IMG/VR virus record: IMGVR_UViG_3300027754_000047
Location: 32,001-96,000 of that record
From: a virus
Length of the DNA: 64,000 nucleotides
Reading direction: 5' to 3' (one strand)
How positions within the stretch are numbered: position 1 is the first letter of the stretch; each line of letters starts with the position of its first letter. The notes beneath the pieces are model-generated. The model ran no database searches. It saw only the letters and a program-made list of their open reading frames with translations, and was not told the DNA's origin. The translations under genes were made by a program, and so were the position numbers. Of this stretch, positions 1 to 64,000 are shown piece by piece.

Positions 1-3000
1 AACCACCTAGTTCCTCGTCGCCCCAAATCATATATGCTACTTTGAGGTTCTTACCCATAGCTAGGGCACCATTAGCGTCAGTATAGTTAGACTTAGCTAA
101 TAACTGACCAGGCTTAACCTGATCTCCTAGTTTAACTCCAGCAGTATTGTGTATGTAGGTGTTGTGTACTAGTAGACCGCAATCTACTGCAAACACTTGG
201 CTGCTGGCGACTTCGAAGTCATAGACATAGGCGGCAGGTTCAGCCTTAGTAATACTTACTACTGTATCCCACATAACGTCAGAGTCTGCCCAAGGCTTAA
301 GCACTCCGGATTTAATGCGGTGCCGTTGTATGTAGCTTCCAGCAGTAGCAGTCTTGTAAACCGAATGAGGGGTTGTTGCCCCAGTGCCGGCATATGCCAA
401 GACCCTACTAGCCTGAGTAACAGGGATCCCGTCGAACGTAGCAGCCCTAAAACTAAGGGAGGTTAAACTATTTAGCTTTTCGTTTCGGTCCTGGTAGCAG
501 AACCAGGCTGCTAGTCTATTAATGTGGCTAGAGATTACTCTCAGGCCATAACTAGGATTCCAAGCTGCATTTTGGTGGAGCTTAGTCTTTGGCAGTGTGC
601 AGAATATTCCTAGAGAGGCCAAAATATCTACCAGTCTATCTCTCATTAACAAACTAGCAGTCCAAGCTTGTAGCTGTACGGCTCCATTAGTATCTGAGTG
701 TAAGCAACCATCTCCAGACATGTAGCCTTGGATTAGGCCCTTACGAAACTCTACTGAGCGGAGCATAGTTTGCTCAGAGGGAGCCTTAGCGCCACTACCG
801 TGTCCAAACTCTTGCCGCAGCCAAGTAGCGGTTTGCTTACAGGTAAAAGAGGCTTTACCTGTACTAACAGCATTGACGTGAACTTTAAACCCAAGTGTAG
901 TCAAAAGGATATTAAGCTCTGCTTGCCGAGCTGCTGGTTGAGCGGCCAGTACTACTAAGTTTGGCTGACTTGCAGGTATGTGGCCCTCTGCTAAGTATAA
1001 TCCTGCCAATAAGCCCCAAGCATGAGTATCGTGATCCATGGTGCTGCAGGCGCCTAAGGTCATTCCTACTACAGGCAGTCGAGTTACGCCTACCTCACAG
1101 TCAGCTGGATATATGGGCACTAACTCTCCGGAGTCTCCTAGCGTAACTAAGGAGTGATCCTCAGTAGTAACCACTTGACGGCCAGATAGTGTAGTAGTCA
1201 GCACCAGGCGCTTAGTGTTAGGGATCTTAGCAAACCCTGTGATAGGCTCCCAAGCTGCCGCCTTAGTGTCCAGATTAATGGATCTTATTAGATCCCCTGA
1301 CTCTTGCTGATAGTCTTGGGCGGCTACTTGCTGAATTACTCCAGTTGCTCGTTTGATCCAAACTTTGGTAGCTCCGGCAACACACTTACGGTTAAAAGGA
1401 AAGTTGTTGTACAATTCGTACCGCTTCTTATCCTTGCCGTGCTTAACCTCAATGTAGTCTGCTGTTACATCGGTAACCAAACCTGCACCTAAAGCCGCAT
1501 CTGCTCTTACAGCACCTAAATAGGCTGATACTCCATCTTCGAAAGATTTACCTTCAGCATCGTTGGGATCCAGAGCTTGCACTAATGGTGCTTCTGCTTG
1601 CTGTAAAGGTAACGCTTGAGTGAAGTACTTTGAACCCATTAATAAGCGGCCACCCTTAATACCGGAAATACCAGGTACTAGGTTGGAGTTTAAATTAAAC
1701 ATGTTGGCATAGCTTGGTACCTCGTACTGTACAGCCTCAGGCTCTACGTAAGAGATCTTACCATTAACCATAGCTCGTACTGGGTCGCCGGTTCGTAAAG
1801 CCCTAGCAAGCTCGCCTGGAAAAGCTACAACAGCATCGGTAACAGTTCTAGCAGGTATTTGTTCAATCTTACCTGTTTGGATATTCTTCATCTTAGAGTA
1901 GATCTGGCCGTCAGAACCCTTTAAAGCTCCAATGGTTAATCTAAGATCTACACCTACTTGAGAAGATTCTGGAGTGCGTACTGGATCAATAAAGCCTAAG
2001 TGACTTGGTTGAACGGAGCGGGTATCTACAGGAATACCGTGGGCAGCAGAACCAATACCACCTTCGCCGGTGCGAATGACTCTAAGGTTCTGATCCAGAA
2101 TTTCCATTGGATTAACTTCTTCAATGGGCGCACCTAAACCCGAACCCATTAACACTCCACTAAGTACCGGAGTAAACACGCCGTTTCTAAATGCTTGTAA
2201 ATTGCCTTTATTGGTAGCCTTAAAAAGGGCACCACGTAAAGCACCTCCAGCATCTTTAACTATTCGCTCTGCAAAGAAATCCTCAGGGCCATAGAAACGT
2301 TGATAAGTTAAGGCATCGCGATCATCTACATCTTCGCTGCCCTTTTGAGCATTCAAAACCTTTTGACTAGCTCTTAGTAAGGTGCTGCCGGTAACTCTAG
2401 TTAAGTCTTCTTCGTTTAACTGAATGTGATCATTGCTTGCCTCAAAGTTAAACATAGGCTCAGTTGATTTAACTGGATCCATTAAACCGTTTAAATCGTC
2501 AAAGCCTGCTACCTTTACTCCGACAGCTAATCTAAAGCCACCTGTAGGCTTAGGATCTAATAATAAACTGCGGCGAAACTGCTCTAGTTCCGGACAATCA
2601 ATATCGATGCACCATTCTCCGTTATTAGGAGGTAAGACCTGGCGAACAATATAAGTGAAGCGCCGGCCATTACCGCAAGTAGCTTCAAACTTAGACTTAA
2701 AAAGCTTCTTTAGCTTTTTAATTTCTTCAGAAGTAATTACCACTAAACGGCCTTTGTCTTCTACTGGCGAGATACCTGGAGCATTATCTCCGTCTCTTAA
2801 AGCGTAGTAGACTCCGGTAACCATACCTGCAGGTACGGTGATATAACCTTCGGATTCTAATTTAAGGGTACCCCTCATAGGCACCGCTGCAGTCTTAACG
2901 CGAGCTCCTAAAGTTCTAGCTACTACTTCTTTATTAAGCTCAGTGTTATATAGGGCTGTACGAATACCTTCATACAGGTCAGGCTCACTTATGCCACTAG

Positions 3001-3691
3001 ATGGATTACTAGTAAGCCGCTCATATATACGAGCAGCATCATAAGGAGATGATGCTCTATTGTTAGCAAAAATCTCTTTGCCCCAGCTACGCTCAAGTAC
3101 CTCGTCTGGTACTCCGTAAGCCTTAAGCATAGGATATAGTGGCGCAACTGATTGACCAATTTCGGTAACAAACTTACCGGTATCTGGCATGAAGGCAACT
3201 CTAAAGCCTCGACCCTTACCCGGTAAGGTATTAAAGTGAGCTTCGTATTCACCCGACTTACGCTTACGTACATAAGCGCCGGGCAACAACCTAGCTTGAT
3301 TGGCTACAGTGTATTCGCTGCCTGCGTTTATAAAAGTGCCTCTGTTGGTTAAGTAAGGCACTCGAGCTAAAGTTAATGATCTATCTGTCTTATCTAGTAC
3401 AGCTCCGGTGGCTATATCTCGCATAACCAGCTTACCCTTTAACGGGTAATACAAACTTTGATTCTGCATCAAGGCTTGCTGTTGCTCTTTTAAACTGTAA
3501 TCTTCCGACTTACCATAACGCAAGTCAGTCAACTCCACTCTGTAGCGGGTATTTTGTAAAGGAAACTTAGCTGCTACTGCAGTAAAAACATTATCAAAGA
3601 TGTTTTTACGTGTAGCTGTGTAGTCGCTAAAGCCTCTAAGAGTTGGAGCTTGTGGTTGGATTAGGGCGTTTAAATCGTCCTCAGTAGCCAT
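1..3691 (-). CDS. rpoB: Phage-encoded DNA-directed RNA polymerase beta subunit (RpoB-like), intein-containing, 3' end outside window
   Basis: Manual translation from ATG at 3691 (not in ORF track; no stop in the segments translated). Motifs match bacterial RpoB: VPYLTNRGTFINAGSEYTVANQARLLPG, DDRDALTYQRF, RVIRTGEGG..TRSVQPSHLGFIDPVRTPESSQVG, GRLLMGSKYFTQALPLQQAEAPLV, GALAMGKNLKVAYMIW. Confidence 0.93.
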   Translation of the reverse strand, partial: MATEDDLNALIQPQAPTLRGFSDYTATRKNIFDNVFTAVAAKFPLQNTRYRVELTDLRYGKSEDYSLKEQQQALMQNQSLYYPLKGKLVMRDIATGAVLDKTDRSLTLARVPYLTNRGTFINAGSEYTVANQARLLPGAYVRKRKSGEYEAHFNTLPGKGRGFRVAFMPDTGKFVTEIGQSVAPLYPMLKAYGVPDEVLERSWGKEIFANNRASSPYDAARIYERLTSNPSSGISEPDLYEGIRTALYNTELNKEVVARTLGARVKTAAVPMRGTLKLESEGYITVPAGMVTGVYYALRDGDNAPGISPVEDKGRLVVITSEEIKKLKKLFKSKFEATCGNGRRFTYIVRQVLPPNNGEWCIDIDCPELEQFRRSLLLDPKPTGGFRLAVGVKVAGFDDLNGLMDPVKSTEPMFNFEASNDHIQLNEEDLTRVTGSTLLRASQKVLNAQKGSEDVDDRDALTYQRFYGPEDFFAERIVKDAGGALRGALFKATNKGNLQAFRNGVFTPVLSGVLMGSGLGAPIEEVNPMEILDQNLRVIRTGEGGIGSAAHGIPVDTRSVQPSHLGFIDPVRTPESSQVGVDLRLTIGALKGSDGQIYSKMKNIQTGKIEQIPARTVTDAVVAFPGELARALRTGDPVRAMVNGKISYVEPEAVQYEVPSYANMFNLNSNLVPGISGIKGGRLLMGSKYFTQALPLQQAEAPLVQALDPNDAEGKSFEDGVSAYLGAVRADAALGAGLVTDVTADYIEVKHGKDKKRYELYNNFPFNRKCVAGATKVWIKRATGVIQQVAAQDYQQESGDLIRSINLDTKAAAWEPITGFAKIPNTKRLVLTTTLSGRQVVTTEDHSLVTLGDSGELVPIYPADCEVGVTRLPVVGMTLGACSTMDHDTHAWGLLAGLYLAEGHIPASQPNLVVLAAQPAARQAELNILLTTLGFKVHVNAVSTGKASFTCKQTATWLRQEFGHGSGAKAPSEQTMLRSVEFRKGLIQGYMSGDGCLHSDTNGAVQLQAWTASLLMRDRLVDILASLGIFCTLPKTKLHQNAAWNPSYGLRVISSHINRLAAWFCYQDRNEKLNSLTSLSFRAATFDGIPVTQASRVLAYAGTGATTPHSVYKTATAGSYIQRHRIKSGVLKPWADSDVMWDTVVSITKAEPAAYVYDFEVASSQVFAVDCGLLVHNTYIHNTAGVKLGDQVKPGQLLAKSNYTDANGALAMGKNLKVAYMIWGDEELGG
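161..1384 (-). mobile_element. Intein with LAGLIDADG homing endonuclease (408 aa) in RNAP beta
   Basis: In-frame 1224 nt insert. Starts CVAGATKVWI, has block B-like VVTTEDHSL and LAGLIDADG blocks LAGLYLAEG and LIQGYMSGDG, ends YVYDFEV..VFAVDCGLLVHN followed by Thr. Exteins FPFNRK|TYIHN rejoin into the RpoB RSNQNTCINQ-like segment. Confidence 0.93.
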
Positions 3692-3702
3692 AAGGAATTA
3701 AC

Positions 3703-4557
3703 TCAAATCTCTACGATTTTATTTCCATTTGCATCTACTCTAATACCTACTCCGGACTCTAACGCAGTTGCACTTAAGTTCTTCTTAAGAATAGATTTAA
3801 GCGCTTTAACCTTTTTCTGCTCTACGTCATTCTCATTACGTCTACTCATTAAATAGCTAGTTAATGCTGCTAGGCCGGTGGCAGAGCCTAAAAGCCAAGC
3901 TGCACCAGGCACACTGACAGCTGGCCCATAATGGGTGTCTACTTCCCCTCCTATGTTGGTGTAAGGTGGACTAACAAGGGTGCCTTCGGATCTTTCTAGC
4001 TCTAGGTTATCGCCCCCCATCGAACTAGGCACAATTCCTGCTTGCTTGCGACTTAAATACAAATCATCTAATTGGCTTTGTAATGCAGATGTCTTTTCAG
4101 ACAACGCAGTTTCAAACTCTTGTTTAGCCTCGGCAAGGGTATTGTCTAGTTTATTTTTTCTATTACGATCAATATATTTCTTAGTAAAGTGGTAAGCTAA
4201 GAATCCGGGAGGCAAAACAGCTAACGGAGCCAACAACCCCCAAGTCAATGCATCACCGTAGCCTGCTGTTTTTGCTTGAATTGATTCTAGTTCAGGCTCT
4301 GCTGCTTCCAGTTCAGCCGGAGTTACTCCGGAGGCGGCTAGTAGCTTAGCTCTAACTGATTCCATTTCCCCAGGTGCAACATACTCGTCATTAACGTGGC
4401 GAGCTAAACCATAAAGCCCGGCAATACCTGCTCCTGTTAAAGCACTAATACCTGCCCAACGTAATAGTTCGTTAGCATTTACGCCTGCAGTCTTGGTAAC
4501 AGCTTTAGCTTGAGCCGCAGCCCATAAAGTAGGATTGGTAGGTGTATTTTGAGCCAT
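3703..4557 (-). CDS. Putative virion internal/ejection protein, Gly/Ala-rich hydrophobic segments
   Basis: 284 aa ORF, three glycine-rich hydrophobic helices, repeated KTA/KQA motifs; directly upstream of rpoB. Function inferred. Confidence 0.55.
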   Translation of the reverse strand: MAQNTPTNPTLWAAAQAKAVTKTAGVNANELLRWAGISALTGAGIAGLYGLARHVNDEYVAPGEMESVRAKLLAASGVTPAELEAAEPELESIQAKTAGYGDALTWGLLAPLAVLPPGFLAYHFTKKYIDRNRKNKLDNTLAEAKQEFETALSEKTSALQSQLDDLYLSRKQAGIVPSSMGGDNLELERSEGTLVSPPYTNIGGEVDTHYGPAVSVPGAAWLLGSATGLAALTSYLMSRRNENDVEQKKVKALKSILKKNLSATALESGVGIRVDANGNKIVEI

Positions 4558-4611
4558 CTTATTTTACTCTACTAATAAAGTACATTACTCTTAAATATAC
4601 ATCGTTGCTAC

Positions 4612-5277
4612 TCAGTAACCGACCGTGCCGCCTGGCGGCATATTCATACTAGGTAGAATTGATTCTAAAAGTCCAGGTTCAGCAGGTTTAGCAGGTTCAG
4701 CAGGTTCAGCAGCGTAGCGATCGCCTAACATCTTAGCTCCAATACCTAAGCCGCCTCCAAGTAACGCATACAGGAGTGCGTTGCGTTTGCGGTTTTTTGG
4801 ACCAGATAGTAAGGCAGCTAAACCGCCGCCCAGTAATGCACCTCCGCCGCCATAGAGCGCCATATTGCTTGTGGAGCTGCTAGTAGGGTTTAAATAGCCT
4901 CGTAAGCTAGCTCGCCCAGCAGCTTCTTCCTCTTTAGTTTTAGCTGCGGCTGCGGCTGCTTCACCTTTAGTTTTAGCTGCGGCTGCGGCTGCTTCATCTT
5001 TCTCTCTAGTTGCTATTGCGGCGTTTTGTGCTGCGGTGATAGGGGCGAAAGCTTTTTGACGGGCAGCCTCTCTCTCTACTTCCCGTGCAGCCTCGTTTCT
5101 TATTTTGGCCTGGTCGTTTAGGGTTTTGCCTGGATTCTGTATTCTTTGAATTTCCGCTCTTTGAGCCTCTAGTATTGGATCTGTTGCATTTCCTTCTGGG
5201 CTAAACTGCTCAAGTGTCGGCGAGCCTAATCGGCGAGCGTACTTGGTAATTAAAGCATTTTGTAATCTAATATCCAT
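4612..5277 (-). CDS. Putative virion protein with glycine-zipper C-terminus
   Basis: 221 aa ORF; GGGALLGGGLAALL and LLGGGLGIG segments; Ala-rich repeat. Confidence 0.5.
   Translation of the reverse strand: MDIRLQNALITKYARRLGSPTLEQFSPEGNATDPILEAQRAEIQRIQNPGKTLNDQAKIRNEAAREVEREAARQKAFAPITAAQNAAIATREKDEAAAAAAKTKGEAAAAAAKTKEEEAAGRASLRGYLNPTSSSTSNMALYGGGGALLGGGLAALLSGPKNRKRNALLYALLGGGLGIGAKMLGDRYAAEPAEPAKPAEPGLLESILPSMNMPPGGTVGY
4932..4996. repeat. 33-bp-period tandem duplication encoding EAAAAAAKTK x2
   Basis: ctttagttttagctgcggctgcggctgcttca occurs at 4932 and 4965. Confidence 0.9.
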
Positions 5278-5287
5278 ATTATTTTCC

Positions 5288-5668
5288 TTATACTCCTACC
5301 GGTTGTTGAGTAGGCATTTGCAGTATGTCCATGTCATACAAGTGTAAATGTAATTCTTCTGCAGGCACCTGAATCACGGCAAAATACCTGACCCAAGTAA
5401 TCCAGTTCTGCTCAGGTGCTACCCACTCGACTGTTTCACTAAACTCACACCAGCCTCGATCCCGCCACTTACATAAAACGTCAATAAGCTTATTATAGCT
5501 AATTAAACAATCGGGTTCCCAAAGCTTAAACTGCTTAGAGTTAAAGAAGGGGGTATCTTGGGCTTTACTACTTTCTGGGTCTGTATCTTTATAGATAGGC
5601 TGAGTGGTTCCGTAAAACGGAGGATCACTAATACCTACATGTTTAAAACTAAATTCATCGTTAATCAC
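5288..5668 (-). CDS. Hypothetical protein
   Basis: 126 aa ORF packed in the minus-strand operon. Confidence 0.7.
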   Translation of the reverse strand: MINDEFSFKHVGISDPPFYGTTQPIYKDTDPESSKAQDTPFFNSKQFKLWEPDCLISYNKLIDVLCKWRDRGWCEFSETVEWVAPEQNWITWVRYFAVIQVPAEELHLHLYDMDILQMPTQQPVGV

Positions 5669-5688
5669 TTAATAGCCTTTTAATTCAT

Positions 5689-6051
5689 TTAGTCTACTGG
5701 GCGCTTGACTTGGTCTTTAGCGTTGCGGTATTTAGCAATCAATTGAATCTTCTTTACCTCGCCTAACGGATCATCCTCATCCCCAAGTATATCTCCAGTA
5801 GGGTCTAAAGCACCTTCTACTTGACCCATACCTTTAGCCGCTAAGCCTCCTGCTAAAGCACCACCGGCTAATAAAGTTAAGGCTGCTGTAGCTCCAACCC
5901 AGCCTACGCTTTTACCTATAATTTTTAAGGCACCCATAGCGTCTGCTTGCTTTTGAGGCAACGCAGCCAATAACTCCGACGGAGTATAGCCTAATTCGGC
6001 GGCTTTAGTACAAAAGCCTAATCTAAAAGATTGTAATTCCAAATCAACCAT
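5689..6051 (-). CDS. Putative virion protein, glycine-rich
   Basis: 120 aa ORF, AAGGA upstream, KAA/KQA motifs, LLAGGALAGGLAA segment. Confidence 0.55.
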   Translation of the reverse strand: MVDLELQSFRLGFCTKAAELGYTPSELLAALPQKQADAMGALKIIGKSVGWVGATAALTLLAGGALAGGLAAKGMGQVEGALDPTGDILGDEDDPLGEVKKIQLIAKYRNAKDQVKRPVD

Positions 6052-6092
6052 AATTACAGTTCCTTAAAAATAAGATTCTACCAAAAGTACTA

Positions 6093-7235
6093 CTAGAATC
6101 CTAATTTACCTAAGTTTATCAAAGTACCTAAGGCTGCACCGGTGCCTTGTAACACGTTCTGCTCCATAGGGCTGACATTCATAAACAGCCCAATACCTTT
6201 AGCGGCAACAGCACCTGCAACGGCTCCAGCTCCAGCTCCAATAGCTGCCTTAGCTAGATCCCCTACGGTAAACCAAGGTCTACTACCAGTGTTAGCTGCT
6301 GCTTGCATCAATCCAGCAGCTTGTCCGTGATCTATATAACCGCTGTATAACTGCTCAGCAGCTAAATCTGCTAAATGCATTTTATTAATAGGCAAGTCTA
6401 AATTAATGAAAGCTGCTTTAACCGGAGCTGCAGGTAACGGTAAGTTATATGCTTTGTTCTGATATTGGGCTTTAAATGCCGCGCTATCTGCGTCGGAATA
6501 GGATTCATTAGGCCTTGCACTAAAGTTATTTATTTCTGCGAAAGTATTAGGTAGATTGGCTAACCAAGGAGCTCCCATTCCGGCCATAGCGGCAATACCG
6601 GCTAAGGCTCCACCCTTACCCTCAAACCGCTCAGGGAATAAATACTGCAGTATGGGAATACTCGCTAAACCTAAACCCGTTAAACCAGCTCCGGTAACTA
6701 GATTACCTAATCGTTGTTGATTAGCTCCGCTAACTCCTTCGTCGTACCAGACTCCAGGGCGGTAGCCTAAGTATTTAGGTAAATCTGCGCTAAAGGCTGC
6801 GTGCTTACTTAAATGGTAAGCAGCGGTTGCTGGGTAGGTTGCACTCCAAGGAGTTTGATTTTCAGCTGCTTCTCCCACTTCTTTGGTAGCATTAGTAAGG
6901 TCTGCTTTCATTTGGCTGGCTTGGCTTTTCATCTTAGAGTAGCTACCTTTACCTCCCCCTTTAAAATTAGCCATACCTCTACCAGGCCCCATAGCCTTTA
7001 ACTTAGCCTGCTTACTACCAATGGCAGTACCGTTAATAACTTGCTCAGGTAGGTGCATTCGAAAACCAGTAGGAGTATGAGTAACGCCAACTATGCCGTC
7101 AGCCTCAGAATCAACTATAAACTCGCTAGGACTCTGCATAATAAGTCCTCGCATAATTAAATGCTTTTTATCATAGTCCTTAGTATCTGAGTAAGCTTTA
7201 GCGTTTTTTAAATCTTTAAGTTTAGATTTAACCAT
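6093..7235 (-). CDS. Putative virion internal protein, glycine-zipper rich
   Basis: 380 aa ORF; AIGAGAGAVAGAVAA and similar segments; KQA/KHA/KAA motifs. Confidence 0.55.
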   Translation of the reverse strand: MVKSKLKDLKNAKAYSDTKDYDKKHLIMRGLIMQSPSEFIVDSEADGIVGVTHTPTGFRMHLPEQVINGTAIGSKQAKLKAMGPGRGMANFKGGGKGSYSKMKSQASQMKADLTNATKEVGEAAENQTPWSATYPATAAYHLSKHAAFSADLPKYLGYRPGVWYDEGVSGANQQRLGNLVTGAGLTGLGLASIPILQYLFPERFEGKGGALAGIAAMAGMGAPWLANLPNTFAEINNFSARPNESYSDADSAAFKAQYQNKAYNLPLPAAPVKAAFINLDLPINKMHLADLAAEQLYSGYIDHGQAAGLMQAAANTGSRPWFTVGDLAKAAIGAGAGAVAGAVAAKGIGLFMNVSPMEQNVLQGTGAALGTLINLGKLGF

Positions 7236-8668
7236 TAAAGCGCTCCACTAGGTTTGGCGTCAGAGCCTGGTATTGATTCAAAACTACTAGGAGCTGTTTT
7301 GGCAGTATGGTAGGTTGAAGGAGTTGCAGCGGCTTGAGGAGCAAGGCCTACTCGATTAACAATAGAGTCGTGCAATGCCTGGGCTTTGGCAGGATCCTTG
7401 GCATACAACTCACTAAGTGTAGCGGTATACTGCTCAGGATGCAAAATTAACTGGCTAGCAAGTACGTAGTTAGGATCTGAGGGATTCCAGTCTTTAATAA
7501 CTTGAAGGCGTGGATCATTTGGATTTGCGTAATTTTCCAATTCGCTTTGAATACTAGCTACTTGAGCTTTATTTGCGTTAAAAGCTTTAGCTAGTTCTCT
7601 AGGATATTTCTGATCGCGATAAGACTTTCCTTGATAAGGATTTAAATTATTTAGGAAGTTTCCAAAGCGCCCTAATGTGTTAAAAATAGGCGATTGCTGG
7701 GCTCCGTAGGCATCAACCTGCGGCTGATACCTAGCATACTCCTCAGGATCGGAGGAGTTTGCTTGTGTATTTAATTCCTCAGTCTGTTCGGGAGTTAATT
7801 GAGATCGAATATCTCGTTCGTCAGGTTTTAGGCCGCCGAGGAAAGTGGAACCCACGAACCCAATAGGGCCTAAAGGAGAGACAGGAGTTCCACTAGCTAA
7901 CCCTTTAACTCCTTCAACGGCACCACTAAGCAAACTACCTGTATCTTGGTAAGCATCACTTGCAGAACCAATAGCATTACCCCAAAGATCTACTCCCATG
8001 CTGCCTGTTATGGCTGGAACCCCTAAATTAGTTACAGCTTTTTCCATGTTGCTACCAAAACCAGCTGCCTGATCCCATGGCTGCTTTAGGTATTGCATTA
8101 ACGCTCTAGGGTCTTGTATCCACTGCCTACCAGGGATTAATACATCTCTACCAAAGTTGTATGTGTTATTAAGAGCATTACGCCCTTGTTGAACAGCAAA
8201 GTTAACTGCTTGTTGAGTTCTAGGGTGATTGACCACGCCGGTTGCTGCTGTGGCTATAGGAGCCCCAAGCCTTACCGCTGTACCTGCTAGCGCTGATCCT
8301 GCGGCAGGTACAGCGTTAAGAGCGGCGCTACCCCCTGCTAACATTGCGGGCGCTGCTAAGGCGACGCCTGCGGCTCCGCCGGCTAAACCAGAAACGCCTG
8401 TAGATATGGCAGCAGCGTCTAACAGTTTATCATTCTGGTAATATAGGGGTTGCTTAGTAGTACCAGGTGCAGCGTTATTAACTCTACGGACAGTATCTAG
8501 CCAAGTGGAGTCGTCAGCATAGTCTGACCCAATACGACCACCTGACCAATAATGAGCAGCACCTGTAAAAGGTTCTGCCAATTGATTACCAAACGCAGCC
8601 AACGAACTAGGTGGGGCGGCTGCTCGTTTATTTAAAACAGAAAGAATGGGATACAGTCGAATATCCAT
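7235..8668 (-). CDS. Putative virion internal protein, Gly/Ala-rich
   Basis: 477 aa ORF translationally coupled to the next gene (TAATG overlap); N-terminus MDIRL..NKRAA. Confidence 0.55.
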   Translation of the reverse strand: MDIRLYPILSVLNKRAAAPPSSLAAFGNQLAEPFTGAAHYWSGGRIGSDYADDSTWLDTVRRVNNAAPGTTKQPLYYQNDKLLDAAAISTGVSGLAGGAAGVALAAPAMLAGGSAALNAVPAAGSALAGTAVRLGAPIATAATGVVNHPRTQQAVNFAVQQGRNALNNTYNFGRDVLIPGRQWIQDPRALMQYLKQPWDQAAGFGSNMEKAVTNLGVPAITGSMGVDLWGNAIGSASDAYQDTGSLLSGAVEGVKGLASGTPVSPLGPIGFVGSTFLGGLKPDERDIRSQLTPEQTEELNTQANSSDPEEYARYQPQVDAYGAQQSPIFNTLGRFGNFLNNLNPYQGKSYRDQKYPRELAKAFNANKAQVASIQSELENYANPNDPRLQVIKDWNPSDPNYVLASQLILHPEQYTATLSELYAKDPAKAQALHDSIVNRVGLAPQAAATPSTYHTAKTAPSSFESIPGSDAKPSGAL

Positions 8669-8722
8669 AGGGCTTCGTATTGTAACTGGAATACGGCTAA
8701 AATGACTGCTAAAAGGAACTAG

Positions 8723-8837
8723 GCCCTAAATCAAATGCCACGTTGCCTATACTATAGCACCTATATACACTTAGTATGGCTTAATAATTAGTATATATAG
8801 TGCTATAGTATAGGCAACGTGGCATTTGATTTAGGGC
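8723..8837. repeat. Perfect 38-bp inverted repeat between divergent operons; each arm contains CTAAA-N17-TATACT
   Basis: gccctaaatcaaatgccacgttgcctatactatagcac (8723-8760) and its exact reverse complement (8800-8837). Confidence 0.92.
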
Positions 8838-8915
8838 TCTCAGAGTATTTCTCTATAGAATAGGCAGTTAGCGGAGCAAGGTAAGCTTACATTAATTTGT
8901 GTTACAATTACCAGC

Positions 8916-9302
8916 ATGAAACCAGAATCCACCCCGTTCCTCAAGTTAGCAGAATTAATCGCTAGTGCAGCCTTGGAAGGTTGCGAAAAGGAGTATTCAA
9001 AGAAGACAGTTAAGGATCGCAGTAGTCGAGTTCAAGCTCGACGAGATATGATTCAGCGCCGAGGAGCTGCTGCAGTCAAGGGTAAGGATATTGAGCATAA
9101 AGATGGAAATCCTCGAAACAACAGTCCATCAAATTTAACCTTACGTAGTCGGGCAGCTAACAGATCTGACAACGGCCATCGTAAGGGTGAGCCGTACGCT
9201 AAGGCTAAGAAGGGTATCACTAACACTTACAAAAGAGCTATGGCTTTGCCGGGAGTATTATTTCGTTTAGCTACTAAGTTTGGAGGAAATAATGACAGCT
9301 GA
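8916..9302 (+). CDS. HNH-motif endonuclease-like small protein
   Basis: KDIEHKDGNPRNNSPSNLTLRSRAANRS fits the HNH fold signature. Confidence 0.7.
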   Translation: MKPESTPFLKLAELIASAALEGCEKEYSKKTVKDRSSRVQARRDMIQRRGAAAVKGKDIEHKDGNPRNNSPSNLTLRSRAANRSDNGHRKGEPYAKAKKGITNTYKRAMALPGVLFRLATKFGGNNDS

Positions 9303-9726
9303 ATTGTGGTCGATGTTAGGCGGCTCCGTGGTAGGATTCTTATTTCGTTATTTAGCTGAGAAGCGCCAAAATGAAAAAGAACTATTTGAACGTTTAATTA
9401 AACTTAATCAAGCCACTACCGACAATTACAACGCAGCAGCCCAACGAGTGCCTGTAGATTTAGGTAAAAACATTAGACAGATTATTGTTTTGACTATACT
9501 GTTTGGCACTTTGATTGCTCCTTTTATCTTACCCTTTTTTGGGGTGCCTACTTTTGTAGAAGTAGATACCGTCACTCCTGGTGGCCCCTTTGGTTTAATT
9601 GCGTCTGTAGCTAAGAAGTACTTTGTAGAGATTAACGGTTTCTTGTATACTAGTGAGAATCGCCAGATCTTGGTAGCGGTAGTTGGTTTCTATTTTGGCT
9701 CAGCCGCAGCCTCAAATAAAAGTTAA
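9292..9726 (+). CDS. Membrane protein (3 predicted TM segments), holin-like
   Basis: GGAGG SD before ATG 9292; hydrophobic segments at N-terminus, middle and C-terminal ILVAVVGFYFGS. Confidence 0.55.
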   Translation: MTAELWSMLGGSVVGFLFRYLAEKRQNEKELFERLIKLNQATTDNYNAAAQRVPVDLGKNIRQIIVLTILFGTLIAPFILPFFGVPTFVEVDTVTPGGPFGLIASVAKKYFVEINGFLYTSENRQILVAVVGFYFGSAAASNKS

Positions 9727-9737
9727 AGGAGTTTACT

Positions 9738-10037
9738 ATGCCTAATGTAATTACTTGGATCAAATACACCTTGAGTCACGCCTTTAGTAGTACAAGTCTT
9801 TTGTTATACTTAGTTTGTATCTTAGGTTTTTTGGCTGCTTGTAATGCTGCTCCGGAATTAGTTCCAGCCAGCCCGATACCTAACGTTGTTATTGAACGCA
9901 TTAAAGACAATATTGCCAACCCTGGCCCAACTACAAATAGTTACGTTTGGTTGTGGGTGTGGATTCCAGCAGTAGGCTTAGTAGGCACATGGGCAGTTAA
10001 GACTTTATTCTTTGCCAAGCCTAAAGCTGACGTTTAA
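9738..10037 (+). CDS. Predicted lipoprotein with C-terminal TM helix (u-spanin-like topology)
   Basis: AAGGAG SD; hydrophobic stretch ending in lipobox LAAC; C-terminal YVWLWVWIPAVGLVGTWAV. Confidence 0.45.
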   Translation: MPNVITWIKYTLSHAFSSTSLLLYLVCILGFLAACNAAPELVPASPIPNVVIERIKDNIANPGPTTNSYVWLWVWIPAVGLVGTWAVKTLFFAKPKADV

Positions 10038-10064
10038 CTTAACTCTTATTAAAAAGGAGTACTT

Positions 10065-10427
10065 ATGCAAATCTATAATCACTTACGCCCTCAGTTAGTA
10101 GCCAACATTAAACAAGCCTCATTGATGGGTATGGAGAATCCTACGGCAGGCGGAGTACTTGGCGGCTTGGGGGGTGCCGGCCTAGGTGCTGGCTTATTAC
10201 ACCTTTTAGCAGCTGATGATAAGAAGACTTTAATGAACTACTTAATGGCTGCCGGTGGTGGTGGTTTAGCTGGTGCCGGAGTTGGCGTCGGCGCAGGTAA
10301 GCTTAAAGATTCATTTGACTTTGTAGCTAAAGAAAAAGAACAAGGTAACGCTGACGGCGACTCTGGTACTGCTGCTAAACAGGAAACAGATAAAGCTAAT
10401 AAAGAACTAGAAGCAGCTAAAAAGTAA
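10065..10427 (+). CDS. Glycine-zipper protein, putative virion protein
   Basis: AAGGAG SD; NIKQAS motif followed by GGVLGGLGGAGLGAGLL. Confidence 0.55.
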   Translation: MQIYNHLRPQLVANIKQASLMGMENPTAGGVLGGLGGAGLGAGLLHLLAADDKKTLMNYLMAAGGGGLAGAGVGVGAGKLKDSFDFVAKEKEQGNADGDSGTAAKQETDKANKELEAAKK

Positions 10428-10435
10428 ATCCTTTT

Positions 10436-10483
10436 AATAGCTAAAAGAAAACAAGCCCCAAGGTTTTAACCTGGGGCTTGTTT
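10436..10483 (-). terminator. Intrinsic terminator (probably bidirectional) with TTTTAGCTATT tail
   Basis: aaacaagcccca-aggttttaacc-tggggcttgttt hairpin between convergent genes; aatagctaaaa at 10436. Confidence 0.85.
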
Positions 10484-10502
10484 ATTATGTGATTATGGGT
10501 AT

Positions 10503-11960
10503 TCAGTCTCGCAACGCAGCAGGGCTGCGGCGGCGAATCTGAGGCACTTGTTGAACTTCTTCCGGCAAGTTGTACTCATGCGCTGCCACCTCAATGGCCT
10601 GGGCCAAGATAGTAGCAGCCTTTTCTCGCTCCGAGTTATGAGTCCTCGGTGCTCGGTTTACCAGCTTCAGCTGAAGGCGCATAGCCTCGAAGGCCTCCAT
10701 GATGTCCTCTGGCAACACCACGTTGCGGTCTGCTAGTTGAGCAAGAATAGCGGCTGCAACGCCGATCTGCACCACGGTGCTTGGGTTCTGGTGCCCGCAA
10801 GTCTGCAGCTTGTCTAACCAAGTGTTGGTGTCCACTTTGGTGGTCAAATTACAAACTCTACCCAACAAACGCAGGCTAGCTTCTGGAGCTAAAGGCTCCA
10901 TCTCAATCAAGCTATTCATTCTGCCTGGTCGAAGGAATACAGGCAGAATGCGCTCGGTATCGTTGACCGTAAAGATGGTCATCAACGAGCGACCCTTGGT
11001 GCTGACGCCGTCCAGGACGTTCGTCAAGTTGTCTTGGCGAATGGTACGCTCATCGTTCTCGGACTCCATCAAACGATTCACGTCTTCCACTACTAGGATG
11101 GCCGGTTCATACTGCTGAGCCCACTCGTTACCAAACTCAAGATCGCGAGCATCTTTGATGAAGATGCAAGTGATGCCTCGGCTGCTTGCTTCGGCCATTA
11201 CTGCATTTACCAAAGCAGACTTACCGGTACCGTAACCGCCAACCAACATGTGGTTGGATTGAAAACGGACTGCACCTGCTGCGCCCTTCAACACATCTTG
11301 CCGGCGCAAACGCTGCAAGATTTGCGTGTTGATTCGCTTCTCTGTTGCAGGGTTGAAGACCAGGTCTTCGAGGACTCCCTTGCAGTCCTCGTATTTTGCC
11401 ACGTGTCGCGCATGGTTGAAGGCAGTCCCTTCACCTCTACGGTAAGGGAACTCAATTGAAACAATCGTCCCCTTCACCTTAGAGTGAATGCCGGTTGCGA
11501 TGTTTCCTCGCAACGTTGCTTCAAACTGCTCCACAATGCGAGTCAACAGGCCAGGTGCTTTAATGCGCAACCGCAAGTAAGGCTCGTCTGTGTATTCTGC
11601 TTGCTCCAGGCTGGCCTGGATGCTTATGTTGTATTTTCCACCGTCTTCAGCAGAGACGACTTTTAATTCAATCCAACTGCCGATTGGCACTTGCACTGTC
11701 TGACCCTTATTTTGGATAGACAGTTTGCTTGCCCCTGCAGGGACTATCGGAACGCAATCCAACTGGTGGATTGTTGCCCAATAGCTTAGAAGGGCATCTT
11801 CGAAGTAAATGCCCGTCAACTGCACATATGTGTTGACCATTTCTTCTTGGCTGGCCACGTATGCCGCCAATGCTGCTGATGTTGCCTTCAGGCCAAAGCC
11901 TGTTGGCGCCTGAACCCCAATGTGGTTCGGGGTATGCTGCTGAAACTTGACTTCATTCAT
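10503..11960 (-). CDS. AAA+ ATPase (classic AAA clade) with long N-terminal domain
   Basis: Walker A GGYGTGKS, Walker B ILVVED, LTNVLDG, SRH FLRPGRMN. Confidence 0.88.
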   Translation of the reverse strand: MNEVKFQQHTPNHIGVQAPTGFGLKATSAALAAYVASQEEMVNTYVQLTGIYFEDALLSYWATIHQLDCVPIVPAGASKLSIQNKGQTVQVPIGSWIELKVVSAEDGGKYNISIQASLEQAEYTDEPYLRLRIKAPGLLTRIVEQFEATLRGNIATGIHSKVKGTIVSIEFPYRRGEGTAFNHARHVAKYEDCKGVLEDLVFNPATEKRINTQILQRLRRQDVLKGAAGAVRFQSNHMLVGGYGTGKSALVNAVMAEASSRGITCIFIKDARDLEFGNEWAQQYEPAILVVEDVNRLMESENDERTIRQDNLTNVLDGVSTKGRSLMTIFTVNDTERILPVFLRPGRMNSLIEMEPLAPEASLRLLGRVCNLTTKVDTNTWLDKLQTCGHQNPSTVVQIGVAAAILAQLADRNVVLPEDIMEAFEAMRLQLKLVNRAPRTHNSEREKAATILAQAIEVAAHEYNLPEEVQQVPQIRRRSPAALRD

Positions 11961-12011
11961 CTCGGATTTTTCCTCTGAAAAGACATTTTATCAATATCAA
12001 TATGAACCGCC

Positions 12012-12046
12012 TATGTATATTAACCAATATTAGGGGCTAATTTAAC
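12012..12046 (-). promoter_or_regulatory. Phage cassette promoter variant TTAAA-N18-TAATAT
   Basis: Minus strand gttaaattagcccctaatattggttaatatacata aligns with the repeated promoter motif. Confidence 0.55.
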
Positions 12047-12053
12047 AAACATA

Positions 12054-12103
12054 AATAGCTAAAGAAATAGCCGGGACCAAGGGTTTCCCCCTGATCCCGG
12101 CTA
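12054..12103 (-). terminator. Intrinsic terminator with TTTAGCTATT tail
   Basis: tagccggga...tcccggcta hairpin 12068-12103; aatagctaaa at 12054. Confidence 0.8.
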
Positions 12104-12112
12104 CGAAATGAA

Positions 12113-12379
12113 TCATTCAGCACAATGCACTAGCGAAAATGCTAGTGCATATGCAGCTGGCGCTGCCACCGGGGCCCAATAAGCCCTTACTTCGGTTATG
12201 ACATACACCATACTGGATCTCTTTCCATCCCGCAGGTGGTGCCTGTCCAAGATAACCTCATATCGATCATCCAGGATGTCGTCCAACCTGTCTGCTGTCT
12301 TTACCAACAACCCTAGCTTGCAGCAGGGAGACGCGCCCTGGTTGTTACCCACCGCTATGTAGCGGTGTAGTGGCTCCAT
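12113..12379 (-). CDS. Hypothetical protein (start uncertain)
   Basis: ORF fills the space between the lysozyme gene and the terminator. Confidence 0.4.
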   Translation of the reverse strand: MEPLHRYIAVGNNQGASPCCKLGLLVKTADRLDDILDDRYEVILDRHHLRDGKRSSMVYVITEVRAYWAPVAAPAAYALAFSLVHCAE

Positions 12380-12405
12380 CAATAGAAGCGTAGGCGTATC
12401 CGTTG

Positions 12406-12822
12406 TCACGGTGCCTCCAGTGCAGCCTGCACCTTGGCCCAATAACCCAAGGTAGCATTCTTGCGGTGCCCCTTAGGGCCGCCGTTATGCTGCCTTGCCA
12501 GCACTTCCATGCTCGCGTTCTTCGGCGCATAGCGCCGAAGGTAGGCCTTTACCACTTTCGTGGCGTAGGCCTTATCCTTACAATCGGCATACGTGCCGCC
12601 GATTGATTTGTCATACTGGGTCGCGTCAACCCAGTATGCCTTATGGATTTGGTAAGGCCCAATAGCCTTACCTTTGTCTCCGACCGCATTCGCGGGGTCG
12701 GCTTCGCCGCCAGTCTCCACCTGGCAAATGGCCTGGACTAATCGGTCCAGGTCGATGTCACTCACTTGCGCCTTCGCCTGGCTACAAGCCAAGGTAAGGA
12801 CAACCAATAAGATTCGGAGCAT
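12406..12822 (-). CDS. Secreted lysozyme-fold protein, i-type lysozyme/destabilase-like
   Basis: Signal peptide; AICQVETGG...GDKGKAIGPYQIHKAYWVDA...CKDKAYA...ARQHNGGPKG...YWAKV resembles the destabilase family; GGGAG SD. Confidence 0.8.
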   Translation of the reverse strand: MLRILLVVLTLACSQAKAQVSDIDLDRLVQAICQVETGGEADPANAVGDKGKAIGPYQIHKAYWVDATQYDKSIGGTYADCKDKAYATKVVKAYLRRYAPKNASMEVLARQHNGGPKGHRKNATLGYWAKVQAALEAP

Positions 12823-12863
12823 TTCGTTACTCCCTTTCTTGTTTGTTGTTTCCGTGCAAATCC

Positions 12864-13541
12864 CTACGGAACGTCCGTAGGGTTACAAATTTGTTGTTTC
12901 TTTCGCGGGGCGCGAATACGGCGCACGCAACCCTTACGCCATCTAGCAGCAGTTGCCTTGCCGTCAAGGTTAACCCAGCTGTAGCTATTATCTTGCGCTT
13001 GCACTGCTTTACCTACTTCCCGCAGGGCTTCGTTGCTAAGCATGCAAATGTATCCTTTGGACCCGTCGATTCTTACTGCAACTTGTTTTTGCATCAGGTC
13101 CTCAATGTACAAAGCCTCTAACACCCAGCGCTGGTCTGGGTAAAGGTGAGCTTGATCTAACAGCTCTTTCAATTCCTCTTTATGAGGAACCTTTTTGGCT
13201 TGAGGGTCCCAAACGCATTTTGTTTTCATTTCGCTCAGCACCTTAACTGCATCAAAAGACAAAAACTTAGGCCTAGTTCGGTAATGAGTTCCTTGCCTAC
13301 CGTAAGTTTTTCGTATTAGGTCCTTCACGCAAAAGATGCTTTTGCGGGGAGCGAAGCTTAAATCTTTACCCACCCCCATTAGTTGCATGATGGCGTCATG
13401 GGCTGCTGATTCCGCATCCACTAAGGGGTCGTCTACTCGGCCTACTCTTTTAAGGTACTTCCGGCAAAGAAAGCAGCTTATGCGAATAGCCTTTTTGATA
13501 TTAGCCTCGGAATAATCTGGGGCTTCTATTACTGCTTCCAT
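12864..13541 (-). CDS. Sigma70-family-like transcription factor (divergent)
   Basis: Region 2-like DAESAAHDAIMQL..VKDLIRK and region 4 HTH-like LYPDQRWVLEALYIEDLMQKQVAVRIDGSKGYICMLSNEAL. Confidence 0.65.
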   Translation of the reverse strand: MEAVIEAPDYSEANIKKAIRISCFLCRKYLKRVGRVDDPLVDAESAAHDAIMQLMGVGKDLSFAPRKSIFCVKDLIRKTYGRQGTHYRTRPKFLSFDAVKVLSEMKTKCVWDPQAKKVPHKEELKELLDQAHLYPDQRWVLEALYIEDLMQKQVAVRIDGSKGYICMLSNEALREVGKAVQAQDNSYSWVNLDGKATAARWRKGCVRRIRAPRKKQQICNPTDVP

Positions 13542-13714
13542 TTGAGTACCGTTCTAGAGACTATGTACAGTCCTGCTAAAACAGTGCCACAAGTGATTAT
13601 GTAGCGGCCTGTAATTGCGTCGCCTTTTAGGGCTTCGATTACTCCTGCAGCTACGGGAGCTACGGCCACCCAGAACTCTGTAGTCCGAGTGCCTGATTTC
13701 ATAGTTGGGTCCAT
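13529..13714 (-). CDS. Small two-TM membrane protein, holin-like
   Basis: KSGTRTTEFW N-terminal motif followed by two hydrophobic segments. Confidence 0.55.
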   Translation of the reverse strand: MDPTMKSGTRTTEFWVAVAPVAAGVIEALKGDAITGRYIITCGTVLAGLYIVSRTVLKWKQ

Positions 13715-13775
13715 TTGGAGCCTTACCGCGTTGCGGCATTAAGAGTGTATCTTATTGCCTAACTCGGCTATGAAA

Positions 13776-13856
13776 AGACCCCTTGATCCAATTAAGAATC
13801 AAAGGGTCCTTGAGGAGAAAGAAAGGGGCACTTAGGTTTAATCCCAAGTGCCCCCA
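13776..13856 (-). terminator. Two tandem terminator-like hairpins downstream of the tRNA
   Basis: gacccc-ttgat...atcaa-agggtc and gggggcacttagg-tttaat-cccaagtgccccc, each with an A-run on its left (U-tail on minus). Confidence 0.65.
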
Positions 13857-13893
13857 TTGGGGGAAAAGATGCAGTTGCCTTTTTCAAGGTGAA

Positions 13894-13967
13894 TGGACCG
13901 GGTGGGATTCGAACCCACGCCTTATCGATTATGAGTCGACGGCTCTAGACCACTGAGCTACCAGTCC
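13894..13967 (-). tRNA. tRNA with CAT anticodon (Ile2 or elongator Met; not initiator), no encoded CCA
   Basis: GGACTGG TA GCTC AGTGGTCTA GAGC C GTCGA CTCATAA TCGAT AAGGC GTGGG TTCGAAT CCCAC CCGGTCC A cloverleaf; paired G1-C72 and no GGG/CCC anticodon stem. Confidence 0.93.
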
Positions 13968-13976
13968 AAGGTAAGG

Positions 13977-14130
13977 CTTTAACTAAGCTGCTGTTCATGG
14001 AATTCCAGGATTCTTTGGACTTTTAAATCCATAAGGCGTAAATCCCGGTCTTGTCGTAGGTTTTCTCTACGCTCTAGGGCAGCTTAGTTAAAGGGGTCAG
14101 GCTGAGGAGCGCTGTACTCAACTCAGCCTA
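13977..14130 (-). ncRNA. Candidate structured RNA upstream of the tRNA
   Basis: Perfect 15-bp closing stem 13977-13991/14079-14093 with internal hairpins, plus an aggctgag..ctcagcct hairpin; no ORF >=60 aa; promoter motif at ~14159-14188. Confidence 0.5.
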
Positions 14131-14154
14131 ATTCAGTACGATTGTTAGTCGTAT

Positions 14155-14190
14155 ATCATTATAACCCGTTTATGCTAAATTTTTAGCTTT
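14155..14190 (-). promoter_or_regulatory. Promoter CTAAA-N18-TATAAT
   Basis: Minus strand gctaaaaatttagcataaacgggttataatga. Confidence 0.6.
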
Positions 14191-14192
14191 AA

Positions 14193-14414
14193 TTAGTCAG
14201 ATAAATCTTCATCTTCTATTAGCAATTCCAAATCTAATTCACTATTTTTATTTTGTAAATCAGGGAAACTAATGTTGGTACTCGTTTGGCTAGGCTTATT
14301 TGCTAAGTTATTGGAGTAATCAATCTGAGCTTGGGTGTAGTCTGATTGTTTAACGTATGAGGTTGACAGTATTGCCTTGTACGAAATTAGTGTTTCTTTT
14401 TTACGACGACCCAT
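14193..14414 (-). CDS. Hypothetical protein, basic N-terminus and acidic C-terminus
   Basis: 73 aa ORF, AGGTG upstream, promoter motif at 14461-14492. Confidence 0.55.
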   Translation of the reverse strand: MGRRKKETLISYKAILSTSYVKQSDYTQAQIDYSNNLANKPSQTSTNISFPDLQNKNSELDLELLIEDEDLSD

Positions 14415-14460
14415 TTTGCACCTGTTAGCTAAATGAAGAGCTCTAATGAGTTCTTTCTAA

Positions 14461-14492
14461 GTCATTATAACTTATTTTTACCGAATGTTTAG
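14461..14492 (-). promoter_or_regulatory. Promoter CTAAA-N18-TATAAT
   Basis: Minus strand ctaaacattcggtaaaaataagttataatgac. Confidence 0.55.
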
Positions 14493-14496
14493 TGGC

Positions 14497-15156
14497 TTAA
14501 AGTTGCATAGTTTCGACAAAAGGATTGCCATCAATGACTACTCCACAAGCTATAATAGGCTTTTTAAGAAAAGCTGCACCGTATTGCATAGCCCAATGGT
14601 TGCGATCCACTCCGCAACCAATGTTCATACCCCATACTTTAGCTGTTGGCCCTGCTTGATACCAGACTCCACAAGCTGAGTGATAGTGCCCTAATACCGT
14701 AGATTGCATTCGCAACTTGGCTGCATTGAATGCGGGTTGTTGGCCTCCGGCTCCTTCGCCGTGGTAGTAGTAGACTCCGTCGATTTCAACGTTATCTACC
14801 CATTTCCAACTATGAGTGTCGTATAAGGAGTTGAACTCCTTTAAGTAAAGCCTAGGAATTCCTAGTTTAGCGTTTAATCGAAGTACTCTTAGATCATGAT
14901 TACCTACAGTTATGCTTGCTGTAGGGAATGCTTCGTATAGTTGTTTAACTTGCTTACAAGCCAAGTCGTATTCTAATGCTGCTCCAGGATTCTCTGGGTG
15001 CTTATCGTGAAAAGATATGCAATGATGGTCAACAACGTCTCCAATATGTACTACCTTATCTATACGCCAACGTTTAGCAACTGCCTTTAAAAAGGGAATA
15101 TATTTGCGATGCATGGCTGGGGCGTGGGTGTCCCCGATTACTAATACTCTGCTCAT
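14497..15156 (-). CDS. Calcineurin-like metallophosphoesterase
   Basis: GDTH, GDVVD, GNHD, HG and GHYH motifs. Confidence 0.9.
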   Translation of the reverse strand: MSRVLVIGDTHAPAMHRKYIPFLKAVAKRWRIDKVVHIGDVVDHHCISFHDKHPENPGAALEYDLACKQVKQLYEAFPTASITVGNHDLRVLRLNAKLGIPRLYLKEFNSLYDTHSWKWVDNVEIDGVYYYHGEGAGGQQPAFNAAKLRMQSTVLGHYHSACGVWYQAGPTAKVWGMNIGCGVDRNHWAMQYGAAFLKKPIIACGVVIDGNPFVETMQL

Positions 15157-15207
15157 TTAGGCTCCAAAGTAAGTGGATACTGTCAACTTATTGTTAGCTA
15201 AGGGCGC

Positions 15208-15236
15208 AGAGTAAGCAGGTAAGGTACCGGTGTCAA
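15208..15236 (-). promoter_or_regulatory. Sigma70-type promoter TTGACA-N17-TACTCT
   Basis: Minus strand ttgaca ccggtaccttacctgct tactct upstream of the phosphoesterase gene. Confidence 0.55.
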
Positions 15237-15249
15237 GTTTAGGCTATTG

Positions 15250-15286
15250 ATAGCTAAAAGAATGTGTAGGGTGGAACCCCTACACA
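15250..15286 (-). terminator. Intrinsic terminator with TTTTAGCTAT tail
   Basis: tgtgtaggg-tggaac-ccctacaca hairpin; atagctaaaa at 15250. Confidence 0.8.
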
Positions 15287-15342
15287 CTCCCTTTGATTGA
15301 ACCTGTAAACCCGTTAGCAAACAGGTTCAAGTCCAAGCCAGG

Positions 15343-15717
15343 TTATCGCATTAACATAATGCGATCATTAATGATTTTGATCTTGCGCTTGTTAACAAGC
15401 CTTCGTAGGCGTTGGCCGATTTGCTGGCGGCTGAGACCTGCCTCAACTGCCGCCAGGTATATTTTTTGTTTCAGTACTACTCCTTCGGGGTCGCTGAGCT
15501 CACGCACTATCTTTAGCACTCCTGCCTCCAGGGGTTCTCCTTCCTTTGCCTTTTTTGGAGGCTTTGGAGGTGAGAACAAAGACTGCTTGGGCCCATCCAA
15601 TGTGGGGCTAACTTTGATGTCTAGGCTCCAACCGGAGCCGACGGCCGCAGTGTGTAGGGCTTCGGCTAATTGTACAATCTCTTTCAGTCTGGCAAACGGA
15701 CCTTTTATATCTTTCAT
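15343..15717 (-). CDS. Hypothetical protein, possible C-terminal winged helix
   Basis: ATG 15717 avoids overlap with the upstream kinase; GLSRQQIGQRLRRLVNKRKIKI is HTH-like. Confidence 0.5.
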   Translation of the reverse strand: MKDIKGPFARLKEIVQLAEALHTAAVGSGWSLDIKVSPTLDGPKQSLFSPPKPPKKAKEGEPLEAGVLKIVRELSDPEGVVLKQKIYLAAVEAGLSRQQIGQRLRRLVNKRKIKIINDRIMLMR

Positions 15718-15823
15718 AACAACGGGTTTCCTAAAAGCCCTCGGTAGACGCGTACCTTGGGTAAAATGACAACCGCCCTTACACACTACAAGTATGCAAG
15801 GGCGGGGCGTCGAATGTTTGTTT

Positions 15824-16231
15824 TTAACCCACAAAGCGTGGGTCGTGGTGTTCCCAACGGCCAGCCATCTGCTGGACCTTCTCCGCAGGGCAACCGTGGG
15901 TGTTTGACCAGCTGTTTTCACAGTGTACAACGAATACACTGTAGCCATACTTAGCGGCCAAACTAAGGTACGCCTCGTAGTCTCGCCTCACTACTGAGGT
16001 GTTAGCTACGGCCAAGCGGGGCCAATCAGCCCTCATTGCAGTAGTCACTTGCTCTTCGCACCACCGATGAGCTAGACTAAGCTTGGTGTAGTCGAATAGG
16101 TACTCTCCTGTTTCGTTCAGGAAATACTTATCCGCCTCAAAGGCGGGGCACGACAAATCCAGTGAAGCAGCCAAGCTGCTTTTACCTGAACCGGGCAACC
16201 CTCTGATAACGTACAAGATCTTTTGATTCAT
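15824..16231 (-). CDS. P-loop nucleotide kinase-like protein (AAA_33/PNK-type)
   Basis: LYVIRGLPGSGKSSLA, EADKYF, VANTS, HGCP motifs; AAGGAGG SD. Confidence 0.85.
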   Translation of the reverse strand: MNQKILYVIRGLPGSGKSSLAASLDLSCPAFEADKYFLNETGEYLFDYTKLSLAHRWCEEQVTTAMRADWPRLAVANTSVVRRDYEAYLSLAAKYGYSVFVVHCENSWSNTHGCPAEKVQQMAGRWEHHDPRFVG

Positions 16232-16300
16232 TTCTTCCTCCTTTTAGCTGTGCTTTAGGCTTAACGCAAACCTAATTTTTAATGGTAACACAGTTCACAT

Positions 16301-16332
16301 GTTATATTCACACAATAGGTGGGCTATTTTAA
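16301..16332 (-). promoter_or_regulatory. Phage cassette promoter variant TTAAA-N18-GAATAT
   Basis: Minus strand ttaaaatagcccacctattgtgtgaatataac directly after a terminator tail. Confidence 0.55.
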
Positions 16333-16364
16333 TAGCTAAATAAGGACCCCGGTTAGGGGTCCTT
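16331..16364 (-). terminator. Intrinsic terminator with TTTAGCTATT tail
   Basis: aaggacccc-ggtta-ggggtcctt hairpin; aatagctaaa at 16331. Confidence 0.8.
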
Positions 16365-16385
16365 GGGTCTCAAAAGCCCCTGTGT

Positions 16386-16832
16386 TTAGCTACCAGACTG
16401 CACGAAGATCGTTTCTCCTGCAGCTCCCGCTGCCTTTCCTGCAACACCCGCCGTCTTGTCCACCGCCTCCTGAGGAGGAGCTTTCATTCCCTCATCGGCG
16501 GGCCGTCGGTCCCTATTGGCCTGGGACCGGGCCTTGTCGTCCTCTTCAGAATTCTTGGCCTTCTTCCTGTCCATCACTTCGTTCGCCTTGGCTTCCACCA
16601 TTGGGGTGGAAGCAACCAGCATGCCGAGCGCGGCGAAGGCCAACGTCGTGATCGTGGCCATGCCGTTGAAGCCGGCCACCACCATCGAGCGGGTTTCATC
16701 CATGGACCAAGTCCACGGAAATAACCAGCTTTCCCCGCTAGCAGGGACCAAAGCGTCTCCGCCGCCAATGGCAACGAAGAAGAGAATCGACACAACCGCG
16801 TAGGGCATAAAGCCCCAGAAGAACTTCTTCAT
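16386..16832 (-). CDS. Hypothetical membrane protein
   Basis: Two hydrophobic segments, charged C-terminus, GAAAGGA SD, GC-rich codon usage. Confidence 0.7.
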   Translation of the reverse strand: MKKFFWGFMPYAVVSILFFVAIGGGDALVPASGESWLFPWTWSMDETRSMVVAGFNGMATITTLAFAALGMLVASTPMVEAKANEVMDRKKAKNSEEDDKARSQANRDRRPADEGMKAPPQEAVDKTAGVAGKAAGAAGETIFVQSGS

Positions 16833-16916
16833 TCGAAGTTCCTTTCCGGGGTATTACCCCTAGTAGTCGCTTACTTGTAGTCAGGATTACGCACCCAACA
16901 GCAAGTATCGCTACTT

Positions 16917-16954
16917 ATATATATATACCGCAAAAGGGGGTCTATTTTAGTCCC
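16917..16954 (-). promoter_or_regulatory. Phage cassette promoter CTAAAATAGACCCC..GGTATATA
   Basis: Minus strand gggactaaaatagacccccttttgcggtatatatata, near-identical to the copies at 18205 and 18383. Confidence 0.8.
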
Positions 16955-16972
16955 TCAATACTGTCAACCTTT

Positions 16973-17025
16973 AATAGCTAAAAAGAACGATCCTTATGGC
17001 CCCGAAGGGTGGCAAGGATCGTTCT
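16973..17025 (-). terminator. Intrinsic terminator with TTTTTAGCTATT tail
   Basis: agaacgatcctt...aaggatcgttct stem with a cUUCGg-capped inner hairpin on the minus strand. Confidence 0.85.
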
Positions 17026-17477
17026 ATAGCTGTTGCGGTGTTTCTGCAGAAACCTTGACAACAGCTAGTTATTGTTCCGGAACCTCCGGGCATGGCTTAC
17101 TAACACCTCTTCGTCCTGCCGCAACCTACTGATCTTGTAGGTCGCTTTAGTTATCCCCTCGCAAGGGGGGCGGTTTACGAGGGACAACCCAACTCTCGTT
17201 GGATTTCTAGGTAGGCTCTCGTCCCCTAGACATACCCACTCCAGTTTTATTAGAGTAGGCTGTTAATAGGTCCCTCACAGGTATGGGACCAACCTTGACT
17301 AGCCTCCGTTGCCACGGGGCGCTGCTCTTTTGCCGAGCCAGCATTAAAGTCGAACCTAAATGGAGTGTACAGCTCCAGTGCTACCGGGGGTATTTATTCC
17401 GGTAAGCTGCTAACCCACCAGTTAGGTAGGTCATACGGTAGGTACCGTAGGGCCCTATATATTGCTATATAGAGCTT
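16980..17477 (-). ncRNA. Candidate ~500-nt structured non-coding RNA
   Basis: No ORF >=60 aa; bounded by its own promoter (17482-17512) and terminator; about a dozen hairpins; GCAA and GAGA tetraloops and G-U pairs favour the minus strand. Confidence 0.65.
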
Positions 17478-17481
17478 ATGT

Positions 17482-17512
17482 ATTATACCCCAAAAAGGAG
17501 GTTATTTTAGCC
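17482..17512 (-). promoter_or_regulatory. Phage cassette promoter CTAAA-N18-TATAAT
   Basis: Minus strand ggctaaaataacctcctttttggggtataat. Confidence 0.78.
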
Positions 17513-17520
17513 TTACCTTG

Positions 17521-17562
17521 ATACCTAAAAAAAGCCCCCCAACTCCTTGCGGAGTGGGGGGC
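17521..17562 (-). terminator. Intrinsic terminator (GCAA loop) with variant tail TTTTAGGTAT
   Basis: Minus strand gccccccactcc-gcaa-ggagttggggggc followed by a T7 run. Confidence 0.85.
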
Positions 17563-17583
17563 ATCGTCCATGGTGGGGGGCCT

Positions 17584-18111
17584 TTAGCGGCTCCACCACC
17601 ATGCCAACTGATCAGACCATGAAGGATTGGTCAACCGCTGCACTCGCTGCTCGCTCGCAATCTGCTGTGCGATTGCAGCAGAGGTGGCCGATTTGTTTCC
17701 CATCGACGCCCTAACATGGATCGCCGCCGTCCACGCCGGGATGCGGACGTAGTCAATTCCAGCAGCCTGCGCCACCCACGCATCGTGGGTGGTTTGGACC
17801 GTCATGATTGCAGCGACGCCCAAGTCGGGCGTCACCTTCGTCGCCGCTTCTACAGCGGCGCAAGTGGAGGCTCCTGCCTCCACAATTCCTTCTGGGGTGG
17901 TGGTGCACTCCACCTTAAGATCCAGCTGCTTCTGCAGCTGCTGCTCTGCCTCACTCCAAGCTGCCTTGGTCTCCTGGATGGAGACCAGCATGGCTGCGGC
18001 CTTTGCCGCAACCTCCTCCGCCGTCGGCGCCTTAGCCGAAGGTGGAGTCGCTTGGCAAACGCCTCCGATGAAGAAGGCGATTGTACAAACGAGTGTTAGA
18101 AGAGTCTTCAT
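17584..18111 (-). CDS. Hypothetical secreted protein (signal peptide, Ala-rich)
   Basis: MKTLLTLVCTIAFFIGGVCQA signal; AAGGAGG SD; own promoter and terminator. Confidence 0.75.
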   Translation of the reverse strand: MKTLLTLVCTIAFFIGGVCQATPPSAKAPTAEEVAAKAAAMLVSIQETKAAWSEAEQQLQKQLDLKVECTTTPEGIVEAGASTCAAVEAATKVTPDLGVAAIMTVQTTHDAWVAQAAGIDYVRIPAWTAAIHVRASMGNKSATSAAIAQQIASEQRVQRLTNPSWSDQLAWWWSR

Positions 18112-18204
18112 GAGACTCCTCCTTTCCGGGGTATTACCCCTTTAAGCTGTTGTTGACAGTATGAGCGGTTACGCAACCCTCATTATCAGCTACAACAGCC
18201 TTAG

Positions 18205-18239
18205 GTATATATACCTCAAAAAGGGGTCTATTTTAGCCC
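18205..18239 (-). promoter_or_regulatory. Phage cassette promoter (left arm of 35-bp inverted repeat)
   Basis: Exact reverse complement of 18383-18417. Confidence 0.8.
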
Positions 18240-18367
18240 TAAAAAGGCCCTTTTAGGCCCTTTTAGGCCCTTTTAGGCCCTTTTAGGCCCTTTTAGGGCT
18301 ATTGACAGTTTTAGGCCCTTTTAGCCCTAAAAAGCCTCTTTTAGGCCCTTTTAGGCTCTTTTAGGCC
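18240..18367. repeat. Tandem array of the 10-mer TTTTAGGCCC with variants
   Basis: Four perfect consecutive copies at 18251-18290 plus about six further exact or degenerate copies to 18367. Confidence 0.92.
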
Positions 18368-18382
18368 TGTTGACAGTATTAG

Positions 18383-18417
18383 GGGCTAAAATAGACCCCT
18401 TTTTGAGGTATATATAC
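18383..18417 (+). promoter_or_regulatory. Phage cassette promoter (right arm of 35-bp inverted repeat)
   Basis: gggctaaaatagacccctttttgaggtatatatac. Confidence 0.8.
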
Positions 18418-18740
18418 ATATGGCCGTTATAGCTATATATAAGAGCTTATCCATGTCGGAATGGCCTTTATAGCTATAACGAGCCAATATGTAGTAGTAC
18501 GTATTGGCAGTTGATCCCCCTCACCCCTTGCGGGGTGGTGCAGGTCGCTAACCCTAAGGGGGAGGCTATCCGGACAGGTACCTCCTACGGTGGGGCCTTA
18601 ACCCGACCTCCCCCCCGAAGTCTGGGGTCACGGTTGCAATGCGAAACCTCCACATGAAGGTGTGGAACACGGGAATCGCGCTTAAGCCTATTGGAAATAG
18701 GGTGAAGCAAAAACCCCCCTGAAATGGGGGCTTTTTTTTT
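18418..18740 (+). ncRNA. Candidate ~320-nt structured non-coding RNA
   Basis: No ORF >=60 aa; between a promoter and a T9 terminator; long 5' stem cgttatagctata/tatagctataacg; cUACGg loop; ccacat-gaag-gtgtgg and cacccc-ttgc-ggggtg hairpins. Confidence 0.6.
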
Positions 18741-18747
18741 AGCTATT
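18714..18747 (+). terminator. Intrinsic terminator with TTTTAGCTATT tail
   Basis: cccccc-tgaaat-ggggg-c-T9-agctatt. Confidence 0.8.
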
Positions 18748-18765
18748 AAAGGTTGACAGTATTAG

Positions 18766-18800
18766 GGGCTAAAATAAGGCTCCTTTTGAGGTATATATAT
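18766..18800 (+). promoter_or_regulatory. Phage cassette promoter CTAAA-N18-TATATA
   Basis: gggctaaaataaggctccttttgaggtatatatat. Confidence 0.8.
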
Positions 18801-18880
18801 ATGTAGAGGGTTTAGACCTAATTGATGGGTGTTCCATTAATTAGAAACAAACCCTACTACTACTCTTGAAAGGAGTAGCC

Positions 18881-19084
18881 ATGTCAATAGTTTGGCAGCC
18901 GTCCTTACGGCATCCCAAATTCCAGGTCGTAAAAGACCTGGTCTTTGGAATCGTGGGAACAATGGACGGATGGGAAACCTCCTCCATTACTACCACGGAG
19001 CAGGCAGAGGCCCTGCTCCAGATCCCGGGGTGTCCCTTTGAGCAGGAGCTCAAGGAGATCATCAAGAAAGGAGTGAGCCCGTAA
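18881..19084 (+). CDS. Hypothetical protein (67 aa) in its own cassette
   Basis: GAAAGGAG SD before ATG 18881; followed by a terminator. Confidence 0.75.
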   Translation: MSIVWQPSLRHPKFQVVKDLVFGIVGTMDGWETSSITTTEQAEALLQIPGCPFEQELKEIIKKGVSP

Positions 19085-19102
19085 GGGCTTTTTTTAGCTA
19101 TT
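19076..19102 (+). terminator. Intrinsic terminator (GTAA loop) with TTTTAGCTATT tail
   Basis: agccc-gtaa-gggct-T6-agctatt. Confidence 0.8.
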
Positions 19103-19112
19103 AAAGTACCTA

Positions 19113-20984
19113 TTACTGTGGAGGCATTCCGGTTGCTGGCGGAGCCGGTTGCCTAAGTTGGTCTTTACCTTGGTTACCTGCTTGCTGAGTAATCTGATCC
19201 AACATACCCTTGATGACAGCATGTAGGTGAGGGTCTTGGCTCTTAATACCTTCCAAGATCTGCCTACGTTGCGGACTGCCCAATGGAGCCGTAGCCATGA
19301 TTTCGTTAACTCGGCCTTGAGCATCCCCAAAGAAGCTTTCCAAGTCCTTACCTGCTCCTGCAGCCGTAGGCCCAGCTACGCCGTTAATAGGCATTGCTGG
19401 AGCGCCCATACCGCCACCGATATTTGGCCCACCTGGCATACCGCCTGCTCCTGCTTCCTGCCCTGGGGCTCCAATGAAGGCTCCTGGAGGCGCAGCCATA
19501 ATCTGCTCGTTTTCTTCTGCTTTGCGCATGCGTTCCATGTAAGACTTTTCTTCTCGCATCTTGAACTCTTGCTCGCTTTGGCGCTTCTTGAAGGTGTCCT
19601 TCCAATCCAAGCCGAAGAGGGTAAGTACGTCTTGTTCCGATGCGACGCCTTGCATCATCATCTGCAACATCATCATGCGGCGTTCAATGTCATCTGCATG
19701 AGTAGGTCGAGTCAAGTTAACTTCACAAGGCAACCAGTTTAGAATAGCGCTAATTCTGTCAACAATCCAAGTTAAGGCTCGTTGTAAGCCGCCTAGAAAG
19801 ATAGTTTCCCCTGCTTCAAATAAACGAGCAGCAAAAGGGGCTGTTTGAACACTAAGGGTCTTACGGTACAGTTCTACTGGAACGCCTAAGCCGTTTAAGA
19901 AGTCAGCTTGGGCTGCATCTAACAGTTGTGGAGTAACAAAGTTCTTACCTTCACCGCCTAATAGTTGGTAATTAACTGGAGTAGGTAACCATTGCCAACC
20001 AGTGGGATCTTTACGAGCTCTATCAATAGAGCGCATAACCTGAGAGCCGAAGGAGCCAATGTTTACCGACTGCATAAAGTCGCCATTGGCTCCAATAGAT
20101 GCCGGAGTAACCAAGCGAATAGGCAACATATGATCTAAGGCAATAGCTTCGTTATTGCGCTTAAGTATTTGGGCTAGGTATGCATCCCTAAAGCCTGCAA
20201 TTACCGGAGGCAAACCCCATTCACCCATTTTGATGTCGCTAAGGTTGCCAATGGAGATATGGTGCAACATGCCGTCAGCAAACTGAAACAAGCTACTAGC
20301 TCGCACAGCTTGAACAATACCCCATGGAGCTTCTTGTAAGTACTTCTTATTGCCGGCCTGAATCAAGGTTCGGTCTTGACTCGGTACTTCGTAGTAATAC
20401 TCAGGAATACCTCCGTATGGCTGGTTTACGATTCTAATCTGCCGAATTGGCCAACGCTTAATAGTGATCTTATTCTCTTCTAGTGTAGGTCGATCATCTG
20501 GATTAAGCGTTTGAACCTGCTTACCGCAACTAGCGCACTTGTAACTAAACCCAGTGCTTAGACTAAACTTATATTCTACGTTAGCAATAGGCCGAGCTGC
20601 TCCACACTCAGCACAAGTTAAAAAGCGCTTAAATGGAGCTAATACCGAGATACAAGAATTACCGTAGACCTTGATATCCCGGCCAATCAAAAACAACAGA
20701 GTTTTAATCTGTTGTTTTTCTAAGAGGAACTTCTTGTACTCCGCCGCCTTATCTTCATCCTTAGTAATCACGTTAAGGTCGGTGCCGGTAAAGTAAGAAA
20801 CTACGTATTCAATAGCTTGGGCAAAAGTTCTATTGCTGTAATACATAGCCTCCGCCATCTCAAATGATTCGTTTATGTTCGTAGGCATATGCAGGGATGC
20901 ATAGTCTAAGAACGGACTAGGAATACTATCTGAGTGGCTTAAAGCTCGGCGCTTGCTAAAGTCTGGCGTTGAAAAATCTGGCAT
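19113..20984 (-). CDS. Probable portal protein with zinc-ribbon insertion
   Basis: 623 aa; portal-like segments (IGRDIKVYGNSCISV, GEWGLPPV, FLNGLGVPVEL); CAEC..CASC insert; Gln/Gly/Pro-rich tail. Resemblance only. Confidence 0.55.
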   Translation of the reverse strand: MPDFSTPDFSKRRALSHSDSIPSPFLDYASLHMPTNINESFEMAEAMYYSNRTFAQAIEYVVSYFTGTDLNVITKDEDKAAEYKKFLLEKQQIKTLLFLIGRDIKVYGNSCISVLAPFKRFLTCAECGAARPIANVEYKFSLSTGFSYKCASCGKQVQTLNPDDRPTLEENKITIKRWPIRQIRIVNQPYGGIPEYYYEVPSQDRTLIQAGNKKYLQEAPWGIVQAVRASSLFQFADGMLHHISIGNLSDIKMGEWGLPPVIAGFRDAYLAQILKRNNEAIALDHMLPIRLVTPASIGANGDFMQSVNIGSFGSQVMRSIDRARKDPTGWQWLPTPVNYQLLGGEGKNFVTPQLLDAAQADFLNGLGVPVELYRKTLSVQTAPFAARLFEAGETIFLGGLQRALTWIVDRISAILNWLPCEVNLTRPTHADDIERRMMMLQMMMQGVASEQDVLTLFGLDWKDTFKKRQSEQEFKMREEKSYMERMRKAEENEQIMAAPPGAFIGAPGQEAGAGGMPGGPNIGGGMGAPAMPINGVAGPTAAGAGKDLESFFGDAQGRVNEIMATAPLGSPQRRQILEGIKSQDPHLHAVIKGMLDQITQQAGNQGKDQLRQPAPPATGMPPQ

Positions 20985-21379
20985 TAGTTGTTTCCATCTT
21001 CCGGCAGATCAATTACTTTACCTATTAAACTTCTAGCAAATTCATTACCGCCTAAAACTGCCCAATCGTAGGCAGTTAGTTCGTCGTCATCTACAGCTTC
21101 AGGATCTAAAGTTGGGTTAGCAATAACGTGAAAAGCAATCAAGTAGCTTACAATGTTAGGCTTGCTGTAATAAGCCGCCATCATAAGTATATTTCGATTT
21201 CCCTTATCTTTTAGCTCTAACAGCCTAGGAAACCTATCTAATAGCCTGTTCAAGAGTACCAGGTCTTCTCCTAGTAAGGCTCCAATAAACAAAGGTACCG
21301 CTTCTTTAATGTTACTTACTATCTTCATTAACTTGCTCCTTAGATGGCGCCTTGCATTTACATCGACACTTAATACCAC
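20984..21379 (-). CDS. Ankyrin-repeat protein (start possibly MKIVS)
   Basis: DKGNRNILMMAAYYSKPNIVSYLI and DDDELTAYDWAVLGGNEFARSLI fit the ankyrin consensus. Confidence 0.75.
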   Translation of the reverse strand: MVLSVDVNARRHLRSKLMKIVSNIKEAVPLFIGALLGEDLVLLNRLLDRFPRLLELKDKGNRNILMMAAYYSKPNIVSYLIAFHVIANPTLDPEAVDDDELTAYDWAVLGGNEFARSLIGKVIDLPEDGNN

Positions 21380-21488
21380 AAGTAGGTAGTTCTGGGATTA
21401 GTTCGTCTGAAGCAACCTTAATAGCCTTGTCGGCAAGAAACTCAGCTTCTACTATTCCTCGTTTAATAAACTCTGATTGGTTTTCCAT
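21312..21488 (-). CDS. Small hypothetical protein (58 aa, Cys cluster)
   Basis: Manual translation MENQSEFIKRG...TCGIKCRCKCKA...; below the ORF-track cutoff; fills an intergenic gap. Confidence 0.35.
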   Translation of the reverse strand: MENQSEFIKRGIVEAEFLADKAIKVASDELIPELPTCGIKCRCKCKAPSKEQVNEDSK

Positions 21489-21568
21489 AGCATTTTCCAG
21501 AAAGGTATTTGAAGTTTTACTTAAATCTGTTTTAATTTAAATTAGTATTTTTTATGAATAAATATTGT

Positions 21569-22234
21569 TTATTCCAACACCCTAAATATAAACGTTCGTT
21601 TGCGTTGTTGCGAATCGTAGATATCTATGTTCAAAACCTGACATACGTAGTCTTGCCCTTCATAAGTGCATACAAACTCAGGGGCATGTATTTTACCATC
21701 TTGGCCCAGTTGTGCTACTGGCGGAGTCCAGGCAGGAGCTTGAGTTCTGTCTAATATGGGGAGTTCTAAAAGCAGCCAAGCTGGAGTTTCTTTAACCTGG
21801 TTAGCAGGCTGGTATACTATGTTTGTGCATTCTAAGGCTAACCGGGCCCCATACCATTCAATTTCAATAATCTTTTTAGGTAAGGCTGTAACGGTACTTT
21901 GATAGTTAAAAGAAAGGCCCCGGGAGTCGTTAGACTCCTCGGGGCCCTTAATAAGGGCATTACTGCTGGATCCAACAAGGGGGGTGGAAGCAACAGTAAT
22001 AACGCCTCCATTTACTAGGGTCGGAGATTGCCCTAAGCTTATACTAAAGTTTCTTTTATCGGCACTAGGAGGTACGGGAATGCTTGCCACCTCCGCCCAG
22101 CCTTTTGAGTTATCTGTGAGCTGCACAATATTAGCTGCAACTGCAGCCGGCCCTTTACCCACCTTTAGGCCTAACGGCCTAGTGGTGGAAGCGGGGTTAC
22201 GTTTAGACGGTAGCGGTTTGTTTGAGGGAGTCAA
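21569..22234 (-). CDS. Hypothetical protein
   Basis: 221 aa ORF in operon. Confidence 0.65.
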   Translation of the reverse strand: MTPSNKPLPSKRNPASTTRPLGLKVGKGPAAVAANIVQLTDNSKGWAEVASIPVPPSADKRNFSISLGQSPTLVNGGVITVASTPLVGSSSNALIKGPEESNDSRGLSFNYQSTVTALPKKIIEIEWYGARLALECTNIVYQPANQVKETPAWLLLELPILDRTQAPAWTPPVAQLGQDGKIHAPEFVCTYEGQDYVCQVLNIDIYDSQQRKRTFIFRVLE

Positions 22235-23660
22235 CTAGGTCCTGATCTAAGCCCATTTCTTCTACATCTTGCTCAGTAAGCTCGTTAATAGGGGTATTGG
22301 TTAGTTTACTAAGTTTAGGCTTACATGCATCATATGCAAAAGTTTTAGAAACGCAACAAACAAGGTTAGGGCCTATAGCTATTTTTATAAAGTTAGGGTC
22401 TTGGTTGAGCGCAACCCCTGCGTTAATTATACCTATCCGGTTTTCTAAATCTGCTAGGGACATTAAGCCTAAGCTGTAACAAAGGGCAAGAGTCATATTA
22501 GATAAAGTAGCTCCTTCGCTGTCCCTCATATCTATGCTTTTAGAATCTAAATACACCTTTGTTGTATTCACCAGCAGTTTGTTATCAATTGGATTAAATT
22601 TTAAAAACTGACCGCTTTTGTCAAAACTAGGAGCTACTCCTAATAACAAGCACATCTTAGGGATTAGGTACACAGGGCTAGTGTGTAAAAGATCCAACTT
22701 CTTAACCTTGTAATCTATTGACCCCCACAAATTACAGTACGTGCCGTATTGTTGAGCTGCGTGAGTATCCGCAAAGAAAAGTTCTAGAACTTCCCTACAA
22801 CCAGCCAAAGCAGCTTGGCGATGCAAAATAGGAAATTTAAGGTCTATTTGCCTGGAAGCGTGGTGACTGGACTCTGTTCTATTTAGTAGCGATTTAAGGA
22901 CATGGTTAGCTATAGAAACCGCAGACTCTTGTATTTCAAACCAATGATGGTCCAAGGTGTAAGGCCAAATGGAGGTCTTTGAAGGCTTGCGCCATTTAAC
23001 CTCAACCCCTGGCTGGACATCCTTAGCAGATCTGCTTGCTTGAAAGCCAACGTGCCTGCTTACGTTTCTTGCTTGGTATGAACTTACTTGTGCGGCGTTT
23101 AAGTAGTTAAATGCCGTATCCACTCGGTCGGAGTAAGAGTAACGTACGTTTCCAGGCTTTTTATTATTACTGCCGTCCACAGACTGTAAGTCGTAACAAC
23201 TATTTGCTATTGCAGTTAGTAAGCTTTCATCTTGAGGTAAGTTTATGTAGCCCAGTAACCAAGCTTTCATGGCTTCTGTAAGCCGAACCTTCATTCCAGC
23301 AACCCCTCTAGTGCTTCTTGAGTTTCCGTTGTGTAGGTTTTTTCCGTGCGCCAACAACTTTAACATCTTTACTGTTTGGGGTAATAACTTTATTTGCCCC
23401 TTGAGCTCAGCTGCCGCCAAGGTAGTTGGATCTAAGATTACTAATCCGTTTAAATCTACCGGGATAGCTTGAGAAACTAAAACACAATTGTAGTAAGCCA
23501 ACACTCGGTTGTTTGCAACTATAGGTATAAATAACCCGTGGGTTTGACTTAAAAAGGGATTTGTACCTACTTGCGCCCACCAGGTATTAGGTTGGTTAAA
23601 GATCTGTTTAACGTATGGGGTGAACTTAAGTGCGGATTCAAAATCACAAAAATATTGCAT
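22203..23660 (-). CDS. Hypothetical protein
   Basis: 485 aa ORF, GAAAGG upstream. Confidence 0.75.
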   Translation of the reverse strand: MQYFCDFESALKFTPYVKQIFNQPNTWWAQVGTNPFLSQTHGLFIPIVANNRVLAYYNCVLVSQAIPVDLNGLVILDPTTLAAAELKGQIKLLPQTVKMLKLLAHGKNLHNGNSRSTRGVAGMKVRLTEAMKAWLLGYINLPQDESLLTAIANSCYDLQSVDGSNNKKPGNVRYSYSDRVDTAFNYLNAAQVSSYQARNVSRHVGFQASRSAKDVQPGVEVKWRKPSKTSIWPYTLDHHWFEIQESAVSIANHVLKSLLNRTESSHHASRQIDLKFPILHRQAALAGCREVLELFFADTHAAQQYGTYCNLWGSIDYKVKKLDLLHTSPVYLIPKMCLLLGVAPSFDKSGQFLKFNPIDNKLLVNTTKVYLDSKSIDMRDSEGATLSNMTLALCYSLGLMSLADLENRIGIINAGVALNQDPNFIKIAIGPNLVCCVSKTFAYDACKPKLSKLTNTPINELTEQDVEEMGLDQDLVDSLKQTATV

Positions 23661-23676
23661 ACCATTTACCTTTCTT

Positions 23677-23714
23677 GGTAGGGGTTAAGGGGACATTACC
23701 CCTTAACCCCTACC
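23677..23714. terminator. Strong hairpin after the vWA gene (terminator or processing site)
   Basis: ggtaggggttaagggg-acatta-ccccttaacccctacc, 16-bp perfect stem; no clear U-tail. Confidence 0.6.
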
Positions 23715-23719
23715 GGCTG

Positions 23720-24955
23720 TTAGTCAACTTTTAAGGTGGTACCATAAGGAGCCACCACTGTACTGTTCATTACCCAAATTACATCGACATCCGGCTTAGC
23801 GCCGAAATCTCCGTACCCGTCGGTAAACATCACTACAACGTCTACATCTATTTTCTTATCTTTGATGTGTTGCATGACTGGAACAAAGGAGGTACCTCCA
23901 CCGCCTGTAACTGCTGGAATGGGTTCGTACGGCTTGACCCAGGTGGCCTTATGTACCGAATAGTCACACTCAATCAAATACAGATCCACCTTGTACAACC
24001 GTCGGATGGTATCCATTTCCGATATACCTGCTGCAATATCCTTGGGGCTCATAGATCCAGAAGTATCTATTGAGAATGCCAGTTTTGGCTTCTTTGCTCC
24101 AATACGACTAGTCAAGATAATGTCTTGGTAGAGGTAGCGTCTATTAGGTGGGGTAAAAGTGTGTCTATTACCTCGAGCTTGGCAAAAACGCTGCCGCAGG
24201 TAATAAGCCAAAACATCCTTCCAAGGAACCTTAGAAGTGTTAAGATTATCCACCATACGCTGCATAAATCCGGGGCAGTTACCAGCAAGTATACTTCTTG
24301 TAGCTGCTTCTAAGCCGGCTTCGGCCCATTCTTTTGCTCCTGCTGGAGCGTCTTCTGATCTTGGGCGCACGGCGACTCCTCCGTCGGTACCGTCGCTGCC
24401 ACCACAACCGCCTGAACTTCCTACCATGTCTCCTGCCTCGCCGTCAAAGGTTTTATATACTTTACCTTTACCTTGAGCCATTAGCCGATCGTATACTTCT
24501 TCAATGGTGATTTCTTCTGGTGTAACTATATTAAACTTTTGGGCTGTGCAGTAGTCTGTAAGGTCTAGTCTAATACCCTTATTAACAAAATGCCCATCTA
24601 GCATGTTATTGATTAAGATGTCCCCTGCAATGTTCCACACAAGTGGATCCCGGGCTCCTCTACGAGAAAAGTGCCCCAATAACAAATGCATTACTTCGTG
24701 GGCTAATACAAAATGCGTCATGCTTTCCGAGCAATTACTTATAAACTTTTCGTTGAAAGAAATGTCCCCTGCTGCATTTACGCAAGCCGTAGTGCAAGAG
24801 CTGTCGGCAGGAATTACCCGCATATTACATTTCTCTAACAAGAAAGCCCAGAACGGAAACTCTTGGTACATCTTGAACATGGTTTTGGTTAACTGCTTTT
24901 TAACCTGTTCTATGTTTACAGTAAGCTGAGTAGGTGTAACTGCGCCTGTTGTCAT
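23720..24955 (-). CDS. Metallopeptidase-like + vWA domain protein (DUF2201-type)
   Basis: HEVMH zincin motif, WNIAGDILIN, MIDAS IDTSGSMS, GGGGTSF, FTDGYG. Confidence 0.88.
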   Translation of the reverse strand: MTTGAVTPTQLTVNIEQVKKQLTKTMFKMYQEFPFWAFLLEKCNMRVIPADSSCTTACVNAAGDISFNEKFISNCSESMTHFVLAHEVMHLLLGHFSRRGARDPLVWNIAGDILINNMLDGHFVNKGIRLDLTDYCTAQKFNIVTPEEITIEEVYDRLMAQGKGKVYKTFDGEAGDMVGSSGGCGGSDGTDGGVAVRPRSEDAPAGAKEWAEAGLEAATRSILAGNCPGFMQRMVDNLNTSKVPWKDVLAYYLRQRFCQARGNRHTFTPPNRRYLYQDIILTSRIGAKKPKLAFSIDTSGSMSPKDIAAGISEMDTIRRLYKVDLYLIECDYSVHKATWVKPYEPIPAVTGGGGTSFVPVMQHIKDKKIDVDVVVMFTDGYGDFGAKPDVDVIWVMNSTVVAPYGTTLKVD

Positions 24956-25977
24956 TAAAGTACCTCAAATGGGGCCAACAAAGCTTTGTGCTTAGTGAGC
25001 CATTCTTTTGCTTCTGCTGATCGCATAACAGCCAGCATATATTTTTCATTTTGCTGGGAAAGTAGGCCTCCAAAGTACAACGAAGAAATCTCTGGGCGAA
25101 TGCTTAGCATAACTTTTGCCGCCTTACCGATTAAGGCAGGAGATTTAATAGCTCGGAAAAGCAAGTTAGACACCACTGCGTAGGTAAGCGATAGTTTATT
25201 CGGTCCATCTTCATACGTGGCAGTGCCGTCCAAAAGCTTATCAATGTCTGGGAGCAGCTTAACCTCATTGCAGTATTGCATAAACCAATTGGATGCACCT
25301 TTGCCCACAGCTCCTTCTATTGCAGCTCTGTCCATGATTCCATGCTTGAGCAACCGAGACACCATTGTCCAACCTCTAGGAGTAGGAAAATTGCCATACT
25401 CGTCTGTTGGGTCTGAGTAAAGGTGTTGCCCGGTGGTGCTGGCCATAAAGCCCAGTACGTGCTCATGGATGTCGTGGCCAATTGCCCAGTTACGCCATTG
25501 ATCAAATTCTGCATTCATTTCTAAGATAACAAAGCGGTTACGCAACGGAGCACTCAGCGGATTAACGTGAGCTTTGTGGCCGGACTTGTTACCACAAGCC
25601 ACGATCCACCAACCATCCCCTAGCTTATGTGGCCCGCAGCGACGGTCCAGGATGAATTGCAATGCTGCATTTTGAACAGACGGATCTGCCGTATTCAACT
25701 CGTCAAAAAGGATAATTCCCTTGCCGTCCTTAGGCAAGAAGTCAGGCTTAGCCCACTCAACGTTAAACTCTGAGCCATCTCCCTTGCGGTTGATAACAGG
25801 TAAGCCTCGCATATCAACAGGCTCTAACATGCTTAAGCGCACGTCTTTTACCTCGTCGCCACCTGCGACTTGTTTAATGATCTCGGATTTTCCAATCCCG
25901 GGGCCGCCAAATATTAAAAGCGGAATATTTGCTGTGCGGTATTCTTTAAGGGTTTCGATGTAATTCTTAGTAGCCAT
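24955..25977 (-). CDS. MoxR-like AAA+ ATPase, partner of the vWA protein
   Basis: GGPGIGKS, ILFDELN, LSAPLRNRF, FPTPRGW. Confidence 0.88.
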   Translation of the reverse strand: MATKNYIETLKEYRTANIPLLIFGGPGIGKSEIIKQVAGGDEVKDVRLSMLEPVDMRGLPVINRKGDGSEFNVEWAKPDFLPKDGKGIILFDELNTADPSVQNAALQFILDRRCGPHKLGDGWWIVACGNKSGHKAHVNPLSAPLRNRFVILEMNAEFDQWRNWAIGHDIHEHVLGFMASTTGQHLYSDPTDEYGNFPTPRGWTMVSRLLKHGIMDRAAIEGAVGKGASNWFMQYCNEVKLLPDIDKLLDGTATYEDGPNKLSLTYAVVSNLLFRAIKSPALIGKAAKVMLSIRPEISSLYFGGLLSQQNEKYMLAVMRSAEAKEWLTKHKALLAPFEVL

Positions 25978-26002
25978 AGTAAAATCAAAATCATTTCTTT
26001 AG

Positions 26003-26257
26003 TTAGTTAGTGTCCGGATAGTATGCAATATGGGATTGAGGAGTCCAAGCGCTAACGGGAATTACGTCGCCTTGAATGCACAAAAAGAAACAGTTGGCTG
26101 AATTGCCTTTCTTGCCTTCGTACAACAATACGAAGGCCTTTACCGCATCTATAGATTCAAAATCTATTACTTCAGGGGCATCGGCAGAGTCCGATATCTT
26201 GATCAGCTTATATGGGGTATTAATTGGAGCTGTAATTGGAGTTTTTTCTTTAGCCAT
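26003..26257 (-). CDS. Hypothetical protein
   Basis: 84 aa ORF in operon. Confidence 0.6.
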   Translation of the reverse strand: MAKEKTPITAPINTPYKLIKISDSADAPEVIDFESIDAVKAFVLLYEGKKGNSANCFFLCIQGDVIPVSAWTPQSHIAYYPDTN

Positions 26258-26699
26258 TGGAGCCTACCTCTTCAAGTTCAGGTTCCAAGGGCACACCTGC
26301 AACTTCAGCCAATATGAACTCACAGGAATTTAGGTAGCTGTTGGTATGAGCAACTTGACTCAAGAGTTGACTGATAGGACTAGGGTTTCGTGTGTTGTTA
26401 TAGGCTTGCAGTTCCAGGAATTGTTTGCCTATTTCGTCTTTTAACTCTATACCGGTGGTTGAGTCGTGCTTGCCATACTTGTACGCATTGGCGTGAAAGA
26501 AGCTTGGCTCCATTACTGCCATGCCAAATAGATTAGTTATGCGGTTTATGTGGTTTAAGTTTATGTCTGTATTTGATCCTGCAATTATCCGCTCAAAGGT
26601 ACCGGGATCTATTACAAATATCCTCATTAATTCTGGTTCACTAAAGACTCTTGTTGCTACAAGGCAACGTATAAAACTACTACAATAGGCCGTAATCAT
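26250..26699 (-). CDS. Hypothetical protein
   Basis: 149 aa ORF, GGAG upstream. Confidence 0.65.
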   Translation of the reverse strand: MITAYCSSFIRCLVATRVFSEPELMRIFVIDPGTFERIIAGSNTDINLNHINRITNLFGMAVMEPSFFHANAYKYGKHDSTTGIELKDEIGKQFLELQAYNNTRNPSPISQLLSQVAHTNSYLNSCEFILAEVAGVPLEPELEEVGSNG

Positions 26700-26750
26700 G
26701 GTTGCTCCGTTTAATTACTAAATTTATTACTTAAGTTTGATACATAAAGT

Positions 26751-26772
26751 AGGGGCCCCCATGGGGGCCCCT
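26751..26772 (-). terminator. GC-rich hairpin, probable terminator
   Basis: aggggcccccatgggggcccct palindrome downstream of ORF 26797-27954. Confidence 0.55.
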
Positions 26773-26796
26773 TATGTTTATCAAAGGCAAGACCTT

Positions 26797-27954
26797 TTAC
26801 AGTCCGCCACGTAGCCCCGGGTGAGTGTCCTTTACCTTTAGCGACTTTGGAAAGTTCCAATCAGAGCTGCCACTGCCACCCGCAGCTTTAGGCTCTACCA
26901 AAACCGACTCTTGCCTCTGAGTCGGTTTTGGTGTACTTTCTACGCTAGAGATATGGGTACCCAAAGAGTCCATAGCTGCCCATGCCGATGAGTCTGAATG
27001 AAAGCTGTCCACTGCCCTCGCGGCAATGAACACATCATATGGAGGAACTTGCAAGACTGCCTCCATATTATTCGGACTAATCGCCCAAGAGGGCGCTAAC
27101 GGCGTAGGTGTGCTACGCTTTTTCATGACGTACTTGACCGCTGCTGCCACTCCCAGCATTCCCGTAGGATCTGCAGCAATCTCCTGCTGCAGTGCTCGGA
27201 ATCGGGCGGGATTATCTTGATAGATGATTTCATACATGGCTTCCTCGCAACAACCCATTGTGCGATAAGCCCTTAACACATGCATCCCTGTTGCCTTTGC
27301 AGTCATCTCTTTGAATCTGCGAAACGCTATCGTGCCGCTAGGGCCATTGCCCGTTACCATGGCAAGCATCAACTTTGACCCCCAGCTGTCAAAGTCTGGA
27401 TCAACTTCAAACGGCACCCACACAACGGGTTCGTTTAACTGAAACGAACCGTAATCTTTTACAAGTGCAATTTTATGGAATCGATGAACTGCCGCTTGCA
27501 TAGGCGTAAGATTTTTGTTGATGTACCATACCTCGGCAAAACTTTTTGGCGCACTCTCGGCCATCATTTCCAAGTCTAACGAAGTTATCAACGCTCCGCG
27601 ATAGTGCCAGCTACCGCCTTGAAAAGCACTAATTTCAAGCTCTTCTTTTGCCGGCTTCCACGTTGTGTGGAATCCTTTATTACTATCGGGCACCAACGTG
27701 AGTTGGTGGTTTTCTACTACCCTCTGGTCGTCCGAGCCGTACAGCAGGGTAGAAACCATCAGATCCAGCTGACCAAAGGTTAGCCCGTAGTGTGGACGTT
27801 TATCTCCTTTAAGTTGATTGAGGCCTCCATAGCCCCTAGTTTTTATCGTCCTTGTACTCGTTATCGGCATCCATGCTCTCCTAATTGAAAAACCCAGTAT
27901 CCATGGGATGGTACTGGGTGCTGTTGTGGACCCTGTTTCCATATGTACGTACAT
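26797..27954 (-). CDS. Hypothetical protein (start uncertain)
   Basis: 385 aa ORF; AGGAGAG precedes the internal ATG of MPITS. Confidence 0.7.
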   Translation of the reverse strand: MYVHMETGSTTAPSTIPWILGFSIRRAWMPITSTRTIKTRGYGGLNQLKGDKRPHYGLTFGQLDLMVSTLLYGSDDQRVVENHQLTLVPDSNKGFHTTWKPAKEELEISAFQGGSWHYRGALITSLDLEMMAESAPKSFAEVWYINKNLTPMQAAVHRFHKIALVKDYGSFQLNEPVVWVPFEVDPDFDSWGSKLMLAMVTGNGPSGTIAFRRFKEMTAKATGMHVLRAYRTMGCCEEAMYEIIYQDNPARFRALQQEIAADPTGMLGVAAAVKYVMKKRSTPTPLAPSWAISPNNMEAVLQVPPYDVFIAARAVDSFHSDSSAWAAMDSLGTHISSVESTPKPTQRQESVLVEPKAAGGSGSSDWNFPKSLKVKDTHPGLRGGL

Positions 27955-27997
27955 ATTGAAATACCACTAAGTATGTTAACGCAGGTATGCGGCTTAT

Positions 27998-28252
27998 TTA
28001 GCTGCTATCTATGTCCAGTTTTCGGCGTTCGCCCAGGTCTTCAAGGGTCAATTTGCCGTTGTCGGTTACCTTTAAGCGGTAGTAGCCTAAAAGTTTTCCT
28101 TTATTAGTAGTGGTACTAAGGACCAAAGCCAAAGCGTTACGGGCTTTACCGTAAAAAGCAGGCTCAACGGTAATAATGGCACCTCCTTCCCCTTGCGGGG
28201 AAAAGGAGGTGACAGCTTCCATAGGATCAGGTTCGTGTACTAATACTCTCAT
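27998..28252 (-). CDS. Hypothetical protein
   Basis: 84 aa ORF, ATGA overlap with upstream gene. Confidence 0.65.
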   Translation of the reverse strand: MRVLVHEPDPMEAVTSFSPQGEGGAIITVEPAFYGKARNALALVLSTTTNKGKLLGYYRLKVTDNGKLTLEDLGERRKLDIDSS

Positions 28253-28899
28253 GAATTAGCCCTCATTTGTTTAAATAAGGCTAAAGCTTCCCCTGAGCCT
28301 GGGCCATTTTTAGCCACGTAGGTGCAGTGAAACGGAGGGCCGTTCTTAGTGTTTAAATACAACCTACCTGCAGGATTAGATGGTAGAAAAAAGGAGATAG
28401 TGATGAAGTCCTTTATTCCTACCAACTGCCTAAGCTGCAGTTTTACGGGATCTCGGACTAAAATAGCTTCTTCTTCACAGCCGTATAGAATCTTATTGCC
28501 TTCTTTATCTGTAGCCATCCATTTAGCGTTGTTTAGCCAACTACTAAAGCCTGCCCATTGATCGTGGGGTACTCCTTGTAAGTAACGACTCCAACCCGGT
28601 TCTGGTGGAATAAAGCCTTCAGGAGCTTCTACGTCTTCTATAAGCAAAGAACTAGGCAGTTCAAAATTAACAACGTCTAAAGGCAAGTTGAACTCACTAG
28701 CGTAAAGTTCAAACAGGTTAATAGGGATCCGTAAATACATATGCATAGTATTTACAAAAGCAAAGTGATACTGAACTTGATACGACATTAAGTCTGTATC
28801 AAGGCGTATGGTAGTTTCTTTAATTAAATCGCCACCCCTAGGGGTGATAATTTTCGTAGGTTGAAACAGCCTTAGTTTTGTAGGATCTGCAGATTCCAT
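28249..28899 (-). CDS. Hypothetical protein
   Basis: 216 aa ORF. Confidence 0.7.
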   Translation of the reverse strand: MESADPTKLRLFQPTKIITPRGGDLIKETTIRLDTDLMSYQVQYHFAFVNTMHMYLRIPINLFELYASEFNLPLDVVNFELPSSLLIEDVEAPEGFIPPEPGWSRYLQGVPHDQWAGFSSWLNNAKWMATDKEGNKILYGCEEEAILVRDPVKLQLRQLVGIKDFITISFFLPSNPAGRLYLNTKNGPPFHCTYVAKNGPGSGEALALFKQMRANS

Positions 28900-28906
28900 A
28901 AGTACC

Positions 28907-29263
28907 TCATTCTACTCCCAGGCTAGGAGTGCTGCTGCCGCTCTTTGCAGCAGCTGCCATAGCTGCTGGGGCTTCCGCTTCTGCTGCTGCTGCTTCTGCT
29001 TCTGCTTCTTGCTGAGCCTTAAGCAAGATTAATTGAATGTTGTTATGAATAACTCGTAAAGAGCCTAAAGTATCCGATGCGTCTTCGCCGTTAAGAATAA
29101 AGCCTTGACTGCTGTCGTGGACAATTCCGGTAATGGTGCGCACCTTAGTGGTAATCTTCACCTCCAACAAATCGCTGCCCCCATTAGGGTTAGGGAGTCG
29201 GGTAAATGTTGTGCTTTCGTTGAGCAGGGCGATCTTTGGGGGGGTTTGTTGCGTTTGGGTCAT
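28907..29263 (-). CDS. Hypothetical protein, Ala-rich tail
   Basis: 118 aa ORF. Confidence 0.6.
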   Translation of the reverse strand: MTQTQQTPPKIALLNESTTFTRLPNPNGGSDLLEVKITTKVRTITGIVHDSSQGFILNGEDASDTLGSLRVIHNNIQLILLKAQQEAEAEAAAAEAEAPAAMAAAAKSGSSTPSLGVE

Positions 29264-29828
29264 AACCTTTTAATTCCTTGTAACTTGGAGTAAATCTTGC
29301 CGCCATATACACAGATAAGGCGTCATACACGTGTTCGTTTAAGCCTGCGAGTTCTTGGCCTCGTTTGCCCTTTATCCATCCTGTGAAGTCCGGGAATACT
29401 AATTTTACAGCATCTCGGACTTCATGCTTAGTAGCTAGTTTATTACCGGTTGCAGCGGCCTTCGCCTCAAAAGGGGTAACTAGTGTAGCCTTTATGTTTA
29501 AGCCTTGTAAGCAAGCACAAGCGGCCCCTCTTGCCACTGCCATACTTCTTGCAGCGCTGGCGGACTTAGATCCGCCAGTAGGGCATTCTATAAATATATG
29601 TGCCGGTTGGTGAAGCCTAACGGCATCAGCTATACCTACGGTTAGTTCGGTAGTGCGCCGCCATTCATCTGCAGATACCTTGATCCGACTGCTTTTAGCT
29701 TTTTCTGTGTGAATGGTATGGACGTGTAATAATTCGTCCACTCCTCCTGGATTAATACGAAGTACAGCAATACCTGTATTGGCTAAGGCTAGATCAAGGC
29801 ATACCACAATGGAAGGGCTTAATTGCAT
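29190..29828 (-). CDS. ruvC: RuvC-like Holliday junction resolvase
   Basis: CLDLALANTGIAV, IFIE, VTPFEAKAAATGNKLATK, HVYDAL. Confidence 0.85.
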   Translation of the reverse strand: MQLSPSIVVCLDLALANTGIAVLRINPGGVDELLHVHTIHTEKAKSSRIKVSADEWRRTTELTVGIADAVRLHQPAHIFIECPTGGSKSASAARSMAVARGAACACLQGLNIKATLVTPFEAKAAATGNKLATKHEVRDAVKLVFPDFTGWIKGKRGQELAGLNEHVYDALSVYMAARFTPSYKELKGYDPNATNPPKDRPAQRKHNIYPTP

Positions 29829-30299
29829 TTACTTATTGTTGTCGTCTTCAGCTTCGTTGTCAAGTTTGAAGTCAGTGTCTTTGAAAGGATTTATGTTGTT
29901 ATTAGGATCCGCTAAGAAAAACTTACTCATAATATCCTTGAAGTCACCTTTCTCTTTATCGTTAAGAGTAACTGTGTTCCAAGCAGCCGGACCGTATGGG
30001 CCAAAGAAATGAATCGGATTTGTTGTTTGAATCTTAATGGTCTTTTCTTCAACCGGAGGCACTAAAATCCTGGCAAACTCCATTAAGGCCAAAGGATGCA
30101 CCGCCCCGTACAGTACCGATGGAATTAAAGACACCCATTCTTCCATTTCATTTAACTCAAATCCCACATACACCTTAGTAGGACCTAGTTGTTTTACATT
30201 TAGAATAACGCCGAGGATGCCCTCTTCGTTAATAGCAAGTTTATGCTTTACCAGCTCGTCAGTTAGTTCGCCGGCTAGGTAGTACTTAGGTTGAGTCAT
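29829..30299 (-). CDS. Hypothetical protein
   Basis: 156 aa ORF. Confidence 0.65.
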   Translation of the reverse strand: MTQPKYYLAGELTDELVKHKLAINEEGILGVILNVKQLGPTKVYVGFELNEMEEWVSLIPSVLYGAVHPLALMEFARILVPPVEEKTIKIQTTNPIHFFGPYGPAAWNTVTLNDKEKGDFKDIMSKFFLADPNNNINPFKDTDFKLDNEAEDDNNK

Positions 30300-30799
30300 G
30301 TTAGTCCTTTGTGTAAAGTTCTAAGTGCTGTTTCTGCAGCAGTGTTAATAGGTGAATCCATGTATTGCTTTATGTTGCTAATACGAGCGGTGGCTGCTTG
30401 ATGCCAAATACGCAACAACACGTCTGCTAGGTTCTTTAAGACCCACGTGCGAGCTTGCCAAGAAAGACTTACAAAGCCAGAAGCTAAATAGGCTTCTTCG
30501 ATATGAATGTGGCTAAGGCCGTCCCGAGACAAGATATAGCGTAAGGCAGTTACTGCTCGAGCCATCTCTTCTTCTGAAATGTTGAGGGTCTTAGTAGCTA
30601 CCTCAGTATCCATGGTTTGAATCAACGTACACATACCTACAAACGCCCCAGGAACACAGTTAAGAATGTCGTGCTCTGGTACATATGAATCGTTTACTGT
30701 CCTGGACCCTATCGGATTGATGGACAACATATTCCTAGGGTCAAACGGCAGCGGAACATTAACTGGTACCGCTAAACTTCTTCGAAAATCTTCTGACAT
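30296..30799 (-). CDS. Hypothetical protein
   Basis: 167 aa ORF. Confidence 0.65.
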   Translation of the reverse strand: MSEDFRRSLAVPVNVPLPFDPRNMLSINPIGSRTVNDSYVPEHDILNCVPGAFVGMCTLIQTMDTEVATKTLNISEEEMARAVTALRYILSRDGLSHIHIEEAYLASGFVSLSWQARTWVLKNLADVLLRIWHQAATARISNIKQYMDSPINTAAETALRTLHKGLT

Positions 30800-31701
30800 A
30801 AGTTTTTACCTCTAATGGTTAGTTCTGTGACTAAGGTTTTCATATCCCTACACGCTGCTACAGGGCGTGTAGCTCTGTAGCATTCATCATAGCCAAGTTT
30901 ACACTCTTGACAAGTTGTTGGTAAATTTCTTACACAAGGTTGCATACGTTCTAGCATTAGCTTCTTGTTGTATTGCTTTTGCTTAGGACTCGTCTTAAGC
31001 CAACTTACCAGTTCTGAGTCTACGTTATTTATGATTCTTTTGTATTTAGCGCCAGCTTCATAAGAGTAGCCAGGCCTATCGGCGCTAAGGTATACCGTTA
31101 CTTGGCACTGAACGCAACTTCTAATATCTGTTAAACCTTTAATACGCTTGTCTGCTCCCTTACGGGTAGTTCCTAGTATTCTAGATATTCGGCGTAGCCC
31201 TGCTAACGGCATTAAAACGTATACGACAAACCCAGCTGCAGGTCCATCGCTTAATTTTACCTTAGCGTACATGTCTTGGGTGCTGTTATCTCTAACTATG
31301 GCTAGTACAACACCAGGCATCCAACCTAGTTGCTCAGCCCTATTGTTAAATAAACTTACAGCTTGTTGAGTTACTAGCCGTTTATTGCCGGCAATTTGCC
31401 AGGCTAATAGATCTAAAGTTTTTACGTCCATTAAACAAAATAAGAAGTCTTGAGCTAAAGGGCGGACTAGGCTAGTGTCACATTCTAGTACTTCTGCTGC
31501 AACTCTGGTTACAGCCGCTGCAGTACTGGGAGTGATTATTGTTTGATTATACGGTCGGAGCAATCTAAACGCATGTTGGTACAACTCGTAAGCCTTAACG
31601 GGCTGATTGTACCTAGGGGTCTTAGGCGCCTTCCAATTGTCCGCTGTTATGGCTTTACGAGCCGGCCTATTACAGGCTAATACGGTTTTCTGCGGAGGCA
31701 T
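30772..31701 (-). CDS. Hypothetical protein with C-terminal Cys cluster
   Basis: 309 aa ORF; PC..TCQECKLGYDEC. Confidence 0.7.
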   Translation of the reverse strand: MPPQKTVLACNRPARKAITADNWKAPKTPRYNQPVKAYELYQHAFRLLRPYNQTIITPSTAAAVTRVAAEVLECDTSLVRPLAQDFLFCLMDVKTLDLLAWQIAGNKRLVTQQAVSLFNNRAEQLGWMPGVVLAIVRDNSTQDMYAKVKLSDGPAAGFVVYVLMPLAGLRRISRILGTTRKGADKRIKGLTDIRSCVQCQVTVYLSADRPGYSYEAGAKYKRIINNVDSELVSWLKTSPKQKQYNKKLMLERMQPCVRNLPTTCQECKLGYDECYRATRPVAACRDMKTLVTELTIRGKNLCQKIFEEV

Positions 31702-31717
31702 AAGGGCCCTTGCGGGT

Positions 31718-32047
31718 TTATTTCTTTTTATCTTCTAGTACTACTAAGATATCCGTAGAGCGCATAATTAGGTAGTCTGCAGGCATAGGAATCTCCATAC
31801 CTGCAAACGCACTAAACAACACTTCGTCTCCTACCTCAAAGGCAGGCTTAGGACCCTTTAGGTTAGTGCAAGGGCCTATCTTAATGACTGTGCCTCGTTT
31901 AGACTGGAAGTCCTTAGAGTCGTCAATTAATACAATCCCTGCTGCAGTAGCCTTAGGACGCTCCCACTTTCGTAGTACAACCCAGTCTTGTAAGGGTTGA
32001 AACTTCGACAACATTTCCCATTCTTCTAGTCTTAGTGCAATTGACAT
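31718..32047 (-). CDS. groES: Co-chaperonin GroES-like
   Basis: FQPLQDWVVL..TAAGIVL..GTVIKIGP..VGDEVLFSAFAGMEI..YLIMRSTDILVVL. Confidence 0.92.
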   Translation of the reverse strand: MSIALRLEEWEMLSKFQPLQDWVVLRKWERPKATAAGIVLIDDSKDFQSKRGTVIKIGPCTNLKGPKPAFEVGDEVLFSAFAGMEIPMPADYLIMRSTDILVVLEDKKK

Positions 32048-32131
32048 GTTAAATCCATCCGTTAAAGTAAATGATACAATTTGCTAAAAGTATTACTATA
32101 GTTATTGCTTTTAGAAGATTTAGTTTCGAGT

Positions 32132-32584
32132 TCATTTGGCCTGCAATGTAAGGCTGAATACTTCAGCTTTAAGGATTGTATGATCGCCAGGCTTAGGGTC
32201 AGTGCAAGTTGCGGCAGCTGCTCCATCTTCTATTGCTTCTGCTTTATCTTCCGCTTCTTCAGCGGTAGCAAACACTCCTTCAATACACCAATCATCAAAT
32301 GTATTGTAGGCGTAGGTATTAAAGCGAACCACAACTAAGTGTAATACTGCTCCTAGTTTTGCTTCAAAATCTAATTCTAACTCTAACGATTCGTCTGATA
32401 TTTGGGTTGCGGTGAGCCGAAGGGGGTGAAACTCTATGAAAGTTTTATCCCCCTCTATTGCTCCACCGTCGTAGTCCGAATCCCAGTCATCGTCTTCAAT
32501 TTCTAGGTCTACGTCAACTTCGACATCTTCTGCCCCTTCGGTACGGGTTTCAACAAATTTTAAGTAAACAGCACTATAGGTCAT
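32132..32584 (-). CDS. Acidic hypothetical protein
   Basis: 150 aa, very Asp/Glu-rich. Confidence 0.65.
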   Translation of the reverse strand: MTYSAVYLKFVETRTEGAEDVEVDVDLEIEDDDWDSDYDGGAIEGDKTFIEFHPLRLTATQISDESLELELDFEAKLGAVLHLVVVRFNTYAYNTFDDWCIEGVFATAEEAEDKAEAIEDGAAAATCTDPKPGDHTILKAEVFSLTLQAK

Positions 32585-32631
32585 TGTTGGTGTATTTCTG
32601 TTAGTGCTATTTATCGTGTAACCGTTAGGGT

Positions 32632-33024
32632 TTACTTCTTAACCTTAGTAGTAACGGTAGGTTGACCTGAATCAGCCACAAAAACTAACGTTTCGGAAGT
32701 GTTTGTATTAGCTGTGCCTCGGACGTAGCAGATGCCACAAGTAGAAGTAGCGTACAAGGTACCTCCTGCAATGTCCGCCTTGCGGGTAGTTCGGCGGAAA
32801 GAGTTACTAATGGACTCGCCTAGCTTAGGCTCAACCCATGTTTCTTCCGCAAGTACTACCCATCTAAACCCGGTGCTCTCCTCTAGTGTTGTATCTGCTC
32901 CGGCGTCTTTGTCCGCTATTACAGCGGTAAAGGCTGCAACCTCAGTTGGGCTCATATTTGAGCTACTAGGCTTAATAGGAGTGACTGCAATATTACCTGT
33001 GGTGATTCCTTGAAATTGATTCAT
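32632..33024 (-). CDS. Hypothetical protein
   Basis: 130 aa ORF. Confidence 0.6.
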   Translation of the reverse strand: MNQFQGITTGNIAVTPIKPSSSNMSPTEVAAFTAVIADKDAGADTTLEESTGFRWVVLAEETWVEPKLGESISNSFRRTTRKADIAGGTLYATSTCGICYVRGTANTNTSETLVFVADSGQPTVTTKVKK

Positions 33025-33044
33025 TTGCTACTTTCTTTCTGTAA

Positions 33045-35591
33045 TTAACCGCATTTACTATTGCCGCACGACTTACATGTCATGCAGCCTTCTTGTCTTA
33101 CTAAATTTTCCGAGCTACAGTTTGGACACCTTTCGCCTTTAATCTCAGTACCGTCAGGAATGTACTTCTTTAAGGCTCTGGATATCGTCTTTGAAAAGGA
33201 GAACATATCTCCTTTTACTTTCTCTAACTGGTGTAACAAGTAGTGGACTTCCACTCCGTGTCTTAGTGCAGTAGAAAGCAGTCGGGTGATTGCTCCTTCC
33301 TCACTAGATACTAGATTACCTAATTTATTAATGGTGAGCAATTCTCCTTCATTTTTTTCGTCAATGAATTGCCCTTTATAGTGCCCTCGGTCCATTTTGG
33401 TTAAGGTGCCGCTCTTAAACCGCTTAGGAATAATGGTGTCTCCCTCTTCATTCTGGTTTACAGCAGCAAAAACCTCGTAAGGCTTACCTTCCTTAAGGCT
33501 GATTAATACGAAATAAGGAGCCTTACCAATTGTAGAGTGATGCATATCGCAAGGCAGTACAGCTGGCCGCTTATACGTACCAGCCTTAGGTTTAGTTTCT
33601 GCCGCTACCAAGACTCCAGTACGGCAACCGTCTCGATAGATGGTTACTCCCTTGCAGCCTGCTTTCCAAGCCTTAAGGTAAATCTGCTCTACCGTTGCGA
33701 TAGTAGCATCTGCAGGCAGATTAATGGTACTGCTAATAGCGTGATCTACGTGGCGTTGCGCTGCTGCTTGCAAATCAACCCTACTGGCCCAATCTAATTC
33801 TTGCGCTGTAGCTCCAGCCCAAGGACTCTTGCTTAGATCAGTTTCCCCTGTTACTTCCATCCATTGCTTTACCTTGGCGGGATATACGGTGAACTCCATC
33901 CAATGATCTCCGCTTTGATCTACAAAGTCAGAACGAAAATTAGTATCCCCTGGATTACCCTTCTTGCGCCGAACGTAGGGGGTTACCATAAACTGAGGCT
34001 CAATACCAGAACTAGTCTGAGTTAGAATTGATACCGACCCACAAGGGGCTGTAGTAAGCAAGGCAATATTACGGCGCCCATGCTTCTGCATAGCTTGAAG
34101 AATAAGGGGTGAATCTTCAGCAAACCTGTTTATGAATGGATTATTAGCTTCAGCGGCTTTGGAGTAAATAGGGAAAGGTCCTAGAATTTCCGCCATATCT
34201 ACAGAAGCTTTATAGCAAGCTAACTTGAACTCTCGGTATACAGCCTCTACCTTAGTAATGCTCTCCTTAGAGCCGTACTTAATGCCTAAAGCTGCCAAGG
34301 TATCTCCAATGGCCGTCATACCTGAGCCTGTGCGCCGCCCTGCTGTAGCTGCTGCTTGCACTTTAAGCCAAAGATTTAATTCTCGGGCCTTGAGCTCATC
34401 TGATTCTGGATCTGCTTTGATCTTAGTAATGATCTTACCGATGCATTCTAATTCTAGATCAACCATGTCGTCCATTAGCCGCTGACACATGTATGCGTCG
34501 TTGTAAAAGGCCACCCAGTCAAACTTGGCAGTAGGTAAAAAAGGATCCTGCACGTAGCTAAACGTATTGACTAGCATGAGTCTGCAAGAGTCATACGCAG
34601 ATAAAGGAATCTCTGAGCAAGGATTAGTGCATATAGTTTTAAAGCCTTTATCTGCGTAACAGTCAGGAATGCTTTCCTTAATGATATTGTCCCACATTAG
34701 CATTCCAGGCTCTCCGGATGCGTGAGCGCTATTAACCAACATATCCCAGATTTCCTTAGCGGGTACTTCCTTGTACGGGCTCGCAGGGGTAGGCCAATAT
34801 AGCTGATAGTTACCTCCCCGCACAACCGCATACATAAACTCATCTGTGAGCTTAATTGAAATGTTAGCTCCAGTGACTTTAGTAAGATCTCGCTTGCAGT
34901 TAATGAACTGCTTGATGTCAGGGTGGTGGATGGATTGAGTAAGCATTAATGCTCCTCGTCTGCCGTTTTGCCCAACTTCTCTAATAGAGTTACTAAAGCG
35001 TTCTGCAAACGGAATAGTACCAGTACTAGTACGGGCCGCATTGCTAGTAGGCATTCCTTCTGGGCGCAAAGTCTCCAGATCTATACCACAACCTCCCCTG
35101 CGCTTGCTGATTTGCACTAACTCTTCATCTGCCCGGCAAATACCTGCATAAGAGTCTTGTGGGCTTTCAATCACGTAACAATTTGAAAGGCTTATAGTTT
35201 GATAAGGGTTACCTATGCCGTACATAGGGCTACCTTGAGGCACAATGCGCTTAAACTTATCTAACGCATTAAATATAGTTTCCTCGGTGTATGCTACGCC
35301 TTCGCAGTACTTAGCGGCTTCTATTCGAGCAAACTCCTTAGCAATACGCCGATGCATATCCGTGGGGGTTAGTTCTAATATATTTTGCCGAGTATCTCTA
35401 AGTGCGTATTTGTCTACAAACACTCTGGCTGCAAGATCGTCTCCCTCGAAGTACTCAGTACTTGCAGTTAATGCTGCTTCGTAGGTGTGATAGGTGGGCA
35501 AGTTTTTAACCTTTAAATTACTCGGGGTTGGACTCAAAACTGAACTACTTATGTTCCGAAGAATAGACACTGTTTCTTTCCATGAGCCCAT
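33045..35591 (-). CDS. nrdJ: Class II (adenosylcobalamin-dependent) ribonucleotide reductase; true start may be ~30 codons downstream
   Basis: PQGSPMYGIGN, LSNCYV, RRGALM, TNPCSEIPL, TAPCGSVS..SSGIEP, AISSTINL, KGVTIYRDG, C-terminal CPNC..CKSCGNSKC ribbon; no beta subunit nearby. Confidence 0.92.
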   Translation of the reverse strand: MGSWKETVSILRNISSSVLSPTPSNLKVKNLPTYHTYEAALTASTEYFEGDDLAARVFVDKYALRDTRQNILELTPTDMHRRIAKEFARIEAAKYCEGVAYTEETIFNALDKFKRIVPQGSPMYGIGNPYQTISLSNCYVIESPQDSYAGICRADEELVQISKRRGGCGIDLETLRPEGMPTSNAARTSTGTIPFAERFSNSIREVGQNGRRGALMLTQSIHHPDIKQFINCKRDLTKVTGANISIKLTDEFMYAVVRGGNYQLYWPTPASPYKEVPAKEIWDMLVNSAHASGEPGMLMWDNIIKESIPDCYADKGFKTICTNPCSEIPLSAYDSCRLMLVNTFSYVQDPFLPTAKFDWVAFYNDAYMCQRLMDDMVDLELECIGKIITKIKADPESDELKARELNLWLKVQAAATAGRRTGSGMTAIGDTLAALGIKYGSKESITKVEAVYREFKLACYKASVDMAEILGPFPIYSKAAEANNPFINRFAEDSPLILQAMQKHGRRNIALLTTAPCGSVSILTQTSSGIEPQFMVTPYVRRKKGNPGDTNFRSDFVDQSGDHWMEFTVYPAKVKQWMEVTGETDLSKSPWAGATAQELDWASRVDLQAAAQRHVDHAISSTINLPADATIATVEQIYLKAWKAGCKGVTIYRDGCRTGVLVAAETKPKAGTYKRPAVLPCDMHHSTIGKAPYFVLISLKEGKPYEVFAAVNQNEEGDTIIPKRFKSGTLTKMDRGHYKGQFIDEKNEGELLTINKLGNLVSSEEGAITRLLSTALRHGVEVHYLLHQLEKVKGDMFSFSKTISRALKKYIPDGTEIKGERCPNCSSENLVRQEGCMTCKSCGNSKCG

Positions 35592-36472
35592 TCCAGGTAC
35601 TCATTCACTGTATACTGTAATCGTAAATCTGTAAAGTCTGTTTTAATGCTATTGAGCAATAGAGTGGGACAAGCAGAGTACAACGCCAATACTACTTCGT
35701 CAAGTGTTTCTGCACTGTACACGGTTATTTTTGTGGCGTAGGTTTGTTCTGTTTTTATCAATTTTAATTTATACGCTTCTGCCTGAATTAGTTTAGAGGC
35801 TAATGCATCGGCAGGAACTATTGAGCACAATGTGGTGGTTAAGTGCGGGATATCGTTTTGTACGGTTACCCCTAAGGTTCTGCAATTACCGCCAATATAC
35901 GCATGCCCTAATTCAGCTGTAAATGCTCGCACTCTTTCAGTACGAGGATCTACTGGTTTGAAGCCTTGCATAGTGTCCATAAAGGGAGTGTGGCAAACTA
36001 CTATTACTGCTTTTGAGTCTGCAGGAAATCCTTCAATGCGCTTAATAAGTTTTAAGGCTTGCCGTAAATAACAATTAGGGCAAAGCCCTTGTTTGCAAAT
36101 GTACTTTCCAGCAAAGCCTATAGGAGGACAATATTTCGCCCGCATAATTTGCTTAGGGGCGCAGCTGCTCAGCATAGGCATACAGCTACCAGAAAAACAC
36201 CGCCACAGTTTAGTTAAGGCTAGCCGCAAGATTGTTGTGCGAGCGGTAACCTGCTTTTTTAGTTCTACATCTGCATCAGCAAAGTTAGCTAATTCAATTA
36301 GGTTTTTAGTTATGTAATAGTTTTTTATTGGCCGTAGAAAGTGCTTTACTACTTCGTGGTTCGGCTTAGTAATGAGTTGCTGAGTCAGCTGATTAACAAC
36401 CCCTTTTAAAGGGGGGCTTAAATGATAAGGGGCAGCGGTAACTAATACCCGCCCATAAATGTTTGGGGTCAT
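35549..36472 (-). CDS. Hypothetical protein with Cys cluster
   Basis: 307 aa; CKQGLCPNC. Confidence 0.65.
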   Translation of the reverse strand: MTPNIYGRVLVTAAPYHLSPPLKGVVNQLTQQLITKPNHEVVKHFLRPIKNYYITKNLIELANFADADVELKKQVTARTTILRLALTKLWRCFSGSCMPMLSSCAPKQIMRAKYCPPIGFAGKYICKQGLCPNCYLRQALKLIKRIEGFPADSKAVIVVCHTPFMDTMQGFKPVDPRTERVRAFTAELGHAYIGGNCRTLGVTVQNDIPHLTTTLCSIVPADALASKLIQAEAYKLKLIKTEQTYATKITVYSAETLDEVVLALYSACPTLLLNSIKTDFTDLRLQYTVNEYLEWAHGKKQCLFFGT

Positions 36473-36509
36473 AGCGTTAGCTTAGAGTAAGAGTGTTCGT
36501 TTGTCTATT

Positions 36510-39113
36510 TTACTGCGCTAGTTGCACAGTTATTACGTCGCCTACTGCAACATTGTAGTTGAGGAGCAAAGATCTATCGCTCAAGTAAGCTATTTGACGT
36601 ACACCTGAAACTTTGGCCTTTTTAACAAGTCTATTATTTTCTATAAAGACTTGACACTTTGGATTTGTATTAAAGTTACTAGCGACTAGTACCTTTGCTG
36701 GGTCTGCTTCAGATTCGTAAGTAAGTGTTGCCGATGCACTTTGGTATATCAGGGCTTTATCAAACAGAGATAAAATTAAAGCTGAGCCTGAGCTCCAACC
36801 CACAGGCAAAACACTTATTAAAAAAGCTATTTCTACTGGAGCTTTAACTACGGAATCTACGTACTGCTTTGAAGCAGCATCGGTGGCCTTAACAGGTAAC
36901 GCCAAATTCTGCAGTCGGTTGTTGTGTGCTTGCAAGCCTGATTCGTTAGCTGTTAACTTAGCCGAACCGCCTACAAACAAACTAACTCCTTGAATCTGAG
37001 TTTGCCCTACTCCGGTGCCGGGTTCTCCTGCAAATGCGTAGGTGGGCAATCCGGTACCTGCAAGTTCAGTAGTTCCAATATAGCTGGCTAGCGAAGTGTT
37101 GAGGCGAATAAGCGGAGCATTAAAAGTAGCATCCACTCCAGTTAAAGTCTTGGTTGCGGCATTTAGTTCTACTAGCTTTAATCCATTAGCTGCAAAGCCT
37201 ACCTTAGCATTAGTACCAGCAGCAGCATACATACCCACTGTGCCAATGCCCACTAAAGGCTTAACGTAAGAGGTGTCAATTGCTGACAGTAAGCTACCTG
37301 TTAAGGTCACTGACCCGTCAGGTCTAAGTACATTACTCGTTAAGGTTGCTGTATCTACCCAAGTAGTACGGCCAGTGTAATCTACTTGCAGCACTCCGTT
37401 TGCCAGGGTATTTGTTGGTAGGGTAAACGTAATGTGCTGATTACCTACTCCGGCTTTAATAGTAGCTGACCCGCCACCAGCTGTTTTTAATTTAACAGCT
37501 GCATTATTTTGAGTGCCGCCTAATTCTAAAGTACCGTTATTGTATTTAGCGTCGCTTTGAACATATTTGGCTGTTTGGCCACTAGACACCATAGCTAGTG
37601 CACCAGGAGTAGCGCCTACAGGCATCATACTGTCTACATATTCTTTTGTAGCAGCGTCTTTAGCCTGGGTAGGAGTAGCCAAATTAGCTACTCGATTACC
37701 CTTAACGTCTACTTCTGCTTCCTTCAACTCTAATACCGCTACACCCTTAACGGCAAGAGCAACAGCATTAGTGTTAGACCTGTATATACCTAGTCCGTCT
37801 GCGTCTGAAAAGGTATAAGCAGGCTTAGCTGGGTTATTAAGTCCAACTGTTCCGTCCAACATTAATTTTGCTGTAGCTGCTGACCCAGCCGGAGATTCTA
37901 AGGCGTTATTGGTAACGCTTACCACTGAAGTTCCACCTACAACGATACGCATATCGCCTGCGGCGCTGGCAAGGCCTGCCGAACCTACGGTAATAGCCGG
38001 TAAGGCAGTTGTACCTCCACCTAGGTTTAAGGTAGAGTTAGTTTGTAAAGTAAAGGCTTTAGTTTCTTGAGTATTAACTGCACTCGCAACAGCTTGCCCC
38101 TTAATAGTGGACTGCCCCGTTGCACCTACTAATACCAAAGAATCATCGGTAGCGTTGTACCACAATGAACCTGCGTAGTTATTTACTCCCGTGGTCAAGG
38201 TGGTAGCAGCAGGCAGCACAAACGCAAGCTTAGGCCTGATTGCCGGAGCGTAAGGTATTCCGTTAACTGAGGTGGTAGGCCAGTTAATTTCAAGGAATTT
38301 GCCTGCAAAGCCTCCGCCTCCTAAATAAAAGCTGCTTAAGCCGCTAGCAGCCAGCCCCCCTAATACCCCATCATCTCCTGCTTCAAAGCCAAAGCCAACA
38401 CTAGAACCTATAGTTAGCTGTAACGGAATTCCTGTACTGTTGTATGAAGCCAAAGCTAACGGCTTAGCAGTAGCCAAGGTATAAACACCATTAGTGACAA
38501 CAACAGGCTCCGGTAGTGTTGTGAACTCTAACGTATTACTTGCGCCTAGTTTTAAGCCTTGGCCTACGCTGCCAGCAGTCGTTGGTAAGCTATAGTTACC
38601 TACTTGTAAGGCGTTTACAATTACGGCCCCGGTGTTAGAGGTAAGGCTGACGCTGTTTCCTGTTAGGCTAAATAAGCCTACCTGGTGTTGTTCGTTTAGT
38701 TCGCCGCTACCAGATACTTGGGTGTACTTAACGTAGCTATTTATAGCTCCGCCGCCTGTAGTAGCTCGACCTACTATTGATAAAGAGGAGTAAGCACTAG
38801 TTAACGAGGTTATGTTTATTTCTAACGGATTACGGGCGGTTAAAGACTCAGCAACATTATTGTAAGCCGTCAATAGCGACTGTAAGTTGATTAAAGTGTG
38901 CGGATTTCGGTAGGCTAAGCTGTAGACGCCTAAGGTATTTATAATACAAAGGGTATCTCCCGCAGCCCCTAAGTTTAACGCTGGAATCGGATTAGCTACT
39001 TGGCCTAAGGTGTAGGTAAAATTAGCATCCAACGCATCCAACATAGAGTTGTAGGCGGTTAATTGTTCTTTAGGGGAGATTGTTTGGTAGGTAGTTAGCT
39101 GAACAAGGCTCAT
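36510..39113 (-). CDS. Tail fibre / structural protein with internal repeats
   Basis: 867 aa, Gly/Thr/Ala-rich; two NLAxPxxAxDAAxKxYVD motifs; repeated PxYxF..GxG blocks typical of phage fibres. Confidence 0.7.
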   Translation of the reverse strand: MSLVQLTTYQTISPKEQLTAYNSMLDALDANFTYTLGQVANPIPALNLGAAGDTLCIINTLGVYSLAYRNPHTLINLQSLLTAYNNVAESLTARNPLEINITSLTSAYSSLSIVGRATTGGGAINSYVKYTQVSGSGELNEQHQVGLFSLTGNSVSLTSNTGAVIVNALQVGNYSLPTTAGSVGQGLKLGASNTLEFTTLPEPVVVTNGVYTLATAKPLALASYNSTGIPLQLTIGSSVGFGFEAGDDGVLGGLAASGLSSFYLGGGGFAGKFLEINWPTTSVNGIPYAPAIRPKLAFVLPAATTLTTGVNNYAGSLWYNATDDSLVLVGATGQSTIKGQAVASAVNTQETKAFTLQTNSTLNLGGGTTALPAITVGSAGLASAAGDMRIVVGGTSVVSVTNNALESPAGSAATAKLMLDGTVGLNNPAKPAYTFSDADGLGIYRSNTNAVALAVKGVAVLELKEAEVDVKGNRVANLATPTQAKDAATKEYVDSMMPVGATPGALAMVSSGQTAKYVQSDAKYNNGTLELGGTQNNAAVKLKTAGGGSATIKAGVGNQHITFTLPTNTLANGVLQVDYTGRTTWVDTATLTSNVLRPDGSVTLTGSLLSAIDTSYVKPLVGIGTVGMYAAAGTNAKVGFAANGLKLVELNAATKTLTGVDATFNAPLIRLNTSLASYIGTTELAGTGLPTYAFAGEPGTGVGQTQIQGVSLFVGGSAKLTANESGLQAHNNRLQNLALPVKATDAASKQYVDSVVKAPVEIAFLISVLPVGWSSGSALILSLFDKALIYQSASATLTYESEADPAKVLVASNFNTNPKCQVFIENNRLVKKAKVSGVRQIAYLSDRSLLLNYNVAVGDVITVQLAQ

Positions 39114-39173
39114 AGTTGTATTTTACCGTATTTCCGTAAAAGTGGGTGGTTGGCCTATTTTACTTTGAAATCG

Positions 39174-39713
39174 TTATTTACCTGTAAATTCGCTAGTCTT
39201 ATTTGCATGGCGTACAAACATCTCTACTGCCGCTAGGCCGCATTTTGCAACATTCTCTTTACAACTCTGCAGGTCTAATAATTGAGTGGAGTATTTAGGA
39301 TCTTGGCTATCCTGGATAGAGTAAGCCCCTGTATCGTCATATCCGCAAAAGTACAAATAAGGGCAACTAAGTGCTAAAGTTTTTGAGACATAAGCTCGAG
39401 TCTTTGCAGTCATAGGTTTACAGCAGAACACCACGGTATTACCTAGTTGAGTGGTTAGATCTTCTATTAACGAATCTAAGTCTGTAAATTGTCTAAACGT
39501 ACTAGACTTGCTTAGCTCTGCTACTGCTTCTTGTACGGCTTGAACCTTTGGTAGCCCTAAATCTACATCGGAGTAGCCTTGAGTAAAGGACTCCTTAGTG
39601 ACTAAGTCTTCATCCATTAAAGTGACGGTACCCTTATGGTACGCACCTAAAAGAGAAGCTAAGGTTCTGCCTGTGCCGTTTAAACCTACTACTACAAACT
39701 CCTGCTTAACCAT
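39174..39713 (-). CDS. ThiF/E1-family-like protein (divergent)
   Basis: VVVGLNGTG Rossmann loop, TLMDEDLV, DLGLPKVQA. Confidence 0.65.
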   Translation of the reverse strand: MVKQEFVVVGLNGTGRTLASLLGAYHKGTVTLMDEDLVTKESFTQGYSDVDLGLPKVQAVQEAVAELSKSSTFRQFTDLDSLIEDLTTQLGNTVVFCCKPMTAKTRAYVSKTLALSCPYLYFCGYDDTGAYSIQDSQDPKYSTQLLDLQSCKENVAKCGLAAVEMFVRHANKTSEFTGK

Positions 39714-40593
39714 TACCGTGTTTCCTGGGATGAGGGGTGATATCTAATTGTTCTAACTTGTTTAAAAGTTCCGCTTGTTCTGATTTACCAAAGCCTGCCA
39801 AGTCTGCCGTCAAACTACCTATTGCCTGATTTAATCCTAGTTCAAGTATAGCTCCTTTTAAGGCTGCTATTTCTTGTTTGGAGAAAGTAACTGCTTCCAT
39901 TACGTAGTCTTCAAATGCTTCGCAACTAACAGGCACTAAGGGTTTTACCAGATTGTACGCTGCTTTGGCAAATTCTTGTATTTCAAACTGAGCATGCTTG
40001 CTTGCTCGTAGTCTAACGAAATTAAGGAAATTATGCAGGTCTATCTTCCAATAAAACTCCGTATACATACTTTGAGGCAATAACATTCGGGCTTGTTCTC
40101 TCGCTATGCCTGCTTCTACAGCTGTCATGTAGGTGTCGTAGGCCTTATCGCAGAACTGCTCGGCTTCTGTTACAAACCAATGAGCCTGGGGGTGCGGGTC
40201 AGCTAGGGAATCGGATGCCTGGAGGTTGATGGCTGACTGCACCCGGATGTTGTTAGCTTGAGGAGTATAGCACTGATCAGGTATAGTCGCATACCGCCCA
40301 GAATATTCGTTAATACTGGCCATGCGGTGGCGCATCCATTGCCTAGCTATAAATATAGGCATCTTTATGTGAAATTTTAATTCCACCATTTCAAAGGGTG
40401 AAGTGTGTTTATTTCGCATTAAATATCTAATAAGAGCGCGGTCCTTAACGGGGTCTTTGACCCCCTGCCCAGTGGAGATCCTAGCCGCCTGGACAACCGC
40501 CGAGTCTAAATTAATAGACTCGGCGGTTGCGGCCGGCATGGTTTCCACTAAACGGACGAACCCGTAAGGGCCTACGTTTAAAGTGTTATACAT
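39706..40593 (-). CDS. thyX: FAD-dependent thymidylate synthase
   Basis: HTSPFE, RQWMRHRMASINEYSGRY, AREQARMLLP, HAQFEI. Confidence 0.96.
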   Translation of the reverse strand: MYNTLNVGPYGFVRLVETMPAATAESINLDSAVVQAARISTGQGVKDPVKDRALIRYLMRNKHTSPFEMVELKFHIKMPIFIARQWMRHRMASINEYSGRYATIPDQCYTPQANNIRVQSAINLQASDSLADPHPQAHWFVTEAEQFCDKAYDTYMTAVEAGIAREQARMLLPQSMYTEFYWKIDLHNFLNFVRLRASKHAQFEIQEFAKAAYNLVKPLVPVSCEAFEDYVMEAVTFSKQEIAALKGAILELGLNQAIGSLTADLAGFGKSEQAELLNKLEQLDITPHPRKHGNG

Positions 40594-40625
40594 TAAGCAC
40601 TTAACCTTTATTTGTAAGCGGTGCC

Positions 40626-41114
40626 TTAGCGAACGTAGTGCGCAGGATTTAACTTAATACCGAAATACTTCTCAGCTTCCATCCGATTCAATTGCTCCTG
40701 CATTGCATTAACCGTTGTTTCCACATTGTCCAACTTGGTCCACAAGTTGTCCAAGATGTGGTCTAACGGGGCCTTCTCAAAGGTAGCAGTCTTATTCTTA
40801 GGGCTAACTGCCTTTGCGGTATTAGCTGCCTTGTTTGCGATTGCCCGGCGTTGGCGCACTGTAAGGTACGGCTTCTCTTTAGTTGCCAGCTTAGTACCGA
40901 CATCCTTCATCAAACCACTAGCGATGTTGTCGGTGATGCGAATGCCGGTGGCATTCGTCACCAGTCTTGCAATTTCGTTCATAGTCATGGGAGCAACTAC
41001 GCTATCGTAGATACTCCAATTATCCAGAACGTTGTTAATGCACTCCGTACGGAGGTTAAAGGTAAGGCGGACGGGGGATTTACGGTTAACGGTTTTTGCG
41101 GTAGTCGTAGTCAT
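40626..41114 (-). CDS. Hypothetical protein
   Basis: 162 aa ORF, GAGGA upstream. Confidence 0.65.
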   Translation of the reverse strand: MTTTTAKTVNRKSPVRLTFNLRTECINNVLDNWSIYDSVVAPMTMNEIARLVTNATGIRITDNIASGLMKDVGTKLATKEKPYLTVRQRRAIANKAANTAKAVSPKNKTATFEKAPLDHILDNLWTKLDNVETTVNAMQEQLNRMEAEKYFGIKLNPAHYVR

Positions 41115-41231
41115 AGTAATACTTCCTCTGGAATTTCTGCTAAAAATGAATCATCGTCAATATCCATATAAGCTGATTTGGTGCGGTCATGGGTCGACCA
41201 CAATTCAAAATCTATTGTATCGGCGTTATTT

Positions 41232-41723
41232 CTACAAGGAGCCGGGGCCGGATCCCCCGGAGGTAGTTGTACTGTATTGCGGCAAGTCGTTGTAGGTTTC
41301 GGGCCAAATTCCACGTCGAATCATCTCCTGGCCATGCATGATGGCCTCTAGGTTCCAAGTACATTGCGCAATATGGTCTTCACTAGTATCACCTTGCATG
41401 AATTTATTCATATGTCGGTTAGCTGAGGCTAAGAATACGCTTAAAGGCATACCCTTTTCCCAGTTTCTAATACCGTATTTATTGGCGCCTATATAGGCGA
41501 CTTGACCTGTACGAGCTCGGGCAAACGGGCTTAACAGGTCTATTCGAGGCTTATCTCTATCTGTATCTCGCTGAGCACCGGAGTCAAAAATTCTACTCTC
41601 TGTGGTTTTTGAGCCTAAGCCTAAGCCAAAAACTTTACCTTTGCCTGAGCCAAGATCTAAAACCTTAGTTGGCTCAGGTTCCAATGTAGCCGCCTTTTCC
41701 GGTGTCGTAAATGAAATAGCCAA
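41232..41723 (-). CDS. dATP/dGTP diphosphohydrolase-like protein (DUF5664 type)
   Basis: FDSGAQRD..KPRIDLL..GANKYGIRNWEKG..SANRH..EDHIAQCTWN. Confidence 0.8.
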   Translation of the reverse strand: MAISFTTPEKAATLEPEPTKVLDLGSGKGKVFGLGLGSKTTESRIFDSGAQRDTDRDKPRIDLLSPFARARTGQVAYIGANKYGIRNWEKGMPLSVFLASANRHMNKFMQGDTSEDHIAQCTWNLEAIMHGQEMIRRGIWPETYNDLPQYSTTTSGGSGPGSL

Positions 41724-42120
41724 GATTCGGAAACTCCTTTTGTAGTTTACTCATAGACGAGGCAGCAAACACGGCTGCTTCTTTAATGTTATTAAATGCT
41801 TTAACTAAATGTCCGCTTTTACGTTTGCCTTCTTCTCCTACTATGAGGAGGAATCGAGCTTGCGTTGCTGGCGGAGTATAGCCGTATTCCATCCCTAATG
41901 GGGAAAAGTTATAGGGAATTTTAGCTTTGGCTTCTTCTAACTTTTCTTGGCGTTTAGCCCACTGGGCTAGGAAGCTGCGAGGCTTAATCTCGTAATTCTT
42001 AGGGTTAACCACTTCATTACGTACTACGTATTCCACTTCCTGCTTCGTACCGACAAAGGGTTCCCCATTAGTGCCTAAAAACCCATCACTTACGGAAGTG
42101 TATATAACAAACTTACTCAT
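41674..42120 (-). CDS. Hypothetical protein
   Basis: 148 aa ORF. Confidence 0.65.
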   Translation of the reverse strand: MSKFVIYTSVSDGFLGTNGEPFVGTKQEVEYVVRNEVVNPKNYEIKPRSFLAQWAKRQEKLEEAKAKIPYNFSPLGMEYGYTPPATQARFLLIVGEEGKRKSGHLVKAFNNIKEAAVFAASSMSKLQKEFPNLGYFIYDTGKGGYIGT

Positions 42121-42335
42121 TTTAAAAACTCCCTTAACGGGACCACAAAGACTTGAGCTAAAGTCAAACCTGGAACCACGGTCTTTAGTAACAAAAATCC
42201 ATCAGATTTAGAGGCTATGGCTGTATTTATTTCGTTAAAAATAAAATCAGGGTGTTTTAAATAGTCCACTAGGTAGTCACCCTTAGCATAAGCTAGGACC
42301 CATTGCTGAGGTTTCTGTTTTATTGGGCGCATCAA
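42117..42335 (-). CDS. Hypothetical protein
   Basis: 72 aa ORF, ATGA coupling. Confidence 0.5.
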   Translation of the reverse strand: MMRPIKQKPQQWVLAYAKGDYLVDYLKHPDFIFNEINTAIASKSDGFLLLKTVVPGLTLAQVFVVPLREFLK

Positions 42336-42783
42336 ACGTAATCCCAGCTGTGTGTTGTAGCAGGTGCCTAAGCTTATCCTTTATCTCGGTTACTCGGGCT
42401 GTATCTAATACGCATCGGTTGCTTTTATTGTCTGCTGTATTGAGCAGCTTATATGTATTATACAATAAATCTAGGACTTCACTAAAAGTAACCTTAGGGT
42501 CTTGGTTGAGCGTAATATTTTTAAATGCAAGCCCGTCTACCTCTATATCAAGTATGCTTAGTCCGGTGATAGTAGGGGCGTCCAACCAACCGGCTATCTC
42601 ATCGTACAAGCAATTCTCTAGTGTATGCTTAGCAGGGTTCTTACTAGAAGCAAAGCTACTTTGTGCCGCTGGGGCGTACTCTTTTAGTATGTAGTGGTGA
42701 AATACTGAAGCATCAGTAATCGTTGCAGTTATATTAAACTTAATGCCGTTCTTAAGGCTGACTCTTATTGGTGTAGTTGCCAT
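42283..42783 (-). CDS. Hypothetical protein
   Basis: 166 aa ORF, TAATG coupling. Confidence 0.65.
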   Translation of the reverse strand: MATTPIRVSLKNGIKFNITATITDASVFHHYILKEYAPAAQSSFASSKNPAKHTLENCLYDEIAGWLDAPTITGLSILDIEVDGLAFKNITLNQDPKVTFSEVLDLLYNTYKLLNTADNKSNRCVLDTARVTEIKDKLRHLLQHTAGITFDAPNKTETSAMGPSLC

Positions 42784-43172
42784 TAGGGTTTTCTTCCTTT
42801 CTTTGAACTAAAGTAACGTTTCTTATCGTTTTTATCCCCTAGTAGCCGGAAGCCTACAACCTCTAATGGAATTGTATCTATTTCTAGTTCTACGATAGGG
42901 GGTGGATTAAAGTCTGGGTTAGCAAGGGTAGATAATAAAGCTTTAGCCCCCGTACTAGTTAAGACCCACAAATACCTACCGTACTGTTCGCCATAGTTCC
43001 ACAAGTAGTCCCTAGATTCGTGCGCTTTCGCTATGGTAGGGTAAGGCCCTAATAAAAGCTGTTCCGCTCTCGGATCCATATCTATAGCCCAAATGCCCTC
43101 ATCTAAATATTGCTTCATTTCTTCAAACAATTTATCTCGTTGCGCGTAGCTCAGTAGGGTTTTATACCTCAT
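42783..43172 (-). CDS. Hypothetical protein
   Basis: 129 aa ORF. Confidence 0.65.
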   Translation of the reverse strand: MRYKTLLSYAQRDKLFEEMKQYLDEGIWAIDMDPRAEQLLLGPYPTIAKAHESRDYLWNYGEQYGRYLWVLTSTGAKALLSTLANPDFNPPPIVELEIDTIPLEVVGFRLLGDKNDKKRYFSSKKGRKP

Positions 43173-43699
43173 GTTTGGCTCCCTATCATTTCTATAAATC
43201 CATCCAAGGTGTCTACTACTACAGTACCTTCCCCTGAACTAGAAGTTCGCATTAAACGCATATAGCCGTTGGGTGGGGTTAAATGCGACCCTACATGCAT
43301 AATCATATCTTCTGCTAGGACAGAGTTGTAGAAGAGCATGCCTGGAATGCTGCCTTTATGTTTATGGGCACAATCATCCACTACTTGCGCAAACTCTTGC
43401 CAAAGCGGAATCTGCATTAGCTTTCCCGCAGTTTTAAATAAGTCGTGGATATTCCAGGTTTGAGGTCTATGGCTGTATAGTTTGAACGGGTGTAAGGCCT
43501 CTTGGAGGTCAGCTAACGGCGTACTACTCGCCGTTAGCTTTTTCTTCCAATAGGTGTACTCATCTGAGCCCGACTCAAACAATCTGTTAATCAACTTGAG
43601 GCATACTTTGTTTTCGTAGGCCGCAAGTCTATTGTTTGCTTTGATCTCTTTAAACTGCTCAAAGTTATCAAAAGCGCTTGGCTCTTGCCGTTCTTTCAT
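43169..43699 (-). CDS. Hypothetical protein
   Basis: 176 aa ORF coupled to recA. Confidence 0.7.
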   Translation of the reverse strand: MKERQEPSAFDNFEQFKEIKANNRLAAYENKVCLKLINRLFESGSDEYTYWKKKLTASSTPLADLQEALHPFKLYSHRPQTWNIHDLFKTAGKLMQIPLWQEFAQVVDDCAHKHKGSIPGMLFYNSVLAEDMIMHVGSHLTPPNGYMRLMRTSSSGEGTVVVDTLDGFIEMIGSQT

Positions 43700-44934
43700 T
43701 ACTGCCCTGCTGCTTCCTCGGTTGGAGTAACTGGGTACTTACTTAACTCGTAAATTGTTTTATCTACATCCAAGTTTGGGTATACTTTAATGCGATTAAT
43801 ACCAAGCGCATCGGAAATACGTTCCCGTAAGGCAACGTTTGACCGAATTGCCAAGCCTAACTCAGAATCCGTAACAGCTACCAGGCCCAGTTCTTTGCAG
43901 GAGTATTTGTTACTATTTACGGTAACAGTAATAATGTCCTTTAATCTGGCTCTGACTCCGTTAGGGCTATCGTCCGATAAGAGTAAAGCAGTGGCAGCAT
44001 CCCAATCAAACCAGCATTCGCTGATCTGGCCGGTCTGCTCATCATTCTTCCAACGATAAGGAATCTCGCAGTTGCGCTTACTAGCGCCCATAGAGTTCTT
44101 ATTGGTGGTGATCTTGAGGATCTTTTCTGTAAATCCTCGAGTAGCCTTGAACACTGGGGTGCTCTTGACAACTGAGAACCACAGGTCTAAGACCGCATGG
44201 TAGTCTTGCCCCGTGCCGCCTGGCTTCTTCTTAGCCCCCTGAATAGGGCTCATAGGGTCGTCCGACAAATGGTTGATATAAACCAAGGTATATGGCTTCA
44301 TATACAAATGTTTATTAATGTGCCGGAAGAACTCGTTATGACTCTTACACTTAATCATACCTCCGGTATTACGGGGGTTGACTCCTCCTTCCTTTTCAAT
44401 TCGAGCATCAGACTCTTTAGTATCAACGCCACCTAAGGAGTCGATAATAAACATGACAGGTACATCCTTCATGCTTGGGTCTTCTGCCGCAAACTTAATG
44501 GAATCCAACAGTTGCTCTTGCCACTCTTCAGTAGTAAATGCAACGTACTCGATAGTCTTTCGAGTGTTATCCGGCCCCACTATTGCCCGGTATAAGGCTG
44601 GACTTTTCTTGTTTTCTGTATCCACGTAGATACAAATACCTCCAAGGTCCATATATATCTTAGCCAAGGTCATAGCAAATGCAGACTTGCATGATTCTTT
44701 GGCCCCCGCTACGCCAATGATTCTACTCATTGGGTAGCAGGTTTGATCCGTAAGCCAGCGGTAGGCCAAGTGGTCAGTAGGAATACCCCACACTCGGTCT
44801 GCTAGATCGGACGCTAAACACACCTGCGACCCACCGCCCTTCATGGCGTGAGCCATGAGGGCCTGGATGCCGGCGTGGGTGCCTGTAAGGCTATCGGAAT
44901 CTTTCTTCTTCTTTGCCATAGTGGTAGTCTTCAT
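43699..44934 (-). CDS. recA: RecA/UvsX-like recombinase
   Basis: GAKESCKS (variant Walker A), IYVDTE, FIIDSLG, YINH, PGG, KNSMG. Confidence 0.85.
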   Translation of the reverse strand: MKTTTMAKKKKDSDSLTGTHAGIQALMAHAMKGGGSQVCLASDLADRVWGIPTDHLAYRWLTDQTCYPMSRIIGVAGAKESCKSAFAMTLAKIYMDLGGICIYVDTENKKSPALYRAIVGPDNTRKTIEYVAFTTEEWQEQLLDSIKFAAEDPSMKDVPVMFIIDSLGGVDTKESDARIEKEGGVNPRNTGGMIKCKSHNEFFRHINKHLYMKPYTLVYINHLSDDPMSPIQGAKKKPGGTGQDYHAVLDLWFSVVKSTPVFKATRGFTEKILKITTNKNSMGASKRNCEIPYRWKNDEQTGQISECWFDWDAATALLLSDDSPNGVRARLKDIITVTVNSNKYSCKELGLVAVTDSELGLAIRSNVALRERISDALGINRIKVYPNLDVDKTIYELSKYPVTPTEEAAGQ

Positions 44935-44937
44935 GGT

Positions 44938-46356
44938 TTACTGCTGTTGAATGTTATTAAGCTTGGCCATCATAGTCTTCATTTGGTCTGACAAATTACC
45001 CTTTGGCATAGCTGGGGCAGTTGGTACTGCAGTAGGCATAGCTGGGGCAGTTGGCATTCTAGGCGCTGTTGGCATAGCTGTTGGCATTCTAGGCGCCGTA
45101 GGCATAGCTGGAGCTGTTGGCATTCTAGGCGCCGTAGGCATAGCTGGAGCTGCTGGCATTCTAGGTGCTGCTGCCATTCTAGGTGCTGCTGGCATAGCTG
45201 TCGGAGTAGGCATTTCTGGCACTACCACTTGAACTGAACCTGTATTGAGTACCCCTGAACCAATAAGGGCCCATTCGTCTCCTGGAAAGAGCTCTTGGAG
45301 CCACTCGGTTTGGAGCTTTTCCGTATTAAGTAAGATGTACTCGCTGAAAGGCTTTGCAGTCTGTAAGACAGCATCAGGTAAAGCGTAACCTTGCCCAAAC
45401 TTATCCGCCACGTTACCTACATTGCAACAATACGTAGCAATGCCTGCAGCTCCAGTGGCGTAGGAACTAAAGGTTACCAGCTTTTGTTGAGTTGCAAAAT
45501 CCGAATGTAAGAACCCTGCTTCCCATGCATTCAAACTAGCTGAATCTGAGGAGATATCTCCGTATTCCTGCATGATGGCTTCACGACTAAAAGGCAAGCC
45601 GTCAGTACGCTCAAAGAAGGCGTCATAAAAACCTTCCTTTTGTCGAGCGTCTTCCCGACTCTTAATAGCAGACACCTGATTGATCATAAGGATCTTGTGG
45701 CGAGGCCAACTTGGTTGCCCTTCCTCGTTAACCGTATAGTCAATTCCTGCGTTGCGCATAACGTAACCTTGCAAGAACAGGGTTCGGGTTGCTCTGCCGA
45801 ATGGAGTATTTAAATCATTACCCTCAGCCGGTACAAGTTCTAACGCCCGCTTGTATTGCGGAGTAGTAGTATCCACAATAATTGAAGGTAAAGATCTACG
45901 GGCCTGCTTGTTGTACTTGTGTCCGCCGCCTGTACGCCACAAGTACTCTCGCATCTTGTACATAGGGCTCTTGTAGCCTCGGCCCCATTCGCCTTCGGCT
46001 TGGATGATCATTCCATCTTCGCCTTCAATCATGTTAATAGCCAAGATGTCTCGACGGTTCTTTGGGTCAGGATCATTGCCAATCTTGCGATAGACGTAGG
46101 CCCAGTCAAAGCCGTATTGCCCTAAGGTAGGAACCACGCCTCGCAGTTCATCTTCTCTAAAGAAGCCGCTGGTCATATTCTGCGATACCCCGTGCATAGG
46201 GTGAGGAGGCACCAGTATAAACTCACAAGGAGCCTTACTGGAAAGGTAGCCCATAGTAGGGGCAGTATCGTTAAAGATCTTTTGAAAGTCAGAGTTACGG
46301 CGTTCACCAGAAGTGGAGGACGAGTCGTACATAGCGCGGTTAAGGTCGAATGTCAT
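44938..46356 (-). CDS. Hypothetical replication protein (possible SSB) with Pro/Ala/Met repeat tail
   Basis: Lies between DNA polymerase and RecA; the SSB role is a positional inference only. Confidence 0.45.
   Translation of the reverse strand: MTFDLNRAMYDSSSTSGERRNSDFQKIFNDTAPTMGYLSSKAPCEFILVPPHPMHGVSQNMTSGFFREDELRGVVPTLGQYGFDWAYVYRKIGNDPDPKNRRDILAINMIEGEDGMIIQAEGEWGRGYKSPMYKMREYLWRTGGGHKYNKQARRSLPSIIVDTTTPQYKRALELVPAEGNDLNTPFGRATRTLFLQGYVMRNAGIDYTVNEEGQPSWPRHKILMINQVSAIKSREDARQKEGFYDAFFERTDGLPFSREAIMQEYGDISSDSASLNAWEAGFLHSDFATQQKLVTFSSYATGAAGIATYCCNVGNVADKFGQGYALPDAVLQTAKPFSEYILLNTEKLQTEWLQELFPGDEWALIGSGVLNTGSVQVVVPEMPTPTAMPAAPRMAAAPRMPAAPAMPTAPRMPTAPAMPTAPRMPTAMPTAPRMPTAPAMPTAVPTAPAMPKGNLSDQMKTMMAKLNNIQQQ
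45004..45215 (-). repeat. Coding tandem repeats MPTAP(A/R), ~18-bp units
   Basis: Repeated ggcattctaggcgc / ggcatagctgg units. Confidence 0.9.
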
Positions 46357-46392
46357 TGAGTTTCCTTGGTAAGTGTTTTAGTAGGCATGCGT

Positions 46393-49236
46393 TTACTTCT
46401 TGTACTTAGTTAAATTAGGGTATTTAATTACGTCTGTTTCTGTTAAGGACTCGCCCCAACGAATACAAACTTCTGGATCGATGTCTAAGACCATATTATT
46501 ATTAGGCACCTTGCAACGTTCGCACATAGCAAGTCTAACTGCTTCTAGGGTTTCGTCAACCTGGTTTACCGGGCAAGCTACAAGAATTTGATCGTGTACG
46601 CTCATCAGGATTCTGTATTGTAGGTGGGGCTTTTCGACCTCCCTAATCATATATAAGTTAAGTAGCGCTAAGGACATTAAATCGCCTACGGTACCTTGAA
46701 TAGGTGCGTTCATTGCTTGACGTCTTTGATGAGCCAAGTTCTCTTTATCTGCGGTAGGCTCAAATCTACGTCTACGGCCAAATCCGTTCTCAACGTAGCG
46801 GCGCTCAGTAACATGTTGTTGCTGCTTTACCAACCACTCAGCCAAGTCTGGAAAAGTAGTCTTAAACGCTTGAACTGCAGCTTCTGCTTCTTCTTGCGTT
46901 ACTTCTACTCCTTCCAAGGATACTGCAGATTTAATGGCCGTAGCACCTCTACCGTATGCAATACCGAATGTAATGGTCTTTGCAATGGTGCGGAACTTCG
47001 ACCAATTGTTTTCCTTAAGCCAATCCTTCTTGCCTTTAGTATAGTCTTCAGGTGGCGGACTTAGCTTAAACATCTGCATAGCAACTTCCGAGTGAAAGTC
47101 TGAGCCCTTATCTAACAGCTTAGCCTGCATAGCCGTATCGCCGCTAAGCCAAGCCATAACAAACAGTTCTGCCTGAACCCAGTCGCAATCCACGATGCAC
47201 CAATCTTCCGGCACTGTGAAACAGGAACGAATAGATGGAATTTTAGTGGTATCTTTAAACGCCTTACCTACCAGCTCTTCAGCCGTCTTAGGCAATTGCG
47301 CCATATTGGGGTTGCTATGCCCGTAGCGGCCAGTTTCAACAGTCTGCCTAATACGAGTATGTACTCGGCCGTCACTCCATATCTTTGGCTTAATTCCACC
47401 TTCTAATGTGTAGTTTGTACCATCTTCCGTAGGAGTAAACTCTCCAGTAAAAGTCTTTACAGTTTGGGAAATAGCCGTATATAGCAGCATGGCATTAAGT
47501 AACGGACAATCTTTATGCTCTCCTAACAGCCCCAATAGCACAGATCTATCGGTGGATGGAGTGAGCGCTGCTTCCTTACCTTGCTCCATAGCCTTAGCCC
47601 AATCTGCGTCGTTAGTTGCCTTGATTGGAGTATAGGTGGCTAAGTTGGCTCCCTTAGGTGGTTGAGTTTTCTTAGTCCAACTAAACAAAGCAGCAGCCTT
47701 TTGCGCTGGAGAGTCTGGGTTAAACTCTGGCCAGTTAAGTATAGTGCAAAGCTGTTCGGATAGTTCTACCTTCTTTTCAGAGTACTTTTGGGAAAGCAAT
47801 TCGAGGCGAGGCAAATCCACTAGCATGCCGTTCATTTCCAACTCTAAGATTGGCATAGTAGCCGGCATTACTATAGCTTCAAACAGCTCCTTGATACGCT
47901 TATGTTCAGGCAAGTTCATCTCTGCCATTTGCAACAAAGCAATTCTAAATGTTGCATCTGCGTCCTTGGCGGAATAAGGCAACAAGATATCGTCAGGAAT
48001 TCCGCCGTAGCTGAACTGCTCTACGTCGTACTTATTAGCCTTAATCCAATCGTTCAGTTCTAGTTCGTAACGTCCCAGGTCGGTATGTCTGGCTACGTAT
48101 ACTTCCAGGCCCTGCGCCCAATTCTCGTTTAACAAGTGGCCGGCTAATGCTGTGTCCCAGCCATTAAGAGTTGGACCGGCAACATTGACTCCGTTATGCA
48201 CCAACCAAGGCAAGTCCGCTCTAATAAAGTGGCCAATAAGCTTGGTCTTTCCGTTCTCAATGAATGCCTTGAGTTTAGCCCAAGTCTCCTTAGCGTTTAA
48301 ACCCAATTCGGTAAACTGCTTACCCGGGCGACTAAAGATTACAACTAAGGCTTCTCCTGGAGCCCAGCTCAATTGCATGCAACGTAAGTACCCGTCAAGG
48401 TGATTGCCGTCGCCCCACTCGCAATCCAAAGCAAGCCAACCAGTATAGGTTGCTGTGATCTCTGCCAGCTTAACGTCTAGTTGGGCTAGGTTATCGCAGT
48501 AAACATAATTAGTTGGCAGCACTTGCCCTGAGGCCTTACTACCCCCTAATTCATTTACCAGTCTAGTCATATCGAGTGCAATAACTTCTCGCATCTCAGG
48601 CATATGTAGTATAGAACTGAAATCTGGGATAGCAGCAATGTTGACTCCGTAGTCATTGTCTGCTGCTGCAACCGTTCTATTCTTGTACTGCTCGTAGGTA
48701 GCTTTAGAGCCAAATACCGCCTTTAGGGTTTTAGCCCCCAAAAGTATTACAAGATCTGGCTTAACTAACTCTAACTCCTTAAGGAAGTGTTCTTTAAACT
48801 CTGCCACTTCTTCCTTAGGAATTGCTGTCTTCTTACCATCGATGAAATACTTACAATAGGTGGTGTAGTAGACGTCATTAACGTAGGCGTCAAAGCCGGT
48901 GCTTTCACATAGGGTTTTGAACTCATCAACCCACTGTCCTCGGAATAAGCTGCGTTCGTCGTGCTCAGACTTGTTGGGCCAGCAACCTACAATCATTATC
49001 TTGTGCGGAGTAGGGCCTAAGGCTCCATACCAGCGACCAGCATTGACTTGCCCGTTGCCAAGTGAAATACCGGGTAACGTTATAACGGTTTGTAAGGCTC
49101 CGGTTTCCCCTTTATTAATTAAGGTTAAGGGGGCCTCCAGTAACGTACGCTTAGCCCATTCTGGAGTGTAGTTGTATTGTTCTGCGTACAACTCGCATAT
49201 AGTTTTTCTAATCTCTGCTACTGCTTTAGGTGCCAT
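46393..49236 (-). CDS. polA: Family A DNA polymerase with N-terminal UDG-like domain and 3'-5' exonuclease
   Basis: UDG-like IMIVGCWP..E..LFRG..VYYT..ELELVKPDLVILLG; exonuclease LDCE, HFIRADL, YSAKDAD; TGRYGHSNPNMAQLP; motif A DWVQAE, motif B RTIAKTITFGIAYG, motif C VHDQ. Confidence 0.93.
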   Translation of the reverse strand: MAPKAVAEIRKTICELYAEQYNYTPEWAKRTLLEAPLTLINKGETGALQTVITLPGISLGNGQVNAGRWYGALGPTPHKIMIVGCWPNKSEHDERSLFRGQWVDEFKTLCESTGFDAYVNDVYYTTYCKYFIDGKKTAIPKEEVAEFKEHFLKELELVKPDLVILLGAKTLKAVFGSKATYEQYKNRTVAAADNDYGVNIAAIPDFSSILHMPEMREVIALDMTRLVNELGGSKASGQVLPTNYVYCDNLAQLDVKLAEITATYTGWLALDCEWGDGNHLDGYLRCMQLSWAPGEALVVIFSRPGKQFTELGLNAKETWAKLKAFIENGKTKLIGHFIRADLPWLVHNGVNVAGPTLNGWDTALAGHLLNENWAQGLEVYVARHTDLGRYELELNDWIKANKYDVEQFSYGGIPDDILLPYSAKDADATFRIALLQMAEMNLPEHKRIKELFEAIVMPATMPILELEMNGMLVDLPRLELLSQKYSEKKVELSEQLCTILNWPEFNPDSPAQKAAALFSWTKKTQPPKGANLATYTPIKATNDADWAKAMEQGKEAALTPSTDRSVLLGLLGEHKDCPLLNAMLLYTAISQTVKTFTGEFTPTEDGTNYTLEGGIKPKIWSDGRVHTRIRQTVETGRYGHSNPNMAQLPKTAEELVGKAFKDTTKIPSIRSCFTVPEDWCIVDCDWVQAELFVMAWLSGDTAMQAKLLDKGSDFHSEVAMQMFKLSPPPEDYTKGKKDWLKENNWSKFRTIAKTITFGIAYGRGATAIKSAVSLEGVEVTQEEAEAAVQAFKTTFPDLAEWLVKQQQHVTERRYVENGFGRRRRFEPTADKENLAHQRRQAMNAPIQGTVGDLMSLALLNLYMIREVEKPHLQYRILMSVHDQILVACPVNQVDETLEAVRLAMCERCKVPNNNMVLDIDPEVCIRWGESLTETDVIKYPNLTKYKK

Positions 49237-49247
49237 TGAAATTCCTT

Positions 49248-50354
49248 TTAAGTGTTAAATGGTTTATTCGCATTAGTAATAAGTACCATAAGCTCGGTAG
49301 CTGTAAGGTTGGCGGCATCCTTCCCCACAGGTAAGTCTACCGTTAAACAACCCTTTGCTACTAAATTATTAAGGCGCTGAGCGCAGCTATATATTCGTTT
49401 ATTTGCAGCAGCTTCGTGCTCTACTAGAAAGACTATTTGCCCTGCGGCAAAATGCTCTGCTAGTAGGGCTTCTTGCATAGGCTTAGGAAACATGCCGAAA
49501 GTACAAACTCCGGCAAAGCCGCAAGCCAAGGCGGATAATGCCCCTTCAGACACTATACAAAACTGCCCGTTAGTAAACTCTTTAGCTTGCTGTAGCCTGT
49601 ATAGCGTACTGCCGAAGGAGTAACCCGGTGCATTCAAATACTTCTGAATGAGCGGCTTGCCTGTTTTAGGATCGTTAGGTATTGGCCCCGAGTAACGAGC
49701 TTGCCAACCATCCCATACCCCTGCTTGAATATTAGGAATAATAAGTCTATTGGCGGGAGTTATAGTGTGGGCAACTCCATTAGAGTCTTTTATCATTTTA
49801 TGCCAAGGACTGCTGGGGCAATAGTGAAATTGGTATTCGTTTGCTAATAGGTCTAGGTCGGTAAATCCCCGGCTAGTTAAATACTCTATTACTGGATGGT
49901 TACTGGCTAGCTTATTAACTGGAATTAATAATTCAAAATCACACGGATATTCCATTTTACGTTGAGGAGTTGCAACCAGGGCTGTAGGGTCTAATTGAAA
50001 AGACCGTTTACCTGTATCTGTTAGGTCTTGTATTAACGTGCCCCAATCGCAACCTTCGTTATGGCATTTAATAGGGTAGAACTTTCTATCCGCCTGTTCG
50101 TTATGTACTCCCCACACATGGCTAATGTATAGGCGAAATCGCTTGTCGTTGCACTTTGGGCAACACGTTGAATAGACTTCGCCCCACATATCCACGTTCA
50201 TCTTTGGCCGTAAGCGTATGTGGCTGCGTTGTAGCGGGGTATCAAACCAATCTTTAATGGTGGTGTAGTGGGCAGGCTGTCCTGGATTAACAATATGAAC
50301 CGTACCGAATGCTTGCAATAAGGCGCTATATAATTCAGGGTTTAATGGGTTCAT
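49248..50354 (-). CDS. DNA primase (zinc finger + TOPRIM-like)
   Basis: CPKC..KCHNEGC, EYLTSRG, RLIIP..WQAR, KYLN, VSEG, GKDAANL. Confidence 0.8.
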   Translation of the reverse strand: MNPLNPELYSALLQAFGTVHIVNPGQPAHYTTIKDWFDTPLQRSHIRLRPKMNVDMWGEVYSTCCPKCNDKRFRLYISHVWGVHNEQADRKFYPIKCHNEGCDWGTLIQDLTDTGKRSFQLDPTALVATPQRKMEYPCDFELLIPVNKLASNHPVIEYLTSRGFTDLDLLANEYQFHYCPSSPWHKMIKDSNGVAHTITPANRLIIPNIQAGVWDGWQARYSGPIPNDPKTGKPLIQKYLNAPGYSFGSTLYRLQQAKEFTNGQFCIVSEGALSALACGFAGVCTFGMFPKPMQEALLAEHFAAGQIVFLVEHEAAANKRIYSCAQRLNNLVAKGCLTVDLPVGKDAANLTATELMVLITNANKPFNT

Positions 50355-51832
50355 CCAATATAGCCCATCGTAGCAGTTGAGTTAAACGCTTTAGCCTTAA
50401 CCGGCTTATCGTCATCGTCATCTGTTGCTTTTTCGTACAGCATATTGTGAGTAGTAATACCTCCGTTACCGTCATCTATTACCTTGTCGGCAACGTACTT
50501 CCACTTAGAGTTAGCGCCATCCATTTGGATACACGCCTTTAAGTTAGGCTCACTACTACGTTGCTTAGGTACACAAGCAAATGCCAAATTATTACTTATG
50601 GTTCTGTTGCCTATGCAAATAACCGTGTCCATGTAGTGGTGTAAGGTTCTACAGTCTAGTGCGTCCGTAGACAAAGGTAGATCTATAGGGCGTCTACTTG
50701 CACCTGCGGTACCGAGCTGATGGTAAATAAACAGGTTGATGCCTAGATTGCCGCCTAGGATTCTTAATTCATTAGCGGCGTGCTGCATAACATGGTGCTT
50801 TTGCATGTTCTTACCGTGGCGACCTGAAGCCATATAATTATCTATGAAGGGGCCAAACCAGTCCAAACCCACATAGCGAGGGTTGTGGCCTTTGTCTTGC
50901 ATCTTCTTAATAATGTTTTCTATGTCTTGCACTCCGCCGTTAGCCCCGCCGTTCTTCATTAACTCCAACATATCCATCATGTGTAACTTGCCTTGCATGC
51001 GAGTTTTACGGTCGTTCCAAGTATCTCGCAGTTGCTTATCGTTCTTTAAGCGTTCGTTAAATTCTTCCGTGGTTACTCCTTGGAAGTAATTAACAGGCTT
51101 ACCTAGTACGTAAGCATAAGCTCTACTCGTTAATCCCGGATGGACTGCTTGCTCGTAGGAAAGGATTAAAGCATCTTCTCCTGCCAGAGCAGTTGCACAA
51201 GCTATCTGAATGTTGGATAAGGTTTTACCTCCACCAGACGGAGCTAGAAAGAGAGTAGTTTCTCCTCTAGTTGCGCCGCCGGTAATGGAGTCGATAAAGT
51301 CACAATTCCAGCGTATCTTCTTTTCGCTACTAATCATAGGCAAGGCACAAGCAAACGGATCTAAGGGTTCCGCCTTAATTACTTGACTGCGACTTATTGC
51401 TCCTCGAAAGTTTTCAAGTTCCGCAAAGATATCAGGCGAATCTAATAGCTTTTGTACGGCTGGTCTTAGTTTTCGATCTTCTAGAAAGTCCGCTAAGACG
51501 TCTTGAATATAGCTATCTAAACCCTCTACGTCTGATTTGGATTCACCGTAGACGTAGCCTACTAAGTCCACAAACTCAGCAAAATCCTGCTCGCTTAGTA
51601 CCTTGTTGGGCACTAGATCAAAGGTAACAATATGCTGGATGTGTTCTAGTGGTACTGGGCTGCGGTGCGCCTCGTACCACTCTTTACCTATTTTAAAGAT
51701 TACTTTAAGCGCAATCTCGTCAGCGGTAAAATCAGCTAGACCTATTCTACTTAGGGCGGTAGCTATTACAATCTTGGATTTAAGGAACCCAAGACTGAGC
51801 CACTGCTGATATCCGTCTTTCAGTTTCATCAA
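50351..51832 (-). CDS. dnaB: Replicative helicase, DnaB/SF4-like
   Basis: LAPSGGGKT, LSYEQ, VGLDW, YHQL, KQR; adjacent to primase. Confidence 0.8.
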   Translation of the reverse strand: MMKLKDGYQQWLSLGFLKSKIVIATALSRIGLADFTADEIALKVIFKIGKEWYEAHRSPVPLEHIQHIVTFDLVPNKVLSEQDFAEFVDLVGYVYGESKSDVEGLDSYIQDVLADFLEDRKLRPAVQKLLDSPDIFAELENFRGAISRSQVIKAEPLDPFACALPMISSEKKIRWNCDFIDSITGGATRGETTLFLAPSGGGKTLSNIQIACATALAGEDALILSYEQAVHPGLTSRAYAYVLGKPVNYFQGVTTEEFNERLKNDKQLRDTWNDRKTRMQGKLHMMDMLELMKNGGANGGVQDIENIIKKMQDKGHNPRYVGLDWFGPFIDNYMASGRHGKNMQKHHVMQHAANELRILGGNLGINLFIYHQLGTAGASRRPIDLPLSTDALDCRTLHHYMDTVICIGNRTISNNLAFACVPKQRSSEPNLKACIQMDGANSKWKYVADKVIDDGNGGITTHNMLYEKATDDDDDKPVKAKAFNSTATMGYIG

Positions 51833-52371
51833 GCAGCTCCTTTGGGTAAAAGTTCCTTAAATTTATCTAAATATATAGGTTTTAGCAACAAGTCTTGCTT
51901 AGCAGATTCTACCACATGTGCAGGTAACCTATCTAACATAGCTAGCCTATGCGCAACGCAATACACAAACACACATGAAAACTCATTTTTAGAATCTAGT
52001 AAGTGCTCTATTACGTCTGCGTCAGGCAACCTGCTGGCTAAGCGATCAAACATGTTTTCCAATAAAATGGATATTCGATCGTACTCTAGGTCCGGCTTAC
52101 CTGCAGCCACATAACTAAATATAAGTGGCTGCAGGTGATTGGGCGTTTGAGGTAGAGCTGGGTAGTAGTGATTACAAGCCCAGTCTATAAACGAACGAGG
52201 ATCTACTTGTAATTCGTTACAGCTTGCAGCTAACTTTGTGTAACTGGCGGCTTGCTTAACGCTGTATCTTATGCTGCGGTATGCTTGAATACCAGCAGTG
52301 CTTCCTATCTTTTTGGCAAATAGCTCTTTTACATCATCTCCGCTTACAAGAGTAAATCCTGAATTTGCCAT
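51829..52371 (-). CDS. Hypothetical protein
   Basis: 180 aa ORF, GAGGA upstream. Confidence 0.7.
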   Translation of the reverse strand: MANSGFTLVSGDDVKELFAKKIGSTAGIQAYRSIRYSVKQAASYTKLAASCNELQVDPRSFIDWACNHYYPALPQTPNHLQPLIFSYVAAGKPDLEYDRISILLENMFDRLASRLPDADVIEHLLDSKNEFSCVFVYCVAHRLAMLDRLPAHVVESAKQDLLLKPIYLDKFKELLPKGAA

Positions 52372-53777
52372 TTCTTTTCCTCGTAGTTTGCGAATCGGGA
52401 TTTAGATCTACGCGCAGCCCAGAAGTCAAAGAAGTCACCAAAGTCCACCAAGATACCTTTAACCTTGCCTGCTGTAATACGGCAGACTCGCCCAGGCATT
52501 TGAATGTCTTTAATAGGACTGGCCCCGCCATCAGCTCGCACTATAACGGAGAGTTGAGGAAAATCAACTCCCGTACTCCAGATTCCTGTTGCAATAACCC
52601 GCTTAGCTGTACCTGCACTAAAATCATTGCGCAGTTTTTCAACTTGCTTCTTAGTAATAGGCTCGCCTTCTAGTAACTTGCGTTGCTTGAAGTAAGTAGC
52701 TGACTCTGCATCCATATTGCCGTACACAACTTCAAAGTCCGGCAACAACTTTTTTAATTCTAATGCATGTTCGATCTTATCTACCAGTATGAGAATCTGA
52801 GGATCTTTATCTGTAATCCGCTTAGGTACCTCGTCGTAGATAACCCTAGCAATAGCGTTATTGCGAGCATGGTTCGCCCAATACGCTAAACGCAAGCGCT
52901 TAACGTCAGACGAGTACTTACGTATTGCATCCACTGGCTCGCAGGCCCAATTGACTCGCCATACTTCAATTGGTACCACCAAGCCTAGGTCAACTCCGTC
53001 CTCGTAATCAACCTTGCAGATCTTATTACCAAAGTAGGCCTCAATAGCCAGGTTGCTGTTATCCAACCTTTGATCTGGACTAGCAGAATAAGAAATCATT
53101 TTGCAGCCCTCGAACTTAGGGTAGTACTCCAGGAAACTCGGAGTCAAAAGTTCGTGGACTTCATCTAATTGCACTATATCGAACTTGTCCAACTCCAGGT
53201 GCCCTAAGGATCCAGACGTTGCAACAAGGGGATTGCCTTCTAAATGTTTATCGGAGTTCCAAACTCCTGTAGTAGAAAACACTGCAGCCAAACGCTTGTA
53301 CAACTGATTACAAACGCTTTTAGATTTTGTGATTACCAGATGGCGCTGCTTAGGATAAAGCTGCACTATCTTTTCAACCACTACTCCCTTGCCGAAGCCA
53401 GTAAGAGCATCGACAATGCCGTTATCTGCTTTGCATATAGCATCTAACACTTCTAATTGCCCTGGCCTAAGCCCGACTATTTTGTCGAGCTTAGGCACCG
53501 GTAATTGCTTCTTACGCAGGTCAGTATACTGGGGAGCGTACCCTGTCTTTGCCAACAGGTGTAACGTTCGCTCCAGTAGTCCGCACGGAAAGTACATCCA
53601 GCCGTCATTGACAGCAAAGAGTTCTACTTCCTTACCTACGTACCTAGGGGCCCGACCCGGCTCTCGTACCTGGCTCCTATGAATATATGTGAACTCCTTA
53701 CGTAGCCCGTCACAATGGGGCCCTTCTGGAGTGCGCAAATAGCGCATGATTCGCTGTAGTACAACTGGTTTTGACAT
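52344..53777 (-). CDS. Superfamily 2 helicase (UvsW/XPB-like)
   Basis: LRPGQ, ALTGFGKG, LDEVH, SASP, TGVDFPQL, QMPGRVCR; AAGGA before ATG 53777. Confidence 0.9.
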   Translation of the reverse strand: MSKPVVLQRIMRYLRTPEGPHCDGLRKEFTYIHRSQVREPGRAPRYVGKEVELFAVNDGWMYFPCGLLERTLHLLAKTGYAPQYTDLRKKQLPVPKLDKIVGLRPGQLEVLDAICKADNGIVDALTGFGKGVVVEKIVQLYPKQRHLVITKSKSVCNQLYKRLAAVFSTTGVWNSDKHLEGNPLVATSGSLGHLELDKFDIVQLDEVHELLTPSFLEYYPKFEGCKMISYSASPDQRLDNSNLAIEAYFGNKICKVDYEDGVDLGLVVPIEVWRVNWACEPVDAIRKYSSDVKRLRLAYWANHARNNAIARVIYDEVPKRITDKDPQILILVDKIEHALELKKLLPDFEVVYGNMDAESATYFKQRKLLEGEPITKKQVEKLRNDFSAGTAKRVIATGIWSTGVDFPQLSVIVRADGGASPIKDIQMPGRVCRITAGKVKGILVDFGDFFDFWAARRSKSRFANYEEKKWQIQDLLL

Positions 53778-53794
53778 AGTTTCCTTTAAACGGG

Positions 53795-55969
53795 TTAAGC
53801 CCCTTGTAGCGCAATATTGGTACACCCGTGTGCTGCCAATGCAGTGCTATGGGTAATGACGATAAATTGCCGACCGGTCTGCTTACCTACCTTAGCCAAG
53901 TAACTAAATGCTTCAGCTAATTCTTGGGAGTTACCTTCTTGCATAGCGCCTGACGGTTCGTCTAATGCCAGAATACCTAAGGTGCTGGCAAAGACGTCAT
54001 TAACAGCTAAAAGGTAAGCAACACTGGCTTGCTGCTTTTGGCCGCCCGATAAGCGGTTAGCTCTATGCACTAAGCCGTCTGCCTTCCTGGCGGTAAACTC
54101 TAGGTTCTCATCTATGTATGCTGTAAACTCTGCATTAATAGTGCTTAGGTAAAAAGCTAATCGTGCATTTAACTTACCCATGTATTGCAACGAAAGCAAT
54201 TTAGGTAAGCCGTCCTTAAGCAATACGCCTGCTGCCTTTTCCAATACTCCCCTAAACTGTTCAATAGGTTTAACTTGGGCCGCTCTAGTCACTTGCACTT
54301 GCAATCTAGATTTAGATCGGACCAACGCCTTATTAGCAGTTTCAAGAGCACCAGTGATGGTAGCCATTCGCATACGCAACTGCAAGTGATCTTCTACCAA
54401 CTTACTCAAACGAGCATGCTCATTGGGATCAAATATGGCTGGCGGTAAAGCCGCCATGTCCTTAGTAAGCCTAGTGCTGGTGTTGAGTTCGTTTTGTAAA
54501 TGCCAATTTAACGAGGCTATATCATTCTCATGCCTGGTTACGGCTTGCTTAGCTTCGTCGTGCTTGCTTACCTTAAACGTAAGTTGCGCCTTAGAGTTAA
54601 CATCCATTACTGGAGTATCTTTGAGTGAGTCTAGTTCCGATTGGGTTGTAGTTTGCTTGGTGTTCAAGCGCTCTACAGAGTCCAGCCAGTTCTTAGCTCG
54701 CACCTCATACTCAGCGTAAGCCTTAGTTGCTGCCTTTAGATTTACAATCATTTGTTCCGATTGTAACTTCATGTCGGCTAAGGACTCCATTGTTTGTTGC
54801 ATGGCACTTAAGTCATGTGCACATAGGCTAGTAGCAGTGCCGCATTCCGGGCAATTTCCGGCCAACGCTAATTGCAGTCGTTTACTTTGTATAGCGAGTT
54901 CTTGCTTAGCGTAATCCCGTACTCCAGTAGCCTCATCTAGTTGCGCTTCAGTAGGTGCTGTATTAGCAGGAGTTTCAATTGTATTTGCTGCTAATTCTGC
55001 AAGCTGTTTATTTACTGTTGCTTGATCTTGATTCAGTTGAGCAATTCTGCTGTTAGCTTTTAGAATTGCGTCAATTGAATAGAGCAAACCTCGAGCAATT
55101 TCCGCCTCAGCAGCCAAGGTATCTACTAGTTCAGAGTTTGCTGCAAGCCCTAATTCGTGGGATCGCTTGCTATTTTCAAAGTTAGCCTTAGATGCCGTAG
55201 AAACTTTTAATTCTGCCTCAAGTCGCTTGTACTGTTCGTTATTGCGCTTGACCAACTCCAAGGTATCCAGGCGTAAGTTAACGTCAACAATGTCCAAATC
55301 GGTAGCGGCGGATTTAAGCAAGCCAAACTCAGCTTGTTGCTTATCCAGTTCTCCTTGGTCCATATTAACATCTACCTGGGCTTGCTCCAAGGCTGCTTGC
55401 ACGTCAGGCACTACTACTGAGCCCAGTAAATCTTTAATCTGCGCTCGCAGTATTTCTAACTCATTGGTTCTAGTAAGCGTATGAATAGTCTCCTTAAACT
55501 TAGCAGGAGTACTAGCCACTGGAGCAGTTATAGAATCTTGGTCCACAATTAAGTGCCCGTCAATAATACTGGCGGGAACCGGAATTAGACTTAATGTTCG
55601 CTCCAAAGCATCTCGAGACGAGGTAATCTCTTCTACTAGGCCGTCATCGCTTTCAATGGTTAGCCTGGGAATGTTTAAGGTTGCAAATTGTTTATCCCCC
55701 GCAACGCACTTTGCAATGTGCAGGGTTTTATTACCTATACGCCAGGTTGCTACAAAGTAACAGGCCTCTTGGGGTGGAATACCCCAAGAGGCCCAGCTAC
55801 TAGCATTCCCTGGAAACGTGTTCGTAAGGGAGGCTCGGATCATGGTTAGAATGGTGCTTTTGCCGCAGCCAATTGGGCCAGTTACGACCGTCAAGGCTTC
55901 GTCGAAGCTAAATTCAAAATCACCTTTGAGTAATCCGATATTCCTCCCCCGCAGGGAGATTAGCTTCAT
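53795..55969 (-). CDS. sbcC: SbcC/Rad50-like ATPase
   Basis: GPIGCGKST, coiled coil with CPEC zinc hook, LSGGQ, ALDEPS, ITH. Confidence 0.93.
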   Translation of the reverse strand: MKLISLRGRNIGLLKGDFEFSFDEALTVVTGPIGCGKSTILTMIRASLTNTFPGNASSWASWGIPPQEACYFVATWRIGNKTLHIAKCVAGDKQFATLNIPRLTIESDDGLVEEITSSRDALERTLSLIPVPASIIDGHLIVDQDSITAPVASTPAKFKETIHTLTRTNELEILRAQIKDLLGSVVVPDVQAALEQAQVDVNMDQGELDKQQAEFGLLKSAATDLDIVDVNLRLDTLELVKRNNEQYKRLEAELKVSTASKANFENSKRSHELGLAANSELVDTLAAEAEIARGLLYSIDAILKANSRIAQLNQDQATVNKQLAELAANTIETPANTAPTEAQLDEATGVRDYAKQELAIQSKRLQLALAGNCPECGTATSLCAHDLSAMQQTMESLADMKLQSEQMIVNLKAATKAYAEYEVRAKNWLDSVERLNTKQTTTQSELDSLKDTPVMDVNSKAQLTFKVSKHDEAKQAVTRHENDIASLNWHLQNELNTSTRLTKDMAALPPAIFDPNEHARLSKLVEDHLQLRMRMATITGALETANKALVRSKSRLQVQVTRAAQVKPIEQFRGVLEKAAGVLLKDGLPKLLSLQYMGKLNARLAFYLSTINAEFTAYIDENLEFTARKADGLVHRANRLSGGQKQQASVAYLLAVNDVFASTLGILALDEPSGAMQEGNSQELAEAFSYLAKVGKQTGRQFIVITHSTALAAHGCTNIALQGA

Positions 55970-55972
55970 AGA

Positions 55973-56566
55973 TTAAGTGCTCTTACGTTGACGACCCTTT
56001 GGGCGGACTTGGATGTTGTTAACCTTAAGGCAATTGATAACGCAAGAAACTGAAACTCCAAACTTCTCTGCCAAAGCTTTAGTTCCCACGCCCTCTTCGT
56101 AAAGTCGAGTAACCTCAGCAGCATGTGCTGTGAGCTTGTGCGGCCGACCTCGACCGCGCTTTACAGCAGGATCCACAATCGGATTTGTTGAATTCTTAGG
56201 CTTAGCTGGTTTGGCTTCTTTTGTCTTAAACGTAGAGCACTTTGCTGCTGTACCGACTAAGTCTTGTTGCCGTACGTACTCTGCGCAATATTCAACTGAA
56301 GGAACGTCTGCGTCTGCGGAGTTAGAAATATCGTCTTCTTCCTGCTCTTCTTCCTGCTCTTCTTCCTGCTCTTCTTCTGGATCTACTTCATCCTCAAAGG
56401 GTTCCTCGTCGTTATCCGGATCTACAGCAGGACTCTCCTCTTCCTCGTCAGAATCCGGCCTTGCGTTCGAGGGGCGAGCAGTTGCCTCAATGCTATCGTT
56501 TTCTTCATCAAAGTCACCAGAAAGGATTCGATCAATAATTGACATGGGTTGTTTTCCTTTACTCAA
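55973..56566 (-). CDS. Putative DNA-binding protein: acidic N-terminus, AT-hook-like motif, HTH
   Basis: EEEQ repeats; KRGRGRPHK; LYEEGVGTKALAEKFGVSVSCVINCL. Confidence 0.7.
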   Translation of the reverse strand: MSKGKQPMSIIDRILSGDFDEENDSIEATARPSNARPDSDEEEESPAVDPDNDEEPFEDEVDPEEEQEEEQEEEQEEDDISNSADADVPSVEYCAEYVRQQDLVGTAAKCSTFKTKEAKPAKPKNSTNPIVDPAVKRGRGRPHKLTAHAAEVTRLYEEGVGTKALAEKFGVSVSCVINCLKVNNIQVRPKGRQRKST

Positions 56567-56567
56567 G

Positions 56568-57284
56568 TTAGCGGCCTACCTTAATTAGAGCTTCTTTAGT
56601 CACATCTTGAATTGGGCAGAATGTGCCCTTATTACGCAGAATATTTTCCATGATCGCGGTCAAACGCTTTGTAGCATTGGGGTATTGTTGCTTGTAACCC
56701 ACCGCCAACGTCCAAGACTCGTCTTCGTCAGGCGAGTACATACCGTCCCCGCCTTCAAAGCAAGATTCGATGAGCTCCAATTGAGCTATCAAGAAATAGT
56801 TAGAAAGGGGACTGCTGCCGAGGTCTTCAAAGACAGCACTTGGGCAATCGGTACCCATATCCACCTTCATGTTGTCAAAGATTCGGGCGGTTGAAAGAAA
56901 GATAGAACCCAATGCACAGCATTTGCACTTGGTAATACCTAATGCAAAGTCTCTGATACTGCAACTGGGGTCGTTGCCGTACTGGGGGAGCAGATTCACA
57001 GCGGAATCAAAGTCACCCAACTTAGAATCTTCCGCCCAAAAGCCTTGAGTTGGGATAATGACCTTGGCCTTGAGTTGAGCCAACACATCTCGGGCAATTG
57101 TGCAACGTGTTTCGGCCTTAGTTTGAGCCTTGGCCTTAACGGTAGGCTTAGTTGGAGCCTTGGCCTTAACGGTAGGCTTAGTTGGGGCCTTAACGGTAGG
57201 CTTAGTTGGGGCCTTGGTCTTAACGGCTGAACGCTTGGTTGGTTGCTTAACAGTACGCTTGGTTGTTTTCGTAGTAGTACTCAT
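56568..57284 (-). CDS. Hypothetical protein with Lys/Thr/Pro-rich N-terminal repeats
   Basis: KAPTKPTV x3 (repeat at ~57130-57220) followed by a globular domain with CKCCALG. Confidence 0.7.
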   Translation of the reverse strand: MSTTTKTTKRTVKQPTKRSAVKTKAPTKPTVKAPTKPTVKAKAPTKPTVKAKAQTKAETRCTIARDVLAQLKAKVIIPTQGFWAEDSKLGDFDSAVNLLPQYGNDPSCSIRDFALGITKCKCCALGSIFLSTARIFDNMKVDMGTDCPSAVFEDLGSSPLSNYFLIAQLELIESCFEGGDGMYSPDEDESWTLAVGYKQQYPNATKRLTAIMENILRNKGTFCPIQDVTKEALIKVGR

Positions 57285-57287
57285 AAT

Positions 57288-58403
57288 TCAAACTCCTACC
57301 TTTAATTTGAGATTGGTAACGGCGATGTCGAATCCCGCTGCCATTGCTTGCTGGATAAATGTTATTGCTGCTGCTTCTGTTTCGTCTGACTCGTTTAGCA
57401 GCTTACGTAATGCAGTTGCTAAATCTATTTTTTCTGTAAGGGATCCCTTTATTTCAGTTAGATCTTGATCGTGGCTGTGGTCTATCTTCTTAAATACAAA
57501 GGCTTGTTCCTCCAAATCTTGTAGTAACTTGGCTGTATCGGCATCCATGTTTGCAGGTAATACGACGTGTATTCTAGGTACCTTAGCGCCCGTGTAGTGC
57601 TGAAGCTCAGAAATATAGGGCAAGGCTTTAACGTTGTCAACCCACTTTAAAGTATTTTCAAGATCTGTTTTAGTTGTAGCCTTTAAGTGTAAGTAGGGTC
57701 TGCACTTTAAAGGAACTCGCTCTATGCTCAAATCATCATATACTAAAATAAATGACTTAGCTTCGGGCTCGCCCACCCGATGCATCCACATAGACCCTGA
57801 GTATAAAAATCTAGTGCCGCCAGCACCACGATGATCCCACTCCATATGTATATCGCCCATAAGGGCTAGTCGGTACCTACCGTCAAACCAATCCAAGTCC
57901 ATATCGCATATGGGCTTCTCATCCTTGGGGAGCCCCAGCCACGGAATAACTTGTTCTGCAAATCCATGCAAAATCACGATATCCGCAGGCTGGGGCTCCT
58001 GTTCAGCTAAGTAGGTTTCCCACATTTTCCGAGGCCTCCAGTTAAAACCACAGACTGTGTAGCCTGCAATAATAACTGGTGCACCCTCTAGATTAACTGC
58101 AACCGCTGCCGCACCGCCTTCTAGTGAAAGTCTTTTAAACCCTCGCTCATGGTTGCCGTCTACGTACCACACAGGCTGCTGCATCCTTGCAAGTTCCTTG
58201 CGTAAAGCTACTGTGTGTTCGTCACTAATTGTGGGAGTATCTACTTGGTCACCGCCAAGGATCAATGGAATGGTCAACTTTAGGCACGTGTCTACAACTT
58301 GCTTTAGCGCATAAAGATCATCACCTTTCAATTCCTTTACGGATCGATAGGCGGATTCTCTAGCTTGCAAGTCTGCACAAAATGCCAAAATTGGTTTACG
58401 CAT
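57288..58403 (-). CDS. sbcD: SbcD/Mre11-like nuclease
   Basis: ADLQ, GGDQVD, DGNHE, LHG, GDIH, YSGS; near sbcC. Confidence 0.85.
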   Translation of the reverse strand: MRKPILAFCADLQARESAYRSVKELKGDDLYALKQVVDTCLKLTIPLILGGDQVDTPTISDEHTVALRKELARMQQPVWYVDGNHERGFKRLSLEGGAAAVAVNLEGAPVIIAGYTVCGFNWRPRKMWETYLAEQEPQPADIVILHGFAEQVIPWLGLPKDEKPICDMDLDWFDGRYRLALMGDIHMEWDHRGAGGTRFLYSGSMWMHRVGEPEAKSFILVYDDLSIERVPLKCRPYLHLKATTKTDLENTLKWVDNVKALPYISELQHYTGAKVPRIHVVLPANMDADTAKLLQDLEEQAFVFKKIDHSHDQDLTEIKGSLTEKIDLATALRKLLNESDETEAAAITFIQQAMAAGFDIAVTNLKLKVGV

Positions 58404-58416
58404 TAGTTCCTTAGTG

Positions 58417-58746
58417 TCATTTGTTAGAGGTATCTGTATCCAACGGGGTTATTGTCCGCAATAGCCACAAAGCCAGCAGACTTGTAAGCAAGCATATTCC
58501 TACCCAGCGCCAAAGGCCCAACCCAAAGGCCAAACAGTGCAGGGAAGTTAGTACTAGGGTTACTTGTACTGTAAGACACGTTGCACACGATATCATTTTC
58601 TGTAGGAAGGACTCTTGTTTGTCCGCCCAAACCATTATCGTGTCCACGGTCAAATCAAAGTTATGTAAACCCCAAACTACCATGTACACCATGGGGCCCA
58701 ACAGTATAGACGAGCTTGCCACACCTATGAGGTAATCTATTAGCAT
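58417..58746 (-). CDS. Membrane protein with CxxC
   Basis: Three hydrophobic segments; MISCATCL. Confidence 0.6.
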   Translation of the reverse strand: MLIDYLIGVASSSILLGPMVYMVVWGLHNFDLTVDTIMVWADKQESFLQKMISCATCLTVQVTLVLTSLHCLAFGLGLWRWVGICLLTSLLALWLLRTITPLDTDTSNK

Positions 58747-58889
58747 TGTTAACCTTTAGCCTTTAGGTACCCACATATTAAGGCACCCAAAAATAGCATG
58801 GAAAATGCCATGCATGGGTTAATAAAGATAAACACCAACAATATTACTGCTGCTATGGATACAAACGGGGCATTCATGTAGTAAGAGCT

Positions 58890-59084
58890 TCATTGTAATG
58901 GGGTGGAGGTTTTAGGTTGCAGTATTGAGGGTATTTGAGTTAAATCTATAGCGGACTTTGGTTCGCTAATGACCACTGCTTCATCAAAACCTTCTAGCTT
59001 ATTGCGCTTTAGAAACTCATCCGGCGCTGTTGACTTTGGCACTTCGGCCTCATTGTCGCTCATTTGCTGCCTCCTCCAAACCAA
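58890..59084 (-). CDS. Hypothetical protein (likely start MSDNE)
   Basis: GGAGG precedes the internal ATG. Confidence 0.5.
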   Translation of the reverse strand: MVWRRQQMSDNEAEVPKSTAPDEFLKRNKLEGFDEAVVISEPKSAIDLTQIPSILQPKTSTPLQ

Positions 59085-59475
59085 ATGTTTTGAAACTCCA
59101 AGCTGCCACTTCCACCAAGGCTAAACTATCTTGGATTAAACTTAACAACGTAGTAGCGTCCATCATAATTTGCCAAGGCTCTAAACCTTCCGGCGGACAA
59201 AGAGTATGGACATTACACTTACGGAGATCCCCCGAACTCCCACAAGTAAGCTTATTAACAGCCCTACTTGCAGTACCAGCCCAAGCACGTTTAACACTAC
59301 CTTCGGTCCAAAGTAGTACTCCTAGAATATTTGCTTTTGCTATACTCAACGAGCCCAACTCGATATTTAGCTCCTCTGGCTCGTCGTATTCTTCGCCTGT
59401 ATTCGTATCTTGGCTGTACAAGATGAAGATCTTTGTATCATTTGCGAGACCGTTTTGCGAACTTGGGTTGACCAT
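59050..59475 (-). CDS. Hypothetical protein
   Basis: 141 aa ORF, first gene of the minus-strand replication block. Confidence 0.6.
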   Translation of the reverse strand: MVNPSSQNGLANDTKIFILYSQDTNTGEEYDEPEELNIELGSLSIAKANILGVLLWTEGSVKRAWAGTASRAVNKLTCGSSGDLRKCNVHTLCPPEGLEPWQIMMDATTLLSLIQDSLALVEVAAWSFKTFGLEEAANERQ

Positions 59476-59639
59476 TAAACTCTTCTTTCTTTCTGTCGTT
59501 TACTAATTTATGTAAGATGTCAAACAAAAGTTTGCCACCAATTATTATGAATATTGCTAAACTGATAGTGAGGTGGTAAACTGATTTTGCAAACAAATTC
59601 CACCACTGCCACAGGTTGGCGGTATTTTTTGAGGTCTCC

Positions 59640-61562
59640 ATGAATTTCTCCGAGCAAATAGATGACTCTAAACCAAAGCTTAATGCGTTGGTACCCACTT
59701 GGGTCCGAGACATTGCTAAGGATATTAAATCAATATGCGACATAGACAATATCGATGATATGGTATTTTCGTTGCCCCCGGAAAAGATTAAGGAGCTATA
59801 TGCCAAATTGAACATGGCTGATTTTGCAAAGTTTATGGATATGACGTTGCAGACGAGTAAGGGTAGCCCATTGCGCCTTACTTCCATGCTGCGCTTAAAC
59901 GGCAAACCTTTTACCTTAGCCAAGCACCGTTTCTTTGAGCCTATGTTCTACCCTAGCATTCCGGATAGAACTTTATTGGTATGTGGGCGCCAGGTGGGTA
60001 AGAGCACCCATATTGCAGCCCAAGGAGTATTGCAAGCAGCAGCCATCAGTAGATTCAAACTACTATTCATGGCCCCCCAGTTCGAACAGATCCGCCGATT
60101 TAGCCACCAATACATTCGGCAGTTCGTAACTGAGTCATACATCAAACCCCTTTTAATCGACGACACTTGCATAGACTCGGTCTTGCATAAGTCCTTTAAG
60201 AATGGGTCTGAAGTGTGGTTTAGTTTTGCACTGCTATCAGTAGATCGTATTCGTGGTCTTTCCGTGGACGGCATTCGAATAGACGAGATCCAAGACCTTA
60301 ACCCAGAGTTCCTAGACATTGTCCGAGAGTGTATGTCTGCTTCTACCAGGCGCAGCGAAATGTACGCTGGCACCAGTAAGACCATTGATAACCTTATTGA
60401 ACAGCTTCGACTGCAATCTTCTCAAGCTGAGTGGTTTATGCGCTGTAACGCATGCAATCACTGGAATATTCCAACCGTAGATGGCTCAGGTACAGGCCTG
60501 GGCGTTATGGAGATGATTCGACCTGAGGGTTTATCTTGCGCTAAATGCCACTGCTTACTTAATCCCGAGCAAGGGCAATGGGTGCACCGCCATCCTGAAC
60601 GAGTAGACCGCTTTCCCAGCTACCACGTATCGCAAGCTATTGCCCCAGTGCATTACGGCAACCCAAAGAACTGGCGCCAGTTGTTGCTTAAGCGAGAACT
60701 CATGCCTACCGCTACGTTTATTAACGAAGTGTTGGGTGAAGCTTGCGATGAAGGCCAACGATTAGTCAGTCAAACCGAATTACAACAAGTTTGTGTGCTG
60801 CCGCCGAACTCAAAAGAGCGAGCAGCAGACATATACAAGTATTCAGACCGCATTTTAGGTATTGACTGGGGTGGTAAGGGCTCCAGATTCCAATCTATGA
60901 CTGCTGCGGCTGTTGCTTGCTACTCCGGCACCTCAAATTGTATTGACGTGGTGTTTGGCCACGTGTTTCCCGCCTTACTAGACTCAGTTATTGAGACCAA
61001 AGAGGTTATTGAGCTTGCTAATATGTTCAAATGCACCAGCATTGCGCACGATGTCGCTGTTGCGGGTGAGATTCGACTCAGTATTATGCGGGATTTGGGT
61101 GTACAGCAGCATCGACTCATCAATTGTCGCTATGCAGGAGGCGGAAACCTCAAAGGAATCATTCAATTCGTACCAGCAAGCGACGTTAACCCAAATACTT
61201 ACTACAATTTGGACAAAAGTCGCCTAATTGCTGCTGTTTGCTTAGCCATTAAGAACAAAAGCATCAGATTTCCCCAATATGAATCGTTAAAAGATGGAGC
61301 AGGGGAGAATTTCTTACTGCATTTTCTTGCGGTATACGAAGAAACCTCTGAAAGTAACTTTGGTACCGAAAAAAGGTTCATTAAAAGGAACCCTGGAATG
61401 CCTGATGACTTCCTACATGCGGTAGCTTTTGCCGTTATTACCTTATGGCGGCGCTATCCAGAACTAATTCCCAACCTTTCGGATGAGGTGCTTTCCGAAG
61501 CTGAAGCTGCTCACCTTGCAGATCCTAGTGCCCAGTACTACAACAGCATGAACTTAGACTAA
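59640..61562 (+). CDS. Terminase large subunit (lambda GpA-like architecture)
   Basis: GRQVGKST Walker A, IRIDEIQD Walker B, AGT coupling motif, CNAC/CAKC zinc ribbon, FINEVLG, GIDWGG and PDDFLHA RNase H-fold nuclease. Confidence 0.9.
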   Translation: MNFSEQIDDSKPKLNALVPTWVRDIAKDIKSICDIDNIDDMVFSLPPEKIKELYAKLNMADFAKFMDMTLQTSKGSPLRLTSMLRLNGKPFTLAKHRFFEPMFYPSIPDRTLLVCGRQVGKSTHIAAQGVLQAAAISRFKLLFMAPQFEQIRRFSHQYIRQFVTESYIKPLLIDDTCIDSVLHKSFKNGSEVWFSFALLSVDRIRGLSVDGIRIDEIQDLNPEFLDIVRECMSASTRRSEMYAGTSKTIDNLIEQLRLQSSQAEWFMRCNACNHWNIPTVDGSGTGLGVMEMIRPEGLSCAKCHCLLNPEQGQWVHRHPERVDRFPSYHVSQAIAPVHYGNPKNWRQLLLKRELMPTATFINEVLGEACDEGQRLVSQTELQQVCVLPPNSKERAADIYKYSDRILGIDWGGKGSRFQSMTAAAVACYSGTSNCIDVVFGHVFPALLDSVIETKEVIELANMFKCTSIAHDVAVAGEIRLSIMRDLGVQQHRLINCRYAGGGNLKGIIQFVPASDVNPNTYYNLDKSRLIAAVCLAIKNKSIRFPQYESLKDGAGENFLLHFLAVYEETSESNFGTEKRFIKRNPGMPDDFLHAVAFAVITLWRRYPELIPNLSDEVLSEAEAAHLADPSAQYYNSMNLD

Positions 61563-61597
61563 TAGTTAAGTAGTAAGGGTTAAATAGTCTTATTAAG

Positions 61598-61673
61598 TAA
61601 CTAGCTCCAAGTATCCTTACGTAATACCTCACTTAAAAGTGAGGTATTAGTAGGAAGGGCATTGAAGCTAGTT
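61598..61673. terminator. Long imperfect hairpin between convergent genes
   Basis: Core taatacctcact-taaa-agtgaggtatta extended by taactagct/agctagtta. Confidence 0.6.
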
Positions 61674-61746
61674 ATGGTTTATGGTTATTTTGGTGAATTG
61701 GCTTAGCTTTGAACAGCTATGAAACCACCAATCTATTATAACGCAT

Positions 61747-64000
61747 TTAATGCAGATTTATAGCCTGTTTAAGGAAGGCTGTACGCATGCTTTTCATGCG
61801 CTTAGTGGCCGTAACTAGAGAGTTCCATAAGGGTTTAGGGCATACCAGCTTAGTTTGGTCATCCACGGTTAACTCTACGGCTCCTAACTCCTTAAGGTGG
61901 TTTATAGCTGCTACCCAGTCCACTATAGGTAGGTAGAAGAACCTCATTTGCCCCAATAGGGCAGTTAGATCAACGGTGACAGTATCATCTAGGGGGTTCT
62001 TAAGTACTACCGGCTTTCGCTTAGGTTGAGGGCCGGTAAACGTCTTAAACATACCTGACTCTATACCTTCTTGAATTAAATTGATCAAATGAATCCCTGC
62101 TGCATTAGTGTTTATGTAGCCCTTTTCGGATACAAACCGCTTAGCTAGTGCTACCGAGTTAACAGGCACTCCTAGGGATTGCGCTAGTAGATTTATGTGG
62201 TCTAGTAACGCCACGCTATTGAGCGGCCTAACTGTCAACATTAATTGTAGTAATAGCGGGAACATCTTCTCACTATTCAGTAAGGCGGTACTTTCACCGG
62301 TTAAGGGAATGTCTGCCCGTATAAAACTCCAATCTTTATCCTTACCTATAGCGGCAGCATTTAACGCATGAGTAACGACCAAGCTGTTACCTCCTTGCCC
62401 TTCTAGCCATCTGCTCAGCAACTTAGGACTAGATCTAGCTCCGTCGATAGCTACTGGCAAGTGATGTAGTATAGCCAACTCCTTGGCTTCATCTAGGTCT
62501 TTTTTAGAATTCAAAGCTACAGTAACTAGGCCGAGGTCTATACGCAGTAAGTCAAATACATACTCTGCTAAGGAGCCTTTAGCGCCGACAAGCAAAGTGT
62601 TAGTGCGAGTGCCTTGTTCTATGTTGTTGTAAATGTTAGCTAATACTGTTGCAAGGCCGGCCAGGTAAGCGGCGGCTTCTCCCCCAGGGGCTAATAGAGG
62701 CGTTAAACAGTTAATTGTATCGCCTGCCATCATACTGACCTCAGCAGCAGGTACCGGCTCTTGTGCTATTACAAACGGCATTCCTACTCTGATTTGTTGG
62801 GGGTCGATAGACATTAACGGAGTATTAAACCGAGTAGTTTCTGGGTCGTAACCTACATACCCTTGAACTGCATGTACTTCCGGGCTGCTAAAGCGTAGAA
62901 CAACGTCTAAGAATTTCTTGCGAATGCTTTCAGCTATATAGGGCTGAATAGGAACAACTCCAGCAGCCAATAGAGTAGCTATTACAGTCTTAGGACTGGA
63001 CTCCAAAGCTTCCTCATCTACTTGAAAGTTAATTTGCTGGTCATCTACCATAATGTAACCAAAGATCGATCCAGTGCCATCATGCTTGTTTCGACATATA
63101 TAGGTTACCCGCACTAGGAAATTAGTTACTGCTTCGTCTGGTATTTCCCTGGACCCTTGAATCCACAGCTTTCCATCGCGCTCCAAGAGAATTTTACCGC
63201 CCATCATTATAGGTTGGGAAGTAAAACTGTGGGTTAGGAGTTGGGCTATCTCAACTCTAACCTCTTGTGGGCAAGCAGCAAGAATTAAGTTCTTTTGGAA
63301 TTCAGTAAGGTTTAAAGCTTCTAAAGTAACTTTACTCTTTCCTAGGCCTTGACTAAGCAAGTCCGCCGTTAAGTAGTCAACAGGATCCTGCAGTTTGTAC
63401 TTGGCAATTTCTTTATGAATAATTGGCATTAGGTTATTTTGCCATAACTTAGCCACCTTCTCGGTTGGCCGCCATATATAAGGGGCATCTACGTCCAACA
63501 CCTTGAAACCTCGAATACTTACACAGGTCTTAAAGAAGGCAGTATCCGGGTCATCTTGCCAAACTACGGACTGGCCCCGTAGCGCTGTGCAGTCCAATTC
63601 CCCTACAAATCCCTTAGCTACCACCGCTATTTTGTTATAACGCTCTAAAGTGCACTTATGGTGAATTCTGGCTGCTTGCAGCGGGTGGGCCATTATGTAC
63701 GTAGTGTCGGCGTTACGTAAAGTAGCCTCGCCTAAGCCGCAAAAACCACAAGCTCGTTCGGTAAACATGTTGTGGTATAGCAGCAGGTCTTTAGGGCCAA
63801 TAAGGCCAAAGCCGCAAATGAATCCAGGCTTCATGTAAAACGGCATTACCAAAGCCCCTTCAGCGTACTTAGGAATTCCGGTTAAAGAGTCTTGTAGTAA
63901 GTCTTCTAATTCCCACCTAGGCATATAACCAAACCAATTGATAAGGCCTCTGTTGAAGGTATCTTGGCCTGACCAAAGGTTAAGTTCATTTAATCGACCT
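61747..64000 (-). CDS. Large hypothetical protein, 5' end probably outside window
   Basis: 725 aa from ATG 63924; the frame stays open upstream to the window edge; no motif confidently recognised. Confidence 0.7.
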   Translation of the reverse strand, partial: GRLNELNLWSGQDTFNRGLINWFGYMPRWELEDLLQDSLTGIPKYAEGALVMPFYMKPGFICGFGLIGPKDLLLYHNMFTERACGFCGLGEATLRNADTTYIMAHPLQAARIHHKCTLERYNKIAVVAKGFVGELDCTALRGQSVVWQDDPDTAFFKTCVSIRGFKVLDVDAPYIWRPTEKVAKLWQNNLMPIIHKEIAKYKLQDPVDYLTADLLSQGLGKSKVTLEALNLTEFQKNLILAACPQEVRVEIAQLLTHSFTSQPIMMGGKILLERDGKLWIQGSREIPDEAVTNFLVRVTYICRNKHDGTGSIFGYIMVDDQQINFQVDEEALESSPKTVIATLLAAGVVPIQPYIAESIRKKFLDVVLRFSSPEVHAVQGYVGYDPETTRFNTPLMSIDPQQIRVGMPFVIAQEPVPAAEVSMMAGDTINCLTPLLAPGGEAAAYLAGLATVLANIYNNIEQGTRTNTLLVGAKGSLAEYVFDLLRIDLGLVTVALNSKKDLDEAKELAILHHLPVAIDGARSSPKLLSRWLEGQGGNSLVVTHALNAAAIGKDKDWSFIRADIPLTGESTALLNSEKMFPLLLQLMLTVRPLNSVALLDHINLLAQSLGVPVNSVALAKRFVSEKGYINTNAAGIHLINLIQEGIESGMFKTFTGPQPKRKPVVLKNPLDDTVTVDLTALLGQMRFFYLPIVDWVAAINHLKELGAVELTVDDQTKLVCPKPLWNSLVTATKRMKSMRTAFLKQAINLH

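Follow-up and report, generated by a model that had tools for sequence, protein, structure and literature searches.

The 64,000-nt viral window analysed here begins, at its left edge, inside a gene that encodes a complete, unsplit RNA polymerase beta subunit fused to the N-terminal half of beta-prime. Sequence comparisons identify the product as a phage enzyme of bacterial type and, packaging aside, it is very probable that both the identity and the composition proposed below for the phage's own multisubunit RNA polymerase are correct. The fused layout is normal for a large and little-described phage family, of which this uncultured lake phage is an ordinary member, and it is already present in deposited phages, namely Arash and Vibrio D69/D148/D181. 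Among cultured phages the nearest relative is the Salmonella phage Arash (OQ632216), with gp206 (1525 aa), gp216 (606 aa) and the sigma factor gp10, at 31% polymerase identity. A literature search found no paper describing the beta-beta'N layout.

A beta-beta'N fusion gene

The in-window part of the fusion gene occupies positions 2..3691 on the minus strand and comprises 1230 codons (aa 1-1230; ORF listing with open ends), of which Pfam and allele comparison assign 408 to an intein and 822 to the polymerase. Chance is ruled out as the source of so long an open frame. The first-pass annotation had reported a frame of more than 1200 codons that was absent from the ORF track; the frame is indeed there, and its absence from the track is explained by its being open at the left end of the window, as a track of complete ORFs would skip such a gene. 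In the source contig, which measures 129 kb and is estimated by CheckV to be 73% complete, the stop is reached outside the window and the gene amounts to 2045 intact codons (contig 29554-35691), ending 2447 nt left of the window. Contigs from an RNA library match the polymerase gene, although such libraries may contain DNA.

A Pfam search of the 2045-aa ORF returns the Rpb2 domains in their usual order, with Rpb2_2 at aa 420-465 (under the Pfam cut-off), Rpb2_3 at aa 524-587 (27-28 bits, the cut-off being 21) and Rpb2_6 at aa 1186-1498 (E 3.5e-39). The beta part aligns pairwise to residues 52-1338 of the 1342 of Salmonella RpoB, and together these results bear out the normal order of RpoB motifs noted at first pass. 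The N-extein (beta residues 1-769; 1385..3691, minus strand), which contains the protrusion, lobe and fork, aligns to Salmonella RpoB 52-230 and then from 509 to the intein site. Pfam and the RpoB alignment place Rpb2 domain 3, the fork (aa 524-587), at 1931..2122 on the minus strand, and the counterpart of rifampicin cluster I just upstream of it carries D516->E, H526->Q and S531->I (E. coli positions). The lobe bears an insertion of ~165 residues (aa ~264-430; 2402..2902, minus strand), delimited by tblastn of related loci, which is kept in the close subclade L008-L014 but missing in more distant family members, whose matches skip from ~aa 263 to ~aa 431. The start of the C-extein (aa 1178-1230; 2..160, minus strand), placed by Pfam and the intein-free allele, opens the catalytic double-psi barrel region of beta (Rpb2_6), within which GDKLVGRYGDKGV at aa 1364-1376 represents the conserved GDK...GR.G.KG lysines of the barrel.

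The same ORF also contains Rpb1_1 and Rpb1_2 (E 4.9e-23), with the Mg-binding NADFDGD at aa 1949-1955, 2.2 kb left of the window. Joined to beta by a short linker, the beta-prime part aligns to RpoC 30-515, including clamp-helix residues 260-310, and the chain ends near E. coli beta-prime residue ~560. RpoC ~65-97 falls in a gap of the pairwise alignment, and with it the N-terminal zinc-binding element (four Cys, E. coli 70-88). Matches of beta'N to 'subunit gamma' chains span residues 189-552 of 625, which puts the cut near the gamma/beta-prime break. The earlier description of an unsplit beta gene is thus right for the subunit and wrong for the gene, which does not encode beta alone since the frame runs on into Rpb1_1/Rpb1_2; the beta-prime suggested to lie left of the window is present there in the same frame as beta, and the DxDGD motif is found within the beta ORF itself.

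The intein

The interrupting element is 408 aa long (C770...H-N1177, then T1178; 161..1384, minus strand) and its limits are set by Pfam, motifs, the intein-free allele and the RpoB alignment. Its motifs mark it as a class 1 intein with a putative LAGLIDADG homing endonuclease: the splicing blocks C770, TTEDH (842-846), VYDFEV and LLVHN|T (1173-1178) are present, as are two LAGLIDADG motifs, LAGLYLAEG and LIQGYMSGDG. Both Intein_splicing (PF14890; 42.9 bits against a cut-off of 35.8) and LAGLIDADG_3 (PF14528; 29.6 against 22.5) are matched, the latter domain covering aa 982-1055 (527..748, minus strand). The intein is inserted between the residues that correspond to N762 and T763 of E. coli/Salmonella beta.

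An intein-free protein allele of 1637 aa lacks exactly aa 770-1177; its identity is 99% for the 868 C-terminal residues and 95% for the first 815. At the DNA level, a contig of 11 kb from a different lake study skips 1227 nt with 3 nt between, a net difference of -1224 nt or 408 codons. The intein is therefore a precise presence/absence polymorphism that leaves the host gene intact. Inteins of RNA polymerases occur in archaea, eukaryotes and giant viruses, and the present one is like these in being a LAGLIDADG intein in a highly conserved core segment of a large subunit, whereas its host gene is a phage beta-beta'N fusion. Having natural alleles both filled and empty, it offers a clean example of a mobile element in an essential catalytic core.

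The remainder of beta-prime, the sigma factor and alpha

The back half of beta-prime, with the bridge helix and trigger loop, was not detected on the 129-kb contig: PF04998 and PF04983 were unmatched at E<=10, and neither Arash gp216 nor the G001 copy found a counterpart when used as query (best local tblastn E 0.36). Rpb1_5 is present in the records of five out of five relatives, in four of them as a separate frame of 602-653 aa and in the fifth within one 2642-aa frame, and the alignment of the G001 beta'C copy to RpoC starts at residue 570 and takes in the bridge helix and trigger loop. Synteny with a complete 174.6-kb relative puts the beta'C gene outside this contig, and the complete enzyme is for this reason deduced from relatives. 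Each of three complete relatives contains a single Rpb1_5 match, so that no second beta'C gene is seen there.

The contig encodes a sigma-70-family factor of 249 residues, whose gene sits beside baseplate genes in this phage and in Arash. Sigma70_r3-like ORFs of 232-266 aa occur in six of six records and exceed the cut-off in two. The copy on this contig is under the Pfam cut-off when searched alone (22.8 against 25.3 bits), and a profile built from six phage sigmas matches RpoD, SigA, RpoS and SigF over regions 2-4 (E 4.8e-11). The alpha N-terminal domain (PF01000) was found in none of the six records, three of which are complete, and the Arash-like pattern of a small sigma-70-family gene without alpha is accordingly seen throughout. 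A model of the beta'N-sigma complex scored 0.72 against 0.00 for the best control, a mark that 116 of 157 solved complexes attained, as did 2 of 215 mismatched pairs, but as beta'N and sigma are a textbook pair this pass may merely mirror likeness to solved holoenzymes. The model runs agreed on at least 38% of contacts with a partner pLDDT of at least 68, and the modelled contacts are between the clamp helices (aa ~1746-1794) and residues 50-66 of sigma.

Phage family and phylogeny

Both barrels (PF00562 and PF00623) occur in 120 of the 120 matches listed, out of 1941 at E<=1e-3. At 24 of 25 related loci a single open frame holds both the beta and the beta-prime barrel, and in 5 of the 25 loci examined the polymerase is a single chain. 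The present gene follows this pattern, with both barrels in one polypeptide that ends soon after the beta-prime barrel. In tblastn comparisons, the C-terminal part of beta shows 27-28% identity with Firmicute RpoB (E 2e-29) and 23% with YerA41-type beta (E 5e-9). In a tree of 21 phage sequences (this gene and 20 homologues) and six bacterial RpoB, the phage sequences form one clade (SH-aLRT 97) and the bacterial ones another (98), with no nesting of the former in the latter. The YerA41 beta appears as sister to the phage family on a long branch (1.62), which makes its placement unsure.

Among solved structures, bacterial beta (E 5.8e-51) and beta-prime (2e-45) match best, as would be expected if the gene were cellular rpoB-rpoC, recently captured or mis-binned from bacterial host DNA. 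Such an origin is nevertheless exceedingly improbable given an identity of just 23-26% to Salmonella RpoB and RpoC, the separate grouping of bacterial and phage sequences in the tree, and Rpb2_6 scores, which in the same MAGs are 337-448 bits for true RpoB and 141-192 for the phage type, against 135 for this gene. Its contig neighbours are moreover phage genes, including terminase, portal, baseplate J, PolA and RNR. The absence of a beta'C gene from the contig and of the zinc-finger segment could instead betray a decaying relic, a fusion that lacks the bridge helix and trigger loop and has lost RNA polymerisation. This too is highly improbable, as the contig is incomplete and synteny places beta'C beyond it, the 2045-codon frame is intact with its catalytic motifs kept, and close relatives share 67-100% identity along the whole protein. 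A functional phage polymerase is thus preferred, and the first-pass view that it is of more bacterial architecture than the phiKZ/AR9 enzymes agrees with the unsplit beta and the bacterial structure matches.

Neighbouring genes and promoter-like elements

Upstream of the polymerase gene lie six tightly spaced ORFs on the minus strand (3703..8668; 284, 221, 126, 120, 380 and 477 aa in the ORF listing), and the gap of 11 nt between these and the polymerase start suggests a single transcription unit. Five of the six are Gly/Ala-rich (23-31% G+A) with glycine-zipper-like stretches. The polymerase had been described as lying downstream of such genes, which is correct, yet they flank it on both sides, three downstream ORFs having 28-34% G+A against a mean of 17.4% for all called ORFs. 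None of the Gly/Ala-rich neighbours has a match among 50,697 phage records. At the head of the unit is a divergent intergenic region (8669..8915) with an inverted repeat of ~38 nt, each arm of which is followed by TATATA(T/C)AC. A portal-protein homologue of 623 aa (19113..20984, minus strand; 26% identity to Arash gp204, E 4e-53) is located 15.4 kb upstream of the polymerase gene, versus 0.6-7.4 kb in 11 of 25 related loci.

A repeated promoter-like element starts with GTTGACAGTAT, an exact sigma-70 -35 hexamer (perfect TTGACA), and none of its three full copies has a canonical -10 element 16-18 nt past TTGACA. The first-pass annotation suggested that the phage polymerase might serve the conserved promoters at 12-19 kb, whose TTGACA would suit host sigma-70 and the phage sigma equally. 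A sigma-70 consensus scan of window positions 1-9500 returned 6 sites against 14.0 expected by chance. The TATATATAC motif is strictly intergenic.

The proposed enzyme and its possible packaging

It is proposed that the 408-residue intein splices itself out after translation to leave a chain of ~1637 residues, which would pair with a separate beta'C chain of ~620 residues that supplies the bridge helix and trigger loop and is presumably encoded in the ~27% of the genome left unsequenced. The 249-residue phage sigma would then join to form an alpha-less holoenzyme able to transcribe phage genes independently of the host polymerase, with the covalent beta-beta' tether plausibly taking over the role of alpha in assembly.

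From the Arash data and gene position, it is plausible that the polymerase is packaged, and it is thought marginally probable that the enzyme is loaded in the capsid, delivered with the DNA and starts early transcription. In Arash, virion mass spectrometry places the fusion protein Gp206 at the top with 3516 spectra, above the major capsid protein with 1333, while Gp216 has 1210 and the sigma Gp10 is covered to 100% (PMC10585845). Also counted in favour of packaging are the position of the portal gene upstream of the polymerase in 11 of 25 loci, the place of the sigma gene among baseplate genes and the lack of a second beta'C gene in the three complete relatives. On the other hand identity to Arash is as low as 31%, 15.4 kb separate the portal and polymerase genes in this phage, and the Gly/Ala-rich neighbours are unmatched among the phage records. 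The same enzyme could instead be unpackaged and produced once infection is under way to serve middle and late genes, with the host RNA polymerase reading early promoters, including the TTGACA-bearing elements at 14-19 kb, before the phage polymerase and its sigma take over; this is a substantial possibility that falls a little short of probable. It draws on the exact -35 hexamer, readable by host sigma-70, and on the 116 proteins listed for the Arash preparation, among them plainly non-structural enzymes such as ribonucleotide reductases, RNA ligases and a helicase, the authors allowing for carry-over of abundant proteins (PMC10585845). It sits less well with the missing -10 elements, the shortfall of sigma-70 consensus sites and the prominence of Gp206 in Arash particles.

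More tentatively, the family may represent a natural minimal machine of two catalytic chains, or one, and a small sigma without alpha or omega, in which a tether replaces alpha; it would be carried in the capsid, injected with the DNA, directed to phage-specific promoters (perhaps marked by TATATATAC) and insensitive to rifampicin and host control.

Comparison with other polymerases

To our knowledge, biochemistry of phage-encoded cellular-type RNA polymerases is almost confined to the phiKZ/AR9 group, in which subunits are fragmented and there is no sigma. The present family keeps recognisable bacterial beta, beta-prime and sigma, re-cut as beta-beta'N plus beta'C or as a single chain, with alpha apparently absent. 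It could show how little of the bacterial enzyme suffices, how assembly proceeds without alpha and if a virion can deliver a sigma-dependent holoenzyme; being abundant in lakes and other habitats and having cultured members (Arash, Vibrio D69-type), it is a tractable system. For this window, the outcome is mostly clarifying.

Natural rpoB-rpoC fusions occur in Helicobacter and Wolbachia with the same topology, the C-terminus of beta being joined to the N-terminus of beta-prime, and the cut within beta-prime is similar to that between gamma (RpoC1) and beta-prime (RpoC2) of cyanobacteria and plastids. Unlike these cellular variants, the phage enzyme combines fusion and split, its identity to the bacterial subunits is 23-26% and alpha was not found. 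Arash and Vibrio D69/D148/D181 likewise have beta and beta'N in one CDS and beta'C (Rpb1_4/Rpb1_5) in another. Arash further shares a homologous small sigma-like gene in its tail/baseplate block and homologous portal (26%) and terminase (28%) proteins, but its polymerase has neither the intein nor the ~165-aa lobe insertion, and its gene directly follows the portal gene with beta'C 4.8 kb downstream. The Arash record labels gp206 just 'subunit beta', and the accessible text mentions no fusion (PMC10585845).

The phiKZ/AR9 enzymes are two-barrel multisubunit phage polymerases without alpha, one set of which is packaged in the virion (PMC7598289, PMC7824862), with beta and beta-prime each split into two or three polypeptides and no sigma found. 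The present enzyme is likewise a phage-encoded two-barrel polymerase in which no alpha was found, but it differs in its whole, fused beta, in the accompanying sigma-70-family factor and in its low similarity to theirs (23%, E 5e-9). The mReC phages are tailed, uncultured and known for a beta and beta-prime that branch deeply (Weinheimer and Aylward 2020; PMC7481178). They resemble this phage in that many are from lakes and in their bacterial-like subunits, which branch apart from cellular lineages. Their published protein table sets them apart, as it lists separate, non-adjacent whole proteins of ~1144-1190 aa for beta and ~1410-1430 aa for beta-prime (PMC7481178, supplementary file 5, part 12), whereas the present chain carries beta together with half of beta-prime; that paper speaks of 'fused' or 'fusion' for crAssphage only (PMC7481178). 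A few mReC rows, such as one of 1512 + 913 aa, might nonetheless be of the fusion type.

A beta gene fused to half of beta-prime

The polymerase gene lies on a linear viral contig of 129,472 bp, estimated by CheckV to be 73% complete, and is real, intact and phage-encoded; the window covers contig positions 32001-96000. The long open frame of the first-pass annotation exists, but it runs on the minus strand through window positions 2..3691 and is open at the left end of the window; its stop lies at contig position 29554, which gives 2045 codons in total. By the order of Pfam domains in this ORF, a weak Rpb2_2 match (aa 420-465) and Rpb2_3 (aa 524-587) are followed by an intein splicing domain (aa 789-1177) with LAGLIDADG_3 inside its span (aa 982-1055), by Rpb2_6 (aa 1186-1498, E 3.5e-39), by Rpb1_1 below cut-off (aa 1699-1780) and by Rpb1_2 (aa 1840-1973, E 4.9e-23). 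The beta active-site motif, GDKLVGRYGDKGV, occupies aa 1364-1376. The beta part aligns with residues 52 to 1338 of the 1342 residues of Salmonella RpoB at 23-26% identity. About 15 residues of linker separate it from the beta-prime part, which aligns with residues 30-515 of Salmonella RpoC at 25% identity, the zinc-finger segment (RpoC ~65-97) being a gap in the alignment. The beta-prime motif that was to be sought left of the window is present about 2.2 kb beyond its edge in the same ORF, as the Mg-binding NADFDGD (aa 1949-1955), and the protein ends about 90 residues past it. The domain order, the two alignments and this end point therefore identify a gene in which beta is unsplit and joined to the N-terminal half of beta-prime. 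Beta is whole, as had been proposed, but it is joined to that half and carries an intein in one gene, and with its fusion, intein and sigma partner the gene exceeds the earlier description.

Where E. coli beta has D516, H526 and S531, the fusion has E, Q and I, so the phage polymerase may be insensitive to rifampicin. The beta lobe also holds an insertion of about 165 residues (window 2402-2902, minus strand) that includes three Cys, is specific to the close subclade and has no match in Pfam.

The first-pass annotation had named nesting within a bacterial RpoB clade as the mark of host DNA. A bacterial origin of the DNA is rejected by the Rpb2_6 scores, the tree and the phage gene context. In the same metagenome bins true RpoB proteins score 337-448 bits with Rpb2_6 versus 141-192 bits for the phage type, and the fusion scores 135 bits. 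A quick maximum-likelihood tree (IQ-TREE) of the beta C-terminal region, with 29 rows, 404 columns and SH-aLRT support only, and leaving out one bacterial row (Gemmatimonadaceae) of which 90 residues were recovered, separates the six bacterial rows, which represent four phyla (98), from all 21 phage rows (97), and the fusion does not nest in a bacterial RpoB clade. The window sequence groups with the related IMG/VR locus L008 and with G001, a relative's record (100), while beta of phage YerA41 is sister to the family on a long branch. The contig itself carries genes for terminase, portal, baseplate J, PolA, primase/helicase, RNR and ThyX.

The intein and its distribution

A 1637-aa database protein is an allele without exactly aa 770-1177 of the fusion; its identity to the fusion is 99% in the C-terminal 868 residues and 95% in the first 815. 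The intein is thus bounded at 408 residues, window 161-1384. Its motifs comprise Cys770, a TTEDH block, two LAGLIDADG motifs, VYDFEV and LLVHN followed by Thr1178, and it is inserted between the equivalents of N762 and T763 of E. coli/Salmonella beta. For a test at the DNA level four coded sequencing runs were aligned on window 1-4600. The form with the intein is present, at no less than 99% identity, in X2, an independent DNA run from freshwater. In an 11-kb contig of a lake run from another study (X4; 95-99% identity) 1227 nt are skipped with 3 nt in their place, a net loss of 1224 nt or 408 codons, and the intein is absent. Contigs of an RNA library from a lake metatranscriptome (X3) match parts of the gene, its upstream neighbour and both intein ends at 99% identity or above, with coverage absent at window ~617-1078. 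These contigs are suggestive of expression of the polymerase gene; they are no proof of transcription because DNA can occur in RNA libraries.

G001, which is 183 kb long, shares this intein at the identical site, with 52% identity in the intein and 67% overall, and loci L016 and L029 have one there too. In-frame, intein-like insertions occur at other sites in L015 and L030, and the tblastn matches of L019 and L029 are broken by further insertions; these additional insertions in the four polymerase genes measure about 1-1.7 kb, all at other sites. The frame of L029 is broken and beta'C, the separate back half of beta-prime, is also interrupted in L015. The polymerase family looks like an intein hot spot.

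A large family with one- and two-chain cores

Among 50,697 deposited phage records, Salmonella phage Arash and the Vibrio phages D69, D181 and D148 are the only isolates whose matches extend over most of the query (from residue 35 or 39 to 1984-2040). Gp206 of Arash has 1525 aa and 31% identity to the fusion, and a separate beta'C (Rpb1_4/Rpb1_5) is encoded by Arash gp216 and by D69_0264. The remaining matches in deposited records cover the C-terminal part only and come either from mislabelled records of bacterial rpoB-rpoC or from distantly related phage polymerases. At E<=1e-3 a large protein collection contains 1941 matching clusters, with both barrels in 120 of 120 among the matches listed. 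A scan of a genome collection with a phage-only alignment yielded eight loci at 30-40% identity, all in metagenome bins and with no isolate among the matches, and hence no host clue. The polymerase of this phage is an unexceptional representative of a family that is large and under-described.

A survey of 25 loci (23 from IMG/VR, plus Arash and D69) found the beta and beta-prime barrels in one open frame in 24, the exception being the interrupted L029. A separate beta'C gene lies 0.56-6.5 kb downstream in 12 of the 25, no beta'C was found within the locus in eight (the seven close relatives L008-L014 and L016), and beta'C shares the frame in five (L023, L024, L027, L030 and L028, which is record G003), giving a single chain of 2014-2641 aa. 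To judge from their reading frames, these five encode a predicted single-chain catalytic core of beta, the N-terminal half of beta-prime (beta'N) and beta'C; the single-chain rows branch outside the clade of two-chain forms in the tree, at weak resolution. A portal homologue is located 0.6-7.4 kb upstream of the polymerase in 11 of the 25 loci, and 15.4 kb upstream in this phage (window 19113-20984).

The published systems differ in layout. For the mReC phages, uncultured tailed phages with deep-branching subunits, the available part of the article tabulates whole beta and whole beta-prime separately and uses 'fused' only for crAssphage (PMC7481178), whereas here beta is fused to the N-terminal half of beta-prime. 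The sample numbers of six relatives gave a sole match in the mReC supplements, one unrelated capsid row. The polymerases of jumbo phages are described, in the portions available of three reviews, as having split subunits and no sigma (PMC7598289, PMC7824862, PMC13282480), unlike the unsplit beta and sigma-like ORF of this phage, and the fusion layout is absent from those portions. A literature search with most subscription journals outside its scope found no published description of the layout.

The back half of beta-prime

On the contig, Rpb1_3 and Rpb1_5 gave no Pfam match at E<=10, Arash gp216 and the beta'C of G001 gave none as queries, and the best local tblastn hit reached an E of only 0.36. 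Two ORFs were rejected as candidates: a 385-aa ORF just downstream is Gly/Ala-rich, lacks any Pfam match and is paralogous to a 477-aa upstream ORF, and the 623-aa ORF at window 19113-20984 is the portal homologue. Rpb1_5 is found in all five relatives' records, in a separate frame of 602-653 aa in G001, G002, G004 and G005 and inside one 2642-aa frame in G003. The alignment of the G001 beta'C with RpoC begins at residue 570 and takes in the bridge helix and the first part of the trigger loop, so that beta-prime is cut clean, close to where cyanobacteria divide gamma from beta-prime; residues 189-552 of 625 in 'subunit gamma' chains are matched by the fusion, consistent with a gamma-type cut. 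The ORF at the left end of the contig matches G002 at 2.1-4.1 kb and that at the right end at 127.7-130.0 kb, and the beta'C of G002 lies at 164 kb. From this synteny beta'C is expected in the unsequenced part of the genome.

Sigma partner, possible packaging and candidate promoters

Beyond the window, at contig 121665-122414 and two ORFs away from the baseplate J gene, an ORF of 249 aa shows similarity to Arash gp10, annotated in that phage as a sigma factor. All six family records have a Sigma70_r3-like ORF (232-266 aa), two of these above the Pfam cut-off, and when the six are combined into a profile it matches regions 2-4 of RpoD, SigA, RpoS and SigF (E 4.8e-11). An alpha N-terminal domain was found in none of the six records, three of which are complete. 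A complex model of beta'N with sigma scored 0.72 and the best control 0.00, a mark attained by 116 of 157 solved complexes and by 2 of 215 mismatched pairs; 38% or more of the contacts are common to the runs, with a partner pLDDT of 68 or higher. The predicted contact joins the clamp helices (aa ~1746-1794) with sigma residues 50-66, and because this interface is textbook the positive result may show no more than a resemblance to solved holoenzymes. In the mechanism proposed, the intein would splice itself out of the translated chain, and the spliced fusion, beta'C and the phage sigma would form a holoenzyme without alpha, the tether between beta and beta-prime perhaps aiding assembly.

Virion mass spectrometry of Arash, as given in the available part of that report, assigned the most spectra to Gp206 (3516), with 1210 for Gp216 and 1333 for the capsid protein, and covered 100% of the sigma factor Gp10; 116 proteins including metabolic enzymes were detected in the preparation, and the authors allow carry-over (PMC10585845). 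Gene location beside the portal and beside baseplate genes is what would be expected of an enzyme that is made late and packaged, and a polymerase carried in the virion is judged slightly more likely than not.

An element of about 60 nt, consisting of GTTGACAGTATT, a GGGGC...CCCC hairpin, a T-run and GAGGTATATATA, has at least three copies in both orientations within window 16900-18820, at 16968 (minus), 18369 (plus) and 18752 (plus), around a series of AGGCCCTTTT decamers at 18225-18400. The TTGACA in this element would be suitable for host sigma-70 and for a phage sigma alike. The 9-mer TATATATAC has seven copies in the 129-kb contig, all seven within its non-coding 6%. The copy at window 8791 heads the polymerase operon inside a 38-nt inverted repeat; the divergent control region there (window 8669-8915) has each arm of the ~38-nt repeat followed by TATATA(T/C)AC. 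A sigma-70 consensus scan of window 1-9500 gave 6 sites versus 14.0 expected by chance, an uninformative count.

Neighbouring genes and other features

The polymerase gene had been placed downstream of Gly/Ala-rich genes; these are present, but on both sides, as five of six upstream ORFs and three downstream ones, and they bear glycine-zipper-like stretches. The paralogous 477-aa (window 7235-8668, minus strand) and 385-aa (contig 28400-29557, minus strand) proteins that flank the gene have a common N-terminal domain, FGNQLAEPFTGAA.YWSGGR.GSDYADDSTWLDTVRRV..., and in L008-L014 the polymerase gene is likewise bordered by homologues of the neighbouring genes. Searched against the 50,697 phage records, the Gly/Ala-rich proteins of 380 and 477 aa gave no match, and their supposed virion-internal status therefore stays a guess.

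A near-identical leader, MIK(L/I)A(N/S)NL..L(V/I)(L/I)KQA, starts five ORFs and is kept in L008 and L009. Three lie directly downstream of the polymerase gene (contig 29557, 27737 and 27151, minus strand, left of the window) and two in the block after the terminase (contig 97883 and 101629, plus strand, right of the window, at window coordinates 65883 and 69629, past its end). The leader could be a targeting or processing signal common to these ORFs.

The family-A DNA polymerase (window 46393-49236, minus strand) has an N-terminal uracil-DNA-glycosylase-superfamily domain (aa 74-186) that precedes its exonuclease and polymerase domains. At the left end of the contig (1-10809, minus strand), left of the window, lie two giant ORFs: one exceeds 1424 aa and matches no family, the other has 2177 aa and contains RCC1-like repeats.

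What the first reader, a model, noticed from the sequence alone, without database searches (positions are those of the whole stretch)
2507..2896. ~130 aa domain inserted in RNAP beta, bracketed by K-x-A motifs and resembling a degenerate 2H phosphoesterase
Seen: between VKTAA and VKVAG lies YITVPAGMVTGVYYAL..PGISP..GRLVVITSEEI..WCIDIDCPELEQFRRSLLLDPKPTGGFRLAVG, which I cannot match to RpoB. From memory it resembles phage 2H phosphoesterases, with both H-x-T/S motifs replaced (RLVV, FRLAV). Inference: an inactive nucleic-acid-binding passenger domain that a head protease could excise, splitting beta after translation.
Basis: inference. Interest (0 to 1): 0.7.

Follow-up and report, generated by a model that had tools for sequence, protein, structure and literature searches.

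The report
Dead phosphoesterase domain inside phage RNA polymerase
An uncultured phage's own RNA polymerase carries, in a surface lobe, a well-conserved copy of a 2H phosphoesterase enzyme domain that has lost both catalytic histidines, while related phages keep working copies at almost the same spot.

Summary
Window 2507-2896 (minus strand) encodes aa 266-395 of a phage RNA polymerase ORF (beta fused to the N-half of beta'). 66 of 120 homologues, and cultured Salmonella phage Arash, lack aa ~264-428, so it is a true insertion in the beta lobe.

The insert is a 2H phosphoesterase domain of the 2H-SAK type (Pfam PF22547):
- Profile-profile matches reach E 1.5e-27.
- In the AlphaFold model the 21 best PDB matches are all 2H enzymes.

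Both H-x-S/T motifs are gone (R315-L-V, R387-L-A) in all 35 members of this clade. They are intact in 19 other RNAP homologues and in 151 of 154 other domains. The dead domain is about as conserved as the polymerase around it (71% against 74-77%), so it is a retained pseudoenzyme.

The flanking K-x-A motifs are conserved across the family, lie beside or in flexible linkers, and also end shared N-terminal leaders in this genome. Protease excision is therefore possible but unshown.

I found no paper describing this. The scan has noted the same thing on other DNA (e1-5816132, e1-5816143). Its function is unknown. I favour a non-catalytic phosphate or RNA-binding or docking module.

The parts
2..3691 (-). 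Part of the phage RNA polymerase ORF lying in the window (aa 1-1230 of 2045). It is beta fused to the N-terminal half of beta' and is interrupted by an intein.
2906..2944 (-). Helix T250-G262 (TELNKEVVARTLG), the last conserved lobe element before the insert. In the clade with intact 2H this helix lies after the insert.
2888..2896 (-). K266-T-A268, the N-side K-x-A in the short junction (aa 261-270 block has pLDDT 63).
2513..2881 (-). Folded core of the degenerate 2H (2H-SAK type) domain, aa 271-393.
2741..2749 (-). Remnant of H-x-S/T motif 1: R315-L316-V317.
2573..2575 (-). R373, invariant in the dead, intact and free-standing 2H-SAK groups.
2525..2533 (-). Remnant of H-x-S/T motif 2: R387-L388-A389.
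2507..2515 (-). K393-V-A395, the C-side K-x-A at the end of the last strand.
2408..2506 (-). Fast-evolving linker aa 396-428, predicted disordered (aa 397-419 pLDDT under 50). It holds K408-S-T where most relatives have K-x-A-A.
2387..2407 (-). D429-G435 (DLTRVTG), where the alignment to insert-less polymerases resumes.

Best explanation
Residues ~264-428 are a lineage-specific insertion in the beta lobe (beta2) of a phage-encoded, bacterial-type RNA polymerase. Its core (aa 271-393) is a 2H phosphoesterase domain of the 2H-SAK type that has lost both catalytic H-x-S/T motifs and a loop present in active members, so it cannot work by the 2H mechanism.

It descends from an active 2H domain of the kind still found at almost the same site in related phage polymerases, and in stand-alone or multi-domain phage proteins. 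It is kept under purifying selection as a non-enzymatic module, tethered by a short N-linker and a ~30-residue disordered C-linker.

Shown: the insertion, the fold, the homology, the loss of catalytic residues and the conservation.

Inferred, with roughly 30% confidence: the module still binds a phosphate-bearing ligand or RNA end, or serves as a docking surface on the polymerase. Arg/Lys replaces the motif-2 His in every member, and an Arg invariant in active relatives is kept.
For: Insertion:
- Short homologues skip query 263-431.
- 66 of 120 homologues have no such domain.
- Arash gp206 skips it.
- Insert-less forms are colinear with bacterial beta. Profile position 263 corresponds to E. 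coli beta 420.
- The N-terminal model matches bacterial beta chains, including the beta1-beta2 domain structure 4kbj.

Homology:
- hhalign of the query clade against the intact RNAP-borne domains gives 99.3%, E 4.6e-20.
- Against 144 free-standing domains it gives 99.8%, E 1.5e-27.
- 16 of 26 aligned domains hit Pfam PF22547 2H-SAK, best E 1e-10.
- 9 of 10 sampled free relatives hit PF22547.

Fold:
- The AF2 model has pLDDT 83.5 and pTM 0.72, with the order b-b-a-b-b-a-b-b-a-b.
- In VIA-align against 48,161 chains, ranks 1-21 are all 2H-fold entries, Z 6.3-3.9. Examples are MHV ns2, CNPase, 2'-5' RNA ligase, drCPDase, Usb1, a phage PDE, Acb1, AKAP18 and VP3. The next, unrelated row has Z 3.0.

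Loss of catalysis:
- 14 of 14 aligned clade members, and 35 of 35 by HMM, lack the two H-x-S/T motifs.
- 12 of 12 and 19 of 19 intact-clade members have both.
- 151 of 154 other domain matches have both.
- The P-x-G-W loop of active forms is deleted.

Selection: mean pairwise identity among 28 clade members is 70.8% in the core, against 73.7% and 77.0% in the flanking polymerase and 37.0% in the linker.

Basic replacements: motif 2 His is Arg or Lys in 35 of 35, motif 1 His is Arg or Lys in 25 of 35, and R373 is invariant in all groups.
Against: - The query segment itself gets no Pfam hit at E up to 1 other than a chance row and no PHROG.
- A sequence-profile search of the PDB found no 2H chain. 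The best row was a lysozyme repeat at E 0.0036.
- Foldseek gave no match at E <= 0.001. The best was drCPDase 5h7e at E 0.037, and some non-2H rows (ModE) rank among the first ten.
- VIA-align Z values of 5-6 are in the range the tool calls 'middling'.
- No binding or activity data exist, so the proposed ligand or RNA binding rests only on residue patterns.
Confidence: 0.8

Rival explanations
1. The polymerase is packaged in the head, and the head-maturation protease cuts at the K-x-A sites in the linkers. This releases the dead 2H module and leaves beta as two associated fragments.
For: K-x-A at the junctions is conserved across both deep clades:
- N side: 38 of 53 sequences (13.6 expected from shuffling the same windows).
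- C side, at least one: 52 of 53 (16.6 expected).
- C side, at least two: 41 of 53 (2.7 expected).

The same holds around free or multi-domain 2H-SAK domains: 73 of 114 N-side (26.7 expected) and 94 of 121 C-side (48.9 expected).

Other points:
- The C-linker is predicted disordered (aa 397-419, pLDDT under 50).
- Five ORFs of this genome share a leader MIK(L/I)A(N/S)NL...KQA. One lies directly downstream of the polymerase gene.
- K-x-A falls at residues 8-30 in 22 of 127 crude ORFs, against 9.6% of background windows (p 0.005).
- The insert-less homologue gp206 is the most-detected protein in the Arash virion proteome (PMC10585845, passages).
- Naturally split beta subunits work in phiKZ-like phages (PMC7824862, passages).
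Against: - There is no cleavage data.
- No prohead protease or gp23-type capsid gene was recognised in this record. The controls rang nowhere and the record is 73% complete, so this is inconclusive.
- K-x-A is not enriched in the polymerase as a whole (14 against 12.8), so the motif alone cannot define a site.
- The polymerase N-terminus has no such leader.
- In the query the second C-side site reads K-S-T.
- A released dead enzyme has no obvious use, and the core is conserved like the enzyme around it.
- The motif could simply be an inherited boundary feature of the domain family.
Confidence: 0.22
2. The domain is still an enzyme that uses other residues in place of the two histidines.
For: Arg/Lys at both former His positions and the invariant R373 could still bind phosphate. 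The fold is preserved at good confidence.
Against: Both His and both Ser/Thr are gone in 35 of 35 clade members. One member has His at motif 1 only. 151 of 154 other family domains keep all four. The 2H superfamily is defined by the two histidines (PMC9503650, passage in section 3.4.5). The loop conserved in active forms is deleted.
Confidence: 0.03
3. It is an ordinary part of the beta lobe or a known lineage-specific insertion such as E. coli beta SI1, and the 2H likeness is chance.
For: Bacterial beta lobes do carry lineage-specific insertions (recalled: Lane and Darst 2010). Foldseek E-values are weak.
Against: - Insert-less homologues are colinear with bacterial beta.
- The site maps near E. 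coli beta ~415. That is not the SI1 site (225-343, recalled).
- Profile-profile E values are 1e-20 to 1e-27 to 2H-SAK domains.
- The 21 top structural matches are all 2H.
Confidence: 0.02

Closest known systems
2H-SAK domain (Pfam PF22547), stand-alone or at the N-terminus of multi-domain phage proteins; the 2H domains of phage polyvalent proteins (Iyer et al. 2017, PMC5512222, section 'The 2H phosphoesterase domain' read in full)
   Same: Same domain family by profile-profile comparison (99.8%, E 1.5e-27). Same predicted fold. The scaffold residues are shared: G274, V286, P287, E323, G342, P355, L369, R373, P382, F386. K-x-A motifs flank the domain in both settings.
   Different: Both H-x-S/T motifs and the P-x-G-W loop are lost. 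The domain is inserted inside an RNA polymerase beta lobe rather than being free or terminal. The query does not reach the Pfam threshold.
Intact 2H inserts in related phage RNA polymerases (19 of the 120 homologues, for example P0036, P0039, P0049; database sequences only, no publication found)
   Same: Same polymerase family, same lobe region and the same domain type. The domain tree prefers the two groups as one clade and the polymerase tree does not reject this (AU p 0.47).
   Different: Those keep H-x-S/T twice. They lie one short helix earlier in the lobe. They are often joined by further modules such as SET, an LNS2-like domain or a Cys-rich segment.
Phage anti-CBASS nuclease Acb1 (PDB 7t27) and Burkholderia phage BCSR5 phosphodiesterase (9q2y)
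   Same: Small phage 2H-fold domains of similar size. VIA-align gives Z 5.0 (rmsd 3.6 over 100 residues) and Z 5.3 (rmsd 4.4 over 107 residues).
   Different: Those are active enzymes with both histidines. Sequence identity is 9-13%. They are free proteins.
Lineage-specific insertions of bacterial RNAP beta (for example E. coli beta SI1; recalled from Lane and Darst 2010, not read here)
   Same: A surface insertion in the beta lobe that the catalytic core does not need, present in some lineages only.
   Different: It sits at a different site (near E. coli ~415) and has a different fold. It is an enzyme-derived 2H domain, not the beta-beta' module type.
HD phosphohydrolase fused to the beta C-terminal part in RNAPs of Bacillus jumbo phages (PMC7824862, passage in section 3.4.3)
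   Same: A phosphohydrolase-type domain joined to a phage multisubunit RNAP beta subunit.
   Different: That one is terminal, of another superfamily, is described as active, and belongs to the split phiKZ-type polymerases.
mReC lineage polymerases (Weinheimer and Aylward 2020, PMC7481178) and Salmonella phage Arash gp206 (PMC10585845)
   Same: Phage-encoded, bacterial-like beta/beta'. Arash gp206 is a full-length homologue: 33% identity to P0057 over 1530 alignment columns (about 1490 residues of gp206).
   Different: Arash gp206 has no 2H insert. The mReC paper has no occurrence of 'insert', 'intein' or 'phosphoesterase'. Whether its contigs are this same family was not tested.

Membership tests
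2H phosphoesterase superfamily | Internally duplicated alpha+beta fold with two lobes, each ending in the strand that carries the motif | tested here: met
   The AF2 model (pLDDT 83.5) has the order b-b-a-b-b-a-b-b-a-b, with the motif remnants at the start of strands 315-319 and 386-393. Ranks 1-21 of VIA-align are all 2H-fold entries, Z 6.3-3.9.
2H phosphoesterase superfamily | Two H-x-S/T catalytic motifs | tested here: not met
   R315-L-V317 and R387-L-A389 stand at the aligned positions. So it is a homologue of the family but not a catalytic member.
2H phosphoesterase superfamily | Phosphodiesterase activity | not testable with these tools
   This needs an enzyme assay.
Pfam PF22547 2H-SAK | Score over the gathering threshold (27 bits) | tested here: not met
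   The query segment has no hit at E up to 1. Homologue P0036 scores 33.8 bits and P0033 26.7 bits. 16 of 26 aligned domains hit at E <= 1.
Pfam PF22547 2H-SAK | Homology to family members by profile-profile comparison | tested here: met
   hhalign gives 99.8%, E 1.5e-27 to 144 free domains. 9 of 10 sampled proteins carry PF22547.
Bacterial-type RNAP beta subunit | Colinear beta domains around the segment | tested here: met
   Rpb2_3 is at 524-587. Taq beta 92-210 and 394-580 align to query 82-202 and 522-705. Foldseek of the aa 1-520 model hits beta chains at E down to 3e-15.
Known beta-lobe insertion SI1 of E. coli type | Same site and the beta-beta' module fold | tested here: not met
   The site maps near E. 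coli 415; the SI1 range is recalled from memory. The fold matches are 2H, not that module.
Capsid-targeted, protease-processed head proteins (T4 internal-protein type) | N-terminal targeting leader ending in the cleavage motif | tested here: not met
   The polymerase starts MATEDDLNAL... with no K-x-A in the first 30 residues. Five other ORFs do have a shared K-Q-A leader.
Capsid-targeted, protease-processed head proteins (T4 internal-protein type) | Head protease present and cleavage at the motif | tested here: inconclusive
   PF03420 was not found, but the control genomes did not ring and the record is 73% complete. Cleavage itself is not testable here.
Phage beta-beta'N fused RNAP family | Beta and the N-half of beta' up to NADFDGD in one ORF | tested here: met
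   P0002 (the window's full product, 2045 aa) carries Rpb2_6, Rpb1_1 and Rpb1_2. The family consensus ends after NADFDGD. Beta' chains align to profile positions 1063-1455.

The most novel reading that the evidence does not exclude
The beta lobe of this phage polymerase family is a cargo slot. Enzyme modules (2H, SET, LNS2-like and others), each bounded by K-x-A protease sites, are carried into the host inside a virion-packaged polymerase. In this clade the 2H module has been converted into a non-hydrolysing binder. It would act as a sensor or sponge for 2',3'-cyclic-phosphate RNA ends or cyclic-oligonucleotide defence signals, and would act on or from the polymerase.
Probability: 0.12. Interest if true: 0.8.

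Novelty: new variant of a known kind. Interest (0 to 1): 0.55.

Why it matters
Lineage-specific insertions in RNA polymerase are usually small structural modules. Here an enzyme domain typical of phage counter-defence and RNA-repair proteins sits inside the polymerase, active in some phages and dead but conserved in others.

This gives a natural pair of active and dead forms for asking two questions: what a 2H domain does on a polymerase, and what a 2H pseudoenzyme binds. If the flanking K-x-A motifs are maturation sites, it would also show a phage using its virion polymerase as a carrier for cargo, and a beta subunit split after translation.

The practical gain is modest. The family has at least one cultured, insert-less member (Arash) but no cultured member with the insert that I could find.

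Tried and rejected
Searches that gave little or nothing:
- Direct family searches with the segment gave nothing: Pfam and PHROGs.
- A sequence-profile search of the PDB found no 2H chain.
- Foldseek on the domain model gave only weak rows, best E 0.037. The assignment rests on VIA-align and profile-profile comparison.
- megablast of window 1-8000 against phage records found no match.
- tblastn of aa 1-520 found 4 records, each covering only aa 35-264.
- PHROGs on 29 ORFs of the genome named only replication genes, an HNH endonuclease, an ATPase and one baseplate wedge. No head genes were named.
- PF03420 (T4 prohead protease), PF07068 (gp23) and PF04998 (Rpb1 domain 5) were not found in the record. 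For the first two the control genomes did not ring, and the record is 73% complete, so absence is not shown.
- No second 2H-SAK copy is present in the held 129 kb.

Ideas considered and dropped:
- Independent insertion in the two clades. The polymerase tree separates them by insert-less lineages. But holding them together costs only 1.33 lnL (AU 0.47), and the domain tree prefers one clade. This stays unresolved.
- K-x-A enrichment as a composition effect of Lys/Ala-rich linkers. Rejected by shuffling within the same windows.

Limits of the trees:
- The core tree used 67 of 69 hand-picked rows out of the 120 homologues. P0062 and P0097 were dropped for lack of the DDRD anchor.
- The domain tree used 26 RNAP-borne domains and every second one of the 144 free domains (72).
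- Neither tree is rooted.

Literature. Searches were 10 papers; '2H-SAK', 0; 0; 2. No paper was found that describes a 2H domain inside an RNAP beta subunit. Supplements were not opened and may hold domain tables.
Full report
**What is there.** The finding lies on the minus strand. Window 2..3691 is the first 1230 codons of an ORF that runs off the window. The whole product is 2045 aa (P0002). It is a bacterial-type RNA polymerase beta subunit fused to the N-terminal half of beta', and the family consensus ends just after NADFDGD. A LAGLIDADG intein interrupts it at aa 770-1177.

**It is an insertion.**
- In blastp of aa 1-600 against the 120 listed homologues, the forms of about 1450-1490 aa align to query ~1-262. 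They resume at ~430-433 with only a few residues between.
- An HMM of the segment finds the domain in 54 of the 120 and not in 66.
- Salmonella phage Arash gp206 is a cultured full-length homologue, 33% identical to P0057 along its length. It also lacks the domain.
- The insert-less forms are colinear with bacterial beta. Profile position 263, just after the insertion point, corresponds to E. coli beta 420. [quoted passage not shown]
- An AlphaFold model of aa 1-520 (pLDDT 84.9) matches bacterial beta chains, including the beta1-beta2 domain structure 4kbj.
- The same model shows a folded unit at 271-393. It is joined by a short junction (block 261-270, pLDDT 63) and a disordered stretch at 397-419 (pLDDT under 50).

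**It is a 2H domain.**
- The segment alone hits nothing in Pfam or PHROGs.
- Homologues at the same place do hit Pfam PF22547, '2H-SAK, Swiss Army Knife 2H phosphoesterase'. P0036 scores 33.8 bits against a cut-off of 27. 16 of 26 aligned domains hit it, best E 1e-10, and some also hit the 2'-5' RNA ligase and LigT families.
- Profile-profile comparison links the query's clade to these intact domains (99.3%, E 4.6e-20).
- It also links the clade directly to 144 free-standing relatives (99.8%, E 1.5e-27). These relatives came from a search of 1.84 billion representatives, with 845 clusters at E <= 0.001. 9 of 10 sampled ones carry PF22547.
- The model of aa 264-400 has pLDDT 83.5 and pTM 0.72.
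- Aligned to 48,161 PDB representatives, its first 21 matches are all 2H-fold entries. They include MHV ns2 (Z 6.3), CNPase (6.1), 2'-5' RNA ligase (5.9), drCPDase (5.8), YjcG, Usb1, a phage phosphodiesterase (5.3), Acb1 (5.0), AKAP18, rotavirus VP3 and ASCC1 (3.9). The next row is unrelated at Z 3.0.
- Against this, Foldseek gave no row at E <= 0.001 (best drCPDase, E 0.037), and a sequence-profile search of the PDB found no 2H chain.

**It is catalytically dead, and its relatives are not.**
- At the two aligned motif positions the query has R315-L-V317 and R387-L-A389.
- All 35 members of its clade lack the pair of H-x-S/T motifs. One member has His at motif 1 but no Ser/Thr there.
- All 19 members of the other insert-bearing group have both motifs, as do 151 of 154 other domain matches.
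- Motif 2 His is replaced by Arg or Lys in 35 of 35. Motif 1 His is replaced by Arg or Lys in 25 of 35.
- A P-x-G-W loop conserved in active forms is deleted. Scaffold positions, and an Arg invariant in all three groups (R373), are kept.

**It is retained by selection.** Among 28 clade members the mean pairwise identity is 70.8% in the core. It is 73.7% and 77.0% in the polymerase on either side, and 37.0% in the linker at 396-428. This is not a decaying relic.

**History.**
- On a tree of the polymerase downstream of the insert (67 rows), the dead clade is one branch with full support. The intact group forms another, with two insert-less members inside or beside it.
- Insert-less lineages lie between the two. 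Even so, forcing all insert-bearing rows together costs only 1.33 log-likelihood units (AU p 0.47).
- On a tree of the domains (98 rows, 136 columns), the tree with the two polymerase-borne groups held together is better than the freely found one by 46.6 units (AU 0.87).
- One origin is therefore compatible with both trees, but it is not shown.
- An oddity remains. The short helix ELDPEVTxxTLG lies before the domain in the dead clade and after it in the intact clade.
- In addition, the dead clade shares Pro287 with free-standing domains, where the intact clade has His.

**The K-x-A motifs.**
- In the whole protein K-x-A is at chance level (14 seen, 12.8 expected).
- At the junctions of the insert it is conserved in both clades, even though the linkers otherwise barely align.
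  - N side: 38 of 53 sequences, against 13.6 expected from shuffling the same windows.
  - C side, at least one: 52 of 53, against 16.6 expected.
  - C side, at least two: 41 of 53, against 2.7 expected.
- These sequences are related, so this is conservation, not independent recurrence.
- The same motif flanks free or multi-domain 2H-SAK domains: 73 of 114 N-side (26.7 expected) and 94 of 121 C-side (48.9 expected).
- In this genome five ORFs share a leader MIK(L/I)A(N/S)NL...KQA, and one of them lies directly downstream of the polymerase gene.
- K-x-A falls at residues 8-30 in 22 of 127 crude ORFs, against 9.6% of background windows (p 0.005).
- In phage Arash the homologous beta is the most-detected protein of the virion proteome (PMC10585845, passages). 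The authors allow carry-over of abundant proteins as an alternative.
- Together this makes a packaged polymerase with protease-sensitive linkers a fair hypothesis. But nothing here shows cleavage. No protease or capsid gene was recognised in this 73%-complete record (inconclusive). The polymerase has no such leader. In the query the second C-side site reads K-S-T.

**What it most likely does.**
- Shown: a dead 2H-SAK domain is inserted in the beta lobe, flexibly tethered and conserved.
- Inferred: it serves without catalysis. The most likely role is a binder of a phosphate-bearing ligand or RNA end, or a docking surface on the polymerase. The reasons are the basic residues at both former His positions and the retained invariant Arg. 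I put about 30% on that specific reading and about 22% on excision by a head protease. The two do not exclude each other.
- For the intact relatives, the roles proposed for this 2H type in phage polyvalent proteins apply. These are RNase action or degradation of defence nucleotides (PMC5512222, section read in full).

**Comparison and novelty.**
- The closest known things are listed here:
  - the 2H-SAK domains of phage polyvalent and stand-alone proteins;
  - small phage 2H enzymes such as Acb1;
  - bacterial beta-lobe insertions;
  - the HD domain fused to beta in Bacillus jumbo-phage polymerases (PMC7824862, passages).
- The paper on multisubunit-RNAP-encoding Caudovirales has no occurrence of 'insert', 'intein' or 'phosphoesterase' (PMC7481178).
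- My seven searches found no description of a 2H domain inside beta.
- Precomputed Pfam labels already mark PF22547 on some intact homologues, so those are detectable by routine annotation. The dead form is not.
- Earlier notes of this scan report the same dead insert on other genomes (e1-5816132, e1-5816143) and intact ones (e1-5801543, e1-5859844). I reached the same reading from my own calls.
- I class it as a new variant of a known kind.

Noticed in passing
window 161..1384 (minus): A LAGLIDADG intein of 408 aa (aa 770-1177) splits the beta subunit between FNRK and TYIHNT. A 99%-identical homologue (P0003, 1637 aa) reads straight across the junction, so the intein was gained or lost recently. 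Other family members carry inteins too.
   Followed up: partly
window 2..3691 and L001 15554..17998 (minus): The polymerase ORF is beta fused to the N-half of beta', ending just after NADFDGD. No Rpb1 domain 5 (the C-half of beta') was found in the 129-kb record, which CheckV rates 73% complete.
   Followed up: partly
L001 12906..13151, 13183..13737, 14400..15557 (minus); L003 1883..2362, 5629..6171 (plus): Five ORFs share an N-terminal leader MIK(L/I)A(N/S)NL...KQA. The third lies directly downstream of the polymerase gene. This looks like a capsid-targeting or processing leader.
   Followed up: partly
window 4612..5277 and 7235..8668 (minus): Two ORFs upstream of the polymerase both start MDIRL and have K-Y-A or K-R-A at residues 12-16. 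The second shares the segment FGNQLAEPF with the ORF at L001 14400..15557.
   Followed up: no
homologues P0036, P0042, P0043, P0041/P0044/P0056 (no window coordinates): Relatives with an intact 2H insert carry further modules at or near the same lobe site. These are a SET domain, an LNS2-like domain and a Cys-rich segment. P0043 also has a GNAT domain at the N-terminus.
   Followed up: partly
window 2906..2944 versus homologues: The 2H insert sits after the helix ELDPEVTxxTLG in the dead clade and before it in the intact clade. The segment IQLNEED after the query's linker may be a vestige of a second copy of that helix.
   Followed up: partly
homologues P0048 and P0054: Two insert-less polymerases sit inside or beside the clade with intact 2H inserts on the core tree. 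This suggests secondary loss of the cassette.
   Followed up: no
L002 (Salmonella phage Arash, OQ632216.1) 6926..11503: gp206 is a cultured, insert-less member of this beta-beta'N family. It is encoded next to the portal gene and reported as the most-detected virion protein. My exact-string search found no NADFDGD in it. I did not look further.
   Followed up: partly

Follow-up and report, generated by a model that had tools for sequence, protein, structure and literature searches.

A conserved box directly behind the T-runs of predicted terminators marks the borders of variable gene units in an uncultured lake phage

The promoter-early stem-loop (PeSL) is a composite motif of T4-type phages. 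As described in two reports (Arbiol et al. 2010, PMC2839356; Comeau et al. 2014, PMC4122927), a PeSL links a terminator of the stem-loop kind, via an AT-rich stretch, to an early promoter, and PeSLs flank ORFans in hyperplastic regions and mediate shuffling. Putzeys et al. (2024, PMC10914365) describe 61 terminators, spread over the genome of phiKZ, that have a conserved hairpin with TTAT behind it; phiKZ has its own RNA polymerases. Here we compare these systems with a short tail that follows unrelated terminator-like hairpins in a 64,000-nt stretch of DNA (the window) from a lake phage.

The window lies within a 129,472-bp record (73% complete) of an uncultured freshwater phage that has no close cultured relative and belongs to a lineage of uncultured freshwater phages of ∼175 kb. 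This phage is not T4-like; its polymerase is of family A, and its portal is 26–28% identical to the portals of Vibrio and Salmonella phages. No closer strains turned up when they were searched for, and the related metagenomic loci are distant (portal ∼70% nt identity), so crossover points are not placeable at the level of single bases.

A preliminary description of this DNA had proposed that its terminator hairpins, with completely different stems, all end in one tail. The tail was present at each of the proposed sites (coordinates correct to within 1–2 nt): TTTAGCTAT occurs seven times in the window, all inside 10437–19101, on the minus strand at 10437–10445, 12055–12063, 15250–15258, 16332–16340, and 16974–16982 and on the plus strand at 18738–18746 and 19093–19101. 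Shuffled sequences gave a mean of 1.67 copies (S.D. 1.26, maximum 6), and none of 100 shuffles reached 7. All seven copies adjoin the T-run of different GC-rich hairpins, and in the whole record (both strands) 10 TTTAGCTAT sequences are found among 4,324 T-run ends; the 3 copies outside the window set do not follow hairpins. Folding of the 55 nt upstream of TTTAGCTAT copies gave −17.2 to −34.9 kcal/mol, and the stems of the window hairpins are identical pairwise at just 13–21 of ∼35 aligned positions, which shows that the hairpins are unrelated, as had been proposed. The seven have the predicted anatomy of intrinsic terminators (hairpins of −17 to −35 kcal/mol followed by T3–T9, downstream of ORFs or ORF-free units). 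The tail is not shared by all hairpins, however. Many strong terminator-like hairpins are tailless, including those at genome positions 20097 (−), 26855 (−), 75511 (+), 87795 (−), and 102906 (−), among others, and three inside the region, at window positions ∼15773–15805, 13824–13855, and ∼13773; the tailless hairpins elsewhere in the record show that the tail is not a general trait of the terminators of this phage.

Bounded by the portal gene and by convergent genes, this accessory, hyperplastic early region is built of units that each comprise a promoter, a gene or noncoding RNA, and a terminator. At its center (18202–18420), a tandem array of the decamer AGGCCCTTTT (12.5 copies, 18245–18367) is flanked on both sides by divergent box promoters, the leftward one with its box starting at 18236 and the rightward one with TTGACA at 18370–18375, a box from 18386, and a −10 element at 18409–18414. 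Neither hairpin nor tail lies upstream of these two promoters. On the rightward (plus-strand) side, a predicted terminator hairpin (18716–18730), T9, and the tail AGCTATTAAAGG (18738–18746) lead into TTGACA at 18753–18758, a box from 18769, TATATA at 18792–18797, and a 67-aa ORFan (feature 18716–18799). The outer end of this array (19075–19104) is formed by a predicted terminator hairpin at 19075–19090 with T7 and the tail AGCTATTAAAG, which adjoins the stop codon of the convergent portal gene (19113–20984, minus strand) and has no promoter behind it.

On the leftward (minus-strand) side, a hairpin of −27 kcal/mol, T7, and the variant tail AGGTATCAAGG (∼17521–17533, feature 17482–17560) precede a promoter with the box CTAAAATAA from 17510 and a −10 TATAAT at 17487–17482, and then a unit that gives an abundant ORF-free RNA. 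The next feature (16918–17026) has a predicted terminator hairpin at ∼16984–17025, T5, and AGCTATTAAAGG (16974–16982), behind which come TTGACAGTATT, the box CTAAAATAG (16950–16942), a TATATA −10, and an ORFan (16832–16386). At 16295–16365, a predicted terminator hairpin (∼16342–16364) and TTT are followed by the tail AGCTATTAAAATAG, which overlaps the promoter box (TTAAAATAGCC) of a kinase-like gene (16231–15824), and the border between this gene and orf_15343 has a terminator without the tail. At 15208–15290, a predicted terminator hairpin (∼15262–15290), TTTT, and AGCTATCAATAG (15250–15258) are followed by a σ70-like promoter (TTGACA at 15236–15231, 17 nt, TACTCT at 15213–15208) that precedes a conserved metallophosphoesterase gene (15156–14497). 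A weak variant at 14425–14460 is also real, with an imperfect hairpin (−8 kcal/mol) and TTTAGCTAA (14425–14433) 11 nt before the start codon of a small conserved ORF (14414–14193). At 12055–12104, a predicted terminator hairpin (12067–12104, 17 pairs), TTTCTTT, and the tail AGCTATTTATG are followed by a degenerate box promoter in front of an AAA ATPase gene (11960–10503). The outer end of the leftward array (10437–10483) has a predicted terminator hairpin at 10449–10483, a T-run, and the tail AGCTATTAAAAGG; this tail faces the stop codon of a convergent plus-strand gene (10065–10427) and has no promoter behind it. The sequence behind the tail varies among a box promoter, a σ70-like promoter, a start codon, and the end of a convergent gene. 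The −10 elements of the promoters in the region are host-type, and one promoter is a plain TTGACA-N17-TAnnnT.

The box-type promoters appear active. In two studies, RNA contigs share an end point at 18191, a short way downstream of the central leftward −10, and the ORF-free unit behind the promoter at 17482–17514 has a depth of 47–305× in three metatranscriptomes versus 3–15× for its neighbors; these RNA data are contigs, from which 3′ ends are not resolvable.

In related metagenomic phages, the tail takes the form of a T-run plus AG(C/G/A)TAT(YAAA), again after unrelated hairpins. Among 272 unique contexts from the source record and 27 related loci, each with a hairpin (ΔG ≤ −12) and T4, AGCTAT (17) and AGGTAT (9) are the top hexamers after the T-run, and the next commonest occurs 5 times. 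The tail is subject to drift at an orthologous terminator of the late region, which lies ∼900 nt upstream of the portal gene and shows AGCTAT, AACTAT, ATGAAT, ACCAAT, and ACCCCT.

The tail accompanies the terminator and not the promoter that comes after it. A hairpin/T-run and the tail both lie upstream of 21 of 35 unique phage-type (box) promoters, and the tail is found without a hairpin at 0 of 35; the 9 promoters that lack a hairpin call all lack the tail (Fisher p = 2.8e-5). When the 45 nt downstream of 40 unique tails were scanned, a promoter box was found in 20 and TTGAC only in 6; neither was present behind the other 14, 3 of which stand behind doubtful hairpins, and the promoterless array-end tail at 19093 was missed by the script that made this count. 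From these results, we conclude that the hyperplastic region has composite terminator–promoter junctions in which the tail is part of the terminator side.

The units that meet at these junctions differ between relatives. In 29 related loci, no homologs were found for the AAA ATPase, orf_12113, orf_13560, orf_15343, orf_16386, orf_17584, or orf_18881; the genes of six units have no homolog in relatives, and the kinase-like gene is common to just one group of them. Relatives do share the phosphoesterase with the small ORF that follows it, as well as tRNA-Met and lysozyme. At the phosphoesterase-gene junction (10 aligned loci, 7 distinct sequences), the upstream hairpins are of at least five kinds, and the T-run plus AG(C/G)TAT is kept in 6 of the 7 distinct sequences, 5–32 nt from TTGACA; the most distant clade has TTAGCTGT in its place. 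In locus L014, the same hairpin–box pair stands in front of two different sequences, and a 107-nt terminator–box–promoter module is 88% identical between L017 and L008, versus 68% for the portal genes, and has different flanking genes. L014 and L015 each contain modules duplicated in full, with their hairpins, and such modules repeat in L017 as well, whereas in the window just the tail (9–13 nt) and the promoter (∼35–50 nt) repeat. Exchange at the box is inferred from these differences in unit content between relatives of ∼70% nt identity, among them the one module shared with different flanking genes.

The box is thus tied to the terminator side, marks the edges of units whose content varies from one relative to another, and is kept throughout the lineage. 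We give about even chances to the reading that the T-run plus AG(C/G/A)TAT(YAAA) is a conserved junction box of self-contained early units, regulatory cassettes resembling PeSLs, with a putative biochemical role. Each unit would begin with a promoter of one of two forms, either the phage-type CTAAAA(A)TAG box near −35 combined with a −10 resembling TATATA or simply TTGACA-N17-TAnnnT. It would continue with a gene, in many cases an ORFan, or with an RNA that has no ORF, and would close with an intrinsic terminator whose idiosyncratic hairpin has a U-tract template leading straight into the box. The box may do the work of the AT-rich joint in the PeSLs of T4-type phages. Transcription from the unit upstream would halt at the hairpin and U-tract, with the A/T-rich box placed where the RNA is released; if a promoter comes next, the box would lie about −42 to −60 relative to it, as a fixed upstream flank for re-initiation. 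Since 14 of 40 tails are promoterless, the role of upstream flank cannot explain the retention of those copies, which, like the two array ends, would be the terminator halves of joints. The placement of the box relative to the −35 also depends on the promoter class, as the box begins 11–12 nt ahead of the TTGACA hexamer but 15–19 nt ahead of the phage-type box, and this counts against the reading, as do the drifting tail of the late-region terminator and the boxless border between the kinase-like gene and orf_15343.

The joints of the lake phage resemble PeSLs in their composite structure, a terminator stem-loop with an A/T-rich stretch and an early promoter (here by sequence only), in lying in a hyperplastic region where they flank ORFans and mark units variable between relatives, and in being better conserved than genes. 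They differ in several ways. Within the genome the hairpins are unrelated, and what is kept is a short tail that adjoins the T-run; copies in the window are not alike over the full ∼100 bp of a PeSL motif with its stem-loop. Most promoters have the phage-specific CTAAAATAG box instead of a TTGACA −35, and the tail also occurs without any promoter. Promoter and terminator activity, and mini-circles that arise by recombination between motifs, characterize the PeSL class; for the lake phage joints, the evidence is sequence and, indirectly, the RNA contigs ending near predicted starts and the deeply covered unit.

Among the three readings first offered for the tail (a termination signal for a phage RNA polymerase, a protein-binding site, and a recombination core), a recombination core in a loose sense fits best, as a shared junction where gene units join and exchange. 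The shared joint (the box with or without the promoter) would supply homology for joining, duplicating, and exchanging units between phages via general recombination. For homologous recombination, however, 6–11 nt plus the T-run is a short stretch if the box acts alone. The tail does not fit a dedicated recombinase, as tyrosine integrase (PF00589) and serine recombinase (PF00239) each gave 0 matches in 3 records, with controls matched in 14/14 and 12/14 genomes, respectively. Integron attC sites are structured elements at the 3′ ends of cassettes, with a variable middle and a short conserved core. The lake phage element shares each of these features; it is unlike attC in that no integrase was found, the cassettes carry their own promoters, and the GC-rich stems with U-tracts are ordinary terminator anatomy.

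Among alternatives to a junction box, an unlikely one is a termination-coupled signal, read at or just after RNA release by the RNA polymerase of the host, or by a factor that travels with this polymerase in early transcription, which would give efficient termination or polymerase release among units packed end to end. The ops sequence read by RfaH, the TTNTTT motif read by NusG, and σ-dependent pauses are analogous signals in the non-template strand. This proposal is consistent with a box that begins directly at the end of the T-run (3–9 nt) in 45 unique cases, is present whatever lies downstream and at both array ends, and is missing at the 9 promoters without an upstream terminator call. 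Downstream of the lysozyme operon, likewise, four lineages keep AGCTAT or AGATAT between unrelated hairpins and unrelated sequence beyond. Against it stand the strong boxless hairpins, three of them in the region, and no bacterial polymerase is known to us that requires a specific hexamer after the U-tract. phiKZ offers a precedent for a conserved terminator motif across a phage (PMC10914365). In both phages, intrinsic terminators carry a signature that extends to bases beyond the stem, but the lake phage hairpins differ, the conserved part follows the T-run, the tail is regional, and a phage RNA polymerase was not found.

Terminators of the T7 class II type are sequence-specific for a single-subunit phage RNA polymerase. 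A search for a T7-type RNA polymerase (PF00940) gave 0/1 matches in the source record (73% complete) and 0/2 in complete relatives, a weak negative because the control genomes cannot give a match for this family. With the host-type −10 elements and the many tailless terminators, this result leaves the phage-polymerase signal unsupported in its original form. Fairly unlikely, in our estimate, is a new kind of terminator-distal signal in which T-run plus AGNTAT, as DNA or non-template-strand sequence at the RNA release point, would be read by the host polymerase or a polymerase-bound early phage factor and would decide between release, recycling onto a promoter a fixed distance downstream, and read-through, thus adding a sequence-specific layer over hairpin/U-tract termination that insulates and times early units.

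UP elements and phased A-tracts are A/T-rich sequences upstream of bacterial promoters. It seems quite improbable that the T-run plus AGCTATTAAA is purely an upstream promoter element of this sort, an UP-like or bent A/T-rich booster whose promoterless copies would be decaying relics. Like UP elements, the A/T-rich stretch lies at about −40 to −60 of the following promoter, 26 of the 40 tails are followed by a promoter box or TTGAC, the A of the tail lies 11–12 nt before TTGACA in 6 cases, and the spacings to the phage-type box cluster at 5–6, 15–19, and 27–29 nt, about one helical turn apart. A distant GC-rich clade has spacings of 17 and 27 as well, with the tail altered to AGCCCT, and PeSLs have an AT-rich stretch upstream of the −35 (PMC2839356). 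However, the tail is missing at 14 of 35 box promoters, the 14 promoterless tails include the full 11-nt copy at 10437, with that at 19093 likewise promoterless, and the distance to TTGACA ranges over 5–32 nt at one orthologous junction.

In cluster A mycobacteriophages, stoperators act as orientation-dependent sites; by analogy, the box could bind a phage-encoded DNA-binding regulator that would shut off or time early units. Such a role is very unlikely here: the motif is short, partly palindromic (TAGCTA), intergenic, always oriented with transcription, concentrated in the early-type region, and tolerant at its central base (C 29, G 11, and A 5 of 45 unique cases), as in many protein sites, but no candidate protein emerged, the sole HTH-like match in the region is weak (Sigma70_r4, E = 6e-4, below the Pfam cut-off) and not conserved in relatives, a roadblock directly behind a terminator has no obvious use, and with no integrase found (PF00589, 0/3 records) nothing suggests a lysogenic repressor system.

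If the junction-box reading is true, cassette-style early regions with composite terminator–promoter joints are not peculiar to T4-type phages and also occur in an unrelated, uncultured lineage of large freshwater phages, with the conserved part on the terminator side shrunk in this lake lineage to a short box fused to the U-tract. As long as there is no host or in vitro system to work with, the practical value will be modest. The box, constant while the hairpins before it and the sequences behind it change, provides a compact handle for locating the borders of units when phage genomes come from metagenomes, for testing if the bases that follow a U-tract can matter for termination or re-initiation, and for tracking gene exchange between lake phages.

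The nine-base sequence TTTAGCTAT is present seven times in the 64-kb window, on the minus strand at 10437, 12055, 15250, 16332, and 16974 and on the plus strand at 18738 and 19093, which are, to within 1-2 nt, the positions given for it in the preliminary description. When the window was subjected to 100 dinucleotide-preserving shuffles, the mean count was 1.67 and the maximum 6 (0/100 reached 7), so the excess over expectation is real. The Ts of each copy form the T-run of a terminator-like hairpin, and the 55 nt 5' of the copies have fold energies of -17 to -35 kcal/mol. Because only 13-21 of about 35 aligned positions are common to any two stems, the hairpins are unrelated; the claim of a common tail behind completely different stems is thus borne out. 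Two variants reported with these copies were also recovered, one (T7 followed by AGGTATCAAGG, about 17521-17533) behind a strong hairpin and one (TTTAGCTAA, 14425-14433) behind a weak one. The whole record, a single contig of 129,472 bp (45% G+C, estimated to be 73% complete), contains 10 copies among 4,324 T-run ends, and none of the 3 copies beyond this region follows a hairpin. The tail is missing from strong terminator-like hairpins elsewhere in the record and from three inside the region. Based on the shuffles, the hairpin-context tally, and the fold and stem comparison, chance was rejected as the source of the tail copies. An extended palindrome was also rejected, as the tail showed no pairing with the sequence preceding the hairpins in the copies inspected.

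Within the accessory region (window 10436-19102), transcription diverges from a tandem array of a decamer (AGGCCCTTTT x 12.5, 18245-18367) that lies between divergent box promoters, which have a phage-type CTAAAA(A)TAG element (the box) and a TATATA-like -10. The array, a possible regulator array or origin, is flanked both ways by a repeated promoter-like element, (TTGACAGTATTA)GGGGCTAAAATAGACCCCTTTTTGAGGTATATATAC. Leftward of it are two ORFans separated by an ORF-free unit, followed by a kinase-like gene and a small ORF, a conserved block (metallophosphoesterase, small ORF, tRNA-Met, a protein that weakly matches sigma region 4, and destabilase-type lysozyme), and finally an AAA ATPase; rightward are another ORF-free unit and an ORF of 67 aa. 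The tail is found at the 3' ends of the units and also at the two outer limits of the region, where it is wedged between a hairpin and a convergent gene's stop codon. Among known RNA families, tRNA-Met alone scored above threshold in the region. The 225-aa protein encoded at 12864-13541 (minus) has a weak Sigma70 region 4 match (E = 6e-4, under the Pfam cut-off) and shows little conservation among relatives; it might act on the box promoters as a transcription factor. The rightward ORF-free unit (~18420-18735, plus) lies behind a box promoter and carries the palindrome TTATAGCTATA twice close to its 5' end, and an insertion variant at 18535 in the DNA run.

No close cultured relative of the phage was found: the region had no megablast match among phages, and tblastn with the portal and PolA proteins gave at best 28% identity. 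Its portal gene (19113-20984, minus) is 26-28% identical to Vibrio and Salmonella phage portals, its family A DNA polymerase is fused to UDG and exonuclease domains, and it also encodes a ribonucleotide reductase, an SbcC-like ATPase, and a RecA-like protein. The polymerase ORF (46393-49236, minus) carries the uracil-DNA glycosylase superfamily domain at its N terminus. A portal query of viral contigs returned 27 related loci (protein identity 69-81%), among them two complete genomes (175 and 183 kb), of which one has terminal repeats, and a phosphoesterase query of metagenome_contigs returned one locus, L150. Closer strains were sought but not found: a 23-mer common to two joints had no match in viral_contigs or metagenome_contigs, and the AAA ATPase had no relative in viral_contigs. 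All relatives have diverged by about 30% in DNA, which is why crossover points cannot be placed.

In the relatives, the sequence 3' of the portal gene reads hairpin, T-run, AG(C/G/A)TAT, usually 10-13 nt, CTAAAA(A)TAG box, and TATATA-like -10. In an unbiased tally of the hexamers that follow the T-run in 272 unique hairpin + T4 contexts, AGCTAT (17) and AGGTAT (9) were the commonest, and the next reached 5. Across 30 sequences (27 loci, L030, L150, and the present record), T-run + AGNTA[TAG] behind a hairpin was found in 14, as 45 unique cases with T-runs of 3-9 nt; three additional tail copies are in L150. At the third tail position, C occurs in 29 of these cases, G in 11, and A in 5, and positions 7-10 lean toward Y-A-A-A (35, 28, 30, and 25 of 45). 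In the most distant, GC-rich clade (L023), a T-run with AGCCCT stands in the tail's place. A scan of viral_contigs with the gapped tail-to-box pattern gave, among the matches listed, mostly unrelated contigs; about half of the hairpin-preceded matches listed belonged to clade contigs already known or to a single new one (L030/L129), and the remaining ones were without a phage-type promoter behind the motif.

Two further features of the relatives were observed. Many of their box promoters are followed by a conserved leader of about 75 nt (GGATCTATAGGTATTCC...TAGATCC stem, AAGAGGAAACA, start codon; L008 12480-12590 and 13135-13240, L017 13255-13346, and also L003, L012, L014, L015, and L030), which is 87-88% identical between phages with portal genes 68% identical and includes AGGTAT, the hexamer of a tail variant. 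The tRNA-Met homolog of the distant GC-rich clade is split into two halves about 770 bp apart (L023 16640-17485, L027 5724-6569), which suggests that this gene holds an insertion, possibly an intron.

Parts of the region are present, as contigs only, in three lake metatranscriptomes from three studies. The leftward ORF-free unit (~17079-17476, minus), which lies behind a box promoter, has depths of 305, 47, and 47 over 17079-17466 in the three, compared with 3-15 elsewhere in the region and a flat depth of about 4.5 in the DNA run. RNA contigs of two runs stop at 17093/17094, some 60-100 nt short of the terminator, and one of these ends carries adapter sequence; contigs of two runs stop at 18191, a few bases 3' of the leftward TATATA element. 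The depth of this unit and the contig ends near the TATATA element support the view that the box promoters are active and that the box occupies about -35. The unit folds much better than its shuffles (z = -4.78) and matches no Rfam family; it may be an abundant ncRNA of the phage, about 380 nt long. The ORF-free unit at ~18420-18735 had no RNA cover (18427-18727) across the three contig-only runs, an absence that carries no weight. Contig breaks in the DNA run adjoin some joints (e.g. 12057/12064), but a depth of 4-5x is too low for them to count as evidence.

The tail could belong to the terminator before it or to the promoter behind it. A hairpin/T-run and tail stand upstream of 21 of the 35 unique box promoters; of the others, 9 have neither, none has a tail without a hairpin, and 5 scored a hairpin with no tail that on inspection was promoter or repeat sequence (Fisher p = 2.8e-5 for the hairpin-tail association). 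The existence of box promoters that lack a tail shows that the promoter does not need it. Conversely, 20 of 40 unique tails have a box within 45 nt, 6 have TTGAC only, and 14 have neither, a count that includes 3 behind doubtful hairpins and leaves out the copy at 19093. At the orthologous junction before the phosphoesterase, 10 aligned loci give 7 distinct sequences with upstream hairpins of at least five kinds, and T-run + AG(C/G)TAT is kept in 6 of the 7, 5 to 32 nt upstream of a TTGACA-N17-TAnnnT promoter; the L023 clade has TTAGCTGT there. In L014, one hairpin and tail is joined to two different downstream sequences. From these promoter, tail, and junction counts and the double joining in L014, we conclude that the tail travels with the T-run.

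These data show that the tail is tied to terminators, lies at borders between units that differ from relative to relative, and has been retained throughout the lineage. In our estimate, there is an even chance that it is the conserved junction box of regulatory cassettes resembling the promoter-early stem-loops (PeSLs) of T4-type phages. A termination-coupled signal, read at the point of release, is an unlikely alternative. The termination signal for a phage polymerase proposed in the preliminary description and its recombination core, taken as a site for a dedicated recombinase, are both unsupported, since neither enzyme type was found: tyrosine integrases (control 14/14) and serine recombinases (control 12/14) were each found in 0/3 records, and no T7-type RNA polymerase was found in the record (73% complete) or two complete relatives, in a search whose controls were uninformative for that family. 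Sigma region 2 was not found. Somewhat less probable than the termination-coupled signal is that the tail is purely an upstream promoter element; its spacings to the promoter cluster at 5-6, 15-19, and 27-29 nt, but there are promoters without tails and tails without promoters. In T4 middle promoters, an activator box at -30 lies upstream of the -10. A corresponding layout, with the box as a -10 (TAAAAT) and the tail as activator box, would fit the 10-13-nt spacing, but it was set aside because the RNA contigs end 3' of the TATATA element rather than about 30 nt upstream and because promoters without a tail exist. That the tail is a regulator site is improbable, and an IHF site (WATCAANNNNTTR) was rejected as the second half of that sequence is not conserved among the tail copies listed.

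The units themselves differ among relatives, and several observations suggest that they are exchanged between phages. Relatives also carry the phosphoesterase with the small ORF that follows it, tRNA-Met, and lysozyme; the kinase-like gene occurs in one group of them only, and no homolog of seven ORFs of the region was present in 29 related loci. A terminator-tail-promoter module of 107 nt has 88% identity in L017 and L008, two loci with portal genes 68% identical and with different genes around the module. Multiple whole-module copies adjoin paralogous genes in L014 and L015; at L014 14520-16480 and L015 11060-13255, these paralogs have internal repeats of ~117 bp and lie in consecutive cassettes with identical terminators.

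The PeSLs of T4-type phages consist of a stem-loop terminator, an AT-rich stretch, and an early promoter; they are located beside ORFans in hyperplastic regions, where they mediate shuffling (PMC2839356; PMC4122927). They resemble the joints of the present phage in architecture and setting, whereas phage lineage, promoter type, the unrelated hairpins, and the free-standing tail set the present case apart. Phage phiKZ has a conserved terminator motif in which the hairpin itself is conserved (PMC10914365), in contrast to the unrelated hairpins found here. As a junction box, the tail would form an A/T-rich joint between the stop and the restart of transcription, and joints held in common would offer homology for the exchange of units among these phages.
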